This document shows, piece after piece, positions 1-64,000 of a stretch of DNA of 64,000 bases. The stretch is from Heptranchias perlo (taxonomy: Eukaryota). A model generated the notes under the pieces. That model saw only the letters and a list, made by a program, of their open reading frames with translations, was not told the origin of the DNA and searched no databases. The stretch covers positions 3,038,001 through 3,102,000 of the forward strand of contig NC_090340.1 of the NCBI RefSeq assembly GCF_035084215.1, in the 5' to 3' direction. Within the stretch, counting starts at the first letter, position 1, and the number at the start of each line of letters is the position of its first letter. Both the position numbers and the translations under genes were made by a program.

Positions 1-169
1 TTGTCCCTTGAATAATATCGTTTTTCACTGTTGTAATGCCTCAGCACTCTTTCAATGACCTCTTGGGTTTCTGTAAGTTATTTTCATTACAGGGATGGGG
101 ACCTTTGTCCTCCGATGTGCATCTGCCCTCTTGCTAAGATGCATGGCACTGTAAGAACAAGTTGATTCT

Positions 170-600
170 ATGCTTGTTTTAAACCTTCTTCTTACAACCA
201 CTAATCAAATTCAATCCAAGGGGCCTGACTGTCACCTGGGTCAAAGTGTCCAGGTAATTCTCTTCCTCCCTGATGCATTGCAATGTCTGCTCCTCGAACT
301 CCAGTTCAACAACGCTGAGTTGAAGTTCCTCGAGTTGCAGACACTTACTGCAGATGCGGTTGCCTGGGATCACGCTTCTCCCCACAAACTCCCACATGTT
401 GCAGTAAGGGCACATCGCCTGCACTGCCATCTCGAGCTCACCTTTATTTTATTTACTTATTTTTAGTTTTTTCAACTAATTAATTTCCTAGTTTCAATCA
501 TTAATTTAATATAGTGTTAGCAAGTTATAGGTTCCTCGTTCCTGGTTTAAACCACTCCCCAACATTAGAGATTAAAAAATGTTTTCCTCACCAAACATTC
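170..600 (-). mobile_element. CR1 LINE ORF1 N-terminal fragment (zinc-finger/coiled-coil), degraded
   Basis: ORF 179..430(-) MAVQAMCPYCNMW...ICSKCLQLEELQLSVVELE has CxxC...CxxC followed by a leucine heptad. It is homologous to the ORF1 start at 37395(+). Confidence 0.65.
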
Positions 601-919
601 AACAACATTCTGTCCTGTGACGTCACCGGGCCCGGGAGTAGTTGCATCAGCCGAATGGGCTCCACTGTAAAATCACACGCTTTTTAATCGCTGTTTAATT
701 ATGCTCGTTCTTCATCTTAGTTGCTTACCTGAATGAATATCCTCGATAATTATTTTCGTTCCTTCGGGTTCTGTCGCTCCTTCATCAGTGCGCTGATTCT
801 GACGTCACTCTTTCAAATTTCTGCCTGTGTTTGAGTTGGTCTCATCTCCCGCTCCTTCTCGTCTCCGGCCTCCGCTGCCGCCGTGCTTTCTATGCTCCCT
901 CACTCAGCAACCGCTCCTC

Positions 920-3775
920 CTGCCATTGGAAACAGTTTCTCCTTATTCACTCTAATAAACCGTTCATGATTCTAAACACCTCTATCAAATCTCCCCTTAA
1001 ACTTTTCTGTTCTGAGGAGAACAACCCCAGCTTCTCCAGTATGGCCACATAATGTAATTTCCCATCATTGGTTCTATTCTAATAAATCACTTCTATGCCC
1101 TTTCTAAGGCCTTGACATCCTTCCTAAAGTATGGTACCCAGAATTGAACACGATACTCTAGCTGAGGCCTAACAAGTGTTCCATAAAGGATTAGCATAAC
1201 TTCCTTACTTTTGTATTCGATGCCTCTATTAATAAAGCCCAGGATGCCATATGTTTTTCTATGAGCTTTCTCAACGTGTCCTCTCACCTTCAAAGTTTTG
1301 CGTATGTGCACTCCCAGGGCTCACAGTTACTGCATCCCATTTAAAATTACACCTTTTAGTTCATATTGCCTCTCCTCATTCTTCCTACCAAAATGCATCG
1401 CTTCACTATTCTATGCATTACATTTCATCTGCCGTATGTCTACCCATTTCACCAGTTTTTTGATACCCACCTGAAGTCTGTTACTATCCTTCACATTGTT
1501 TGCTATATTTCCGATTTTTTTTGCCATCTGCAAACTTTGAAATTATACAAGCTATACTCAAGTCCAGGTCAATAATATATATTAAAAGAGCAGTGGCCCT
1601 AAACTGATACCTGGGGAACACCACTATATAATTCCCTCCAATCTGAAAAACAATCGTTCACCACTGCTGTCTGCTTTCTGTCCCGAAGCCAATTTTTTAT
1701 CCACGCTGACACTGTCCCTTTAATTCCAGCGGCTTTAATTTTGCCAACAAGTCTATTATGTGGTATTTTATCAAATGCCTTTTGAAAGTCTATACACAAG
1801 AACAACCGTACTACTCTCATCATCCTCTCCATTACTTCATCAAATAACTCAATCAAGTTTGTCAAAAAGGATTTTGCTTTAACAAATCCGAGCTTACTTT
1901 CATTTATTAGCCCATACTTTTCCAAGTACCAATAAATTTTGTTCCGGATTATTTTCTCGAAAAGTTTCCCATCACCATCGTTAAGTTGACTGGCCTGTAA
2001 TTGTCGGGTTTATACCCCCCTGATTTTTGAATTGGGGTGTAACATTTGCAATTCTCCAGTCCTCCAGCAGCGTCCCCGTATCCAAAGAGGATTGGATAGT
2101 TGTGGACAGAACCTCCTCAATTTCCACTCTTAGTTCCTTCAGTAACCTAGGATGCATCCCATCTGGACCGGTTGACTTTTGCAGTTTGAGCACTGCCAAT
2201 CAATTAAGTATCTCCTCTTTACCTATTCTTATCCTATCAAATATCGCTGCTACCTCCTCCTTTACTGCTGCAATGGCAACATCCTTTTCTCTAGTGAAGA
2301 CGGATGCGAAGTATTCATTTAGTACCTCATCCATGTCCTCTGCCTCCACAAGAATATCTTCTTTCGTCCCTGATAAGTCCGACCCTCCCTTTTATTACCT
2401 TTTTTCTATTTATGTCTTCATGATAGACTTTTGGTTTCCCTTTTATGTTAGCCACTAATCTAGCCTCATCCTCTCTCCTTGCCCCTCATATTCCCTTTCT
2501 TAAATCCCCTCTGTACTTTCTGTATTCAACTTGGTTCTCTACTGTATTATGAACCTTATATTCTTCATAAGCCTCCTTATTTGTTTAATTTTCATCCATA
2601 TATCTTTAGACATCCATGGAGCTCCAGCTTTGGATATCCTTCTTTTCCGCTTTGTAGGTATGTGTCTACTCTTTACCTTAACCATCACCTCCTTGAAGAC
2701 CTCCCATTGTTCAACAACTGTCTGGCATTCCAATTTTTGATTCCAATCCACGTAGGAAAGATCACTTTTTAACTCACTGAAATTTGCCATCCTCCTGTTT
2801 CACATTTGATTGTTCCCTGTCCTTTTTCAGAACTATTCTAAACCTAATGATATTATGATTACTGTTTTCCAAATGCTCCCCCACTGAAACAAGCTCCACC
2901 TGCTCCACTTCATTCTCCAGATCTAGATCCAGCACTGTTTCCTTCCTGGTTCGGCTGGAAACACGTTCGAGAAAGTTCTCTTGAACACCTTCAGGAATTC
3001 CTCCCACTCTTTGCCCTTTACACTGTTACTGCCCTAGTCTATATTGGGATAATTGATGTCCCCCCATAATCACTATTCTATAGTTCTTGCATCTACCTAT
3101 AATTGCTTTCAATTTTTTTAATCTACACTAATTGGTGGCCTATAATATGCATCCAGTAATAGCTTCGCTATTTTTGCTTAATTCTAACCAAACAGATTCT
3201 GCCTTTGACCCCTCAACTACATCGTCTTTTTCCATTGCTATAATTGTTTCTTTGATTAATAGTGCCACGCCTACCACTGCCTTTCTTCCCTCCCCTATTT
3301 TTCCTGAATACCTTGCAGCCTGGTATATTAAGTATCTAACCCTCCAGTTCTTTGAGCCAGTTATCTATTACTGACACTACATCAATATCCCATGTGGCGA
3401 CTTGAGCCTGCAACTCACCAACCTTATTTACCACTCTATGTGTGTTTATGCACAAGAATTCTAAACTCATCTTAGATTTCCTCACATTTGTTCTCTGTCT
3501 GATCCCTCCTATTTCTCAAGTATTATTTACTCTGGTACTACATTTCCCTCCCAGTCGTCTGTGCACTTGGTTCTCTCTAATGTTTGATCCTCATGCTCAC
3601 CTCTCTGCCAAATTAGTTTAAAATCTCCCAAACAGCAGTGGTCAACCGTCTCCAGAGGACATACGTCCCACCTTTGTTGAGGTGTCACCCATCGATTTTG
3701 AACAGATACCTCCTGCCTCAGCACTGGTCCCAATGCCCCAGGAATCTGAAGTTTTCCTCTTGCACCATTGCTACA
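920..3775 (-). mobile_element. CR1 LINE, degraded (ORF1 end, endonuclease and RT fragments)
   Basis: Minus-strand ORF fragments: LVRPQLEY..QFW (1093-1311), DFQKAFDKIPH...SGVPQ (1599-1925), KSTGPDGMHPRLLKE (1981-2199), plus EN fragments at 2539-3007. Many stops and frameshifts. Confidence 0.9.
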
Positions 3776-4826
3776 ATTTGTTATTTGTCAAGCGAGGCGT
3801 TGTAAAAGTTCAGATTTCCAGATTTTACAAATTTTATCGGTAATTTGCAGAATCGCTAGCGCTCTTTACAGCAAATAACAAAATAAACCAGAACTTCTAC
3901 AGATGAATCATGTTAATTCAATAATGAACTCAATTCAGGCATGAGCGCCGGTTTGGTGACTAATGTGCACCATTGACTGGACCCATCTCTGATTCATTGC
4001 TTCACAGCCCTTCTATGACCCGCATAATGTCGGGACTGATGAGGGTTTATTGAGCAAAATATTATATTCACAGTGGATTTTTCAGGGGTTTCTGTTGAAA
4101 TTTTGCCATCGTTACATAGGAGTTGGGAAGAAACGTTGTCGAAATTCAAGGAGAATTAAATGAAACCAACGCCCAAGAACGGCTTTTCGGTGACACTAAT
4201 TAACTATAAGTATTATTATTTACAATTAATAGTAACAATGTTTTATTTTAAGTCTAAGATCATTAATGCATAAGGCAAGTGTTCTTTTGATTAAAAATTG
4301 TAATTTAAGCCAAATGCTAAATTAGCCTTGGGATCTTCTGACCTCCAATTAAATTGAGAATTTATTTATTTTACCTTCTTGCTGAAACGGCCAACGTTGG
4401 AATGTATCATTGTAAAAATAAATTTTCAATGCAATATGTCCAAAGTTTTGGAAGGACCTTGGGAACCTGCTAAAATAATAATGGATAGAATTCACGCGGG
4501 GTTTCCGCCGAAATTCCCCCCGAATTAACTGTGGGATATGATGGGACAAAATCATCAAATTGCGATCCCATTTTCATGTTGGGATTAGCGACTGTGAGGG
4601 CAGTTTCAATTTTTGGCGAACGTGTACACTTTAAAACTTTTGCTAAAATACAGAGCATGAAGTGTTAGACACACTGGCAAATGTGAGGCAAATGCGATAT
4701 ATCTACAACTCAATTTTACTCCAATAGCTTATTTAGTGTCCAGAAGATCAGACCAACTTTTTACACCCAGACTCATGTCTGAGCGGACTGATTCTCCAAG
4801 TCGAGGACATCTCACACTGACACTAC

Positions 4827-7800
4827 AGAAGAACATAAGAACATAAGAAATAGGAGCAGGAGTAGGCCAATCGGACCCTCGAGCCTGCTCCGCCATTCAA
4901 TAAGATCATGGCTGATCTGATACCAACCACAAATCTAAAGAACACAAGAAATAGGAGCAGGACCCGGCCACTCAGCCCCTGGGCCCTCTCCGCTACCCAC
5001 AGGGCATTGACCGATCCGAACTCAGCTTCATGTCCAATTTCCTGCCCGCTCCCCACAACCCCTAATTCCCTTTATTTCTAGAAAACTGTCTATTTCTGTT
5101 TTAAATTTATCTAATGATGTAGCTTCCACAGTTTCCTGGGGCAGCAAATTCCACAGACCTACCACCCTCTGAGTGAAGAAGTTTCTCCTCATCTCAGTTT
5201 TGAAAGAGCAGCCCCTTATTCTAAGATTATGCCCCCTAGTTCAAGTTTCACCCATCTTTGGGAACATCCTTACTGCATCTACCGGATCAAGCCCCTTCAC
5301 AATCTTATATGTTTCAATAAGATCGCCTCTCATCCTTCTGAACTCCAATGAGTAGAGTCCCAATCTACTCAACCTCTCCTCATATGTCCAACCCCTCATC
5401 CCCGGGATTAACCCGAGTGAACCTTCATTGTACTGACTCGAGAGCAAGTATGTCTTTTCTTAAGTATGGAGACCAAAACTGTATGCAGTATTCCAGGTGC
5501 GGTCTCACCAATACCTAATATAACTGCAGCAATACCGACCTGTTTTTATATTCTATCCCCCTAGCAATAAAAGCCAACATTCCGTTGGCTTTCTTGATCA
5601 CCTGCTGCACCTGCATACCAACTTTTTGATTTTCTTGCACTAGGACCCCCAGATCCCTTTGTACTGCAGTACTTTCCAGTCTCTCGCCATTAAGAAAATA
5701 ACTTGCTCTCTGATTTTTCCCGCCAAAGTGCATAACCTCACATTTTCCAATATTATATTGCATCTGCCAAATCTCCGCCCAATCACCCAGCCTGTCTATA
5801 TCCCCTTGCAGGTTTTTTATGTCCTCCTCACTCTCTACTTTCCCTCCCATCTTTGTATCATCTGGAAATTTTGATATGTTGCACTCGGTCCCCCCCTCCA
5901 AATCGTTAATATAGATTGTAAAGAGTTGGGGACCCAGCAACGACCCCTGTGGAACACGACTGGTTACTGGTTGTCAGTCCGAGAATGAACCATTTATCCC
6001 AACTCTCTGCTTCCTGTTCGATAACCAATCCTCCACCCATGCCAGAATATTACCCCCAATCCCGTGATTTTTTATCTTAAGTAATAATCTTTTATGTGGC
6101 ACCTTCTCGAATGCCTTCTGGAAGTCTAAATACACTACGTCCACTGGTTCCCCTTTATCCACCCTGTACGTTATATCCTCAAAGAACTCAAGCAAATTTG
6201 TCAGACATGACTTCCCCTTCATAAAGCCATGCTGACTTTGTCCTATTAAATTTTGCTTATCTAAATGTTCCGTTACTGTCTCCTTAATAATAGACTCCAA
6301 AATTTTACCCACCACAGATGTTAGGCTAACTGGCCTATAATTTCCAGCCTTCTGCCTACTACCCTTTTTAAACAACGGTGTTACATTAGCAGTTTTCCAT
6401 TCTGCCGGGACCTCTCCTGATTCCAGGGAATTTTGGAAAACTATCAACAAAGCATCCACAATCCCTACTGCCACTTCCCTCAAGACCCTAGGATGTAAGC
6501 CATCAGGTCCAGGGGATTTATCCGCTTTGAGTCCCATTATTTTACTGAGTACGATCTCCTGAGTGATTTTAATCGTATTTAGCTCCTCCCCCACTGGAGT
6601 CCCCTGTTTGTCCAGTGTTGTGATATTCTTAGTGTCCTCTACGGTAAAGACTGAAGCAAAATATTTGTTCAGCATTTTTGCCATCTCCATGTTTCCCACC
6701 ATTAATTTCCCGGTCTCATCCTCTAAGGGACCGACGTTTGCCTTAGCGACCCTTTTTCTTTTTATATAACTATAGAAACCCTTGCTATCTGTTTTTATAT
6801 TTTTTGCTAATTTCTTTTCATAATCTAACTTCCCTTTCTTAATCAATCCTTTAGTTACTTTTTGCTGTCTTTTGAAGACTTCCCAATCTTCTATCCTCCC
6901 ACTAAGTTTGGCTACCTTATATGTCCTTGTTTTTAGTCGGATACTATCCTTGATTTCTTTACTTAGCCACGGATGGCTGTCATTTCTTTTACACCCTTTT
7001 TTCCTCAGTGGAATATATTTATTTTGAAAGTTGTAAAATAATCCCTAAATGAACACCACTGCTCATGTACCATCTTACCCTTTAATCTATTTTCCCAGTC
7101 CACTTTAACCAATTCCGCTCTCATACCATCATAGTCTCCTTTATTCAAGCTCAGTACGCTTATTTGAGAAGCAACCTTCTCACTCTCTAATTGGATATGG
7201 AATTCAACCATGTTGTGGTCGCTCGTTCCAATGGGATCCTTAACTAGGACATTATTAATTAATCCTGACTCATTTCACAGGACCAGGTCCAAGGTTGCCT
7301 GCCCCCTTGTAGGATCAGTTACATACTACTCAATAAATCCATCCCTGATGCACTCAATGAACTCTTCCTCAAGGCTGCTCTGCCCAATTTGATTTGTCCA
7401 GTTAATATGATAGTTAAAATCCCCCATAATTATAGCTGTTCCCTTATTACATGCCCCGACTATTTCCTGATTAATACTTCTTCCAGCAGAGTTGCAACTA
7501 TTAGGAGGCCTATATACTACGCCCACGAGTGTTCTTTTCCCCTTATTATTCCTTATCTGTTTCATTATCTTGATGATTTGTCCCAATATCATTTATCTGT
7601 ATTACAGTGATTCCTTCCTTTATTAACATAGCCACCCCACCTCCCCTTCCTTCCTGCCTGTCCTTCCTGATTGTTAAATATCCTGGCATATTTAATTCCC
7701 AGTCGTTGTCACCCTGCAGCCATGTTTATGTAATGGCCACAAGATCATACCCATACGTAGTTATTTGTGCCGTTAACTCGTCCATTTTGTTACGAATTCT

Positions 7801-7967
7801 ACGTGCATTCAGATAAAGAACTTTCAAATCTGTTTTGTGACGCTTAGTTCCTGCTTTTTCCTTTTTTAACACTTTACCTATTACTCCATACCTTCTGTCC
7901 CTTCCTGTTGCGCTTTCCTCTGTCTCCCTGCTCAGGTTTCCAACCCCCTGCCACTTTAGTTTAAACC
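4827..7967 (-). mobile_element. CR1 LINE, 5'-truncated at the ORF1 stop; ORF2 complete in extent but disrupted
   Basis: (AAGAACAT)n tail at 4827-4850; RT ORFs 5515-5940 and 5974-6846; EN fragments 7005-7816. Nearly identical to the copy at 10256-14157. Confidence 0.95.
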
Positions 7968-8079
7968 TGTTTGTTTACTGTGAGTTCTCGAGTCAATTCG
8001 GACATTGAGTGACGAGTTATACTGCCAATTTATCACTGAATCTAATGTAATTGTAGCCGTAGAGTTTATAACCAAATGA

Positions 8080-8450
8080 CATAGAAACATAGAAATATGG
8101 AAAATAGGAGCAGGAGTAGGCCATTCGGCCCTTCGAGCCTGCTCGGCCATTCAATTTGATCATGGCTGATCCTCTAACTCAATACCACATTTCCGCTCTC
8201 TCCTCATACCCCTTGATGCCTTTTGTGTCTCGAAATCTATCTAGCTTCTTCTTAAATATATTCAGTGATTTGGCCTCCACAGCCTTCTGTGGCAGAGAAT
8301 TCCACATGTTCACCACCCTCTGAGTGAAAAAAAAATCTCCTCATCTCAGTCCTAAACGTCCTTCCACGTATCCTGAGACTGTGACCCGTCGTTCTGGACC
8401 CCCACCCCCCCCCCCCCCACCAGCCAGCGAAAACATCATCCCTGCATCCC
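8080..8450 (-). mobile_element. CR1 3' end fragment
   Basis: (ATAGAAAC)n tail, the GGAGCAGGAGTAGGCC 3' hairpin motif, and ORF2 C-terminal GHSLRIRGRTFRTEMRR. Confidence 0.85.
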
Positions 8451-9300
8451 TGTATCAGACATATATCCATAGTCCACGAAATGCACTCAAATTTATAAAA
8501 GCACCCAAAATATAAATTTGAAAGGCTATACAGTTATTACATCTGCTGTCCAATTACCTTCTCTCCCATAATTGAATCGTGCTTGCAAACTTTAGCTACA
8601 TCCCCCAATCAATGAGACGTCCTCGCTCTAAAATGCGTTTGTTACACGAAGTAGCCCGATAGATTGGACCTTTGGGACTCAGGCGATCCCCTACAGGTCA
8701 ATAATGGACCCATTAAACAGATGGTGAAGATACGATTAGTTCTAAAAACATTGAACACATTCATTTGTTATGAATGTAGCCTGTTAGTTCCTGCTATCGT
8801 TTCTGCTCAGAGCGATACCATCAGGTCTTATCGTAAAGCTCATGCATTTCTTCAATCCGCAACCAAATAGTCATGTGATATCTGACAACACAGATAAGTT
8901 TGAGATTATATTAGATACGCAGCCGCCCATTCCCCAAATCTTCATCAATCCCGTTCTCATTCACAACGGATCATCTACCGTATTTTCATTGCCCAGTATG
9001 TTTACGAGTGGGCCACTTTGGCGCATGTGTTTCCTGGGCATTTTGTATCGAGGTAAACTTTTATTTTTATTGTTATTTATTGACTGTTGCTGAGCATGAA
9101 ACAACATATGAAGCCGGTCTTATAGTTGATGTGCAATCGGTTATTTCTTTTGGCTGGTTTAATTTGATATACTTTTTATCATGTCATGTGTTCCTTGCCG
9201 CAGGGGAAAAACTGGATGAGGATGTGGAAACACATTTAGGATCTGTAGAATATTTGTGATAGTTAATTAATTACGATTGTTTCAACGGACTGGACAAGCG

Positions 9301-9633
9301 ATGCTATTTTGGTGGTGCAGATCATTTTTTCTTTTATTGATAATTGCTGTGAACACTTCGGGCAAGGTAACTGCGGGCATTGTACAAAAGAAGGTGCGCA
9401 GAGTTACAAACCTTAACTAGCAATGCCATTTCCTCTTTGATCTCGATTGTTCAAACGTAATCGTTTACAGGCTCCTGCAAGAAGATATCAGAACATAGTT
9501 TCAAGTAAAGAAAGGTGGCGCCAACCTTTACCTCCTGAATGTGACTGTCGTGGACTCCGGAAGTGATCAGTGAGAAGCTAAAGATCAGCATCGAACGGTT
9601 GGAAAAGGTTATTTGTAAAAGTTGTTGCATGTG
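9301..9633 (+). pseudogene. Ig-superfamily gene A: leader + V(J)-type exon, pseudogenised
   Basis: One frame from ATG 9301 reads MLFWWCRSFFLLLIIAVNTSGKVTAGIVQKKVRRVTNLN*QCHFLFDLDCSNVIVYRLLQEDIRT*FQVKKGGANLYLLNVTVVDSGSDQ*EAKDQHRTVGKG. This gives a signal peptide, the B-strand Cys, Trp->Arg (AGG), and an LNVTVVDSG-x-x-x-C motif with Cys->TGA. A J-like GKG follows; after a frameshift it ends FVKVVAC-G|GTTAGT (donor at 9634), mirroring ELIVC-G|GTAAGT of gene B. Confidence 0.75.
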
Positions 9634-10255
9634 GTTAGTGTCACTAGAACCGGAATCGTGAAGAGTTTAGTTGGTATCGATATTCATGCTGCGTTTAACA
9701 AGGAATCCCAACTACGAAATGACCTGTCTATAAAACAGTACAGCTTTCTACATGTTTATAACAATTCATGTTCAAAAATAAGGATGTTTTCCCAGTTTCA
9801 GAGTCTTCACAAAATGTGACAACTGACTGATATCATCAATTGTGTTTTAATCCTATGTTTATCATGGAAAGTGAATTCAAGGCTCGGAACTAAAATGCTT
9901 CTTTGCAATTTTAGCACTAAGTGTCAGGATGAAAACTCGTGGGGTTACATGCAATTTTATACATGTTAAACGAACCAATGTCTTATTTGGAAAGAAGAGG
10001 GTAGAAGAGTAAATTCCCATTCCCATTCCCATGATTTATACGGCACGATTTCATTTTCTGCGATCCAGATATAATTCCTGAACCGCTGTTCGGTGGAGCT
10101 GGCGAGACGCACATTCGACGGTCCTGAAATCCAGACAGAGGTTCCAACTCGCTCCTTTCTGTCCAGAAGAAGGAAATGTTCTCTATGTAACAACAGCACG
10201 CGACCTGAATTATTGCAACAGTTTAATCACAGCATGCCGATTCGAGCACATATAC

Positions 10256-13200
10256 AAGAACATAAGAACATAAGAAATTGGAGCAGGAGTCGGCCAATCG
10301 GCCCCTCGAGCCTGCTCCGCCATTCAATAAGATCATGGCTGATCTGATCCCAACCACAAATCTAAAGAACACAAGAAGTCGGAGCAGGACCCGGCCACAT
10401 AGCCCCTGGGCCCTCTCCGCCACCCACAGGGCATTGACCGATCCGAACTCAGTTTCATGTCCAATTTCCTGCCTGCTCCCCATAACCCCTAATTCCCTTT
10501 ACTTCTAGGAAACTGTCTATTTCTGTTTTAAATTTATCTAATGATGTAGCTTCCACAGCTTCCTGGGGCAGCAAATTCCACAGACCGACCACCCTCTGAG
10601 TGAAGAAGTTTCTCCTCATCTCAGTTTTGAAAGAGCAGCCCCTTATTCTAAGATTATGCCCCCTAGTTCTAGTTTCACCCATCTTTGGGAACATCCTTAC
10701 TGCATCCACCCGATCAAGACCCTTCACAATCTTATATGTTTCAATAAGATCGCCTCTCATTCTTCTGAACTCCAATGAGTAGAGTCCCAATCTACTCAAC
10801 CTCTCCTCATATGTCCGCCCCCTCATCCCCGGGATTAACCGAGTGAACCTTCTTTGTACTGCCTCGAGAGCAAGTATGTCTTTTCTTAAGTATGGAGACC
10901 AAAACTGTATGCAGTATTCCAGGTGCGGTCTCACCAATACCTTATATAACTGCAGCAATACCTCCTTGTTTTTATATTCTATCCCCCTAGCAATAAAAGC
11001 CAACATTCCGTTGGCTTTCTTGATCACCTGCTGCACCTGCATACCAACTTTTTGATTTTCTTGCACTAGGACCCCCAGATCCCTTTGTACTGCAGTACTT
11101 TCCAGTCTCTCGCCATTAAGAAAATAACTTGCTCTCTGATTTTTCCTGCCAAAGTGCATAACCTCACATTTTCCAATATTATATTGCATCTGCCAAATCT
11201 CCGCCCACTCACCCAGCCTGTCTATATCCCCTTGCAGGTTTTTTATGTCCTCCTCACTCTCTACATTCCCTCCCATCTTTGTATCATCTGCAAATTTTGA
11301 TATGTTGCACTCGGTCCCCTCCTCCAAATCGTTAATATAGATTGTAAAGAGTTGGGGACCCAGCACCGACCCCTGTGGAACACCACTGGTTACTGGTTGC
11401 CAGTCCGAAAATGAACCATTTATCCCAACTCTCTGCTTCCTGTTCGATAACCAATCCTCCACCCATGCCAGAATATTACCCCCAATCCCGTGATTTTTTA
11501 TCTTAAGTAATAATCTTTTATGTGGCACCTTGTCGAATGCCTTCTGGAAGTCTAAATACACTATGTCCACTGGTTCCCCTTTATCCACCCTATACGTTAT
11601 ATCCTCGAAGAACTCAAGCAAATTTGTCAGACATGACTTCCCCTTCATAAAGCCATGCTGACTTTGTCCTATTAAATTATGCTTATCTAAATGTTCCGTT
11701 ACTGTCTCCTTAATAATAGACTCCAAAATTTTACCCACCACAGATGTTAAGCTAACTGGCCTATAATTTCCAGCCTTCTGCCTACTACCCTTTTTAAATA
11801 AGGGTGTTACATTAGCAGTTTTCCAATCTGCCGGGACCTCTCCTGAGTCCAGGGAATTTTGGAAAACTATCACCAAAGCATCCACAATCCCTACTGCCAC
11901 TTCCCTCAAGACCCTAGGATGGAAGCCATCAGGTCCAGGGGATTTATCCGCCTTGAGTCCCATTATTTTACTGAGTACCATCTCCTGAGTGATTTTAATC
12001 GTATTTAGCTCCTCCCCCCGAGAGTCCCCTGTTTGTCCAGTGTTGGGATATTCTTAGTGTCCTCTACTGTAAAGACTGAAACAAAATATTTGTTCAGCAT
12101 TTTTGCCATCTCCATGTTTCCCACCATTAATTTCCCGGTCTCATCCTCTAAGGGACCTATGTTTGCCTTAGCCACCCTTTTTTCTTTTTATATAACTATA
12201 GAAACTCTTGCTATCTGTTTTTATATTTTTTGCTAATTTCTTTTCATAATCTAACTTCCCTTTCTTAATCAATCCTTTCGTTACTTTTTGCTGTCTTTTG
12301 AAGAATTCCCAATCTTCTATTCTCCCACTAAGTTTGGCTACCTTATATGTCCTTGTTTTTAGTCGGATACTATCCTTGATTTCTTTACTTAGCCACGGAT
12401 GGCTGTCATTTCTTTTACACCCTTTTTTCCTCAGTGGAATATATTTATTTTGAAAGTTGTAAAATAACTCCCTAAATGAACACCACTGCTCATGTACCGT
12501 CTTACCCTTTAATCTATTTTCCCAGTCCACTTTAATCAATTCCGCTCTCATACCATTATAGTCTCCTTTATTCAAGCTCAGTACGCTTGTTTGAGAATCA
12601 ACCTTCTCACCCTCTAATTGGATATGGAATTCAACCATGTTGTGGTCGCTCGTTCCAAGGGGATCCTTAACTAGGACATTATTAATTAATCCTGACTCAT
12701 TACACAGGACCAGGTCCAAGGTTGCCTGCCCCCTTGTAGGATCAGTTACATACTGCTCAAGAAATCCATCTCTGATGCACTCAATGAACTCGTCCTCAAG
12801 GCTGCTCTGCCCAATTTGATTTGTCCAGTTAATATGATAATTAAAATCCCCCATAATTATGGCTGTTCCCTTATTACATGCCCCGACTATCTCCTGATTA
12901 ATACTTCTTCCAGCAGAGTTGCAACTATTAGGAGGCCTATATACTACGCCCACTAATGTTTTTTTTCCCTTATTATTCCTTATCTCCACCCAAACTGTTT
13001 CATTATCTTGATGCTTTGTCCCAATATCATTTCTCTGTATTACAGTGATTCCTTCCTTTATTAACATAGCCACCCCACCTCCCCTTCCTTCCTGCCTGTC
13101 CTTCCTGATTGTTAAATACCCTGGCATATTTAATTCCCAGTCCTCGTCACCCTGCAGCCATGTTTCTGTAATGGCCACAAGATCATACCTATACGTAGTT

Positions 13201-14157
13201 ATTTGTGCCGTTAACTCGTCCATTTTATTACGAATGCTACGTGCATTCAGATAAAGAACTTTCAAATCTGTTTTGTGACGCTTAGTTCCTGCTTTTTCCT
13301 TTTTTAACACTTTACCTATTACTCCATACCTTCTGTCCCTTCCTGTTACGCTTTCCTCTCTCTCCCTGCTCAGGTTCCCAACCCCCTGCCACTTTAGTTT
13401 AAACCCTCCCCAACAGCACTAGCAAACACTCCTCCTAGGACAGCAGTCCCGGCCCTGCCCAGGTGCAGACCATCCGGTTTGTACTGGTCCCACCTCCCCC
13501 AGAACCGTTTCCAGTGTCCCAGGAATTTGAATCCCTCCCCCTTGCACCATTCCTCTAGCCACGTATTCATTTGAAATATCCTCCTATTTCTACTCTGACT
13601 AGCACGTGGCACTGGCAGCAATCCTGAGATTACTACCTTTGAGGTCCTATTTTTTAATTTACCTCCTAACTCCCTATATTCTGCTTTTAGGACCTCATCC
13701 CCTTTTTTACCTATATCGTTGGTGCCTATGTGCACCACGACAGCTGGCTGTTCGCCCTCCCCCTCCAAAATGTTCTGTAGCCGCTCCGAGACATCCTTGA
13801 TCCTTGCACCAGGGAGGCAACACACCATCCTGGAGTCTCGGTTGCGGCCGCAGAAACGCCTGTCTATTCCCCTTACAATTGAGTCCCCTATCACTATAGC
13901 TCTGCCACTCTTTTTCCTCCCAGCCTGTGCAGCAGAGCTACCCGTGGTGCCAGGAAGTTGGCTGCTGCTGCCTTCCCCTGATAAGTCATCCCCCCCAACA
14001 GCATCCAAAGTGGCATATCTGTTTGAGAGGGGGATGGCCACAGGGGACCCCTGCACTACCTGCCTGCATCTCTTACTCTTCCTGGTGGTCACCCATTCAC
14101 TTCCTGCCTGTCTACCCTTTACCTGCGGTGTGACCAACTCGCTAAACGTGCTATCCA
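10256..14157 (-). mobile_element. Young, near-full-length CR1 LINE: ORF1 (SGNH/GDSL esterase) + ORF2 (APE endonuclease-RT), 5'-truncated within ORF1
   Basis: ORF 13394..14209(-) has IGDSIVR, CLPGA, VHIGTND and DGLHL esterase motifs. ORF 12168..13310 has YLNARS, ITETWL, GDFN and SDHN endonuclease motifs. ORF 10455..11981 has QHGF, DFQKAFD, GVPQGSVLGP and FADD RT motifs. ORF2 is broken by indels near 12015 and 12180. (AAGAACAT)n tail at 10256. Confidence 0.97.
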
Positions 14158-14414
14158 TATGAATAAAAAGAGACGAAATGTTGGAAATAAACATTGTAAA
14201 ATATAACAATGATACACCAGTACTGTGGAAGAGGAAGGTCGGGAAATAATGTCCCTAGATACAGTGAAGAAAAGTTTAGATTAGGCTCCATTCAATATAA
14301 ATAATGATTTCCGCTAAAACTACCATGTCCCGACAGAGGTACTGGTTAATTTTTGAGAACGAAAATTAGCTCGAGAGTAGGTCTTTTCTTTTTGCTCTTT
14401 CTTTCGTTTGGCAG

Positions 14415-14726
14415 CCCCCGTTCCCCTAAAGATTGCCTCCACACCACTCGAAGGGCTTCATCTGGTTCTCTGAGACTTTATTGCAGATTTAATTTTTACC
14501 CGAAGGATTTTAACCTCAACTGGCATGAAAATGGCATTGCAATTTTGACAGGATTTAGAACTGAACAACAGGCATGGACAGAGGGACTGTATGAAGTTAT
14601 CAGCTCCTTAGATGTGGCACAACCAATCGAGCGGGCACAGTTTACACCTGTCAAGTATATCACCTAACCCCGGTCCTTACTTCGATGGGGCACCAGCAAA
14701 TGGCAACTACATGGTTACTAACGAAG
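14415..14726 (+). pseudogene. Ig-superfamily gene A: C1-set domain exon with three frameshifts
   Basis: Polypyrimidine tract ending ggcag| at 14414. Reconstructed peptide: APVPLKIASTPLEG/ASSGSLRLYCRFNFYPKDFNLNWHENG...GLYEVISSLDV.../GTVYTCQVYHLT/...PANGNYMVTNE-G|GTAAT. It carries the C1 hallmarks C-x3-FYP, W and YTCxVxH, and aligns with the gene B C1 exon. Confidence 0.85.
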
Positions 14727-15159
14727 GTAATATTATAGCAAACGTGTTACTTATATCAATTTCTGAGTTTCTTCCCCCGGTAATCGAGTTTCCATTGCTG
14801 TTAATGAATAAGAACACAACCATGTGGGAACTGCTTACTGCAGTTGTTTGCATATCATCCTGTCAACTGGAAAGTCTACTTTTACTCCAGTTCCCATCGA
14901 TATCTTTAGTACAAAAAAAACAGACAATGGCCGAATAAGTTTTCTCCCCTTCTTGCAAACTCTTGTCCCCTTCAACATTTTACCAATATATCTGGCTTTG
15001 AAGGATGGAATAGTTCCCAGAGATACAATGACCTGAAGGGTAATGGGTGGCATTTTAATCAGACTAACCTAATTGTTTTACAAAGACTATAACAATGGAC
15101 TTGGCAGTGGAACATAATTAGCGCAGGCAAGGAAGGAATCGTAGGATTATGTGAATGTT

Positions 15160-15430
15160 TGAAGTGGAAGTACAATTTCAAAATTTGAGGCTAATACAAA
15201 GTTTGGGGGATGACTTAATACCCAGGAGGACTGCGACAACATGGTGGAAGACATTAATAAGCTCGCAGAACGGGCGTGTAATTGGCAAATGAGTTTCAAT
15301 ATAGATATCTGTGAGCTATTACATTTTGGCAGGAAGAATAAAAATGCCACATACTGCTTGGATAAAAAGAGTCTAAATGGGGTAGAGGAGCAGAGGGATC
15401 TTGAGGTACACATACATAAAACGATCAACT
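15160..15430 (+). mobile_element. CR1 RT fragment, degraded
   Basis: ORF 15241..15432 contains WQMSFNIDICELLHFGRKN...QRDL. Confidence 0.8.
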
Positions 15431-15725
15431 GACCACAGATCTCCATATTAGATTTGTACCTTCCGAAACAGACCATTATTGTTGCCATACTTCAACTCCG
15501 CCTTTCTGCGCTGCTCAACATCAACCCATTCCATCCGTTTAGCCCGGGAACCTAATCCGCCATCTCCCAGGTGAGCGAACCCAAAGGGTATAGGCCGTGC
15601 AGCCAATCTGCGGTTATCTTTCACAAGCTGGTGGCTTCAAGCAATTTAGAATCTGTTCCCGCCCATAGTTCCACAAGTAGTGGCGTGGAAACTGGATCAA
15701 GGACAGTTGGTGCTAGAGCACACAT

Positions 15726-15800
15726 TTCTTAATTATTCAGTCTCGGGATCCGGGTTTTGTTGGCAAAGCTGATATTTATTGCCCATCCTAATAGTTGCAA
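15726..15800 (-). mobile_element. 3' tail fragment of the tRNA-headed LINE/SINE family
   Basis: TTTATTGCCCATCCTAAT matches the reverse complement of the 3' end at ~30410-30428. Confidence 0.55.
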
Positions 15801-16016
15801 ATCAATATCCACTTATATGATAGTGTCACCAGAGAGCTCTAACAATAAGACCCATCCTTTGTCTGCGTTGCATACTGTGATCTGGCACATGCGCACATGT
15901 GCGTTCCTTCCAGATTCCAAATGATAAGGATTCTGGTGGGTGCAGGTCAATTATAGACCAACAAGCTATTTAATTTCAGGTTACATACATGAATCTAAAG
16001 ATTCTATTTATCACAG

Positions 16017-16192
16017 GGAGATTGACCAAGGTTCTATCACTACTCCGATATTATGAAATGTTGAACCATTATATGGCCCAACGGTCTAGAATTACCTTTC
16101 ATAGACGCAACGCGGAACTTAGAACCGAAAATGTGTACATTCTCATCCTCATTCTTGGCGTTACGCTTCATATTACTGCCAATCTCATTTGA
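16017..16192 (+). pseudogene. Candidate stalk/transmembrane exon of gene A
   Basis: Acceptor tttatcacag| at 16016, phase 1, compatible with the C1 donor. Reads GRLTKV...TENVYILILILGVTLHITANLI* with a hydrophobic C-terminal run. The 3' boundary is not defined. Confidence 0.4.
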
Positions 16193-16304
16193 ATGCGCTC
16201 GACCGTAAAGTGGGAGGAAATCATCATAAACAATCGGGGCCCAAGGAAAACACCGAGCTGACACGTATGAAAGTTAAGGTTTCAACTCATTCAACCAACA
16301 ACAA

Positions 16305-16376
16305 TCCTTCATTGTACGTAAATGCTTTGGGACGTCCCGCGGTCCTGAAAGGCGCTATACAAATACAAGTTATTTC
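16305..16376 (+). mobile_element. L2/DeuSINE-type 3' tail fragment
   Basis: GCTTTGGGACGTCC...GAAAGGCGCTATACAAATACAAG, an L2-type 3' terminus. Confidence 0.6.
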
Positions 16377-16944
16377 AGTCTCCTTTATTGATGAACATTA
16401 AGAAGTGTGTTTAAGCACCGGCAATCGGGGAAACTTAGCAATTTTTAATGTGACTTCTATTTATGCTACAAAATGCCGGTCGCAATAAGCATACATGAAA
16501 TAAAAAGCTCTGAAAATTGCAATAAAACACCAGAAAAATGATTGTTTCCCGCTGCGCCTCAAAAACTGATAGCGATTGTAAAAGCGCCCCTGGGCAAGCG
16601 TAATTGCAGGAACCTTGCGTATCAGTCTCAGTCAACTGGAATTGGAGCCATAATTATGGTCGGAGATATCTTCAGTGGGAGGTATCGAAAGACAGCCGTA
16701 AAAGATTGAGGAGATGTTGGAGTATTGTAGTTTGACACATTACTCACTTTTGCTCAAAATTCTGCGATCTTTTGAGCTCCTAATTGGTTCGCGATCAGGC
16801 TACGCATGTCTGTAGGCATCAAATACAGAGGCAATTCAAGCTGTCAACTGTAGCTTCGACAGAAACCTGTAACAAATAGCGTAAACGGCCTTTACGCGAA
16901 TCTTCCACGCAAATTACGCCAATTTTTGTACTGCGTTCATTACT

Positions 16945-17372
16945 CCGCTGTGGTACTTGTATCATGAGTCAGAAGGTCGTGCATTAAAGCACCTCTGCAG
17001 AAGCTGATCCTAAAATGTAAGCTGATGCTCACGTACATTGTCCCAGGTACCGTGGTTCGGATGAGACGAAAGACGAATGCTCCCTACTCTTGATCAAATG
17101 CACATAGAAGATACCACGACAAGATTATAAAAAGAGCAGGCGAGTTCTCCTAATTTGCTGGGCCTACTCTGATACTTCAGCCAACAGCAACAACACAGAT
17201 TAGCGGTAATTTATGTCATTGTTATTTGCGCGACCATGTTGTGCACACATTTGATGCCATATTTCCCTATATAGAAATAGTATCTATGTTATAGAAATAC
17301 TTCATTTGCTATGAAACGCTTCGGGATATCCAGAGTATGTCGACGCCTGTATGTAAATGCATTTTCTTCTTC
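16945..17372 (+). mobile_element. DeuSINE-like SINE (tRNA head, Deu-type core, L2-type tail), degraded
   Basis: GAGTCAGAAGGTCGTG head; core GGATGAGACG...GAGCAGGCGAGTTCTCC...CACAGATTA...TCATTG...TGTGCACA; tail GAAACGCTTCGGGAT...TGTAAATGCA. Recognised from memory of the family, not by search. Confidence 0.6.
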
Positions 17373-18569
17373 ATCTGCCGCTCTACACTTCGCTGCGCCG
17401 AAGATTAACTTGTAGAGGTGCCAATCGAAACGATCACCTTCCCCTTGTTTTGGGGGGCATATTTATATAACAGATTATCTATGTAAGAACGTATTGATTT
17501 GTTTGTTTTATTGATTCCTTAATGTTTCGATTTAACTGTCATATGGGAGGGACTACATTTATTTGTCCAGTTGTTGCACCCTACAACCTATTGATTTGGG
17601 TGCCTCAATCTATTGATTTATATTTTAACCACGAACAAGGCAACGCGTAATCTATTAGTTTTATTAATATTTATGAAATAATTTCACACCAAACTGCAAC
17701 TTGAATGATTGAATATAAAACATTCTACATTCTGAATGTATCACATTCAATGAAGGAGGGTGTAATTTATCTGAATAACAGAAATCGATAAATTCGCAAT
17801 ATGCGTAAAACCTATGTTCTTGGAAACTCAATCGTTGCCGAGGGTCGGCGCTAACTTGCAAAATATTAAAAATTGAAGTTCATTCGTTTCTCAGCTGTTT
17901 ACCATTTCCTAATCCAGTGGCTCGCGGTTATTAATCCCTGGCGAGCGTTATATCGCAGAAAGAAACAATAAACGTCATTAACTTCTACAGAACTAATAAT
18001 AATGTCAATGCGACTATGCTGCCTGAATTGGCTATTAGATGTAAAAACTTCATGACTTTTGAAACTCCAGAAAAAAGTAACTTAATGAATGCTAGACATT
18101 GACTTTCTAGAAAGAACGAGTGTCAGCTGAGGAGAAGCTGACATACGTTGCTCTGGATCTGATCGGCTATCAGAAAACTGTCAAATCAGAACAGCAGGAA
18201 GAGCGAACAGTGTGTGCAGAGGTACAGGTGGGTTCACACGGGGTAATAATAATCATGCAAATGAGAATAAATTTGGTTTTGAGATGATTCTGAGAATTAA
18301 TTTGACTTAATTTTCAATTCGTTTTTTGAAGAAAAATTACAATACTATTCTCAATGTTTGTTTTACAGACCAAACAGATCGCCGCTGATAGCGAACTGAG
18401 TACGCTACTTTAAATTTGACTGGTTCCAAGAAAAAAATCGAAATCTCAACAGAAAGAAACAAGTCTAGTATACAGAGCGGTGAAGACCAGCATCTAATTG
18501 AGGCAAACATGCATGCATTGAAAAGATTCGAGGGATGTTTCAGTAACAGATGCATTTACGTTGCTTGTG

Positions 18570-19225
18570 CATTTTACACAGCTATTGGCCTATCTCCAGC
18601 CTTCCCTTCTTTTCCAAAGTCCTGGAACGCGTTGTTGCCTCCCACCATTCTTTATTGTGCACTCTCCATTCCGACTTCTAACTCACACTTCGTGAGTCAA
18701 TCAACATCACAACTGGCTTCTTTGTAACTGTCAACACAGTTCCCATCCTATTTGCCCTCTCCATCAAGTGTACCGTGAACCATTCCATTATTCTCCAATA
18801 TTTCTGTCTACATTCCGTCCGATTCCGTGATATATTTCCTCGTGATTCCGCTTGAACCGTGAAACAAGGGCATCAATTTATATCCATTTAACTATTTCTC
18901 TTTCTGCTGTTATCGCGCGTTTTTCTTTGGGATGCCGAATACTGCACCAGCTGTTCACGAGTTATTTGTTTGTTTACTGTCTTTAATTTCTTAATGGTTC
19001 ATTCTATTTCCTGACAGATGAATTGTTATTTTACCCTATTATCTTGCCACCTGTAGTTCCTCTCTTTATTTACCCCCCCCTACACACTCATTCCCCCTTT
19101 ACCGGCTTATATTAAAATGATTCATTTTTGATTTTTGTTTTCAGAAGTGGAACCAAGTCCCAAGTTTGGACGTGTCTTGTCCTCTCCACAGTTGCTCGCT
19201 GGTTCATCTGTTTCTTGTTTTTGTT
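18570..19225 (+). mobile_element. Penelope-like element remnant (tentative)
   Basis: C/T-rich degraded sequence ending ...CTCTCCACAGTTGCTCGCTG...TGTTTCTTGTTTTTG, resembling the terminus at 59750-59880. Confidence 0.35.
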
Positions 19226-19639
19226 GTATGACTTAAGTTCAAAATTATAAGTTTTCTTTTACAGTTGTTATTATTATTATTATTTTACTTCCAATAAATT
19301 CTCGCCCTCAGCCCACACAACCACGGTTTAGTCCAGTGTTCAATCCATAACCCCCATGTGTTAATCATTGATATGCGATCTCAATGCAGTATGATCCAGC
19401 GGGACAGAATCAGGCTTTAGATCGACATTAGATAGCCAGGTTACTTTTTGACTAAGTATATTGCTCCGTAGACTATTGTTCCCATCTCCAAAATGCAGGT
19501 CCTAATGAGTCAATAGTTTCTTCGTTTAAGGTCAACCAAACAATAGTTGCTCTTGCATTGCTTGTGTCCCCCAACCACCGGGTTTCCGGTTTACAAAACA
19601 CATCATCTGGAAATCCTCAGCTTATGGGTTTAATGACAT

Positions 19640-20312
19640 CTAAGCTAAGTACTGCCCTCACATCCAATTTGCTACCAAGACCACTCATGTGCATACCCTG
19701 AACATCTTCCTCCTCCATTCACCACCCTATCTGAGCTCCCACTAGAGTGCCCTCCTTTACTGGTGACTCTCACACACCTTAGCCCTACCCTGAAATGCCT
19801 ATCACATATTGCAGTTCACTTTCGCTGACCATCTCCATCGGTATTTCTGCCGTCACACTCCATCAATCTCAACATGTTCAGAACATTGGAATTCGGATTC
19901 TCACAGAGAGAATGTTCGTATTCGCGAAATTCCATCATTTCCAAGATCCTCGTCCTCTTCGATAAATCCTTCCCTGGTCTCGCTTCACTCGACTTCAGTG
20001 ATCTGCTCCAATCTTACATCCCACAAGCAACCTCGGCTCCTCCGACATCAGGTTAATCCTTGCCTCCTCCTCTGATCCACCACTGGAGGTCGCAGTTTTA
20101 GCCACTGCGTGTCTTCCCTTCGGAATTCACTTTCTGAATCTACCTGGCTTATTGTTTCCCTCCCTGCTCTAAAATCTTCCAAAACCGAATCATTGGCCTG
20201 TACCTTCGTCCCTCCTCAAACTTATCTAGTTTTTTTTCAGCCGGCTAAGCCAACATGTCGTTATTTGCTTTAGATAAAACGTTCCGAACGTGCTATACAT
20301 ATGCAAGTTGTT
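19640..20312 (+). mobile_element. L2 LINE 3' fragment, degraded
   Basis: C/T-rich L2-like composition with an L2-type end (...GCTATACATATGCAAGTTG). Confidence 0.5.
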
Positions 20313-20827
20313 TCTTTAACTATGTTCGCTGCCGGTATGCTCGAATAACTTACGAGCAACATTTATTTTTTGAGTTATGATGAATTATATTTTCAGACAT
20401 TACACTGTTTAGCGTTTCATAGCCGTCAGCAAAGATTTTTCTGGTCTTACTCATTTGATTGGTGAGAACTGTGCCACAAAAGACGTAAGAAATGCATTTC
20501 CCGTGAATATTCTGAGTATCAGAAATGAAAAGTTATTCTTGAGGGAAGTGCAGACGAAATTTAGGGGACTGAAATAATTCGGTTTTCATTTGAAGTCAAC
20601 ATGTTCAAACACGTCGAAGCAATATCTTATATGCATATAGTGGTGGATACTTTGCCGTGGTGGTGTCTGAGTATTTTGGTGGCCAATTAAAATGTAATTC
20701 ACATGACGCAATCACGGATATTGCTTATTGAAACGCAGTTTAATTGGTCCGCCCTCGATTGTACAGGAAAACACATCAATCCATTATATAAAAGTTCTCT
20801 AATGATATCTTTGACTTTTGCTTGAAG

Positions 20828-22162
20828 TTATGTTTGGGCCTTCATGGCAGTAGCACAAACGCAAAGAATTGAGGTGAGTGATTATGTTTTTTTTTAATAC
20901 TTACAAATTTATTTTTAACATTCATTTAACTCCTAGCCTTCACTGACCCCTTGTGGCTTGAATTTCCAGTGCACGGCAGTATGAAGGGAACTGCAGCCAA
21001 TTTACCGCCTCCACATCCCCTCAGAGGATGGAGAGAAAAAGTCCTAGTGTCCAGAATGAACAAAGTAAGTTCCGCACTAACCAAAACAAAAATGTACATG
21101 CACATCAAAGCTTATATTCAACTATATATAATATATATATATATATTCCCACTTCCAGCAATTTTCCATTCCAAACGACACCAGCACTATTGAAACTAGA
21201 ACTAGGGGGCATAATCTTAGAATAAGGGGCTGCTCTTTCAAAACTGAGATGAGGAGAAACTTCTTCACTCAGAGGGTGGTAGGTCTGTGGAATTTGCTGC
21301 CCCAGGAAGCTGTGGAAGCTACATCATTAGATAAATTTAAAACAGAAATAGACAGTTTCCAAGAAGTAAATGGAATTAGGGGTTATGGGGAGCGGGCAGG
21401 AAATTGGACATGAAGCTGAGTTAGGATCGGTCAATGCCCTGTGGGTGGCGGAGAGGGCCCAGGGGCTATGTGGCCGGGTCCTGCTCCGACTTCTTGTGTT
21501 CTTTAGATTTGTGGTTGGGATCAGATCAGCCATGATCTTATTGAATGGCGGAGCAGGCTCGAGGGGCCGATTGGCCTACTCCTGCTCCAATTTCTTATGT
21601 TCTTATGTTCTTCTGTTTATACCTTCTCCTCCAGCAGCTTTCTTTCCTGCTGCAACATTTCCTTTCAACGACGTGCAGCTTCATTTTTCTGATAAGCCTC
21701 ATGTGTGATTTATTATACAATATGCTCTGAGAATTGACAAAAAACGAAGGGGTAAAGATTGCTCCTTTGCAATACAGCGGCATGCTCCTTATGGATGCAC
21801 ATTAGGACCCACAAAAAGTACCACGTACAGACCAGGCAGGTGGCAATCAATTGGGAATAATGGACGAGTCACTGGCAAGCGGTGCACGACTCCCCCGTCC
21901 CTGTAGAATGATCGTAAAAATGTTCGCATAGCCTCATTGCGTACGAAAGTGCATGTAGGGTCTGATATCAAAAGTTAAGTATTGGCTCTGTGGAGGTTAT
22001 TTCCTATTAAGCATCTCTCGCATTGGTTCAATCGTTTTATTTTTCCAGAAGAAATAAGTGGAACCATTATATTAATCAATTATATGTCTCAGTGCTACAG
22101 CTCAAGTTCAGAAAGCCAGTCATTTTTTGAATGAAATGCCTTGGTTAACATCAATTAATAAA
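20828..22162 (+). pseudogene. Candidate cytoplasmic/terminal exons of gene A (20828-20873, 20937-21064, 22049-~22180)
   Basis: Splice-like signals: cttgaag|...GAG|GTGAGT; ctcctag|...CAAA|GTAAGT; tttttccag|. The last two segments chain in phase into AFTDPLW...RMNK/RNKWNHYINQLYVSVLQLKFRKPVIF* (TGA at 22128), with AATAAA at 22157. No homology support. Confidence 0.3.
21190..21612 (+). mobile_element. CR1 3' end fragment (same young subfamily as the 4827 and 10256 copies)
   Basis: Near-identical to the reverse complement of 10256-10676; ends (TTCTTATG)n. Confidence 0.95.
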
Positions 22163-22854
22163 GGAATCATCAGGCCCAGTTTCCCAACCATATATTAATC
22201 TGCACTTTTAAGAAATTTTGAAAATTCCCAAAGTAATTCTCACATTTGTACTCTTTGTGATGGAATCCAATCACTAACTTTAACAGATAAACCCGCAATA
22301 CGAATTTCATGTCTCAAAACTCTGCCTGGTTACTCATCCTTGCATTAAGCAGTAGAGTTTCAGCTTCGGCGTCATGCAACTAAATTATGTTAAACACGTA
22401 CCATTCTGCATCACTTTTAAAACAGTTTCTCAGTTATTCTGTATTTTTCAGAACAAGGTCAAATAATTATTCTCCATTCGATTACGGGATTCATTGCCAT
22501 ACATATATTAAACGTTAATTAACGGATTCAAAATCAGATTATTTTTTCATTAAACTCATTTCACAGTAAGCCGAATATGAAAAAGAGCTACAAATAGATT
22601 ACATTTTGCGAAGGGTTCCATATCATTAATGGAGCATAAAGTGGGTGAAAGGAATCCAGTTTTCCAACAGATATTGCCAAGCAACCTAAAGAATCCGGCA
22701 GATTTCACGGAGTTATATTGAAATCAATTACACCTGAAGCAATTTAGACAATTATTAAAGGTCATTGCACTGATGCCAGTATAGAACCATCCAAAAAAGA
22801 TGGCTGTCCAAGGCCACTGGAGGTTGCAGTTTACAGAAGTAAATCTCAATGATT

Positions 22855-23612
22855 TTATAGTGGAATTGTGAGGTAATCCATTTCCCCCTAGTATATATAG
22901 ATTAGAGTATTTTCTAAATGGTGGGAAGCTAAGAACGGAGGAGGAGCAGAGAGATTTAGTGGTCCATTTATGAAATCACTTAAAACTAGTGGATTGGTAC
23001 ATAACATAATCGAAGAGGCTAATGGAATAATAGGCTTTATCTCAAGTAGGCTGCAATACAAAGGGTTGGAAATGATGCTGCAGGTGTATATAGCTCTGGT
23101 TAGATTGCATCTGGAGAATTGCGTTCAGTTCTGGACACCACACCTCAGGAAGGTGTGCAGCATAGATTCACCAGAATGATTCTGGGATTAAAAGGGTTGA
23201 ATACTGAGGACAGGTTGCATAGACTAAGCTTTAGAGTATATTGCGTAGAGATGATTAAGGGGTGATCCAATTAAGGTAGTTAATATGATTGAGAAAAACT
23301 ATTTCCATGGTGAGGTGACCAGGTCAAGGGGACTTAACCTTAAAATTAGAGCTCGGCCGTTCAGGAGTGAGGTGCGGAAGCTTTTCTTCACACAAATGGT
23401 ACTGGGAGTCTGGAACTCTCTCGCCAAGAATACTGTTGAGATTAGGTCAATTGAAAATTCCAAAACTGAGATTGATAGATTATTGTGAGGTAGGGGTATT
23501 AAGTGATATGGAAGCAAAGCGCGTAAATGTAGTTAAGATAAAAATCTCCATGATTTAATTGAATCCTAGAAGAGGCTCGGCGGGCTGAATCGCCGACATA
23601 TGTTCCTATCTT
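22855..23612 (+). mobile_element. CR1 3' fragment, degraded
   Basis: ORFs 22970 (LVRLHLENCVQFWTPHLRK) and 23285 (RKLFFTQMVLGVWNSL). Confidence 0.85.
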
Positions 23613-23929
23613 CCTTTCTTCCCATAATAACATTTTAGCAACATTTAAGACTATATTAAACTGTTGTGTTTAGTTGTTTTGCGACTTTTGCTATTACAAA
23701 GTATTTTGGAAGAGACTTTATACCAAGGGTTCGGGCACTGCCATTTGTGGTTGCTTCACGAATTAGAGATAATAGGTTTTCCAATGCTAATTAAAGTTCG
23801 CTTAAGTTCTCCGGAGGGTAGCCAGGCATATGTAGCTGCACTTGAGGCAGCTTCCAATCATCTGCCAACACTTTCCCTCGCACATTTTCAGAAAATATCC
23901 GCATATGTGGGAATGAGAATGCAAAGCTA

Positions 23930-24270
23930 GCGAGACAACGACAAAAACTTGCAAAGATATAGCATCATTAACGTAGAAAAAAGGTCCTAATACGTAATCA
24001 GTCAGAAATCGTCACTGAAACAATGGCGCTATTAGGAGGGGTATGGAAAATCTTGGTTAAAGAACTGGGCTTTAAAGGTGGTTTTAAAGGAGTAGAGGAA
24101 GGTGGTCAGCCGGTGAAGTATTGGGAGGTAATTTCAGCGTGGCAGGGGTCCACGGCTGGGGAAGGTGACAGAGGTAGTGACGGGCGAGCCAGTGAAGGGA
24201 TTTGAACACCACGGCTAGAATTTTAAAGTGGAGGTGCTGGGAGATTAAACGACAAAGTAGGTCAGTGAGT
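23930..24270 (-). mobile_element. L2 3' fragment, degraded
   Basis: ACAACGACAAAAACTTGCA...ATAGC start (reverse complement of an L2 tail), followed by purine-rich L2-like sequence. Confidence 0.45.
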
Positions 24271-25817
24271 TAAATAAGTATCACTTCCGTTCCTCCGATC
24301 GAGATGAGCCTCCAGAAGACATCGTCTCGGAGTTGGTGATGGGTTCAGATTCCGGCAGATATCGGACAGTATGGCCCAATAAACATTTTGATTCTTCATT
24401 TTGTTCCAGTATCTTTAAAACCTAATTCTTTACCACCTGATTTCATTTTCAAGACGGTACATTCCTACAGAGACTTTAAGTAAAGAATCTGAGCAGACTA
24501 CTCCGGCTGAATATTGTTCTACTATCATCTTTACGTTCCTGTATATCTTATATGCATATCTGTTTAACCTTCTGTTGTGTCCTTTAGCTTGGATTTTGAG
24601 TCAGATATTTTCCTGAATTACAGTGTTTCTGACTTTGCAACTCCTGTATCGCCAAGAATTGATCTTGAATCATAACAGACTTAATTTTCTTCTTACTTGT
24701 CTTTCGGTGCCTGAGAAAGCCCTCCAGACACTCAGTGACGGGATCGGCCATATGTTACGATCCCTGGAGTTGTTCGCCTCGCAGGACGGATTCATTATTT
24801 TGAGCTAAACAATTATCGACATGTTCAATTATCTTATCCATTTCTCCCAACTTTAATAACTTATGATTAAGCTTCTGCCTGCCAGGTTTGGGAACTTTCG
24901 AGATGACTCTTTTATTAATTTGGCCGAGAGTCCCATGTTAGCATCGTAAATACTTTATTAGGAAATAAAAAGAATCAATCATGGTAAGTAAGTGAATTAT
25001 ATACATTTGTATACTTACACGTAGACAACCTGTTGTATGAACCTAATATGCCCTGAGTTTGCAGTAAAAGTTGCCCGCATTCCACTAGAATGCACGAACT
25101 ATTATACCTACGATTAAAAGAACGTTATTACTCTATATAACAAATAATACTAAAACATTGTAAATTATTCTGTGTCATGTTGATTCCTTAAAATGATACT
25201 TTGTTAGTTCTTAATTACGTTTGCATTGGGTTAACTATAAGCTTTCACAGCTCCCTGGACTTCTGCTTCCTAAGTTACGTATGCTGCCTGACTGGACTTC
25301 TGAAGGATATATCCTCCTATATCAGCAGAATTACGTTATGTGCCCGTGTCCAGCTGCATGTATTGATTTAGGCAAACTTAATTCACCCATGATGCCTAAT
25401 TTTAACCATTTACTACGACAGTCGGCTCGCCAAATTTGTATATATTCCTTGTGGGGCCTATCAAACCATGACACCAAGCTAAGCTAGCAACTACCAGACT
25501 AAATCTGAAGCACCAATCGAAGCACTTTATACAGTCATTGTTCTCTGTATACACTCTATCAATTTGCGAAGTTGCATAATATACTCTTCTTGAGGGTGAA
25601 TCTTCCAGGGCCTCAGTAATGTGCATAAAAAATCCGATTAGAAAATCGAGACTGAAGTGAGTCGTGCATTGCAGCGAATCGTCGAAGGATGGATCTCCAG
25701 AAATTCAAAACATTGTTTCTTAAACTTGTGCAGTGAAAGCAAGGACCAAGAATTCGAACGGTGTTACAACAAAAAGACAACTCGGAAGGAAGCATCAGGC
25801 TTATATAGAACTGTCAT

Positions 25818-26981
25818 CGATAAAGTCCCTCACAGGAGACTGGTCAAGAAGGTACGAGCCCATGGAATCCAGGGTGCCTTGGCACTTTGGATACAAAACT
25901 GGCTTAGTGGCAGAAGGCAGAGGGTGATGGTCGAAGGTTGTTTTTGTGACTGGAAGCCTGTGGCCAGTGGGGTACCACAGGGATCGGTGCTGGGTCCCTT
26001 GCTGTTTGTGGTCTACATTAACGACTTGGATATGAATGTAAAAGGTATGATCAGTAAGTTCGCTGATGATACAAAGATTGGTAGGGTGGTAAATAGCGAG
26101 GAGGATAGCCTCAGTCTGCAGGACGATATAGATGGGTTGGTCAGATGGGCGGAACAGTGGCAAATGGAATTTAACCCGGAAAAGTGCGAGGTGATGCACT
26201 TTGGAGGGACTAACAAGGCAAGGGAATACACAATGAATGGGAGGACCCGAGGCAAGACAGAGGGTCAGAGGGATCTTGGTGTGCAAGTTCACAGATCCCT
26301 GAAGGCGGCGGAACAGGTAGATAAGGTGGTAAAGAAGGCATATGGGATACTTGCCTTTATTAGCCGAGGCATAGAATATAAGAGCAAGGAGGTTATGATG
26401 GAGCTGTATAAAACACTGGTTAGGCCACAGCTGGAGTACTGTGTGCAGTTCTGGTCGCCGCACTACAGGAAGGATGTGATCGCTTTGGAGAGGGTGCAGA
26501 GGAGATTCACCAGGATGTTACCAGGGCTGGAGCGCTTCAGCTATGAAGAGAGAATGGGAAGATTGGGTTTGTTTTCCTTGGAGCAGAGGAGGCTGAGGGG
26601 GGACATGATTGAGGTGTACAAAATTATGAGGGGCACAGATAGGATGGATACTAAGGAGCTTTTTCCCTTCGTTGAGGGTTCTATAACAAGGGGGCATAGA
26701 TTCAAGGTAAAAGGCGGGAGGTTTAGAGGGGATTTGAGAAAGAACTTTTTCACCCAGAGGGTGGTTGGAGTCTGGAACTCACTGCCTGAAAGGGTTGTGG
26801 AGGCAGGAACCCTCACAACATTCAAGAAGCATTTGGATGAGCACTTGAAATGCCATAGCATACAAGGCTACGGACCAAATGCTGGAATATGGGATTCGAG
26901 CAGACAGGGCTGATGGCCGGCGCGGACACGATGGGCCGAAGGGCCTCTATCCGTGCTGTATAACTCTATGACTCTATGACT
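25818..26981 (+). mobile_element. CR1 LINE (second subfamily), 5'-truncated, open RT C-terminal half
   Basis: DKVPH...GVPQGSVLGP...FADD...LEYCVQFW...FFTQRVV to stop 26913; (CTATGACT)n tail. The ORF segment 25657-25817 is read-in from flanking DNA. Confidence 0.95.
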
Positions 26982-27141
26982 GTACGTTGGAGGACTTTCT
27001 GGCAGGAATATTTCTTTGTAAAAGTCCTTCATGAAAACCTAGAATGATTAGTTGTCGACGAACGTCTCTCGTTTTTGGAAGCATCAGCTGAAGCATAACG
27101 GCTTTGCAGATCTTTCAGTGGCCCAATCCACTGCATTCTAC

Positions 27142-27228
27142 GGTACGGTAGCATAGTGGTTATGTTACTGGGCTAGTAATCCAGAGGCCTGGAATAAAAT
27201 CCAGAGTCATGAGTTCAAATCCCGCCAC
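27142..27228 (+). promoter_or_regulatory. tRNA-derived internal RNA Pol III promoter (A box + B box)
   Basis: A box TAGCATAGTGG at 27149-27159 within a D-arm (GCAT...ATGT). Anticodon arm CTGGG-CTAGTAA-TCCAG (AGT, Thr-like). Second stem-loop CTGGA-ATAAAA-TCCAG. B box GAGTTCAAATCC at 27211-27222. Confidence 0.8.
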
Positions 27229-30200
27229 GGCAGCTGGCGAATTTAAATTCAATTAATTAATTAAAAAATTCAATTAATTAAATAAAAATCTGGAATTAAT
27301 ATACTAGTATCAGTAATGATGGCCATGAAACTACCGGATTGTCGTGAAAACCCATCTGGTTCACTAATGTCCTTCAGGGAAGGAAACCTGCCGTCCTTAC
27401 CTGGTCTGGCCGATATGTGACTCCAGACCCACAGCAATGTGGTTGATTCTTAATTGCCCTCTGAAATGGCCGAGCAAGCCACTCAGTTGTAAAATCTCGC
27501 TACGAAAAGTCATAATAAGAATAAAACCGGACGGACCACCTGGCATCGGACCACTAGGCACCGGACACGACAACGGCAAAACACCAAGCCCAGTCGACCC
27601 TGCAATGTCCTCCTTACAAACATCTGGGGACTTGTGCCAAAATTGGGAGAGCTGTCCCACAGACTAGTCAAGCAACAGCCTGACATAGCCATACTCACAG
27701 AATCATATCTGTCAGCCAACGTCCCAGACTCTTCCATCACCATCCCTGGGTATGTCCTGTCCCACCGGCAGGACAGACCCACCAGAGGTGGCGGTACAGT
27801 GATATACAGTCAGGAGGGAGTGGCCCTGGGAGTCCTCAACATTGACTCTGGACCCCATGAAATCTCATGGCATCAGGTCAAACATGGGCAAGGAAACCTC
27901 CTGCTGATTACCACCTACCGTCCTCCCTCAGCTGATGAATCAGTCCTCCTCCATGTTGAACACCACTTGGAGGAAGCACTGAGGGTAGCAAGGGCAAAAA
28001 ATATACTCTGGGTGGGGGACTTCAATGTCCATCACCAAGAGTGGCTCGGTAGCACCACTACTGACCGAGCTGGCCGAGTCCTGAAGGACATAGCTGCTAG
28101 ACTGGGCCTGCGGCAGGTGGTGAGCGAACCCACACGAGGGAAAAACTTACTTGACCTCGTCCTCACCAATCTACCTGTCGCAAATGCATCTGTCTATGAC
28201 AGTATTGGTAGGAGTGACCACCGCACAGTCCTCGTGGAGATGAAATCCCGTCTTCGCACTGAGGACACCATCCAACGTGTTGTGTGGCACTACCACCGTG
28301 CTAAATGGGATAGATTCAGAACAGATCTAGCAGCTCAAAACTGGGCATCCATGAGGCGCTGTGGGCCATCAGCAGCAGTAGAATTGTATTCCAGCACAAT
28401 CCGTAACCTCATGGCTCGGCATATTCCTCACTCTACCATGACCAACAAGCCAGGGGATCAACCCTGGTTCAATGAGGAGTGTAGAAGAGCATGCCAGGAG
28501 TAGCACCAGGCGTACCTAAAAATGAGGTGCCAACCTGGTGAAGCTACAACTCAGGACTAAATGCATGCCAAACAGCGGAAGCAACATGCTATAGACAGAG
28601 CTAAGCGATTCCACAACCAACGGATCAGATCAAAGCTCTGCAGTCCTGCCACATCCAGTCGTGAATGGTGGTGGACAATTAAACAACTAACGGGAGGAGG
28701 AGGCTCTGCAAACATCCCCATTCTCAATGATGGCGGAGTCCAGCACGTGAGTGCAAAAGACAAGGCTGAAGCGTTTGCAACCATCTTCAGCCAGAAGTGC
28801 CGAGTGGATAATCCATCTCAGCCTCCTCCCGATATCCCCACCATCACGGAAACCAGTCTTCGGCCAATTCGTTTCACTCCACGTGATATCAAGAAACGGC
28901 TCAGTGCACTGGATACAGCAAAGGCTATGGGCCCTAACAACATCCCAGCTGTAGTGCTGAAGACTTGTGCTCCAGAACGAGCTGCGCCTCTAGCCAAGCT
29001 GTTCCAGTACAGCTACAACACTGGCATCCAACCGACAATGTGGAAAATTGCCCAGGTATGACCTGTCCACAAAAAGCAGGACAAATCCAATTCGGCCAAT
29101 TACCGCCCCATCAGTCTCCTCTCAATCATCAGCAAAGTGATGGAAGGTGTCGTCGACAGTGCTATCAAGCGGCACTTACTCACCAATAACCTGCTCACCG
29201 ATGCTCAGTTTGGGTTCCGCCAGGACCACTCGGCTCCAGACCTCATTACAGCCTTGGTCCAAACATGGACAAAAGAGCTGAATTCCAGAGGTGAGGTGAG
29301 AGTGACTGCCCTTGACATCAAGGCAGCATTTGACCGAGTGTGGCACCAAGGAGCCCTAGTAAAATTTAAGTCAATGGGAATCAGGGGGAAAACTCTCCAG
29401 TGGCTGGAGTCATACCTCGCACAAAGGAAGATGGTAATGGTTGTTGGAGGCCAAGCATCTCAGCCCCAGGGCATTGCTGCAGGAGTTCCTCAGGGCAGTG
29501 TCCTAGGCCCAACCATCTTCAGCTGCTTCATCAATGACATTCCCTCCATCATAAGGTCAGAAATGGGGATGTTCGCTGATGACTGCACAGTGTTCAGTTC
29601 CATTCGCAACCCCTCAGATAATGAAGCAGTCCGAGCCCGCATGCAGCAAGACCTGGACAACATCCAGGCATGGGCTGATAAGTGGCAAGTAACATTCGCG
29701 CCAGATAAGTGCCAGGCAATGTCCATCTCCAACAAGAGAGAGTCTAACCACCTCCCCTTGACATTCAACGGCATTACCATCGCCAAATCCCCCACCATCA
29801 ACATCCTGGGGGTCACCATTGACCAGAAACTGAACTGGACCAGCCATATAAATACTGTGGCTACGAGAGCAGGTCAGAGGTTGGGTATTCTGCGGCGAGT
29901 GACTCACCTCCTGACTCCCCAAAGCCTTTCCACCATCTACAAGGCACAAGTCAGGAGTGTGATGGAATACTCTCCACTTGCCTGGATGAGTGCAGCTCCT
30001 ACAACACTCAAGAAGCTCGACACCATCCAAGATAAAGCAGCCCGCTTGATTGGCACCCCATCCACCACCCTAAACATTCACTCCCTTCACCACCGGCGCA
30101 CTGTGGCTGCAGTGTGCACCATCCACAGGATGCACTGCAGCAACTCGCCAAGGCTTCTTCGACAGCACCTCCCAAACCCGCGACCTCTACCACCTAGAAG

Positions 30201-30478
30201 GACAAGGGCAGCAGGCGCATGGGAACAACACCACCTGCACGTTCCCCTCCAAGTCACACACCATCCCGACTTGGAAATATATCGCCGTTCCTTCATTGTC
30301 GCTGGGTCAAAATCCTGGAACTCCCTTCCTAACAGCACTGTGGGAGAACCGTCACCACACGGACTGCAGCGGTTCAAGAAGGCGGCTCACCACCAACTTC
30401 TCAAGGGCAATTAGGGATGGGCAATAAATGCCGGCCTTGCCAGCGACGCCCACATCCCGTGAACGAATAAAAAAAAAT
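27142..30478 (+). mobile_element. Full-length single-ORF non-LTR retrotransposon (CR1/L2-group EN-RT) with a tRNA-derived 5' head
   Basis: tRNA-like 5' end, ~320-nt leader, then one reading frame to TAG 30414: EN (TNIWGL, LTESYL, YRPP, GDFN, LDL, SDH) and RT (QFGFR, DIKAAFD, GVPQGSVLGP, FADD). No frameshifts; in-frame stops at 27490, 28501, 28558 and 29059. 3' UTR ends GAACGAATAAAAAAAAA. No ORF1. Confidence 0.93.
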
Positions 30479-30734
30479 TAAAAAAATTCTGTTTGGTGTT
30501 GCCTTTCACTGAAGGAAAGTAAAAAGAAACACTATTTTTGGAAGTGTCAATGATGCACAGATTGTTGTCCTCAATCTCAACTTCAATTCCCTGGGCATGC
30601 AACGTGCATTAACTGTTGTTGCAACACGAATCAATGTATTAACTAGCATAACTAGTTAGAAATGTACTTTACTACGAATGGCTCCACGTGAACGTCTCCA
30701 TAAACTGAAAGCTGAATGGGAGCAAGCGGCTAAA

Positions 30735-32970
30735 AAGTTCTCAAGTGACAGTGGCTAGGGGACAGAAAGCAGAGAATAGATGTGAACGGTTGTTTTTCAC
30801 ACTGGAGTAACGTATACAGTGGTGTTACCCAGGGGTCTGTATTAAGTCCACTGTGCCTTTTTGATATATAATAATGACCTAGAATTGGGTGTAGAGGGCA
30901 TAATTTCAAAGTTTGCAGATTACGCGAAACTAGGAAATAATATGGAGGATAGTAACAAACTTCAGGAGGACATGGCCATGCTGGTGAATTGGGCAGACAC
31001 ATGGCAGATAAAATTTAATGCAGAGAATTGTGAAGTGATACATTTTGGTAGGAAGAATGAGGAGAGGAAAAATAAACTAAATGATACAATTTGAAAGGGG
31101 GTGCAGGAAGAGAGAGAGACCTGGGGGCACCAATACACAAATCTTTGAAGGTGGAAGTGCAAGTTGAGATGGCTGTTTAAAAACATTTGGGATCTTGGGC
31201 TTTATAAACGCAGGCATCGAGTACAAAAGCAAACAAGTTATTCTAAACCTTTATAAAACACTGACTAGGCCTCAGCTGGAATATTGCGTTCAATTCTGGG
31301 CATCACACTTTATGAAGGATATACAGGCCTTGGAGAGGGTGCAGAAGAGATTTACTAGAATGGTAACAGGATGAGGGACTTCAGTTATGTGGAGGGACTG
31401 GAGGAGCTAGGGTTGACATCCTTAGAGCAGAGAAGGTTAAGTGAGATTTGATAGAGGTGTTCAAAATGATGAACGGTTTTGATAGAAGAAATAAGGAGAA
31501 ACTTTTTCCAGTGGCAGAGGCGTTGGTAACCAGAGGGCACATATTTAAGGTGTTTGGCAAAAGTGCCCGAGGAGGTATGAGGAAAATTTTGTTTCAAAAC
31601 GTTTTTTTTTATTCGTTCATGGGTTGTGGGCATCACTGGCAAGGCCAGCATTTATTGTCCATCGCTAATTACCCTTGAGAATGTGGTGGTGAGCCGGCTG
31701 CTTGAACCACTGCAGTCCGTGTTGTGAAGGTTCTCTCACAGTGCTGTTAGGTAGGGAGGTCCAGGATTTTGACCCAGCTACAATGAAGGAACAGTGATAT
31801 AATTCCAAGTCGGGATCGTGTGTGACTTGGACGGGGACGTGTAGGTTGTATTGTTCCCATGTGCCTGCTGCCCTTGTCCTTCGACGTGGTAGAGGTCGCG
31901 TGTTTGGGAAGTGCTGTCGAAGAAGCCTTGGCGATTTGCTACAGCGTGTCCTGTGGATGGTACACACTGCAGCCGCAGTGCGCCGGTGGCGTAGGGTGGT
32001 CGATGCGGTGCTAATCAATCGGGCTGCTTTATCCTGGATGGTGTCGAGTTTCTTTAATGTTGTTGGAGCTGCACTCATCCAGGCAAGTGGAGAGTATTCC
32101 ATCACACTCCTGACTTGTGCCTTGTAGATGGTGGAAAGGCTTTGGGGAGTCAGGAGGTGAGTCACTTGCCGCAGAATACCACAGCCTCTGACCTGCGCTT
32201 GTAGCCACATATTTATGTGGCTGGTCCAGTTATGTTCCTGGACAATGGTTACCCCCAGGATGTTGATGGTGGGGGACTCGGCGATGGTAATGCCGTTGAA
32301 TGTCAAGGGGAGGTGGCCAAACTCTCTCTTGTTGGAGATGGTCATTGCCTGGCACTTGTCTGCCACGAATGTTACTTGCCACTTATGAGCCCAAGCCTGG
32401 ATGTTATCCAGGTCTTGCTGCATGCGGGCACTGACTGTTTCATTATCTGAGGGGTTGTGAATGGAAATGAACACTGTGCAATCATCAGCAAACATCCCCA
32501 TATCTGACATTATGATGGAGGAAAGTTCATTGATGAAGCGGCCGAAGATGGTTGGGCCTAGGACACTCCCCTGAGGAACTCCTGCCGCAACGTCCTGGGG
32601 CTGAGATAATTGGCCTCCAACAACGACTACCATTCTTCCTTTGCGCTAGGTATGACTCTAGATACAGGAGAATTTTCCGTCTGATCCCCATTGACTTCAA
32701 TTTTACTAGGGCTCCTTGGTGCCACATTTGGTCAAATGCTTCCTTGACGTCAATTGCGTGTTGTAATGTTCTGGAATTTTGAACCTGAAAGGTAGTGGAA
32801 AAAGTTTCAATGATAACGTTCAAAATGGTATTAGATAAATACTTGAAGCGAAACAAAATTACAGGGCTATTGGGAAAGAGCAGGCAATGGGAAAAATTAG
32901 ATTGCTCTTCCAAAGGGCCGGCACAGGCATGATTTGCTGAATGGCCACCTCGTATGCTGTACCTGCTATG
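30735..32970 (+). mobile_element. Older CR1 3' half, split by a nested insertion at ~31602-32753
   Basis: RT fragments 30861-31094 and 31448-31590. The CR1 3' end resumes at ~32755 (GTTGTAATGTTCTGGAAT...GGCCACCT). Confidence 0.85.
31602..32753 (-). mobile_element. 5'-truncated copy of the tRNA-headed LINE family
   Basis: ORF 31665..32633(-) is highly similar to 29137..30414; same 3' UTR and poly(A). Confidence 0.95.
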
Positions 32971-33139
32971 ATATGCGTCGATCTTCAAAATACAGCAGGT
33001 GGAGCTAAAAGACCGTACTCCAGGCATACCATGCCAAGACCAAGTCCCCTTTTCTGCAAATCGTCTGGAAGAATTTGCCACGCTGTATAATGAAGGACGA
33101 TTTCCTTGCTCTTCGCAAAGGCCTACTTCCATGCCGTGT

Positions 33140-33248
33140 CGGCCTTGACTCAATGATAGCACTCTCGCCTCTGAGTCAGAATGTAGTAGGTTCAAATTCT
33201 ATTCCAGAGACTCAAGTACATAATCCAGCTAGACATGTCAATGTAGTA
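33140..33248 (+). mobile_element. SINE tRNA-head fragment (DeuSINE-like)
   Basis: TGACTCAATGATAGCACTCTCGCCTCTGAGTCAGAA...GGTTCAAATTC, with A/B-box-like motifs. Confidence 0.55.
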
Positions 33249-34414
33249 TGTGATATGGTGTACAATATAACAAGTGAGCTTCTTGGCATTGATAATAAAA
33301 AGCATAATCTGTTAATTAAACTGGGGCCAATAGTGAATGTGCAGACTGGAGATAGAGAAAGAGAGTGAAGGTATGAAAGCCAAATATATGCAAAAGCAAG
33401 TAAGGGGAATAAGCTGTAGTATTTTTGAGTGAGAGATAAGAGGAAGGCACTGTGTCTAATGGTTTCGAACTGAAACTAACCAGTCTGCACAACTAAAGAG
33501 ATTTGGTTTGATTCAGTTTTTAGCCAAAAGGATAAGACATTGTGCTTGGGTTACTTAGTATTTTATGACCAAAAGTAGCTAAGTTATAGAAAATGGCTAA
33601 ACGAAGAATACGATGTATTCTTCAGTGGGTCACCCATTCGTCAGTGGGTGACGTTCTTAGTTCTTGATGGATATCCCATTTGTAAGTATGATAGATGCAT
33701 TTGCTTGTTTTTAGTTACATATATGTGCAACATATCTTGAAAGTTGGCATACTTCTGTTCCTCTGCTCATTTGTTCTATAGTTTCATATCATTTGCTCTT
33801 ATGCACACAACATTAAGGAATTTCCAGGTTTGTGATCTTTGTAATTGCATTATTACCTATAAAGATCTATGCGGTGTCTGCATATCGACAAAAAATACTT
33901 ACATGGGATTGGATGTTGGTATTTTCCGCTCTAAGGGTTGCTCGCCCGAACCTGGAGCGCATATGGGAAGCTTCACACCACCAGCTGGTGAATTTTCATT
34001 AAATTCAATGGTAGCAAAACCAGCGGGTATACTGACGAAATTTGCCAATAAATGATCGGGCATTACCAGGATAGTTGAAGAGCAAATTCACACAAGGATA
34101 TTTAATCAACATTGTTAAAAGGAACTTTGTTAAAAGACAAATAATAATCTCATATATAAGCCAAGTGGCAGGGTGTCTTACATCCATGCACTTCTGAATT
34201 ATCACCGAACTGCAATTTCCATTAATTTTATCCCGATTTCCTCTGGTAACTTGGCATAAGACTGGAGGAACCTTGGGAGAAACGTTGCAAATTATTGTAA
34301 ACGGCTGTTTCCCCAAAGTTACCGTCAATCCTCTGTTAAAGTTCAGGCGGAGGTCGGAATATCCCCGGGAAAATGTTTCTGTTTGTTTAACGAAACATTG
34401 ACCTTTAATTCATC

Positions 34415-36795
34415 ATTTTTTAAGTCATTCATGAGATGTGGGCTTCGCTGGAAAGGCCAGCATTTATTGTCGATCTCTAATTGCCCTTGAGAAGGTGGTG
34501 GTGAGCCGCTTTCTTGAACTGCTGCAGTCCGTGTGGTGAAGGTTCTCCCACAGTACTGTTAGGCAGGGAGTTCCAGGATTTTGACCCAGCGACGATGAAG
34601 GAACCGTATATATATTTAAAGTCGGGATGGTGTGTGACTTGGAGGGGAATGTGCAGGTGGTGTTGTTCCCACGTGCCTGCTGCCCATGTCCTTCTAGGTG
34701 GTAGATGTCGTGGGTTTGGGAGGTGCTGTCGCAGCTGCCTTGGCGAGTTGATGCAGTGCATCCTGTGGATGGTACACACTGCAGCCACGGTGAGCCGGTG
34801 GTGGAAGGAGTGAATGTTTACTGTGGTGGATGGGGTTCCAATTAAGCCGGCTGCTTTGTCCTGGATGGTGTCGAGCTTCTTGAGTGTTGTTGGAGCTGCT
34901 CTCATCCAGGCAAGTGGAGAGTATTCCATCACACTCCTGATTTGTGCCTTATAGATGGTGGAAAGGCTTTGGGGAGTCAGGAGCTGAGTTTCTCGCCGCA
35001 GAATACCCAGCTTTTGACCTGCTCTTGTAGCCACAGTATTTATGTGGCTGATCCAGTTAAGTTTCTGATCAATGGTGACCCCCCAGGATGTTGATGGTGG
35101 GGGATTCGGCGATGGTAATGCCGTTGAATGTCAGTGGGAGGTGGTTAGACTGTCTCTTGTTGGAGATGGTCATTGCTTGGCACTTGTTTGGCTCGAAAGT
35201 TACTTGCCACTTATCAACCCAGGCCTGGATGTTGTCCGGATCTTGCTGCATGTGGGCACGGACTGCTTCATCATCTGAGGAGTTGCGAATGGAACTGAGC
35301 ACTGTGCAATCATCAGCGAACATCCCCATTTCTGACCTTGTGATGGACGGAAGGTCAATGATGGAGCGGCAAATGATGGTCCGGCCGAGGACACTGCCTT
35401 GAGGAACTCCTGCAGCAATGTCCTGGGGCTGAGATGATTGGCCTCCAACAACCACTACCATCTACTTTTGTGCTACTTATGACTCCAGCCACAGGAGAGT
35501 TTTTCCCCTGATTCCCATTGACTTCAGTTTTGCTCGGGCTCCAACTAAAACACTCGATCAAATGCTGGCTTGATGTCAAGGGCAGTCACTCTCCCCTCAC
35601 CTCTGGAATTCAGCTCGTTTGTCCATGTTTGGACCAAGGCTGTAATGAGGTCTGGAGCCGAGTGGCCCTGGCGGAACCGAAACTGAGCATGAGTGAGCAG
35701 GTTATTGGTGAGTAAGCGCCGCTTGGTAGCACTGGTGACGACACCTTATATCACTTTGCTGATGATTGAGAGAAGACTGATGGAGCAGTAATTGGCCGGA
35801 TTGGATTTGTCCTGCTTTTTGTGGACAGGACATGCCTGGGCATTTTTCCAGATTGTCGGTTAAATGCCAGTGTTGTAGCTGTACTGGAACAGTTCGGCTA
35901 GAGTCGCGGCTAGTTCTGAAGCACAAGTCTTCAGCACTACAGCCGGGATGTTTTCGGGGACAATAGCCTTTGTTGTATCCAGTGCACTCTTGATATCACG
36001 TGCATTGATTCGAATTGGCTGAAGATTGGCTTCTGTGATGTTGGGGATATCAGGAGGAGGCCGAAATGGATCATCCATTCGGCACTTCTGGCTGAAGATG
36101 GTTGCAAACGCTTCAGCCTTGCCTTTTGCACTAACGTGCTGGACTCCACCATCATTGAGGATCGGGATGTTTACAGAGCCTCCTCCTCCAGTTAGTTGTT
36201 CAACTGTCCACCACCTTCACGATTGGATGTGATAGTACTGCAGAGCTTGGACCTGATTCGTTGGTTGTGGAATCGCTTCGCTCTGTCTATAGCATGTTGC
36301 TTCCGCTGTTTATCATGCACGTAGTCTTGTTATGTAACTTCACCAGGTTGGCACCTAATTTTTGGGTACGCCTGGTGCTTCTCCTGGCATGCTCTTCTAC
36401 ACTCCTCATTGAACCAGGGTTGATTCCCTGGCATTATGGTAATGGTAGAGTGAGGATTATGCCAGGACATGAGGTTACAGATTGTGCTGGAATACAAATC
36501 TGCTGCTGATGATTGCCACAGCGCCTCATGGATGCCCTGTTTTGAGCTGCTAGATCTGTCCTGAATCAATCCCATTTAGCACTGTGGCAGTGCCACACAA
36601 CACGTTGGATGGTGTCCCCGGTGCAAAGACGGGACTTCGTATCCACGAGGATTGTGTGGTGGTCGCTCCAACCAATACTGGCATGGACAGATGCGTCTGC
36701 GACAGGTAGATTGGTGAGGACAACGTCAATTCGGTTTTTCCTTCCTGTTGGTTCGCTCACCATCTGCCTCAGGCACAGTCTGGCAGCTGTATCCT
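34415..36795 (-). mobile_element. Older 5'-truncated copy of the tRNA-headed LINE family
   Basis: Minus ORFs 34477-35034, 35069-35461, 35860-36078 and 36330-36763 match the EN/RT of 27142-30478. Confidence 0.95.
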
Positions 36796-36809
36796 ATATC
36801 ATTCAGATT

Positions 36810-38622
36810 AAAACGAGCTATACGAAACTCTCCTTGGAGAGAATGGAACGGGAGATCCTATCAGTATAAATATCTCTGCGAAACTGACTTGCGTGAGAAC
36901 GGAGAGGAAGAACCGGTGAATATAAAGGGCGCTGTGAAACTGAACTGGCTGAGAACACAGCGGGAGATCCGGTGAGTATGTAGAGTGGGAGTCTCGGTGA
37001 ATGCAAAGAGCAGAAGACCCGGTGAGTACAACGAGCGGAAGACCCGATGAAGATATAGAGCTGAAGACCCAGTGAATACAATGAGCGGAAGACCCGGTGA
37101 ATAGAAAGAGCGGGAGACCCGGAAAATAGAAAGAACAATATGAAACGGACACTGACGCAAAAAGAAATAATTTTTTAAACGTGACGTCCGAGACAATACA
37201 AGGGGAGACGGGACGGGGACCGAGGAAGAGCAGCTAACTGTTTGGTTTATATATTTACGCTTTCATATTACACTATAGAGAAGTTAAGGAGCTACTAGAC
37301 AAATATATATATATATATATATATACAAATATTTTGGCATAATAGACAAGGGCAAAGCCAAACTTCAGGCAAACAGACAGTAACTCTAAGCAAAATGACG
37401 GGACAACTGAGACCCGTTGAATGCGCATCCTCTGCTGTGTGGATAATTCAGGACGCTTCGTGTCTCTTGGACAACCATGTGTGCAGGATGTGCCTCCGAC
37501 TCTTCGAGCTCGAACTCAGGATTTCTGAGCTTGAGGGGCAGCTTGTGTCACTGCAGGTCATACGGGAGGCTGTAAATTTCCTGTATCCCATGTTCCAGGA
37601 GGCAACCCCGCAGCCACAGAGAGTTCAGGATGACAGTAACTGGGTCGCCATCGGGGAGTGAAGGAAGAGTTGCAGGAATCCTTGGGAAATGTGGCACTCA
37701 CCAACCGGTTTTCAGTGCTCAATACCGGTAAGGGTGAGGACACCTGGAAGCAGTACAGTCCAGAGCAAATCCATGGCAGTGTGGGGCAAATGATTGCACA
37801 GGGGGGACTGCGAAGTGTACAAATACAGTTATCATAGGGGATTCAATACTCAGGGGGATAGACAAGCGTTTCCACAACTCCGACATGAATCTAGCATGGT
37901 GTTTTCGCTCCCTGGTGTCAGCTTAAAGGATATCATGGAACGGATGTGGAACATTCTGCATCGGGAAAGGGAACAGCCATAATTCCACGTCCATTTTGGA
38001 ACCAATGACATCGGAAGAAAAAGGGTTGAGGTGCCACAGACAAAGCTTCAGGAGCTGAGAAGGAAACGAAAGTAAAGGGTCTCAAAGATGGTAATATCTG
38101 GATTTCTCCTGGTATCATGAGCTAGTGAGTATATGAATAACAACAGAAAGCGGGGCTGGGTTAATGGCGCAGGAGAGAGGGCTTCAGATTCCTGTGGCAT
38201 TGGGAGACGGTCAGGGGCAGAAGGGGCCTGCACACAATTGAACGTTTGCACCTGAACAAGGCTGAGACCAATGTCCTCTCAGGGATGTTAACTAGTGCAG
38301 TTGGGAAGGGTTTAAACACTGTTAGGAGGAGCGGTAACCAGAGGACACAGATTTAAGATAATTGGCAAAAAAGCCAGGTGGAAGATGAGGAGTTTTTTTT
38401 TTACTCAGTGACTTATTATGATCTGGAATGCACTGCCTGAAAGGGAGGTGGAAGCAGATTCAATTGTAAATTTCAAAAGCGAATTAGTATGCTTAAAAAG
38501 GGAACTTTGTAGGTCTATGCAGCAAAAGCAAGCTAGTGGGACTAATTGGTACGACTTTCAGAGATCCGCCACGGACACGATGGGACGAATGGCCTCATTG
38601 TAGGCTGCATGATTCTATGATT
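36810..38622 (+). mobile_element. Internally deleted CR1: tandem-repeat 5' UTR + ORF1 remnant fused to the 3' tail
   Basis: Repeats of GAGCGG(A/G)AGACCCGGTGAAT at 36840-37125. ORF1 zinc-finger at 37395 and esterase remnants up to GGGTTTAAAC (~38316), followed immediately by the ORF2 C-terminus, 3' UTR and ATGATTCTATGATT tail. Confidence 0.8.
36840..37130 (+). repeat. Degenerate ~20-25 bp tandem repeat (CR1 5' UTR)
   Basis: Recurrent GAAGACCCGGTGA / GGGAGA(T/C)CCGG units. Confidence 0.75.
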
Positions 38623-39289
38623 TACACTTAAAATGCAATTATCAGCAGCCTTCAGTAATTGCTGGAATAAACATATCAACCGCAAAGAACGTGTGAACAA
38701 AAGCTTGTCGTGCAACACAGGCTACTGAAAAAAGAGACATAGAGAAACAAATTTTATTCTAGTGCTGACCTGAGGTCAAAACCGCAACTCCTTCCGTTAG
38801 GTTTTGAGAATGTTACTGGTTTGCAGATGTTGTACACGAAAATAAGTGAGAAAAACATTCTGTGTCAAAACAGAAATACTTAATTGAATTTGGTGAATGA
38901 CTTCTGAAGTTTAAAAACCTTTAATAATCTTTTGAGTGATCTCGGATCGTACAAGTCATTATTATATTTACTTGCAATGTTATTATGCAGGGACTGTGAG
39001 TGAACTTTACAAAAACTGAGCTCCTCAGCCTGTAAAGAAGGCGACTGCGAGGATACCTGACTGAAACAGGTCCTCAGGAATGACAATGGTATGCGATATC
39101 TCTTTTTTACCATCCATGGCGCTTGACGTAGTTCACGACACAGACATCCTCCACAACCCATTCTCTCCGGTGAACTTTATGTATTGGGTTTGTCTTCTGC
39201 TCGCCCGGTCGTAGCCTGTGTAACTCAGGCAATGGTTATTGTGCACACCGCAGCATCCCTGCAGTGACCCACTTCCCCCCACCCCCCCG

Positions 39290-39620
39290 AAGTTTCATCA
39301 TTGGCCATTTATTATCCTTCTTTTGTTGACAGTTGGTGCCATTATATAACTAATTATGGGAATAGCTTACATATGTTCGCTGAGGATACCCAGCTTTACC
39401 AGTCCATGATCACCACAGCACAGTCTAACTGTTTGCCTGACATGCTGCCGTGGGTTAACCAGAATTTCATAATCTTAAATATATGTAAAACTAATCCCAG
39501 CCATTTCTTCTCCAACCTGAAAGTACACATGGTACTCCAATCATCCTCTTCCTTGGATGTTCAATCCAACTGGAGCACTCTCGGTAATTAGCTTCACCAT
39601 GAGTTGCATTTAAGAGTCTT
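39290..39620 (+). mobile_element. L2 RT fragment, degraded
   Basis: ORF 39301 contains LHMFAEDTQLY...WVNQNFIILNICKT, matching the L2 'YADDTQLY...WM..NFL.LN..KT' motif. Confidence 0.7.
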
Positions 39621-40767
39621 ATTTAATACATTACATGGACTTTGACACATTCGTCCATTAGTTTCAAAAATGAATGCCGATGCTCTAAGGAGTCTGGGAA
39701 AGGCCACATGCAAAGAGCTGCACATGTTGATTGAAGCATTACTGTTTACCATAACATCAAAGTTTTAACGTTTTTAGTGTCAGTTTAAATCGTGCGCAAA
39801 GTGAGAACACGCTCCACTGTGGAAGATACATTAACAGTTAATTGCCAGGTCATGGTCTATTTTCGACGGACTTGGAGCTGTTTCCCCTCGGAGTCACGCA
39901 CCATATGGACTTCACGTATTGACATGTTTTAATTGAAAATATGTAGCATTATCTCACAACTGTCTGCATTAACCTCCCACAAAAGCACAAGTAGATCCAA
40001 ATTTAAATTGTTATCCCTCGGTAAGCAACTAAACAAACGATCCCTCTAGAAATCACTTCCCCCGCTCCCTCTCTCTCTCTTGCACTCTACTTTCCGTATC
40101 TCCTTTCATTGCAAACTCTTTTACCTTCCGCTGGCATTTCACACCTTCCTATTCTAAAACACTTTTCGGAATTTCTTTCGAGGATGTCGTTTTACACTGG
40201 TACATTCTTAACCGCGAGGACGTATAAAGACTTCAGTTCTTGATCTCAGATTATTGAAAGTCACTAATTTAAGCCGATTTTCTACATTTTTTCTGTCTGT
40301 TCGTTCAACAAAACTGTGGTTTGTAAATTTCCTTAGTCGCATGAGTAGAACGGAAACACTGCACGTTGTAGGCGGAGCACACATTCGGCGCAGCCACGTC
40401 CATCAGACGGATGGCATTCAGCATAAATATGTTGCACCCTGACAACTCAATGCAACAGCTGTCTGATCCGAGTATCTGCAACGCTCAACTCAGGCATGGG
40501 TTTAGTTCTGGTTCGGAATGCCGTGTTTCAGTATTGTGCCACGCTGGGGATTTTCTGCACATGTATTCGACCGATTTCTCTGGAGCAGAGAATTGCCATC
40601 AATTATACAACGTTCATATTTCTCTATGTTCTGTTTTATTGATCACGTTTTAAATTGTTTCCTTTACTTTGGGCTATTCTGCTTGTCTTTGTTTTGTTCT
40701 GTTATTAATTGTTGGAGTTATTTTGTGTTTGAAGTAAATATTGTGCTACTGTATCTAATTCCTACAG

Positions 40768-41079
40768 GTGCCCTGGATGTTTCTGGGAAAGTCCCTGCAT
40801 CTGTAACGGCGAACAGGGGTGAGAACGTAATCTTACACGGCAACGTATCTGGATTACAAAAGAATGAGCACATGAATGTTTACTGGAGTACGAGCGATTC
40901 GCATCAAACCGGAACATTAAAGACTGACAACCGCGTAATAACTCGTGTTCTACCGAATGGAACATTTTTCCTTCATCTGCACAATGTGAGTTTCCAGGAC
41001 TCTGGAGCCTATCGTTGTAGAGTGAGAGTTGGGAAAAACAATTATGTTGATGGATGCGGCACAGAACTAATTGTATGTG
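40768..41079 (+). CDS. Ig-superfamily gene B: germline-joined V(J) domain exon
   Basis: cctacag|G ALDVSGKVPASVTANRGENVILHGNVSG...NVYW...FFLHLHNVSFQDSGAYRCRVRVGKNNYVDGCGTELIVC-G|GTAAGT. V-set W, DSGxYxC and the J-like GxGTxLxV are in one open exon with phase 1/1 junctions. The B-strand Cys codon is GGC (40839). Confidence 0.9.
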
Positions 41080-41979
41080 GTAAGTGGCGTTCCATAAAAA
41101 CCTAAATGTCGTTTATGTACTGATGACATCATGGAAGATAACAGGATGGCGAGATGGACGGATAGATGGATAGATAGATATTTAAAAATATTGCTTAACA
41201 GAGCTGACGGTTCAACTCTAGGAGCATTACGCATCTTCCGTAATAACACTCTATACAGATTGAAATCATCCCAGCTTCTATCTAGTAAATTAAATGAATA
41301 TTTATAGATGAGAGTTCTCCATGAAAAGCTTAAATAAGTAATAAGTTATTTAATTTTCGGGTTTTCCGCTGCTCTTCCGCCGGATTAAAATCGGATGAGC
41401 GGCAGAATCCCCCAAAAACCTCTCAGCGGACCATCCACAGCACAACATACGCTGGCAATTCGAGTTCAAAGGCAACCTGGCCAAATGAGATAGACGCCAC
41501 CCAATATAACACACGCACTGAAAACAAATCAATCAAAGAATGGTAACGGCAATCAACGCAGTTTGATCGGTGTGAAAGTCGCCTTAGGCGTCAGCACAAC
41601 ACGGAGGTCAGCATCGGCAACTGGTCACTTTCCTTTTGACTACAATTGGTTGGAAAATCGGGCGAGAGATTTTGCGCTTTCGCGCTTCCGCCAAAGTCGA
41701 CCCGTGAGTGGAAGTCAATGGGAAAGGAAATTCAGCGGGTGATCCGCTGCTGTCAGTCTTTGTCCCTCTAGGATTGGATTTCACCTAATAATGCTGGTTT
41801 CAAATAAATGCGCCCTATCGTATCCAGTTACTGCCTCCCACTCATTGGTGAATGAAATCAAAATGTTGCTCCAGAACTCACTTCGGTAAATTTTCAACTT
41901 GCCGCCAGAACGTAAAACCGGAATTGGCAATGGTCCGCCTTTTATAGAATCTCACCCCCGTTGAAATTGACCCCGATGA

Positions 41980-43788
41980 TACCGGTTTCAAATAACGGAG
42001 TCGTGGCTCAAAAAGACCAGGATTGTGTGCTAAATATTCCTGGATAAAAGGAGTTCAGGAAAGGTAGGGAAGGACAAATAAGAGGGTGGGGGTACCAGTA
42101 TTGATTGAGGAGAATATTGAAGTGCTGGAGAGCGAGAATGTCCTGGAGGCGTCAAGGACAGAATCTATTTGCCTAGAGTTAAGGAATAATAGAGGTGCCA
42201 TTATACTACTGGGAGTATTCTCTCGGCCACCAACTAGTGGGAAGGGTATAGAGGAGCAAATTTGCAGGGAAATTACAGAGAGGTGTAAACGCCATAGATT
42301 TGTGATAACGGGGGATTTCAACTATCCTAATATAGATTGGAGTAGTAATAATAGAAGAGGCGGAGGAATTTTTGAAATGTGTTCAGGATAACTTTCTCGA
42401 CCAGTACGTTTCTGGCCCAATGAGGAAGAACGCACTGCTGGACTTGGTTCTCGGGAATGAGACCGGCCAATGGAGTAAGTGTCAGTGGGAGAGCATTTGG
42501 CAGCAGCGATCATATTATCATAACGTTTAGAATACCTATGGAAAACGACTCTATCCACTCTAAAGTAAAAATGCTGAATTGGAGGAGGGCCAATTTCAGT
42601 CGGATGCGAACAGATCTGGCTCGGGTAAATTGGAATCAAAGATTGGCAGGCAAAACTCTAATTGAACAGTCGGTGGCCTTTAAAAAGCAGCTGATTCGGG
42701 TACATACACGGTACATTCCAACGATGGATAACGATAGCGCAACTAAAGCCAGAGCTCCATCGACGATAAAGGAGATAGAGAATAAGCTGAAGCAGGAAAA
42801 AGTAGCATATGAGAGGTGTCAGGTTGATAACACAAGTGAGAACCAGGCAGTGTGTGGACATGGGAATACAGGACACAATTTCAAAATTTGCAGATGACAC
42901 AAAACTTGGAAGGGTTGTGAACAGTGAGGAGGATAGCGATAGACTTCAAGAGGATATAGAAACACTGACAGGTGGAGTTTAACGCCGAAAAATGCGAGGT
43001 GATGCATTTCTGTAGGAAAAAAATAGGAGAAGCAATATAAACCACAGGGCACAATTCCAAAAGGGGTCGAGAAACAGAGGGATCAGGGGGAATATGTGCA
43101 TAAATCGTCGAAGGTGACAGGGCAGGTTGAGAGAGCGGTTAAAAAGGAATAAAGGGTCCTGGGCTTTATAAATAGAGGCATAGAGTACAAAAGTATGGAA
43201 GTCATGATGAATCTTTATAAACCACTGGTTCGGCCACAACTAGAATATTGTGTCCACTTCTGGGCACCTCACTTTAGGAAGGATGTAAAGGCCTTAGATA
43301 GGGTGCAGAGGAGATTTACTGGAATAATTCCAGTGATGAGGGACTTAAATTACGTGGATGGACTGGAGAGGCTGGGATTGCTCTCCTTGGAACAGAGGAT
43401 CTTGCGAGGAGATTTGATAGAGGTGTTCAAAATCATGAAAGGTCTAGACAGAGTGGATAGAGAGAAACGGTTCCCATCGGCGGAAGGTTCAAGAACCAAA
43501 GGGCATAGATTTAAGATGATTGGGAAAAGAAGCAAAGGTGACATGAGGAAAAACTTTTTTACACAGCGAATGTTTAGGATCTGGAATGCACTGCCCGAGC
43601 GAGTGGTGGGGGCAGATTCAATCATGGCCTTCAAAATGGAGCTGGATGAGTACTTGAAACGAAAAAATGGGCAGGGTTACGGGGATAGGCGGACACGTGG
43701 GACAAGCAAGATTGCTCATGCATCGGGCAGGCGCGGACTCGATGGGCCGAATTACCTCCTTCCGTTCTGTAATCTTCTATGATTCTAC
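41980..43788 (+). mobile_element. CR1 with an internal deletion (EN fragment joined to the RT 3' part)
   Basis: EN ORFs 42086 and 42457 jump at ~42855 to SKFADD-like sequence; ORF 43195..43782; CTATGATTCTA tail. Confidence 0.9.
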
Positions 43789-44512
43789 GACAAACAGACT
43801 CTATAATGTAAAGCTATTTTCGGAAGTGGTTTGCATCGCACTTAGAACCGTTAATTCGTCTTTTTGGTGAATGAAATCATAAAATTGTTGCAGAACTCAT
43901 ATGAGTAAATTTTAAACATGCCGCCAGGGCCCAAACCTGGCATTGCACGCGATCCGTCTGTTCTGGAAACCGCCCGAATTTACTTTCCATTGAAATCAAA
44001 ACGAACCATTATCCAGTTTGGTCCGGTGTACATATATATCCTCTCCGTGAGATTTTTGTCCTCAAGACTACTGCTCTAAGTTGGTGTTGGCATTTCGCTC
44101 ACCTTAGTTAACATTTTTTCAGCTGTAATTGTGAAGGACCAACTGATATTCCCATGGGTTCTCACCGTCTGTTCGGGCAACTTCGGGCAGAGACCGGCGG
44201 AACCAAAGCAAAACGGATACTTAGGGGTTTCTCTTGGTCTCCCGCAGACACTGCGCAGCCTCGTGGAATTTCACGGCGCAGACGACAGTAGTAATGGGGG
44301 AATTTAACTAACCTGATCTAAATTGAGAGAACTTGAAAAAGGACAATGTCGATATATGTAGAGCAGACAAAATGAGGAATGTTGTTTGCTGTGTAGGAGA
44401 CTGTACACAACTTCAAAATAATACAGATCGGTTGCAATATTGGTTAGGATCAAGTCAGTTTAATGTGGAGATATATGAGTTAATGCTTTTGGGAAGGACG
44501 AATGAGATCGAA

Positions 44513-44914
44513 TGCAATAGTTATCTTAGTCGTCTAGTAATCCAGAGGTGTCGACTAATAATCCAGAGAATATGAGTTCGAACCTCACTTTAGCAGTTTG
44601 AAATTATTAGTTCAGTTTTAAAAACATGGAAATAAGAAGCTGGTATGAGTGGATTGCCGTGAAACTCTACTGATGCACGAAAGTGCGTTATGGAATGAAA
44701 TCTGCCATCCTTACTCGGTCTGGCCAATTATGTGAATCTGGTCTCACACTAACGTGGTTGAATCTCAATTGCGCTCTGAAGTAGATTAGAAAGACAAGCG
44801 GTTGCAGGAAACCGCTACAAAGTTGGCCCACAAACTCAGTCTCCGGGCAATTATGGATGGCCAATAAATGATGGCCCTGCCTGTGAAGCACACATCCCGA
44901 GAATGAATTAAAAA
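44513..44914 (+). mobile_element. tRNA-derived SINE sharing both the 5' ~370 nt and the 3' ~90 nt with the LINE at 27142-30478
   Basis: CTAGTAATCCAGAGG...TAATCCAGAG...GAGTTCGAACC head; TGCCATCCTTACTCGGTCTGGCC...GTGGTTGA...CTCTGAA...CGCTAC body; GGGCAATTATGGATGGCCAATAAATG...CACATCCCGAGAATGAATTAAAAA tail. Confidence 0.85.
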
Positions 44915-46070
44915 CAAATCATAGGCAAAAATATTGAAGGAATTAAAGAGCAGGTCGATTTAGGAGTTTGGGTTCGCAATTTTAAAAGATGGCAAGAGGA
45001 ATCGGCAAAGCTTTAAAAACAATCTAATTGAATGGACTCCAGCGGAGAGTCGCCTGGTCCACGCCGTAACTCTGGCTGGAGACTGGCTGAAGTTCTCGAG
45101 AAACGTTCTGCATGTCAGCAGCCGGCCGGTTATACGGTTTCACTGCCTGTGCCCTGCGCGAAACGGATCATAGCCCCTGCGGATTTTTAGGGCCCTAGAT
45201 TTTATATAATGGAGCATACGGATAAAGACAATGATATTGCTAAACCTATACATATCATTTGGCAAACTCCAGTTAGACAACTGTGCACAGCATTAGGGGT
45301 ATTACTTTGGGAAAGATGTCAACTATACTGAGTGGATCCAAAAGATTTTCACTGACATTGGATGAAGACTGAAAAGCTTTAGTTATGGGAATAGACGACA
45401 GAAATTGGGACATTATTCCCGAAATCAGTGAAAGTTAAGAGACCTGAATGAAAGTCACCAGTAATCGATCCCGCTGAATTTCAGTGCCATTATTTCGACG
45501 GAGTATTTTCCAGGGCGGCTTGGTCAGGAATTGGGCTCATTTGGAAATCAGCGAGATGCTGTAAAGGGAGCACAGTTCAACTAGTATTCCAGAGGGTAAT
45601 ATCTAATAGACAGCAGAGCTTTTCTCATTCGAACATGTTTTTTGGACCATGCGATATTTTATTTGGAGTGAAGATTCATCAACAGCTGACTGAAAGGCCC
45701 TTCTCCAATCAAAACAAAAGTTCCTTACAAGCCCCCAAAATCGATTTTAAACATCAAGCAAATCTAGTTGTGTTCTGTGAAAGTTTTGAGCAGGGAATTA
45801 CTACGCAGCAGAATAATTTTTTTTTGTCTATCAGACATTTTGTTTATAAAATAGCATGAACCCATGAACCGTATCTTGCGTTTAATCATTGTTGCTATAA
45901 CATATTGGCAATATAAACATCAACGTTACGTAATGTCCGTTTTAATGTGATCCTAGCTGAGCGTGGTCCTATTTAAATAATTGTTGACTTCCTTGCTGCT
46001 GTTTGGCTCCAAGTCCACTTTGGTTGAAAATTAATTTCACAATAACATTTTATTTGTATTTTATCAACAG

Positions 46071-46375
46071 TTCCTCCGACGCCTTTGCAGATTTCCTTCA
46101 CTGTGTTTAAAATGGGTCATCGACTGCTTTGACTCTTTTGTGTGAAACAGCTGCGTTTTTCCCGGAAAAGCTGAACATCAGTTGGTATAAAAATGGATCC
46201 GAAATTCTGAGCGGTATGGAACGAATCAAAGACCGGAACCTAGCGGGACTGTATGAAGTTTCCAGTTATCTCAGTGAACCAGGTCCGTTGCAGAGTGGAA
46301 CTAATTACACCTGTCAGGTATCACACGTCTCTCTCCAGACTGGAGCCAGCGTTCATTACATTTCTCAAATTTCAG
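46071..46375 (+). CDS. Ig-superfamily gene B: C1-set domain exon (1-nt frameshift near 46109-46112)
   Basis: ttatcaacag|V PPTPLQISFTVFK / NGSSTALTLLCETAAFFPEKLNISWYKNG...GLYEVSSYL...NYTCQVSHVSLQTGASVHYISQIS-G|GTAAA. Canonical C1 motifs and phase 1/1 junctions. The entry frame hits TGA at 46130 unless one base is added (e.g. to the AAAA run). Confidence 0.88.
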
Positions 46376-47444
46376 GTAAATTTTCAAGTTTAAAAGCTGC
46401 TATGTATAATTCCAACATGCAGAAAAAATGTTTTATAAGAGTTGACAATTTTCCCCGCCTTTCAAGAAATTGTTGATTTTGCTGAGATCCGTCTCCATAG
46501 ACTGCCGGACTCATGTTGTGCTTCGTGAGTTGCTACTCTTTATGTGAGAGTTTAAAGGGTTTCGGGAGATCATTACAGCAATAGCCAAATCTATCTCCGC
46601 CATTCAGTTTACAGCAAGGACATTTGTACAGTGATCTGGAGAATGGCACTTGTTTTATTGTCCCTTTCTCCAGCCCAGGTGGCGGTCGGTTTTCCCGCCC
46701 CAATAAATTGATGAGGACTTACTGGAAATGCATAAACTGACACTTTCTGGCCTGTTTGGCTCTTAAATCAAGCAGAAATTCTACAAATCTTTAGACGCAA
46801 TACTTCTCCCCATCCTCCCGGGAATTCCAGACCTTACCGTCTGGAAGTTCGGGGGCGATTTTAGCCTTTGTCAGGGGTTTGGGGGGTTCTCTTCCGAGTT
46901 TAAAGGGTGGCGAACACGACAACCTTGAGCTAAAATTCTGTCCTTATGTATTCAGACCTTTGCCAGATGCTGTCTTCACCGACCAGGCCTTGCATGAATC
47001 TAGGTTTAGTAGTTAAATCGTTCGGTTTACCGGCAGCATTCTTTAAGGCTGGTAACAGCTTTATTACTTTGTATAAATTTCATTATTTTCCGAAATGAGG
47101 TAGAAGTTTCGGTTACATAGAAACATTTCCTTTAATTATGGTCAACCATATCTCAGAATTACAGCATGTCAATCAAATGCTTTTGTGAAGAAAATGCAAT
47201 AGCCGCACTCATGTTTTGTATTATATCTCGATTCTCCGAGCTTCAAGTGTTACACATTGACAATATTGTTGTGCGCAATTCGAAAAACGCCGGTTAATGA
47301 ACACTTCCGTCATCAATACGTTTAATTAAGCTCGCGGGAATACACTGTCAGAAGACTGAAACCTTTCACCATCACTGATACAAATCGAAACAATGCAACT
47401 TAATCACATAGGGTAAAGAAAAGTTATGACTAACAGTGATTGAG

Positions 47445-49572
47445 AACATAGAAACCAAGGAGGTGGGCCATTCAGCCCCTCTAGCCGAGTCCGCCATTAA
47501 ATGAGATCACGGCTGATCTGTATCCGAACTCCATCCACCCGCCTTGACTCCATATCCCTTAATACCATTGATTGACAAAAATCTATCGATCTCAGGTTTA
47601 AAATTATTAATTGAGCTAGCATCCACCGCTTTTTGTGGTAGAGGGTTCCACACTTCCACCACCCTTTTCTTGAAGAAGTGTCCCCTTACTTCTCTCCCGA
47701 ATGGCGTGGCTCTGATTTTAAGGCCATGTTCCCTTTCCTAGACTCCACCACAAGTGGAAATGTTTCCCTCTATCTAATCTATCAGTTCCTATCAAAGTCA
47801 TAAAAACCTCAAGCAAATAATCCCTTAGCCTTCTATATTCCAGGCAATACAACCCGAGTTGATGTAATCGCTGCCCATAATAATATAAACTTTGAATCTC
47901 TGGTAACATTCAGGTCAGCCTGCGCTGCACTCCTTCAAAGGCCAATGTGTCCTATCACATATGTGGTGCCTAGAACTGTACGCAGTAGTCCAGATGTGGT
48001 CTAACTAGGGCTTTCCACAGTTGTCGCAAAACTTCCTCCGCTTTACATTCTCTCCCTCGAGTTATAGAGGCTAACATTACATTGGCCGTTTTGATTTATT
48101 TTTGCACCTGACTACTACATTTTAGTTATCAGTGTATAAAGACTCCTAATTATTGGGACATCCATTGTTCATAGATAGTCACCATTTAAAAAATATACTT
48201 TTTTGTACAAAATGGTTGACCTCACACTTAATTGGATTGAAATCGATCTGCCAAAGTTTTGCCCACGAACTTAATTTATCAATGTCTCTTTTTAATTTTA
48301 TGCTCCCCTCTGCACGACTTACAATGCCCACAATCTTTGTGTCATCGGCAAACTTAGATAGATGGCTCTCTATTGAGTTATCTTAGTCATTAATAAGTAT
48401 AGTGAATAGTTGAGGCCCCAGCACCGATACTTGTTGGACAACACCAGTTACTTCCTTCCAATTCGAGTACATAGCCATTGTCGTAGCGGATCCAGTTGGT
48501 CGCCTTTATTACTACCGATAGTCTTTTGTAACAGAGCTTTACTGGAGCAGATGGAAGGGAGAGCCTTCGGCGTAACGAGGTCTCTCACTGATTTCAACAA
48601 TTATATCAGACTTTATACACAACTGAGTTGGAAATGACAGCATACACTTAGCAGACACCGGGTACGTGCATACATGGTTGTTACTGACAGGCAGCTGCCC
48701 ATCGGCCTCCAATCGCTTACTAATCACGCCTATGCTTCGTCCAAAGCCGTTACAGATTCTGCAACGTGAAGTCCTTACTTCTGTTTTGCATGTGGTTGCA
48801 ACCAATTTGGGGCCGCCTGTGCCTTGTCCATGACCGTTGTAGGGAATCGCACGTATGCGGAAGCAGAAGTTTCCTGTTATTTCAATTTTCTACTCCCAAG
48901 GTCCTTATTTCTCCTTTTGGCCTGTTACTCCCCTTGTCTGGCCCCTCATTGTGACTAACTTTGGAACTTGTTCCTGCTTCATAGAGTTTCGTTCAAAACA
49001 TGTTTTCATTAACTGCCACGCTGCAACTGTTGACACTTTGCTTTAGTCTGCTTTTGGTCAAGCTTCCCATTATGCGGTTGCTCAGCCTAGCTTAGTATCC
49101 ATTTAATATTATACATCCACACATTAATATTTTAATATTGCGAAGCTCGTAATTCCTTATTAATTGCCGTCTGCAACAGCCATTATCCCTACTTTCTGTC
49201 TTCTACCGCCTAATCAATCTCCAAAAGTGGTCGATAATTTGCTTTCAATTCCATGAGCTTTAAATTTAGCTAACAGTCTCTTGTATGAAACCTTATCAAA
49301 TGCTTTCTGTGAGTCCATATACATTACATCCATAGACATACTTAAGCGACTTGCTCAAAAAAATCAATTAGGTTCGTTAGACATGACCTCACTTTTAAAA
49401 ATCCATGTAGGCTCGCTCTAATGATTTCTGTAAGTGCTAAGTCACTCTGTCGTTAATTATCTGTTCTAATAACTTCCCCACAACAGATGTTAGACTAAGA
49501 GGTCTATACTACCCTGGTTTCACTCTCACACATTTCTTAAATAATGGAGTTACATTTGCAATTTTCCAACCA
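47445..49572 (-). mobile_element. Old CR1 3' half, interrupted by a solo LTR
   Basis: AACATAGAAAC tail and CR1 3' hairpin at 47445-47530. RT remnants at 47718-48470 resume at 49179. Confidence 0.85.
48479..49178. mobile_element. Solo LTR (700 bp) with a 5-bp target-site duplication
   Basis: Begins TGTCGTAG and ends CTGCAACA (imperfect inverted TG...CA termini). Flanked by GCCAT at 48474-48478 and 49179-49183. CR1 sequence is continuous across it. Confidence 0.8.
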
Positions 49573-52500
49573 GTGACTTTATAATCTCTTTGGCTCTTTA
49601 ATTGCGTGGTGATTCTATGAGTTTCTCGCCGGAGGACAACACACCTCCAAACTCCCCCGCCCCCGGCCCCAAGCGAATGTCAGGCCCAATCGCTTTTAAT
49701 TTCTGCGGCGGTTTCGGCAGTTTGTCCGAGGTTTTCGGGACCGTCCACCGAGGTTAAAGCGGGAGAACGCAACAATTCTTCAACTATATAATCAACTTTT
49801 TGCTGCATGATGCGTTTACTAACCAACCGACCAGGCCATCCAGGAACCTGGGACTTTTGTTTAAATTCTTCAGCACTCCGATATCGTTCTATAAGGGTGG
49901 TAATAGAAAGATCTGTTTATATTATTTTCATTATTGTGCGAAATGAGGGCGAAGTTTCGGTTCTCTAGAGACATTTCCTTAAACTTAAGTTAACAATGCC
50001 CCACAATTGCAGAATTTAAATCAAAATGATTTGTAGAGAGTGTATATTAACACCACCGCCGCCCCCCACCCCACACCCCGCACCACCCGAATCACCTTTT
50101 CTTGGCGTATAGCTGGGTGATCCGCACTAAAGGTTTTTCATTTTCATTATTGCTGTGCGCAGTCCCAAATTTTCCAGTTCATAGACGTTTATTTCCCGTT
50201 ATCAATATAATTATAAAGCTCGCAGGAATACACTGTCAGAAGCCTTAAATGTTTGATCGTCACTGATACAAAAAGAAACAATACAAATGAAACACTTCAG
50301 ACAATGACAGGTTATGACCAACAGTCATTTAACTATCCAGTGAATTCAGCCCTTTGTAACTGTATCATTATTAACAAATTTGGCCATGAATTTCTGAGGG
50401 ACTTTCCTAGTCAGCTGCGCTAATCGCTGGGAGATCAGTGGAACCGTTGTGGAAAAGTTCATGAACAGGGCTGACAAGCGTGAATATCGCCCACTCGGTC
50501 GCTTTAACTTCACGGGAAGCACTATGGAAACACGGGTAGTCTGGAGTTTTGGCGGCTCTCCCGCTGAAGTTATGGCGGTCGAGCGGGATATCCTGTACAG
50601 AATTTTACCCAAACTGTTTTGGCTAAAAACTTCATCCGGTCTGGTAAGCAAATAACTTTCAGAGGAATCACTCCTATTCCTTTTTGAAATTTTTTCACCT
50701 GAAAATTTTTGATCTGCAAATTTTTGTGCAGCAACTGAAGTATCTTTTTCGCAAAATAAGACAATATACACGATTGAAAATTTAATGACAATATATTTAC
50801 AATAGCATGATTAAACGTTTCCATCGAATTCCCCCTTTAATCTTCCAGTTCCTTCTTTAAGGTATTAATTCAATGCTTCAACCTCTCCCAAATGTGCAGG
50901 TTTGCGCTTGATAGTTTTGTCCAGTGCTGTCACACTGTTAGCTGAGCTTAGGTTATACGTCTGAGAATGTGCAGTGTATTTGTACTTGTCGTCAGCTGTC
51001 GATTCATCCATACAAAGGACAGATGTTAGGTTATTTATTATAAAAATGCTTCTAACTAGTGTTTAAGAAAAAGCAGGTCTGTTTTCTGTATGTGCCTGTG
51101 TGAGAGAGAGAGAGAAGAATACTAACAATTGCATTATGACTAGGCACCTGTGTTACGTTTTGTTTTCTGATCAATAAACGTCAGAAAGTTTGTTAAGCTG
51201 AGGAATAGAGAATGATAATGAAAGACACATATCAGAGATTGATAGAGGATATTCTTACGACACAGACAGAGATAGGGGAGGGAGAGAACTTTGAGATATT
51301 TCTTCAGCTTAATATTAATTTAGTTTTCGAACAAATGTAAATTGAACGTTGTTTCACCTAATTGCCTCCTCTGTCTCCTATGTTTTCTTGACAGTTACAA
51401 AGAGTTAATTCTAATTTCTTACTGCTACGAGACAGAAATTATACTTGCTCACATATGCCAATCAAAGACCAAGGGGGTAATTTTAACTTTTATCGCTTTC
51501 ATCCGTTTTGCACCCAGACACAAAATTTAAAATTCGACCAGAGAGACAGGCAGAGAGTGATGCAGACAAACGGTGATTTTCCTCTTTCGAATTTGATTTC
51601 TTTGAAAAAAGTAAGTTATATTTTCAAACCAAAAGCAGCCAATTCAAAGGAAATGAATAGAAAGGGATGGTGCTAATAACAGTCATGAAATTGCGTAAGC
51701 ATAAGGGTGCCTTAGATCTCTCAGCGGGGCAATAGGACTAATTGGATCGCCCTTTAAAAGAGCCGGCAGAGACACTAAAGGCCGAATGGCCTCATTCTGT
51801 GCCGTAAGATTCTACGATTCTATGATTTATCACACACACTGGAGGAGTGTGCAAAAGGGTAGGAGTGGCGAAGAGCATGGGGGAGGTTATAGGTAAGGTT
51901 AGTTGCACAGGAGCAACAGAATTTTTGGTGTGAATTTATATTTCAATGAAGAAGACCTGGAACAGTGATTGGAGTGAGGAGTGATATGAAGAAAAGGAAG
52001 CAGTGGAAGGGTGAATAGGTGGAAATTGCTACAGCAGCTAGGGGCTTGGGTGAAGCATGAATAATTGCGGAGAAGATGGGAAATCAGTCAATTAGGGCAA
52101 GAGTTTCTTTGCAATCTCAGCTAAAATACTGCGTGCAGCCATTAGTTCCTCATTTCTCTTTCACAACACAATGTGCCCCTCGCCACCTCCGTCTTCCATG
52201 GATCGCGCAATAATGCAGAGAAGGAAGCAAAAGAAGATGGAGAGAGAAGCAAAGAGAACTTAGTGACAGAGAGCAAAAGAGGAAAGAGAAGGATTCAGAA
52301 CTGGAAGAGCGGAGAAATAGAGAGAAACAGTAATGACAATAGAACTGACACGGATGAGGAAGGCAACATGACCTTCAATTTACATGGGTTATCAGTGATT
52401 TGGCGTCAGAATTCGGATGCGTGACCTGCGAAAATTCCGCGAAACTAAAGCGCGTGAACATGCTGTCACTAGAATTATCGCTTGGAAGTCACCGGCTGGA

Positions 52501-53180
52501 CATCAGCGAAACCAGTGAAGAAACAGCTTAATAGTCTAAAAACAATCTTTCTTATAGCGTGAGGGAGGAGATCAATGGAACTAACGTAAATTCTTCCCTA
52601 ATTGTAGATGTTAAGCAGACAAGTCGTATTGACGGCTGATGTAAAATAGGACAATGTCAAAACACGGCAGTAGAGAAAGCTGGAAGATTAGCCTATGAAG
52701 GTATTGCGAGGAAATTGAAGACGTTTACGGTTTTACAAGCAAAAAACACGACGAGGTCAGGTCCAACATCAGTATTTGTAAATTTAGGCTTTATCGACTC
52801 CGTGTCACGAAGTATCCACGGAGCTCGTCTCGCTCAAGTGCATGAACATGTCTCATGCTCATTCCTAGCGACATTTAAAATATTTCTTTCTCGAATGTAT
52901 TTATAGTATTGCTCGAAAAAACGGACAGAGAAAATCTTCACCAAAGCATTGACGATATCACGACACATGGCAATCAATGGAATCCTTGTTCCAGTCGGTT
53001 TTATAACTTCAAATGATTTTCTGTGGTTCTATTCTGTGGTTCTATTACAAAATATAAAGATAATACAATAACTATCTAGTGGATAATGTTTGATTACATG
53101 GCATCATCAGAAATATCATCAGATTGATATGGTTTCTGGTTGTGAGCAGTGTATCATTGATTACTTTATACCTGTTACAG

Positions 53181-53296
53181 GTCACCATTCTGTTCTACCC
53201 GCCCACCTGATTTATCGATCCACAGTGGGGTTATTGGTCATTATTCTACTACTGATTATCATCCTCAACCATGTTACATCAGATAACTTTCTAAAG
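53181..53296 (+). CDS. Ig-superfamily gene B: transmembrane exon
   Basis: cctgttacag|G HHSVLPAHLIYRSTVGLLVIILLLIIILNHVTSDNFLK|GTAAGA. The phase-1 acceptor matches the C1 donor; the hydrophobic run has an Arg near its N-terminal end. Confidence 0.8.
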
Positions 53297-53494
53297 GTAA
53301 GAGAGTTTTCAAAATGTTAATCTTAAATAGTATTATTTAATTTCTAACATGGAAGGAATATGTGACATTTGGTTATCAATTTTAGAGATTTCCACTCAAT
53401 AAATACAAAATAATGAAATGCCTGAAGCCGTGATAAACAAACAGGAAGTCCTATCAGCGCCGCTGTTTAATGCGGGTGTTAGAAGATAAGGTAA

Positions 53495-55895
53495 AATAAG
53501 AAATAGGAGCAGGAGTAGGCCATACCAGCCCTCGAGCCTGCTCCGCCATTCACGAAGATTATGGTTGATCTTCCATCTTCGCTCCACTTTCCCGCCTGAT
53601 CCCCACCTCCCTTGATTCTTCTGGAATCCAAAAATCTATCGACCTTAGTCTTAACTATACCCAGCGATTGAGCATCCACAGCACTCTGGGGTAGATAATT
53701 CCAAAGATTCACAACTCTCTGGGTGAAGAAATGTCTCCTCATCTAAGTCCTAAATGCCCAACTCCTTATCCTGAGACTATGTAGCCTGGATCTAGACGGT
53801 CAAGCCAGGGGGAAAAGCCTCTCAGCATCTACCCTGTTAAGCCCACTCAGAATCCTATATGTTTCAATGAGATCGTCTCTCATTCTTCAAAACTCCAGAG
53901 AGACCAATTGTGCTCAATCTCTCCTCATAGGAAAACTCTCTCATCCCAGGAATTATTCTAGTTAACCTTCATTGCATCGCCACTAGGGCAAGTATATCCT
54001 TCCTTATGTTAGGGGACCACAACCGTACACATTATTCCAGGCCTGGTCTCACCAAAGGCCTGTACAATTGCAGCAAGAATCCCTTACACTTATACTCCAA
54101 CCCCCTTGCAATAAAGGTCAGCATACCATTTACCTTCCTAATTAGTGCTGTACCTGCATGTTAACTTTCTGCTTTTCATGTACAAGGATGCCCAAATCCC
54201 TCTGAACACCAACATTTAATAGTTTCTCACCGTTGAAAAAAAAAACAGTTTTCCTTTCCTTCCTACCAAAGTGAATAACTTCACATTTCCCCACATTATA
54301 CTCCATCTACCACCATCTTGCCCATTCACTTAACCTGTCTATATCTCTTTGCAGACTCTTTGTGTTCTCCTCACAGCTTATCTTCCCACTTAGCTCTGCA
54401 TTGTCAGCAAAATTGAATATATTACTCTCGGTCCCTTCACGCACGTCATTAAAATAGGTTGTAAATCGTTGAGGCCCAAGCCATGATCCTTGCAGCACCC
54501 CACTAGTTACAGACTCCCAACCTGAAAATGAACTGTTTATTCCTAGTCTCTGTTTTCTGTCCGTTAACCAATCCACTATTCATGCTGATATATTGGCCCA
54601 ACCCCATGGGCCCTTATCTTGTGCAAAAACCTTTGGTGTGACATCTTATCGAATGCCTTTTGAAAATCCAAGTACACTACATTCACTGGTACCTCTTTAT
54701 CTACCCTGTGAGTTACATCGTCAACAAAACTCGAATAGATTTGTCAAACACGATTTCCTTTTTATAACACCATGTTGACTGTACTTAAACATATTATGAT
54801 TTTTTAAGGGCCCCGTTACCACCCCCTTAATTTTTGATTACAGCATTTTCCCGACGACTGATGTCAGGGAAACTAGCCTGCATTTCCATGCTTTCTCTCT
54901 CCCTCCTTTCTTGAATGGCGGTAATAAATTTGCTACTTTCCAATCCATTAGCACCGTTCTAGAATGTAGGGAATTTTGGATGATCACAACCAATGCATCC
55001 ACGACCTCTGCAGACACCTCTTTTAGAACCCCAGGATATAAGCCATCCGGTCCATGGGATTTGTCGGCTTTTAGTCCCATTAATTTCTCCAGTACTTCTT
55101 CTTTACCAATATTAATTACCTTAAGTTTCTCACTCTCATCAGAACATTGCTTCCCCACTATTTCTGGTATGTTTTTGTGTCTTCTACTGTGAAGACAGAT
55201 GCAAAATATTTGTTTAACATTACTATCATTTCCTTATTCCCCATTATAATTTCTTCTGTCTCTGCCTCTAAGGTATGTATTTTACTTTCGCAGCTCTCTT
55301 CCTTTGTATATACTTGAAGACGCTGTTACAACCTGACTTTACATTTCTTACTAGTTTTCTCTCATTTTATATTATCTCGTTCTTTATTAATTATTTTGGT
55401 CATCCTTTGCTGGTTTCTAAACCTCTCCCAATCCTCAGGCTTTCTATTATTCTTCTTAATATTATAAGCATTTTCTTTTAATCTATTTATATCCTTATCA
55501 TATTTTAGCCATGGATGGATCACTTTTCCGGTTCATTTTTTATTTCTCAATGGAATGAATAATCGTTGATAATTATGAAATGTTTAGTTATATGTTCGCC
55601 ATTGTTTATCTACCATCATATATTTTAATCTAATTTCCCAATCAACCTTAGCCAACTCGCCCCTCATACCTATGTGATTGGCTTTGTTTAAGTTTAAGAT
55701 TCTAGTTTCGGACTTAATAAGTCACTCTCGAACTCAATGTGAAATTATATCATATTATGATCCCTCTTCTCCAGAGGATCTCTTACTATTTAATTACTTA
55801 TTAACCCTGCCTCATGACACAAGACATGATGTGAAATTATCTGCTTCCTGGTTGGTTCCACGACGTATTGTTGCACGAAACTGTCTCGAATGAAT
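53495..55895 (-). mobile_element. CR1 LINE, degraded, 5'-truncated
   Basis: 3' hairpin at 53500-53560; RT fragments 53479-53742, 54307-54576 and 54838-55158. Confidence 0.9.
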
Positions 55896-56559
55896 TCTAT
55901 GTACTATGGTTAAAACAGGCCTTCAAATTCTCATCATTATCATGGCCTCAAATGAATTCATCAAAGGGACAAGCTTTGTAATCGTTGTGAGAAATCCGTT
56001 ATATAATTTAAATTTGTCCTCTAAATTTCAGCCTCTAACTTAATTTAGTTTTCAGTAATTCTACACAAAACCCATCTATGTGTAATTCACCTTTGGGTGC
56101 ACATTGGTCCTGACATCCTGCAAAGCTGCCACCAGTGTCCCGGTGGTAGGTTCGGGGGAGTTAGGGTGGGGAGTGGGTTGCATATGCCAGAAAAATAATT
56201 GGATAAATGCCTGAAAAGATAACTGGCACCGATGGTCTGGGATTTAGGCTGATATCCGGAGGTAAGGACGGTGATGTTTCAATTCTGATTGTGAAACGCT
56301 TCAAGACCTGAAAACTCTGCAAGTGCCTGGTGTCCAGGTTGAATCTCAATAGGACACCAAGCGAAACCATAGTTGAAACGATGTGAATGATGGGAAGTTA
56401 GAGTGGGAGAGCAAAAGAACCTCAGCGGAATTTGACGATAATAATGGAAAAGCATAATTCATTGAGTTTACAAAATGTATTTTCTATTAATGGTTGAATT
56501 TAGTCCTCAAACAGTACTTGAGCTTGTGACAATGTGTTGGTGTTGATATGAAGCTCAAC

Positions 56560-59278
56560 GCAAGCTCGAAGAACAGCAACTGATTTTTGTACGAACACAT
56601 GAAGCACTATCAGGACCTGCTCTCCTCTGCCAGAACTGCTCAAAACACCAGGCTCATCCTGGAATGCAAAGATGACTCCCGGCATCTCTGTTCCACTACC
56701 AACTGTCTTCATAAGCCCATCTCCCCCGCACCCTCCTCCCTCACCTCCAACACGTGCGAGGAGCTTATTGACTTTTATGTCACTAAGATTATGAACATCC
56801 GTTCAATTGACTGTGCTGCTTCCCCCCATTCCCCCCGGCAACCCAGCAAAACTTCACCCAACGATTCTCCCTGCCCTAGCCCTGAACACGCATCATTCTT
56901 TAGTTTTTCTCCTGTCTCCCTTCATGACATCTCCGACCTCATCTTGCCCACGAGACCCAACTCCTGCTCCTGCAACCCCATTCCCACCAAACTACTGACC
57001 ACCCAACTTTCTTTCCTGACCCCCATGCCATCTGATATTTCTAACTGTTCATCGCCTCAGTTTCTGTACCCCACCCTTTAAAATCTTCCGTCATTAATAC
57101 CTCATCCAAAAACCTACCCTTGATCCACACTGATGCTGCAAACTATTGACTCATCTCCAAACTCCCTTTTCTCTCCAACGTCCTTGAACGTGTTGCACCT
57201 CCCAAATCCATGCCCATTTTTCCCCGGACTCCATGCTTGATTCTCTCCAATCGGGTTTCCACCCCGGCCACAGCGCTGAAATGGCCAGTATATAATTCAC
57301 AGGTTACATCCTATGTAACTGTGACTGTGATTCACTCTCCATCCTCGTTCTTCTCGATCTATCTGGAGCCTTTATCATGATTGAGCCCATCATCCATCTC
57401 CAATATCTTCCCTCCGTTGTCCACCTCACCCTGATTCATTCTTATCTGTCCAGTCACAGCCAGAGATTCTCCTATAATGGCTTCTCTTGCTACTCCCACA
57501 CCGTTGCATCTGGAGACGACCACGGATATTTACTTGCCCCCCTCCGAGTTCTCACCGACTTGATGGCACGTGGTGATATCATCCGAAACTACAATGCCAC
57601 ATTCCATAAGTACTCTGATGACACCCAGCTCTACTTCATCACCGCCTCTCTCGACATCTTCACTTTAGCTGATTTCCCATGCTGCTTGTCCGTCACCCAG
57701 CATTGGATGTGCAGTAATTTCCTCAAATTAAGTATTAGGAAGAGAGAAGCCATTTGTGGGAGATGGTTGGGGTGCGGGGTGGTTGTTGTGAGGGAGGTGG
57801 GGGTGATGGTAAAATATCAGGATGGAGCAACCCGACCCCAACCCACTCTATTCCCACCCCTTTAAAGTTTATGATACAGAATTTATGCCATTGACAAGGC
57901 TCTGGCAAAAGGCGGCCAGGGTCATAATTAATATTCCAAAGTCACGGCTGGCTGACATCATAGGCTCCACGACTTAAATTTAACTGGAAATGCGAGGGAG
58001 GCCCGAGCTGTCGGCTGCGTGCTGCTAATCCGAGGTGCGGGCTGCACGGTCACGGGGGTAAGTTCTTTCCGCTCACCCACCCACTGGTCCCGAAATCCAG
58101 CCTCCCGCCGGCCACGATTTCCATCCTCTCACTGGCCCCCATTTCGAGCCTCCACTGGCCCTGATCTCTTCCCTCCCACGGCCTCGAACTCCAACCTCCA
58201 CCTGGCCGCGACCTCCAGCCTCTCGCTTTCCCAATCGAGGCCCGGAACTTCGGCTCGCATCCAGGTTCTGTGGAAAACCCACACGGATCGATGGCTGCGG
58301 CATCCCGCAAACAAACTTGATTCCCGCTTGCTGGACAGGCTGTCAACTTGGCACGCTCAACAACATGCTAATGAGGCACTGCTATTAAGGTCGGCAGGGC
58401 ATCCACGTCACCGGCCTTGCTGGGTTCTCACCCCAAAGGGGGTCCACGCCCTCCGCCCCCGCCCCTCCCCCCACCGCAAAAGCATCCCCAGATTCGCATT
58501 AATATTGGTCCTGCTACAAACGCCGTTCCCGAGTCACCGACTCTCGGGCCACACTTTGGGGTTTAACCAAACTATTTGTATCCTCGTTGTCCTATTTGAC
58601 CCTAATTGGAGTTTCCGACCTCATATCCTCTCCATCACCAACACTGTCTACTTCCTAATCAGTAATATTGCAGCTCTCTGCTGCTGCCTCAGCCCTTCTG
58701 CTGTTGAGCCCCTTATCCATGCTTTTGTTACTTCTAGTTTGGACTATTCCAATGCTCTCCTGGATGGTCTGAAACCTTCCACCTCTTCAGCTCATACGAA
58801 ACTCCGCTCCCCGTATACTAACCCGTTCACCAATCACACCTGGACATTCTGAACTTTCTTGACCCCCATCTTGCAATGCCTCCAATTTAAAGTCCGCATC
58901 CTTGTGTTCAAATCGCTCCATTGCCTCGCTCCTCCCAATCTCTGTAACCTTCCCCAGCACTATAAACCTCCGCGATTTCTGTGCTTCTCCAATTCTTGCC
59001 TCTTGCGCAACCCCGATTTTCCTCACCTCAACATTTGCGGCTTGCCTTTAGCTGTGCAAGTCCTAATTTCTGCAATTCCCTCCCGAAACCTGTCCATCTC
59101 TTTATCTGCCTCTCCTTCTTCAAAGCGCTACTTAAAATCTATCCCTTGATCCCACCTTTTAGTCACCTGCCCGAATATCTATGGCTCGGTTTATTTTTTT
59201 TTCTGTAAACGCTCCTGTGAAGCGCCTGGGGACGATTAACTAAGTTAATGGCGCTGTCTAAAGCAGGTTATTGTTGTT
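56560..59278 (+). mobile_element. L2 LINE, degraded, with a GC-rich insertion at ~57750-58510
   Basis: SCSCNPIPTKLL, FHKYSDDTQLY, LIHAFVTSSLDYSNALL (L2 hallmark) and QFKVRILVFKSLH; L2 tail GTGAAGCGCCTGGG...GGCGCT...GTTATTGTTG. Confidence 0.85.
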
Positions 59279-59499
59279 TGGCATTTTGCAGGCCGCTGGC
59301 TTGAATGCTGACTTTAGCCAACTTCAAATCTGAACCACAGCGCCCATTTTCTCCCCCAAATCAGATGTTGGTTAAGTAGAATGGGATGACTGGAAATGGG
59401 GAAAGTGTGGGCTGGTGCTTGGATGGGGATCCCCTTACGCTACACGATCGTTGGCATCTACCAGCCTTTTTATGCTACATTCTTGGGCCACTGGAGCCT

Positions 59500-59880
59500 T
59501 TCCGCTTAGCCAGATTTTACGTACTTCCATCCCCTCTGTTATTCTGCTGAAACCATTCATACATCCTCCAGACACAAGTCTTCTTTCTCTAAACGAACTC
59601 ATCTTGTTTTGCCTTGCACCATCATCACCTCTGTCATTGAATCAACTCTTGCCATCCACTCAATAACAGACCTCTCTTTTTTTTATTTTACATGTTCTTT
59701 TTTCCTCAGCTATGTAGCTGCCTGAAAGAATTCATACTCAGACATCTTTCAGTACTGAAGACAAGTCATTGACCCGAAACCGTTAACGCTATGTTTTTCC
59801 CTCCACGTATGCTCCCTGACCTGAAAAGGTTTTCTCGCATTTTCTGTTTTCATTTCAGATTTTCAGACTTTTCACTATTT
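59500..59880 (+). mobile_element. Penelope-like element terminal remnant
   Basis: TGAAGA...GACCCGAAAC...CTCCAC.TATGCT.CCTGACCTG...GCATTTTCTGTTTT.ATTTCAGATTT. Recognised from memory as a common fish/shark Penelope-type end. Confidence 0.55.
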
Positions 59881-60569
59881 TGATTCTAGTTTGATACAGT
59901 TGCCATGACTGATGAAGTATCCCATATCGTGGCTCTGACATTCAGTCGCCCCGAATTCCTGCGGGGTTGTCTCAATCACCCAGCGAAAACCAAGTCAAAA
60001 CGGCTCAGATGGCTGTTTTCAACCGTTAAACTGTTTCTCCTGGATTCTACTCTCTCCAATCGAAATGGAGGCTGTAGATCAGGGGAACGCCCTGCGGAAT
60101 TTCTCGACAAATCTATCCTCAAATTTCGAATGAGTTGTATACGGCTCTTCTTGTATAAGAGCCCGTGGTGGAATAGCCCGAATAGCCTGGGAGATTTTGA
60201 ACACCGAGATCCAGAAAATTATGGTTAATCATAATAAAACTTTTGAAAAGCTTGGAACTGGGTAAATAAGCAATGAAAAATATTGATCAAATGATCTTTT
60301 GATGCAAAGACACCGATAACGCGAGAGTAATTTGGGAAAACTTTGTTCCCCATTTCCAATCCACCAATATAGGTAGTAATGAAGGGCGGATATTTCCCCA
60401 ATATGCAAGGAATTAAAAGATAATGAATGGCACTACAATCAGACGAACATAATTATTTTGAAACACAATAATAGACTTGCTAGTAGAACCGAATCGACCC
60501 CGGTATGGACTTGTACATTAAAGCGAATGTTTACAATATGTGACTAACAGAAGGGTTGTTTATTTCCAG

Positions 60570-60614
60570 GCTATTTTATGCGGAAACAGTGATGGACAAT
60601 ACTCCAGGAGTTAA
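60570..60614 (+). CDS. Candidate short cytoplasmic exon of gene B
   Basis: Branch-point-like TGACTAAC at 60541 and acceptor tttatttccag| at 60569. Read in phase 0 (matching the TM donor) it gives AILCGNSDGQYSRS*. Signal-based only. Confidence 0.3.
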   Translation, partial: AILCGNSDGQYSRS

Positions 60615-60667
60615 GAAGAAATGGCAATTTCTCAGTTGTGAAGAGAGCCACAGTATAAATCGCGACT

Positions 60668-63600
60668 AAGAACATAAGAACATAAGAAATCGAAGCAGGA
60701 GTGGGCCAAACGGCCCCACTAGCCTGCTGCGCCATTCAATCAGATCGTGGCTGATCTTCGACTCAACTCCACTTTCCCGCCCTACCCCATATCTCTTGAT
60801 TCCACTAGAGCCCTAAAATCTATCTATCTCAGCCATGAATACATTCAATGACTGCACGATTCACAACCATCTGCGTGAAGAAATTCGTTCTCATCTCAGT
60901 CTTCAATGACCGACCCCTTATACTGAGATTTTGCCCCCTAGTTCTAGACTCTCTAGCAAGGGGAAACAATCAAACAGCATTTACCGTCTCAAGCCCTCTC
61001 AGAATCTTATATGTTTCAATGAGATCGCCTCTCATTCTTCTAAACTCCAGATAGTACAGGCCGATTCGACTCAATTTCTCCTAATAGGACAACCATTTCA
61101 TCCCAGGAATTAATTCAGTGAACCTTAGTAGCAGGGCAGCCTTCAGGAAGAGTTTATTGAGTGTATTAGGGATGGATTTCTTGAGCAGTATGTAACTGAT
61201 CCTACAAGGGGGTAAGCAACCTTGGACCTGGTCCCGTGTAATGAGCCAGGATTAACTAATAATGTCCTAGTTAAGGATCCCCTTGGAATGAGTGACCATA
61301 ACATGGTTACATTCCATATCCAATTAGAGGGTGAGATGGCTGGTTCTCAAACAAGCGTACTGAGCTTGGATAAAGGAGACTATGATGGTATGAGAGTGGA
61401 ATTGATCAAAGTGGACTGGGAAAATAGATTAAAGGGTAAGACGGTACATGAGCAGTGGTGTTCATTCAAGGAATTATTTTATAACTTTCAAAAAATATAT
61501 ATTCCACTGAGGATTAAAGGGTGTAAAAGAAATGACAGCCATCCGTGGCTAAGTAAAGAAATTAAGGACAGTGTCGGACTAAAAACAAGGACATTTAAGG
61601 TAGCCAAACTTAGTGGGAGGATAGAAGATTGGGAAGTCTTCAAAAGACAGCAAAAAGTAACTAAAGGATTGATTAAGAAAGGGAAGATAGATTATGAAAA
61701 TAAATTAGCAAAAAATATAAAAACACATAGCAAGAGTTTCTACAGTTATATAAAAAGAAAAAGGGTGGCTAAGGCAAACGTAGGTCCCTTAGAGGATGAG
61801 ACCGGGAAATTAATGGTGGGAAACATGGAAATGGCAAAAATGCTGAACAAATATTTTGTTTCAGTCTTTACGGTAGAGGACACTAAGAATATCCCAACAC
61901 AGGACAAACAGGGGGCTCTAGTGGGGGAGGAGCTAAATACGATTAAAATCACGAAGGAATTGGTACTCAGTAAAATATTGGGACTCAAGGAGGATCAATC
62001 CCCTAGACCTGATGGCTTACATCCGAGGGTCTTGAGGGAAGTGGCAGTAGGGATTGTGGATGCTTTGGTAATAATTTTCCAGAATTCTCTGGACTCGGCA
62101 AAGGTCCCGGCAGATTGGAAAACTGCTAATGTAACACCCTTATTTAAAAAGGGTAGTATGCATAAGGCTGGAAATTATAGACCAGTTAGCCTAACATCTG
62201 TGGTGGGTAAAATTTTGGAATCTATTATTAAGGAGACAGCAGCGGAACATTTGGATAAACATAATTTAATAGGACAAAGTCAGCATTGCTTTACGAAGGG
62301 GAAGTCATGTCTGACAAATTTGCTTGAGTTCTTTGAGGACATAACGTACAGGGTGGATAAAGGGGAACCCGTGGACGTAGTGTATTTAGACTTCCAGAAG
62401 GCATTCGACAAGGTGCCACATAAAAGATTATTGCTCAAGATAAAGAATCACTGGATTGGGGGTAATATACTGACATGGGTGGAGGATTGGTTATCGAACA
62501 GGAAGCAGAGAGTTGGGATAAATGATTCATTCTCGGACTGGCAACCATTGGCCAGTGGTGTTCCGCAGGGTCCCCAACTCTTTACAATCTATATTAATGA
62601 TTTGGAGGAGGGGACCGAGTGTAACGTATCAAAGTTTGCAGATGATATAAAGATGGGAGGGAAAGTGGAGAGTGAGGAGGACATAAAACATCGACAGGGG
62701 GATAGAGACAGGCTGGATGAGTGGGCGGAGATTTGGCAGATGCAATACAATATTGGAAAATGTGAGGTTATGCACTTTGGCAGGAAAAAATCAGAGAGCA
62801 AGTTATTATCTTAAAGGCGAGAAACTGGAAAGTACTGCAGTAAAAGGGATCTGGGGGTCCTAGCGCAAGAAGGTCAAAAAGTTAGTATGCAGGTGCAGCA
62901 GGTGATCAAGAAGGCCAACGGAATGTTGGCTTTTATTGCTCGGGGGATAGAATGTAAAAACAGGGAGGTATTGCTGCAGTTATATGAGGTATTGGTGAGA
63001 CGGCACCTGGAATACTGCATACAGTTTTGGTGTCCATACTTAAGAAAATACATACTTGCTCTCTCGGCAGTACAAAGAAGGTTCACTTGGTTAATCCCGG
63101 GGATGAGGGGGCGGACATATGAGGAGAGGTTGAGTAGATTGGGACTCTACTCATTGGAGTTCAGAAGAATGAGAGGCGATCTTATTGAAACATATAAGAT
63201 TGTGAAGGGGCTTGATCGGGTGGATGCGGTAAAGATGTTCCCAAGGATGGGTGAAACTAGAACTAGGGGGCATAATCTTAGAATAAGGGGCTGCTCTTTC
63301 AAAATTGAGATGAGGAGAAACTTCTTCACTCAGAGAGTAGTAGGTCTGTGGAATTTGCTGCCCCAGGAAGCTGTGGAAGCTACATCATTAAATAAATTTA
63401 AAACAGAAAACGACAGTTTCCTAGAAGTAAAGGGAATTAGGGGTTACGGGGAGCGGGCAGGAAATTGGACATGAATTTAGATTTGAGATTAGGATCAGAT
63501 CAGCCATGATCTTATTGAATGGCGGAGCAGGCTCGAGGGGCCGATTGGCCTACTCCTGCTTCTATTTCTTATGTTCTTATGTTCTTATATTCACTTCCAA

Positions 63601-64000
63601 GGCAAGTGTATCCTTCTTTAGATAAGGAGATCAAAACTGAACGCAGTGCTCCACGTGAAGTCTCACTAAAGCCATGTATAACTGTAATACGATTTCCTTA
63701 CTCTTGCACTGCATAACCCTTGCAATAAAGGCCAACATGTTATTTGCTTTCCTAACTGGCTGCTGTACCTGCATACTAAGTTTTTGTGTTTCTTGTACGA
63801 GGACATCGACGTCTCTCTGAATACTAATATTGAATAGTTTCTCATCATTTAAACAATTTTTGAATTCTTCCTACCAAAGTGAATAATTTCACATTTCACA
63901 TTATATTCCATCTGCTACCTTCTTGCCCACTCACTTAACATGTCTATATCCCTTTGCAGACTACCTGTGTCCTCCTGACAGCTTGCTTTGCCACTAAGCT
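60668..64000 (-). mobile_element. Older CR1 3' part, interrupted at ~61128-63590 by a younger CR1
   Basis: (AAGAACAT)n tail at 60668. The sequence stops at GTGAACCTT (~61127) and resumes colinearly at ~63597 (CCAAGGCAAGT...) to the window end. Confidence 0.85.
61129..63590 (+). mobile_element. CR1 LINE, 5'-truncated, nested
   Basis: ORFs 61222..62814 and 62887..63474 (EN end, RT, C-terminus); (TTCTTATG)n tail. Closely related to the 4827 and 10256 copies. Confidence 0.96.

Follow-up and report, generated by a model that had tools for sequence, protein, structure and literature searches.

A shark gene of probable activating type in a family of paired V-C1 receptors, damaged in the analysed sequence and possibly decaying

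The 64,000-nt stretch of Heptranchias perlo DNA analysed here (the window) carries a real gene, which we read as a member of activating type in a shark cluster of paired receptors and which is damaged in the window sequence and possibly decaying. The non-rearranging layout proposed by an earlier, sequence-only reading of the same DNA, with a joined-VJ domain followed by a C1 domain and an Arg-containing transmembrane (TM) segment, was upheld. The idea that the gene is a lone PRARP- or UrIg-like relic of a pre-RAG receptor was not supported. The gene is one of an expanded group of clustered chondrichthyan receptors, the majority of which have tyrosine-motif tails. We consider it likely that the window gene is an activating member of this clustered family of paired receptors. 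Paired receptors of the Ig superfamily are well known, and what cartilaginous fishes have, receptors built as V(J)-C1 and divided into an Arg-TM and an ITIM class, looks like a variation on that theme.

To our knowledge, the receptors that tune NK-like and myeloid cells of sharks are poorly known. A cluster that is conserved and in which activating members are matched by inhibitory ones supplies direct candidates for tests of adaptor, cell type and ligand. The family outweighs the single gene: its proteins are already public, all of them as automatic gene models only, and the window copy may be dying.

Exon structure and state of the window copy

The gene lies on the forward strand. Its leader exon (40496..40562) runs from an ATG to a weak phase-1 donor (CAT/GTATTC) at a position homologous to that of the family; the encoded leader is 76% identical over 21 aa to that of P0001, the closest relative, and its frame is continuous with that of the V exon. 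The latter (40768..41079, 312 nt, AG/GT, phase 1 to phase 1) encodes the V domain and a J-like G-x-G-T strand together and ends in D-G-C-G-T-E-L-I-V, so that the single VJ exon of the sequence-only reading is confirmed. It matches the Pfam V-set with an E-value of 1.1e-10 and the family HMM with 80.4 bits, and of the 17 positions conserved across 85% or more of 28 relatives it keeps 15. AlphaFold2 modelled the domain as an Ig fold with a pLDDT of 82.7. The earlier reading had also seen no recombination signal sequence (RSS) at the gene; a scan of the 64 kb that allowed up to one heptamer and two nonamer mismatches agreed, finding none near the gene and a sole match at 20473 on the minus strand.

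The C1-set exon is found at 46071..46375 (305 nt as assembled, AG/GT; Pfam C1-set E 2.6e-11). It is 65% identical to P0001, scores 123.5 bits with the family HMM and is, by the same HMM, the single C1 exon between the V and TM exons. An alternative acceptor at 46091 was rejected because it leads into a stop. The TM exon (53181..53296; family HMM 8.7 bits) is of an Arg-x16-Asn-His type, the Arg lying towards the N-terminus of the segment, and has a good donor (AAG/GTAAGA) at 53296. Reading through this donor yields a short tail and a stop at 53318-53320, and 78 nt 3' of that stop an AATAAA (53398..53403) may act as a poly(A) signal. The precursor predicted from these splice sites would be that of a type I receptor and consist of a leader, a V domain of the joined-VJ type, one C1 domain, a TM segment and a short tail. 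Contigs of runs X5 and X6 (RNA by guess), compared over 40400-46600, cover neither leader nor V exon, and none of the gene's junctions is among their listed joints. The TM exon lies outside the stretch compared, and this lack of cover has no bearing on expression.

A second unit of the same family is located at 9.3-18.5 kb, 22 kb upstream and on the same strand, giving tandem paralogy within the window. Its V exon (9346..9633, start approximate) contains four stops and aligns with P0167 at 41% over 91 aa (E 7e-11), and its C1 exon (14415..14700, end approximate; family HMM 52.6 bits) has at least two frameshifts. A cytoplasmic exon (18111..18227) carries an ITIM-like L-T-Y-V-A-L motif and matches the tails of P0001 and P0002 by tblastn with an E-value of 2e-5; a second one (18369..18479) is frameshifted and carries a Y-A-T-L motif. 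By its reading frames and motifs, the unit is a dead paralogue of inhibitory type. The family search found neither a leader nor a clear TM exon for it, only a weak TM-like stretch near 17560-17640, and the family HMM detected no further family exons on either strand of the window. The window DNA is repeat-rich, with many LINE-type reverse transcriptase frames, and contains no MHC marker gene. The dead unit is absent from the sequence-only reading, as are the leader exon and the two defects of the gene described next, the C1 frameshift and the lost V Cys.

The C1 and TM exons that had been placed after the V exon are thus both real with AG/GT borders, but the phase-1 junctions noted up to the TM exon do not give an open frame in the window, where the 305-nt C1 exon closes the V-C1-TM frame. 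The first stop of the window allele is at 46130, at residue 147 of the precursor. Contigs of runs X1 and X4, both DNA from one sample, show at full depth an additional base following 46109, which gives an open C1 exon of 306 nt, and the window's form of C1 was not found among their contigs. With read-through of the TM donor, the open allele would encode a precursor of 274 aa. The window allele is either null or the product of an assembly error in a short A run. The open V frame together with an open C1 in other DNA fits a working or a recently lost gene.

The V domain departs from its relatives at two cysteines. Residue 24 is encoded by GGC (Gly, 40839), a position at which all 28 relatives have the B-strand Cys. 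Over 40701-41009 X1 and X4 are identical to the window, and because both DNA runs agree here Gly24 is not an assembly error. The canonical B-F disulfide would accordingly be missing from the window V, and we read its absence as a derived loss. In its G strand the same domain has an additional Cys (41055) that is found in 0 of 28 relatives, and its branch in the tree has a length of 2.2 compared to a median of 0.49.

We rate the chance that the gene functions in the species as slightly better than even. The competing view, that the gene is of the same family and this copy is a pseudogene decaying throughout the species, has somewhat less than an even chance. Decay is suggested by the loss of the B-strand Cys, confirmed in two runs, by the frameshift of the window allele and the weak leader donor, by the dead neighbouring unit and by the model of P0001, which comes without a V domain. 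Among the C1-exon substitutions listed for the runs, 9 of 11 change the protein and so give no sign of purifying selection. None of these 11 introduces a stop, however, and C1 is open in both X1 and X4, which speaks against decay. The same is true of the open V frame with its conserved sites: in a simulation of random substitution only 3.7% of 2000 runs were still free of stops at 40% identity, and a recent loss would be compatible with the open V. Also counted against decay is an X5 contig (RNA by guess) of 245 nt that falls wholly within the C1 exon, shows 9 differences and spans no junction; it could be DNA or stem from a close paralogue. Finally, the V domains of fish PD-1 are without the same Cys (PMC11599192).

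Chondrichthyan relatives and the SIRP comparison

The C1 domain as query matched 7 proteins among 123 candidates (54-65% identity) and the relative P0159 matched 32 among 2415, and every one of the 7 and of the 32 is a chondrichthyan V-C1 or C1 model. All 39 matches of these two protein searches are leader-V-C1-TM receptors of sharks, rays or elephant shark; searches of this kind depend on shared words, and a confinement of the family to cartilaginous fishes is not implied. With the V domain alone, the word-indexed search matched 0 of 130 candidates, and comparison with PDB sequences and the ESM Atlas gave generic Ig matches only. The best single-domain matches of V among 1.84 billion representatives were to the same family, at 38-43% identity.

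The RefSeq models XP_067905014.1, XP_067853506.1, XP_067853510.1 and XP_038662025.1 share the leader, the joined-VJ V domain, a C1 domain that starts with V-P-P-T-P-L, and the TM segment, and the window C1 is 65% identical to that of XP_067905014.1. In contrast to these models, the window V is highly diverged and without the B-strand Cys, and the window allele is frameshifted. In the C1 tree, which like the V tree has no outgroup and whose bootstrap is not fully settled, the window gene is sister to P0001 with support of 99/96. Within a species most family members are on one chromosome, with two on small scaffolds, and this distribution suggests that they form a genomic cluster. A literature search of limited coverage found no description of a chondrichthyan V-C1 receptor family.

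The automatic RefSeq names of the family are SIRP-like, tapasin-related-like and NCR3LG1-like (B7-H6-like). The sequence-only reading had named a best match to a known SIRP or B7 family member as an outcome that would speak against it. By these automatic names only, that is what was found; the architecture of SIRPs, a V domain with two C1-set domains, was not, and the relatives align as V-C1-TM. For B7-H6 and tapasin-related the likeness is one of automatic names, neither being among the best 60 of 84 PDB matches.

That the family is the SIRP branch of cartilaginous fishes, with one C1 domain instead of two, is a reading we find rather unlikely. Besides the best-match names, it draws on a family-profile score of 59.3 bits for the V-C1 part of SIRP-alpha and of 41.8 bits for its second C1 (the best single-C1 score among five alignments shown), and on a V-P-P-T start in common. 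SIRP-alpha and SIRP-beta also resemble the family in having a joined-VJ V domain, a C1-set domain and paired inhibitory and activating members. However, Ig light chains (63.1 and 62.5 bits) and the V-C1 part of UrIg2 (59.3 bits) match the family profile equally well, and profiles centred on C1 and on V favoured MHC class II beta and CD79b. In TM contacts of the DAP12 type the contact residue is a Lys; the window gene differs from SIRP in having an Arg close to the top of its TM and not such a contact. SIRPs are paired receptors (PMC12975943) with joined-VJ domains (PMC11599192), but they consist of a V and two C1 domains and activate via DAP12 (PMC12975943). Two C1 domains there and one here mean that SIRP membership is not borne out by architecture, and the two groups may nevertheless be of common descent.

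Transmembrane and tail classes

To compare membrane anchors, we used 34 of the 44 family records (10 isoforms, duplicates and a fused model were dropped), and a TM segment is present in 32 of these 34 proteins. Long tails with tyrosine motifs were found in 24 of the 32, none of which has a TM Arg. In four others (P0174, P0180, P0186 and P0188) the TM is of the Arg-x16-Asp-His form and the tail is 6-33 aa long, with a single tyrosine match in one of the tails; one protein combines a TM Arg with a 3-aa tail, and three fall in neither class. The Arg/Asn-His spacing of the window TM is that of the four Arg types, with Asn in place of Asp. Its BLOSUM62 scores against the four are 38, 22, 39 and 32, and at most 28 against 15 other anchored TMs. 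An NxxR motif is present in two of the four shark Arg types and absent from the window TM. The Arg noted in the sequence-only reading is therefore confirmed, and comparison with the Arg-type relatives indicates that it is a conserved class feature and not noise.

Every Arg type joins members with tyrosine tails in the same C1 tree without outgroup (supports 100/98, 99/97, 97/92 and 100/98), and a single clade of the five Arg types was rejected by the AU test (p-AU 6e-81). In one species, the C1 domains of P0174 (Arg) and P0165 (tyrosine tail) are 90% identical. Ectodomains that resemble each other, joined to tails of opposite kind, are typical of receptor pairs in which one partner activates and the other inhibits.

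In the mechanism that we propose, most members would dampen cell activation through ITIM-like tails and SHP phosphatases. The minority that includes the window gene, with an Arg close to the outer TM boundary and hardly any tail, would assemble with a dimer of an ITAM adaptor (FcRγ or ζ). Ligand binding by the V domain would then activate the cell through the adaptor, and the activating receptor would be balanced by its ITIM-bearing siblings. The ligand would probably be a marker of self or a protein by which a pathogen imitates such a marker, and expression would be expected in leukocytes. Judging by its TM, the window receptor probably signals through FcRγ/ζ. An Arg towards the N-terminus of the TM, a short tail such as the one predicted here and intermingled inhibitory siblings are also seen in LILRA, PIR-A, CD89, NKp46 and Xenopus XFL TM1, whose ectodomains are made of C2-type domains; unlike these, the present family has a V-C1 ectodomain, and the window TM is without NxxR. 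The Arg near the top of the CD89 TM contacts the Asp pair of FcRγ or ζ, and the same contact is assumed by the authors for NKp30 and NKp46 (PMC13107469). In the activating XFL receptors of Xenopus, a TM with NxxR and a short tail are encoded in the same exon (PMC2413239).

The assignment to the activating type is favoured by the C1 exon being open in two DNA runs and by the presence of an inhibitory-type paralogue, now dead, upstream in the window. Against it stand the missing NxxR and the Asn where others have Asp, as well as the V domain with its long branch and without its canonical disulfide, and the weak leader donor. A further set of points, namely the tyrosine tail of the sister P0001 and the good donor at 53296, after which tail exons could lie beyond the window, would also be expected of an inhibitory-type gene with its tyrosine exons outside the 64 kb. 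The Arg would then have arisen by drift from the Gly-Cys with which the TM of the family starts, and Gly to Arg would take one base change. We regard such an origin as improbable: the Arg and the Asn-His are at the exact spacing of the Arg class, a stop and the AATAAA come after the TM, and tblastn and HMM searches of 53297-64000 found no tail exon although the degenerate tail exons of the neighbour were detected by the same searches.

Other joined-VJ receptors

Identification of the window gene as a PRARP orthologue, or as an MHC-linked survivor of the pre-RAG receptor in the manner of UrIg, is very unlikely. PRARP is a V-C1 receptor, and teleost NITRs are known for paired signalling. The joined VJ with a C1 domain is in keeping with such an identification, UrIg2 is the top whole-chain PDB match of the family profile, and the best structural match of the V model is VNAR (Z 14.3, rmsd 2.0, 100 aligned). 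The UrIg2 score is summed over domains, however, and per V-C1 it ties with SIRP-alpha and falls under the light chains, while the Z-score of VNAR is within 1 of those of neuroplastin, titin and PD-L2. Fold searches as a whole returned the generic Ig fold with tied scores. UrIg has three C1 domains and UrIg2 at least nine (PMC12227049). Linkage to the MHC, which the sequence-only reading proposed to check, was looked at through one catshark member, LOC119970986, whose gene id does not occur in the supplement to PMC10751288 that lists the genes of the catshark MHC chromosome.

UrIg and UrIg2 are similar to the window gene in being shark genes with a non-rearranging single-exon VJ and C1 domains. 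Identity with either was rejected because a VJ followed by at least three C1 domains is required and the window gene has one. Unlike them, the window gene is part of a multigene cluster with tyrosine-tailed siblings, and its sequence is no closer to them than to light chains or SIRP. UrIg2 has a Cys just before the G-T of its G strand, a place that would correspond to that of the window's extra Cys, and its V domains are linked through G-strand cysteines (PMC12227049). Prediction of a V homodimer, in which the alignment was not used, gave an uninformative score of 0.01.

PRARP and teleost NITRs are like the family in being joined-VJ receptors, and PMC11599192 names SIRP, NITR, PRARP, CD79, CD8 and NKp30 as such. 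With so many receptors of this kind, the J-like strand alone is no mark of an antigen-receptor precursor. NKp30 (NCR3) shares a joined VJ and an Arg-TM with the window gene and has a short tail like the one predicted for it, and its profile match to V is weak (E 5e-5). It consists of a single V domain and no C1, unlike the window gene, whose C1 exon led us to reject this identity.

The ectodomain of the family is laid out like a single, unrearranged Ig light or TCR chain, and the family is therefore relevant to the discussion of what RAG first targeted and of the origin of SIRPs. We tentatively suggest that cartilaginous fishes (chimaera, rays and sharks) have an undescribed cluster of germline-joined VJ-C1 receptors acting in activating and inhibitory pairs, a counterpart of KIR, LILR or SIRP that is based on the chain of antigen receptors. 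The cluster may derive from a pre-RAG receptor of V-C1 layout and have ancestry in common with SIRP and with a similarly named reedfish cluster located among genes for NK lectins. The window gene would then be functional and activating; it would have lost its V disulfide and gained the G-strand Cys, which could link two chains as in UrIg2. Taken together, this picture is possible rather than probable.

A germline-joined Ig light chain or TCR gene, which the V-C1 shape and the Foldseek top matches of a relative's model recall (light chains at ~20% identity with a TM-score <0.4), has a nearly negligible probability and is ruled out for practical purposes by the matches of the C1 and P0159 searches. 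F/W-G-x-G and RSS are both absent, C1 is 55-65% identical to non-Ig receptors, the gene has a TM exon and the family has tyrosine tails.

Predicted alternative forms and variation of the C1 exon

Six of the chondrichthyan V-C1 receptor models (P0043, P0067, P0166, P0173, P0175 and P0187) include isoforms in which either the C1 domain or the TM is absent, which suggests that the family may also yield soluble forms and V-only forms. Skipping of C1 is also permitted by the exon phases of the receptor gene in the window, and the resulting 172-amino acid product is open. At least 11 substitutions among the public sequencing runs were observed in the C1 exon (46071-46375), and none was found among the runs in the covered stretch of the V exon (40701-41009). 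The second C1 haplotype may represent a close paralogue instead of an allele.

Relatives of the gene and a possible counterpart in ray-finned fish

The tyrosine-tailed closest relative, P0001 (XP_067905014.1), lacks V in its gene model, the leader being joined directly to C1. Its V exon may have been overlooked by the model or may be broken, like that of the window gene. A dead inhibitory-type paralogue occupies 9346-18479 on the forward strand; the fused model P0167 comes nearest to it, through its N-terminal half (41% identity in V and 51% in C1). The PMC10751288 supplement places a series of genes amid NK lectin-like genes on reedfish chr12, at about 7.4-11.7 Mb, and their automatic names (SIRP-like, tapasin-related-like and CD276-like) are the same as those in the chondrichthyan family. 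To judge by these names, the series may be the counterpart of the family in ray-finned fish.

Repeats in the window

Many LINE-type reverse transcriptase frames, some of them long and open, lie at 5500-13400, 25600-36200, 42000-43800, 53500-55800 and 61200-64000, and are ordinary repeats. Degenerate tandem arrays with periods of 56, 25 and 24 nt occupy 36865-37134 and 58081-58222.

Follow-up and report, generated by a model that had tools for sequence, protein, structure and literature searches.

The short element and its partner LINE

The window analysed here is a stretch of 64,000 nucleotides of Heptranchias perlo (contig NC_090340.1, positions 3,038,001 to 3,102,000), rich in CR1-type LINEs and containing immunoglobulin-domain exons. 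Ig V-set (40506-41105) and C1-set (46111-46476) exons, both on the + strand, flank the element under study; it lies in sense between the V-set exon at ~40.8-41.1 kb and the C1-set exon at ~46.1-46.4 kb, probably in an intron of these Ig-domain exons. The element is 415 bases long and non-coding. Its features and those of its partner LINE are collected in Table 1, in which the boxes follow the general A- and B-box consensus.

Table 1. Features of the short element, its partner LINE and other copies of the LINE family in the window.
Feature	Position	Strand	Basis
Short element: tRNA-like head, body and first LINE ORF codons, then last codons and LINE 3' end; decayed	44503..44917	+	BLASTN, alignment, profile match
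Short-element head	44503..44600	+	alignment to LINE; assumed box consensus
Decayed A-box position, short element	44510-44520	+	4/11 bases as in LINE
Tandem duplicated anticodon arm, short element	44529-44547 / 44550-44568	+	score 31 vs shuffle maximum 21
B-box-type motif, short element	44576-44584	+	assumed box consensus
Body, homologous to LINE 5' UTR 27236-27465	44601..44780	+	BLASTN, alignment
TTTT in short-element body, absent from LINE	44616-44619	+	sequence
Remnant of first 14 LINE ORF codons (LINE 27466-27507)	44781..44822	+	ungapped, 24/41 bases match
Junction, LINE 27509 to 30382	44820..44823	+	AAG microhomology
Tail: last 11 ORF codons (LINE 30382-30414), 3' UTR, short A-rich end	44823..44917	+	alignment
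AATAAA of short element	44863-44868	+	columns invariant in 5/5 window tails
Partner LINE, full length, single endonuclease and reverse transcriptase ORF, no sense-strand TTTT	27143..30477	+	alignment, ORF analysis
LINE head	27143..27235	+	weak Rfam tRNA match, boxes
LINE A box	27149-27159	+	assumed box consensus
LINE duplicated anticodon arm	27168-27188 / 27189-27208	+	score 21 vs shuffle maximum 21.5
LINE B box	27213-27222	+	assumed box consensus
LINE ORF from inferred start codon	27466..30414	+	start inferred from P0185 and P0010
5'-truncated LINE copy	31602..32753	-	89% identity (BLASTN)
5'-truncated LINE copy	34416..36795	-	89% identity (BLASTN)
Old tail remnant of LINE family	15726..15788	-	BLASTN E 2e-7

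When the query 44500-44930 was compared with the window by BLASTN, three colinear, same-strand matches to the LINE were obtained: a head block (44520-44617 against LINE 27159-27254; 70%, E 1e-9), a body block (44651-44821 against 27336-27506; 72%, E 2e-26) and a tail block (44820-44917 against 30379-30477; 76%, E 3e-16). Aligned identity was 66/92 (72%) in the head, 126/171 (74%) in the body and 68/83 (82%) in the tail (LINE 30382-30468), and the corresponding local alignment scores (88.5, 169.5 and 112) exceeded the maxima of 1000 shuffles each (41, 52.5 and 40.5). The first-pass annotation had proposed that head, body and tail are all shared with the LINE; the three blocks bear this out, and the 5' homology is significant by formal alignment. 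Its element of ~400 bp also stands, with revised limits: a profile match (44504-44821) puts the start near 44503 instead of 44513, and the end lies at 44917. The short element does not, however, equal the LINE ends, as had been stated, because the two differ by 18-28% and by gaps, including one of 21 bases against LINE ~27315-27335 and others in an AT-rich stretch. With a K2P distance to the LINE of 0.21-0.36, compared with 86-91% identity between LINE copies, the short element is older than the LINE copies of the window.

No target-site duplication above chance was found for the short element or for the LINE (one 6-mer each). A profile search detected only one full short copy inside the window. 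A second candidate (15726-16100, - strand) consists of a tail of the family and, upstream of it and at the distance to be expected, a possible very old head and body; this 5' part was insignificant, its score being reached by 80 of 500 shuffles.

The short element gave no Rfam tRNA match of its own and no tRNA with ARAGORN; over the whole window, Rfam produced 0 matches at E up to 1 and ARAGORN produced 0. The LINE head has an Rfam tRNA match of 19.3 bits (E 0.22), which does not reach the gathering score of 29, and its anticodon position reads AGT (AGU, Thr). A tandem duplication of the anticodon arm is common to both heads, and its presence in both points to one origin. Six pieces of head, body and tail were folded and none was better than its shuffles (z +0.09 to -1.62); on this basis we propose neither an IRES-like nor a ribozyme-like structure. 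The decayed A box and the TTTT of the body indicate that the present copy is dead.

The ORF of the partner LINE is interrupted by in-frame stops (27490, 28501, 28560 and 29061). At the last three of these, a different letter stands in most contigs of each of the four sequencing runs described below; 27490 is not among the 40 listed of 921 places. The LINE reverse transcriptase (RT) is 28% identical to that of the CR1-type LINE of the window, and the nearest named full-length relative is from Branchiostoma (43%). Shark-labelled proteins are 67-92% identical to the endonuclease region, and no intact full-length shark protein was found among 8000 candidates scored (best, 47%). Pieces of the ORF are also present in the annotated shark host proteins P0124, P0127, P0132 and P0133, as either gene-model errors or exonised copies.

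Searches in viral contigs, GTDB genomes and plasmids yielded no related loci, and 80 were found in metagenomes. The latter are remotely related (28-48%), and the 5' end is possibly missing from many of them. None of the 80 contains a tRNA or a match to the LINE head or body, and a B-box pattern is absent upstream of all 38 with an ORF >700 codons, the pattern being strict enough to miss the boxes of both window elements. By eye, two distant single-ORF relatives have in common a conserved 5' UTR motif of ~40 bases (L002, 171-216; L003, 391-424 and 449-488), which occurs twice in L003 and is not a tRNA.

Head, T-runs and 3' ends of the LINE family

Contigs of four of the 21 listed sequencing runs (X1, X13, X6 and X14, representing three coded organisms) were aligned to 26950-30650 at likeness 80. 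Loose 5' ends before 27142 were detected in 589 (X1), 566 (X13) and 785 (X6) contigs, with unlike flanks (agreement 0.33-0.34). Among the 24 listed of 16,965 loose-end rows, three are at 27142 and none puts a 5' end at the boundary with the ORF. In three DNA runs, with >90 contigs each, depth and variant columns carry on across the head-ORF boundary. At 27541, beyond the junction of the short element, the four runs reach depths of 1.7 million, 9.5 thousand, 221 thousand and 33 thousand; the corresponding values for the right flank are 58, 0, 1.9 and 1.9, depth being no copy number. Record 17 of X14, which spans 27473-27778, is a different copy (31 other letters, 18 gaps).

Two proteins labelled as Rhincodon typus (whale shark) gene models bear on the same boundary. 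The N-terminus of P0185 is the peptide encoded from the ATG at 27466, and the protein continues into the endonuclease. In P0142, a body-encoded peptide (27367-27396) is joined to the endonuclease, possibly as the result of a predicted splice or of a deletion. Given the contig 5' ends at 27142, the continuous depth and the whale-shark proteins, the tRNA-like head is the 5' end of the LINE family in more than one species. That the head is integral to the family, as the first-pass annotation held, is thus supported by contigs and proteins; the short element, which had been offered as independent support, contributes little, since a SINE-LINE chimera would look alike.

Contigs in which the body at 27347 is joined to other upstream sequence were also detected (311 in X1 and 355 in X6; median 86-101 letters, low agreement). 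They possibly represent a variant with another or a gapped head.

The sense strand of the LINE is poor in T-runs. No TTTT is found in 3335 bases (4.4 expected, P 0.012), TTT runs number 7 compared with 21.8 expected (P 0.0002), and there is no T-V-TTT variant; runs of A, C and G are near expectation. On neither strand does the window contain a longer stretch free of TTTT than 27072-30534, which coincides with the LINE. TTT is at or above expectation in 6/6 CR1- and L2-type controls of the window. A decayed LINE at 56584-58852 (+), which we presume to be L2-like, has a normal T-run content and served as a control. For the LINE ORF the TTT ratio is 0.34, compared with 0.77-1.69 among related loci (the 51, of 80, whose ORF exceeds 500 codons), which come from other, mostly AT-rich hosts. 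A synonymous-codon shuffle (P 0.068), Markov tests of order 1 and 2 (P 0.14 and 0.63) and a Phe codon test (P 0.15) were insignificant, partly because they absorb the depletion of TT. T-run depletion in the two truncated LINE copies alone was insignificant as well (P 0.16-0.32). The absence of TTTT is a hint that the LINE promoter may be of the Pol III type.

At the other end of the LINE, two types of 3' end were distinguished at 30458-30477: in the first, seen in part of the family (loose ends behind 30458 in 399, 27 and 378 contigs), a T-run precedes the A tail, and in the second it is absent. The short element resembles the former but has TT only.

The junction and the origin of the short element

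In the short element, LINE sequence ending at 27509 is followed by LINE sequence starting at 30382, which is the place given by the first-pass annotation. The 2872 bases skipped (27510 to 30381) are not a multiple of 3, and the reading frame is broken at the junction. Because AAG stands on both sides (LINE 27507-27509 and 30379-30381), the position of the junction can slide by up to 3 bases.

Judged from the sequence, LINE coding sequence lies on either side of the junction. On the left, the remnant of the first 14 codons has lost its start codon and has a stop at codon 3, and its final three codons give A-T-K, which is also the LINE reading. The 14-residue LINE peptide from 27466 has 7/14 positions in common with P0185 and 6/14 with P0010, a relative at 44% RT identity to the LINE, while 78 of the 85 proteins compared (those starting with Met and showing the endonuclease motif) share ≤3 positions with it; this N-terminal match leans on one distant protein and on a basic, low-complexity leader. 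A-T-K or A-R-N stands at the aligned N-terminal place in P0008, which starts later, and in P0140 and P0290, which are without Met at the ORF start; P0185 is out of the window frame after residue 8. On the right, the kept tail begins 11 codons ahead of the ORF stop, and the C-terminus there is conserved in distant relatives.

Joints of comparable type were found in the contigs. Among the 15 listed of 10,971 joints, six lead from body to tail (27383 to 30404, 27491 to 30404, 27409 to 30416, 27453 to 30356, 27461 to 30411 and 27494 to 30412), one is in the head and eight are inside the ORF, the latter indicating that internal deletion is common in the LINE family. The joint 27491 to 30404 appears in all four runs (27, 5, 13 and 15 contigs); a single contig of X1, with a depth of 5706 compared with 58 in the flank, contains 27461 to 30411. 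A further table (12 listed of 665) adds 27486 to 30374 and 27491 to 30363 (X14). For most joints the letters between are not known, and with sides of 19-66 letters at likeness 80 other repeats can intrude. Compared with the first full ORF bin, the body bin has 1.3, 6.6, 2.7 and 3.7 times the depth in the four runs, a difference to be taken as a hint only. There clearly are short forms made of head, body and tail, and their breakpoints are several and partly non-nested; the short element likely belongs to an amplified short form.

Neither the 15 listed of 10,971 joints nor the 12 listed of 665 include the exact junction 27509/30382. The closest listed joint is 27491 to 30363, seen in X14 only, with 29 letters between; these resemble 44810-44822 of the short element, and so does the consensus built from the 544 loose ends that X6 has behind 27491. 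The left breakpoint of this joint is seemingly that of the short element; the right one is not. By this likeness, the left end of the short element appears to be a state present in other copies, although the contigs concerned may be older LINE copies. The first-pass annotation had asked whether the junction is one that many SINE copies have; body-to-tail joints were found in 4/4 runs, the exact junction not among the joints listed.

Two directions had been left open by that annotation, namely deletion of the ORF from a LINE and capture of an ORF by a SINE. The former is now favoured because ORF coding sequence is kept from both ends and several body-to-tail joints exist. We consider it fairly probable that the short element is a SINE-shaped internal-deletion derivative of the tRNA-headed LINE. 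What has been observed of this model is the colinearity, the head as an integral part of the LINE, the coding remnants on both sides and the joints in three organisms. As to mechanism, LINE RNA would be reverse-transcribed from the tail, and the ORF would be dropped, most likely when the LINE reverse transcriptase jumped on its template at a short microhomology. The product would keep promoter and recognition tail and might be copied in trans by the LINE enzyme via the common 3' tail. Since the parent LINE already starts with a tRNA-derived A/B-box head, one internal deletion would give a complete SINE (promoter, body and tail) in a single step. The short form would have arisen more than once in the LINE family, and the present copy would be an old, dead descendant of an amplified master and not a single event. 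Deletion derivatives of LINEs are known (PMC5786205). Points against the deletion model are the absence of the exact junction from the joints listed, the single full short copy in the window, the lack of a target-site duplication and the greater divergence of the short element, which also fits an older independent SINE.

Such a SINE may have come first. An ancient tRNA-Thr SINE would have used the tail of a headless LINE ancestor, and a template switch would then have set its head and body before the ORF, the short element being a copy of that SINE. We regard this sequence of events as unlikely, though worth weighing. The head must be acquired at some stage, and the metagenome loci have neither tRNA nor head or body (80 loci) nor B-box pattern (38 loci); these relatives are distant, however, and many are possibly without 5' ends. 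The short element is the most diverged member in the window, and its states at 27197 (an insertion) and 27224, minor in X1, are commoner in X13 and X6. Addition of a head to bipartite LINE derivatives by template switch is, in addition, a published model (PMC5786205). Against a SINE ancestor stands the coding sequence that flanks the junction on both sides, although coding remnants could be present too in a SINE that had itself been built from a bipartite (5' + 3') LINE derivative by addition of a head. Furthermore, several non-nested body-to-tail joints and many ORF-internal ones demand repeated LINE deletion anyway. The lack of tRNA, head and body likeness in the 80 distant metagenome loci argues, weakly, that the head was probably acquired at some stage, perhaps from a SINE. 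Both directions are compatible: all observations agree with a SINE-to-LINE fusion early on and repeated deletions from LINE to SINE thereafter.

A different proposal is that a single LINE insertion lost its middle at or after integration and was never copied, in which case the short forms of the runs would be unrelated to it. The 3-base microhomology is typical of single events, the short element has several gaps of its own, the window has no second significant copy, and the exact junction is not among the listed joints. Near-equivalent head/body-to-tail forms are present, however, in all four runs, one of their joints reaches the depth cited above, and depth is greater in the body than at the ORF start; we rate a one-off event as quite improbable. 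Lastly, a truncated LINE landing in or behind a SINE copy, which would leave the short element an ordinary SINE with the tail alone in common, is largely refuted and hardly credible. In its favour, both truncated LINE copies of the window are without a head; against it, depth and variants are continuous across the head-ORF boundary in the three DNA runs, another copy (X14 record 17) bridges it and the whale-shark proteins join body and endonuclease.

The preferred reading, internal deletion of the LINE, can be combined with the T-run data. The LINE might then be a protein-coding Pol III retrotransposon, and the short element might exemplify a SINE born by a new route, with its head, body and tail all derived from the LINE. 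This wider interpretation is tentative, and we hold it with more doubt than confidence.

Comparison with known SINEs and LINE derivatives

Textbook SINEs are assembled from unrelated parts, and only their tail is common with a LINE. A SINE that amounts to a LINE minus its ORF provides a directly testable case for where SINE bodies originate, a question described as open in the available text of PMC5786205. LINEs are regarded as Pol II transcripts and SINE length as Pol III-limited (PMC10886601, text available in part). If the Pol III reading is true, the LINE RNA would be a natural long protein-coding Pol III transcript, and its translation without the usual cap would need explaining.

The short element has three properties of SINE2 families: it is short and non-coding, its tail is that of a partner LINE and its head is tRNA-derived, homologous to the LINE head, with the B box kept and the A box decayed. 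Among SINEs of this kind, the DeuSINEs SacSINE1 and LmeSINE1 are likewise tRNA-headed, have ~460 bases and a tail common with a LINE, and occur in cartilaginous fish, where they are abundant. They differ in that they carry a Deu domain and that only their tail is common with L2-2_CM, the short element having neither (PMC5499810, available text). Membership in SacSINE1/Deu was rejected: two short Deu motifs taken from the PMC7245038 supplement found no match in either element at ≤2 mismatches, and alignments to a Deu-like copy at 16930-17390 scored 42 and 33.5, below the shuffle means of 48.6 and 43.5. An L2-type tail was also discarded, as the tail scored 22 and 23, at shuffle level, against the Deu-like copy and the end of the L2-like element. 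The old Deu-like SINE copy (~16945-17375, +), with one Deu motif at 17058, is unrelated to the short element, and its own tail is similar to the remnant of a tail at 16303-16384 (score 45; maximum of the shuffles, 36.5).

HE1, a V-SINE of sharks and rays with HER1 as partner, combines a tRNA head with a LINE-common tail, as the short element does, but it is defined by the V domain and by tail-only sharing (PMC3747384, in the text available). By eye, the short element does not resemble bivalve V-SINE1 bodies or the printed Meta and UCON3 rows, and BLASTN gave no match between its tail and the CR1-type copies of the window. The T+ SINEs of mammals (B2, Dip and Ves) end in AATAAA, a T-run and an A tail, as part of the LINE family does; according to the available text of PMC8466645 they are found in mammals only, are L1-driven and non-coding, while the short element ends with TT only.

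A LINE that includes tRNA-like sequence has parallels, because RTE-1_DAn and LINEs related to it contain such sequence and hence match SINE2 families, although the passage on them gives neither its position nor a function and mentions no deletion derivative (PMC5786205). A shark LINE with a tRNA head, or a short derivative of one, was not found in the literature searched, Repbase, Dfam and subscription papers being outside the search, and the family may already be curated in repeat databases.

A close likeness is to bipartite non-autonomous LINEs, which consist of 5' and 3' parts of one LINE with the middle deleted and have the tail in common with it; the short element likewise has the 5' and 3' ends of one LINE, and its middle is gone. 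Bipartite LINE derivatives, or SINEs built on them, include Bov-A/Bov-tA, WALLSI, CoeSINE4/5 and SINE1-1_EBu, and the available texts of PMC5786205 and PMC7245038 report bipartite derivatives only for RTE, Ingi, Vingi and R2, and SINE bodies only from RTE and Vingi. In bipartite-derived SINEs of the Bov-tA type, a small-RNA head absent from the LINE was added later. The short element departs from this pattern: its head is already in the LINE, and no second, head-adding step is needed.
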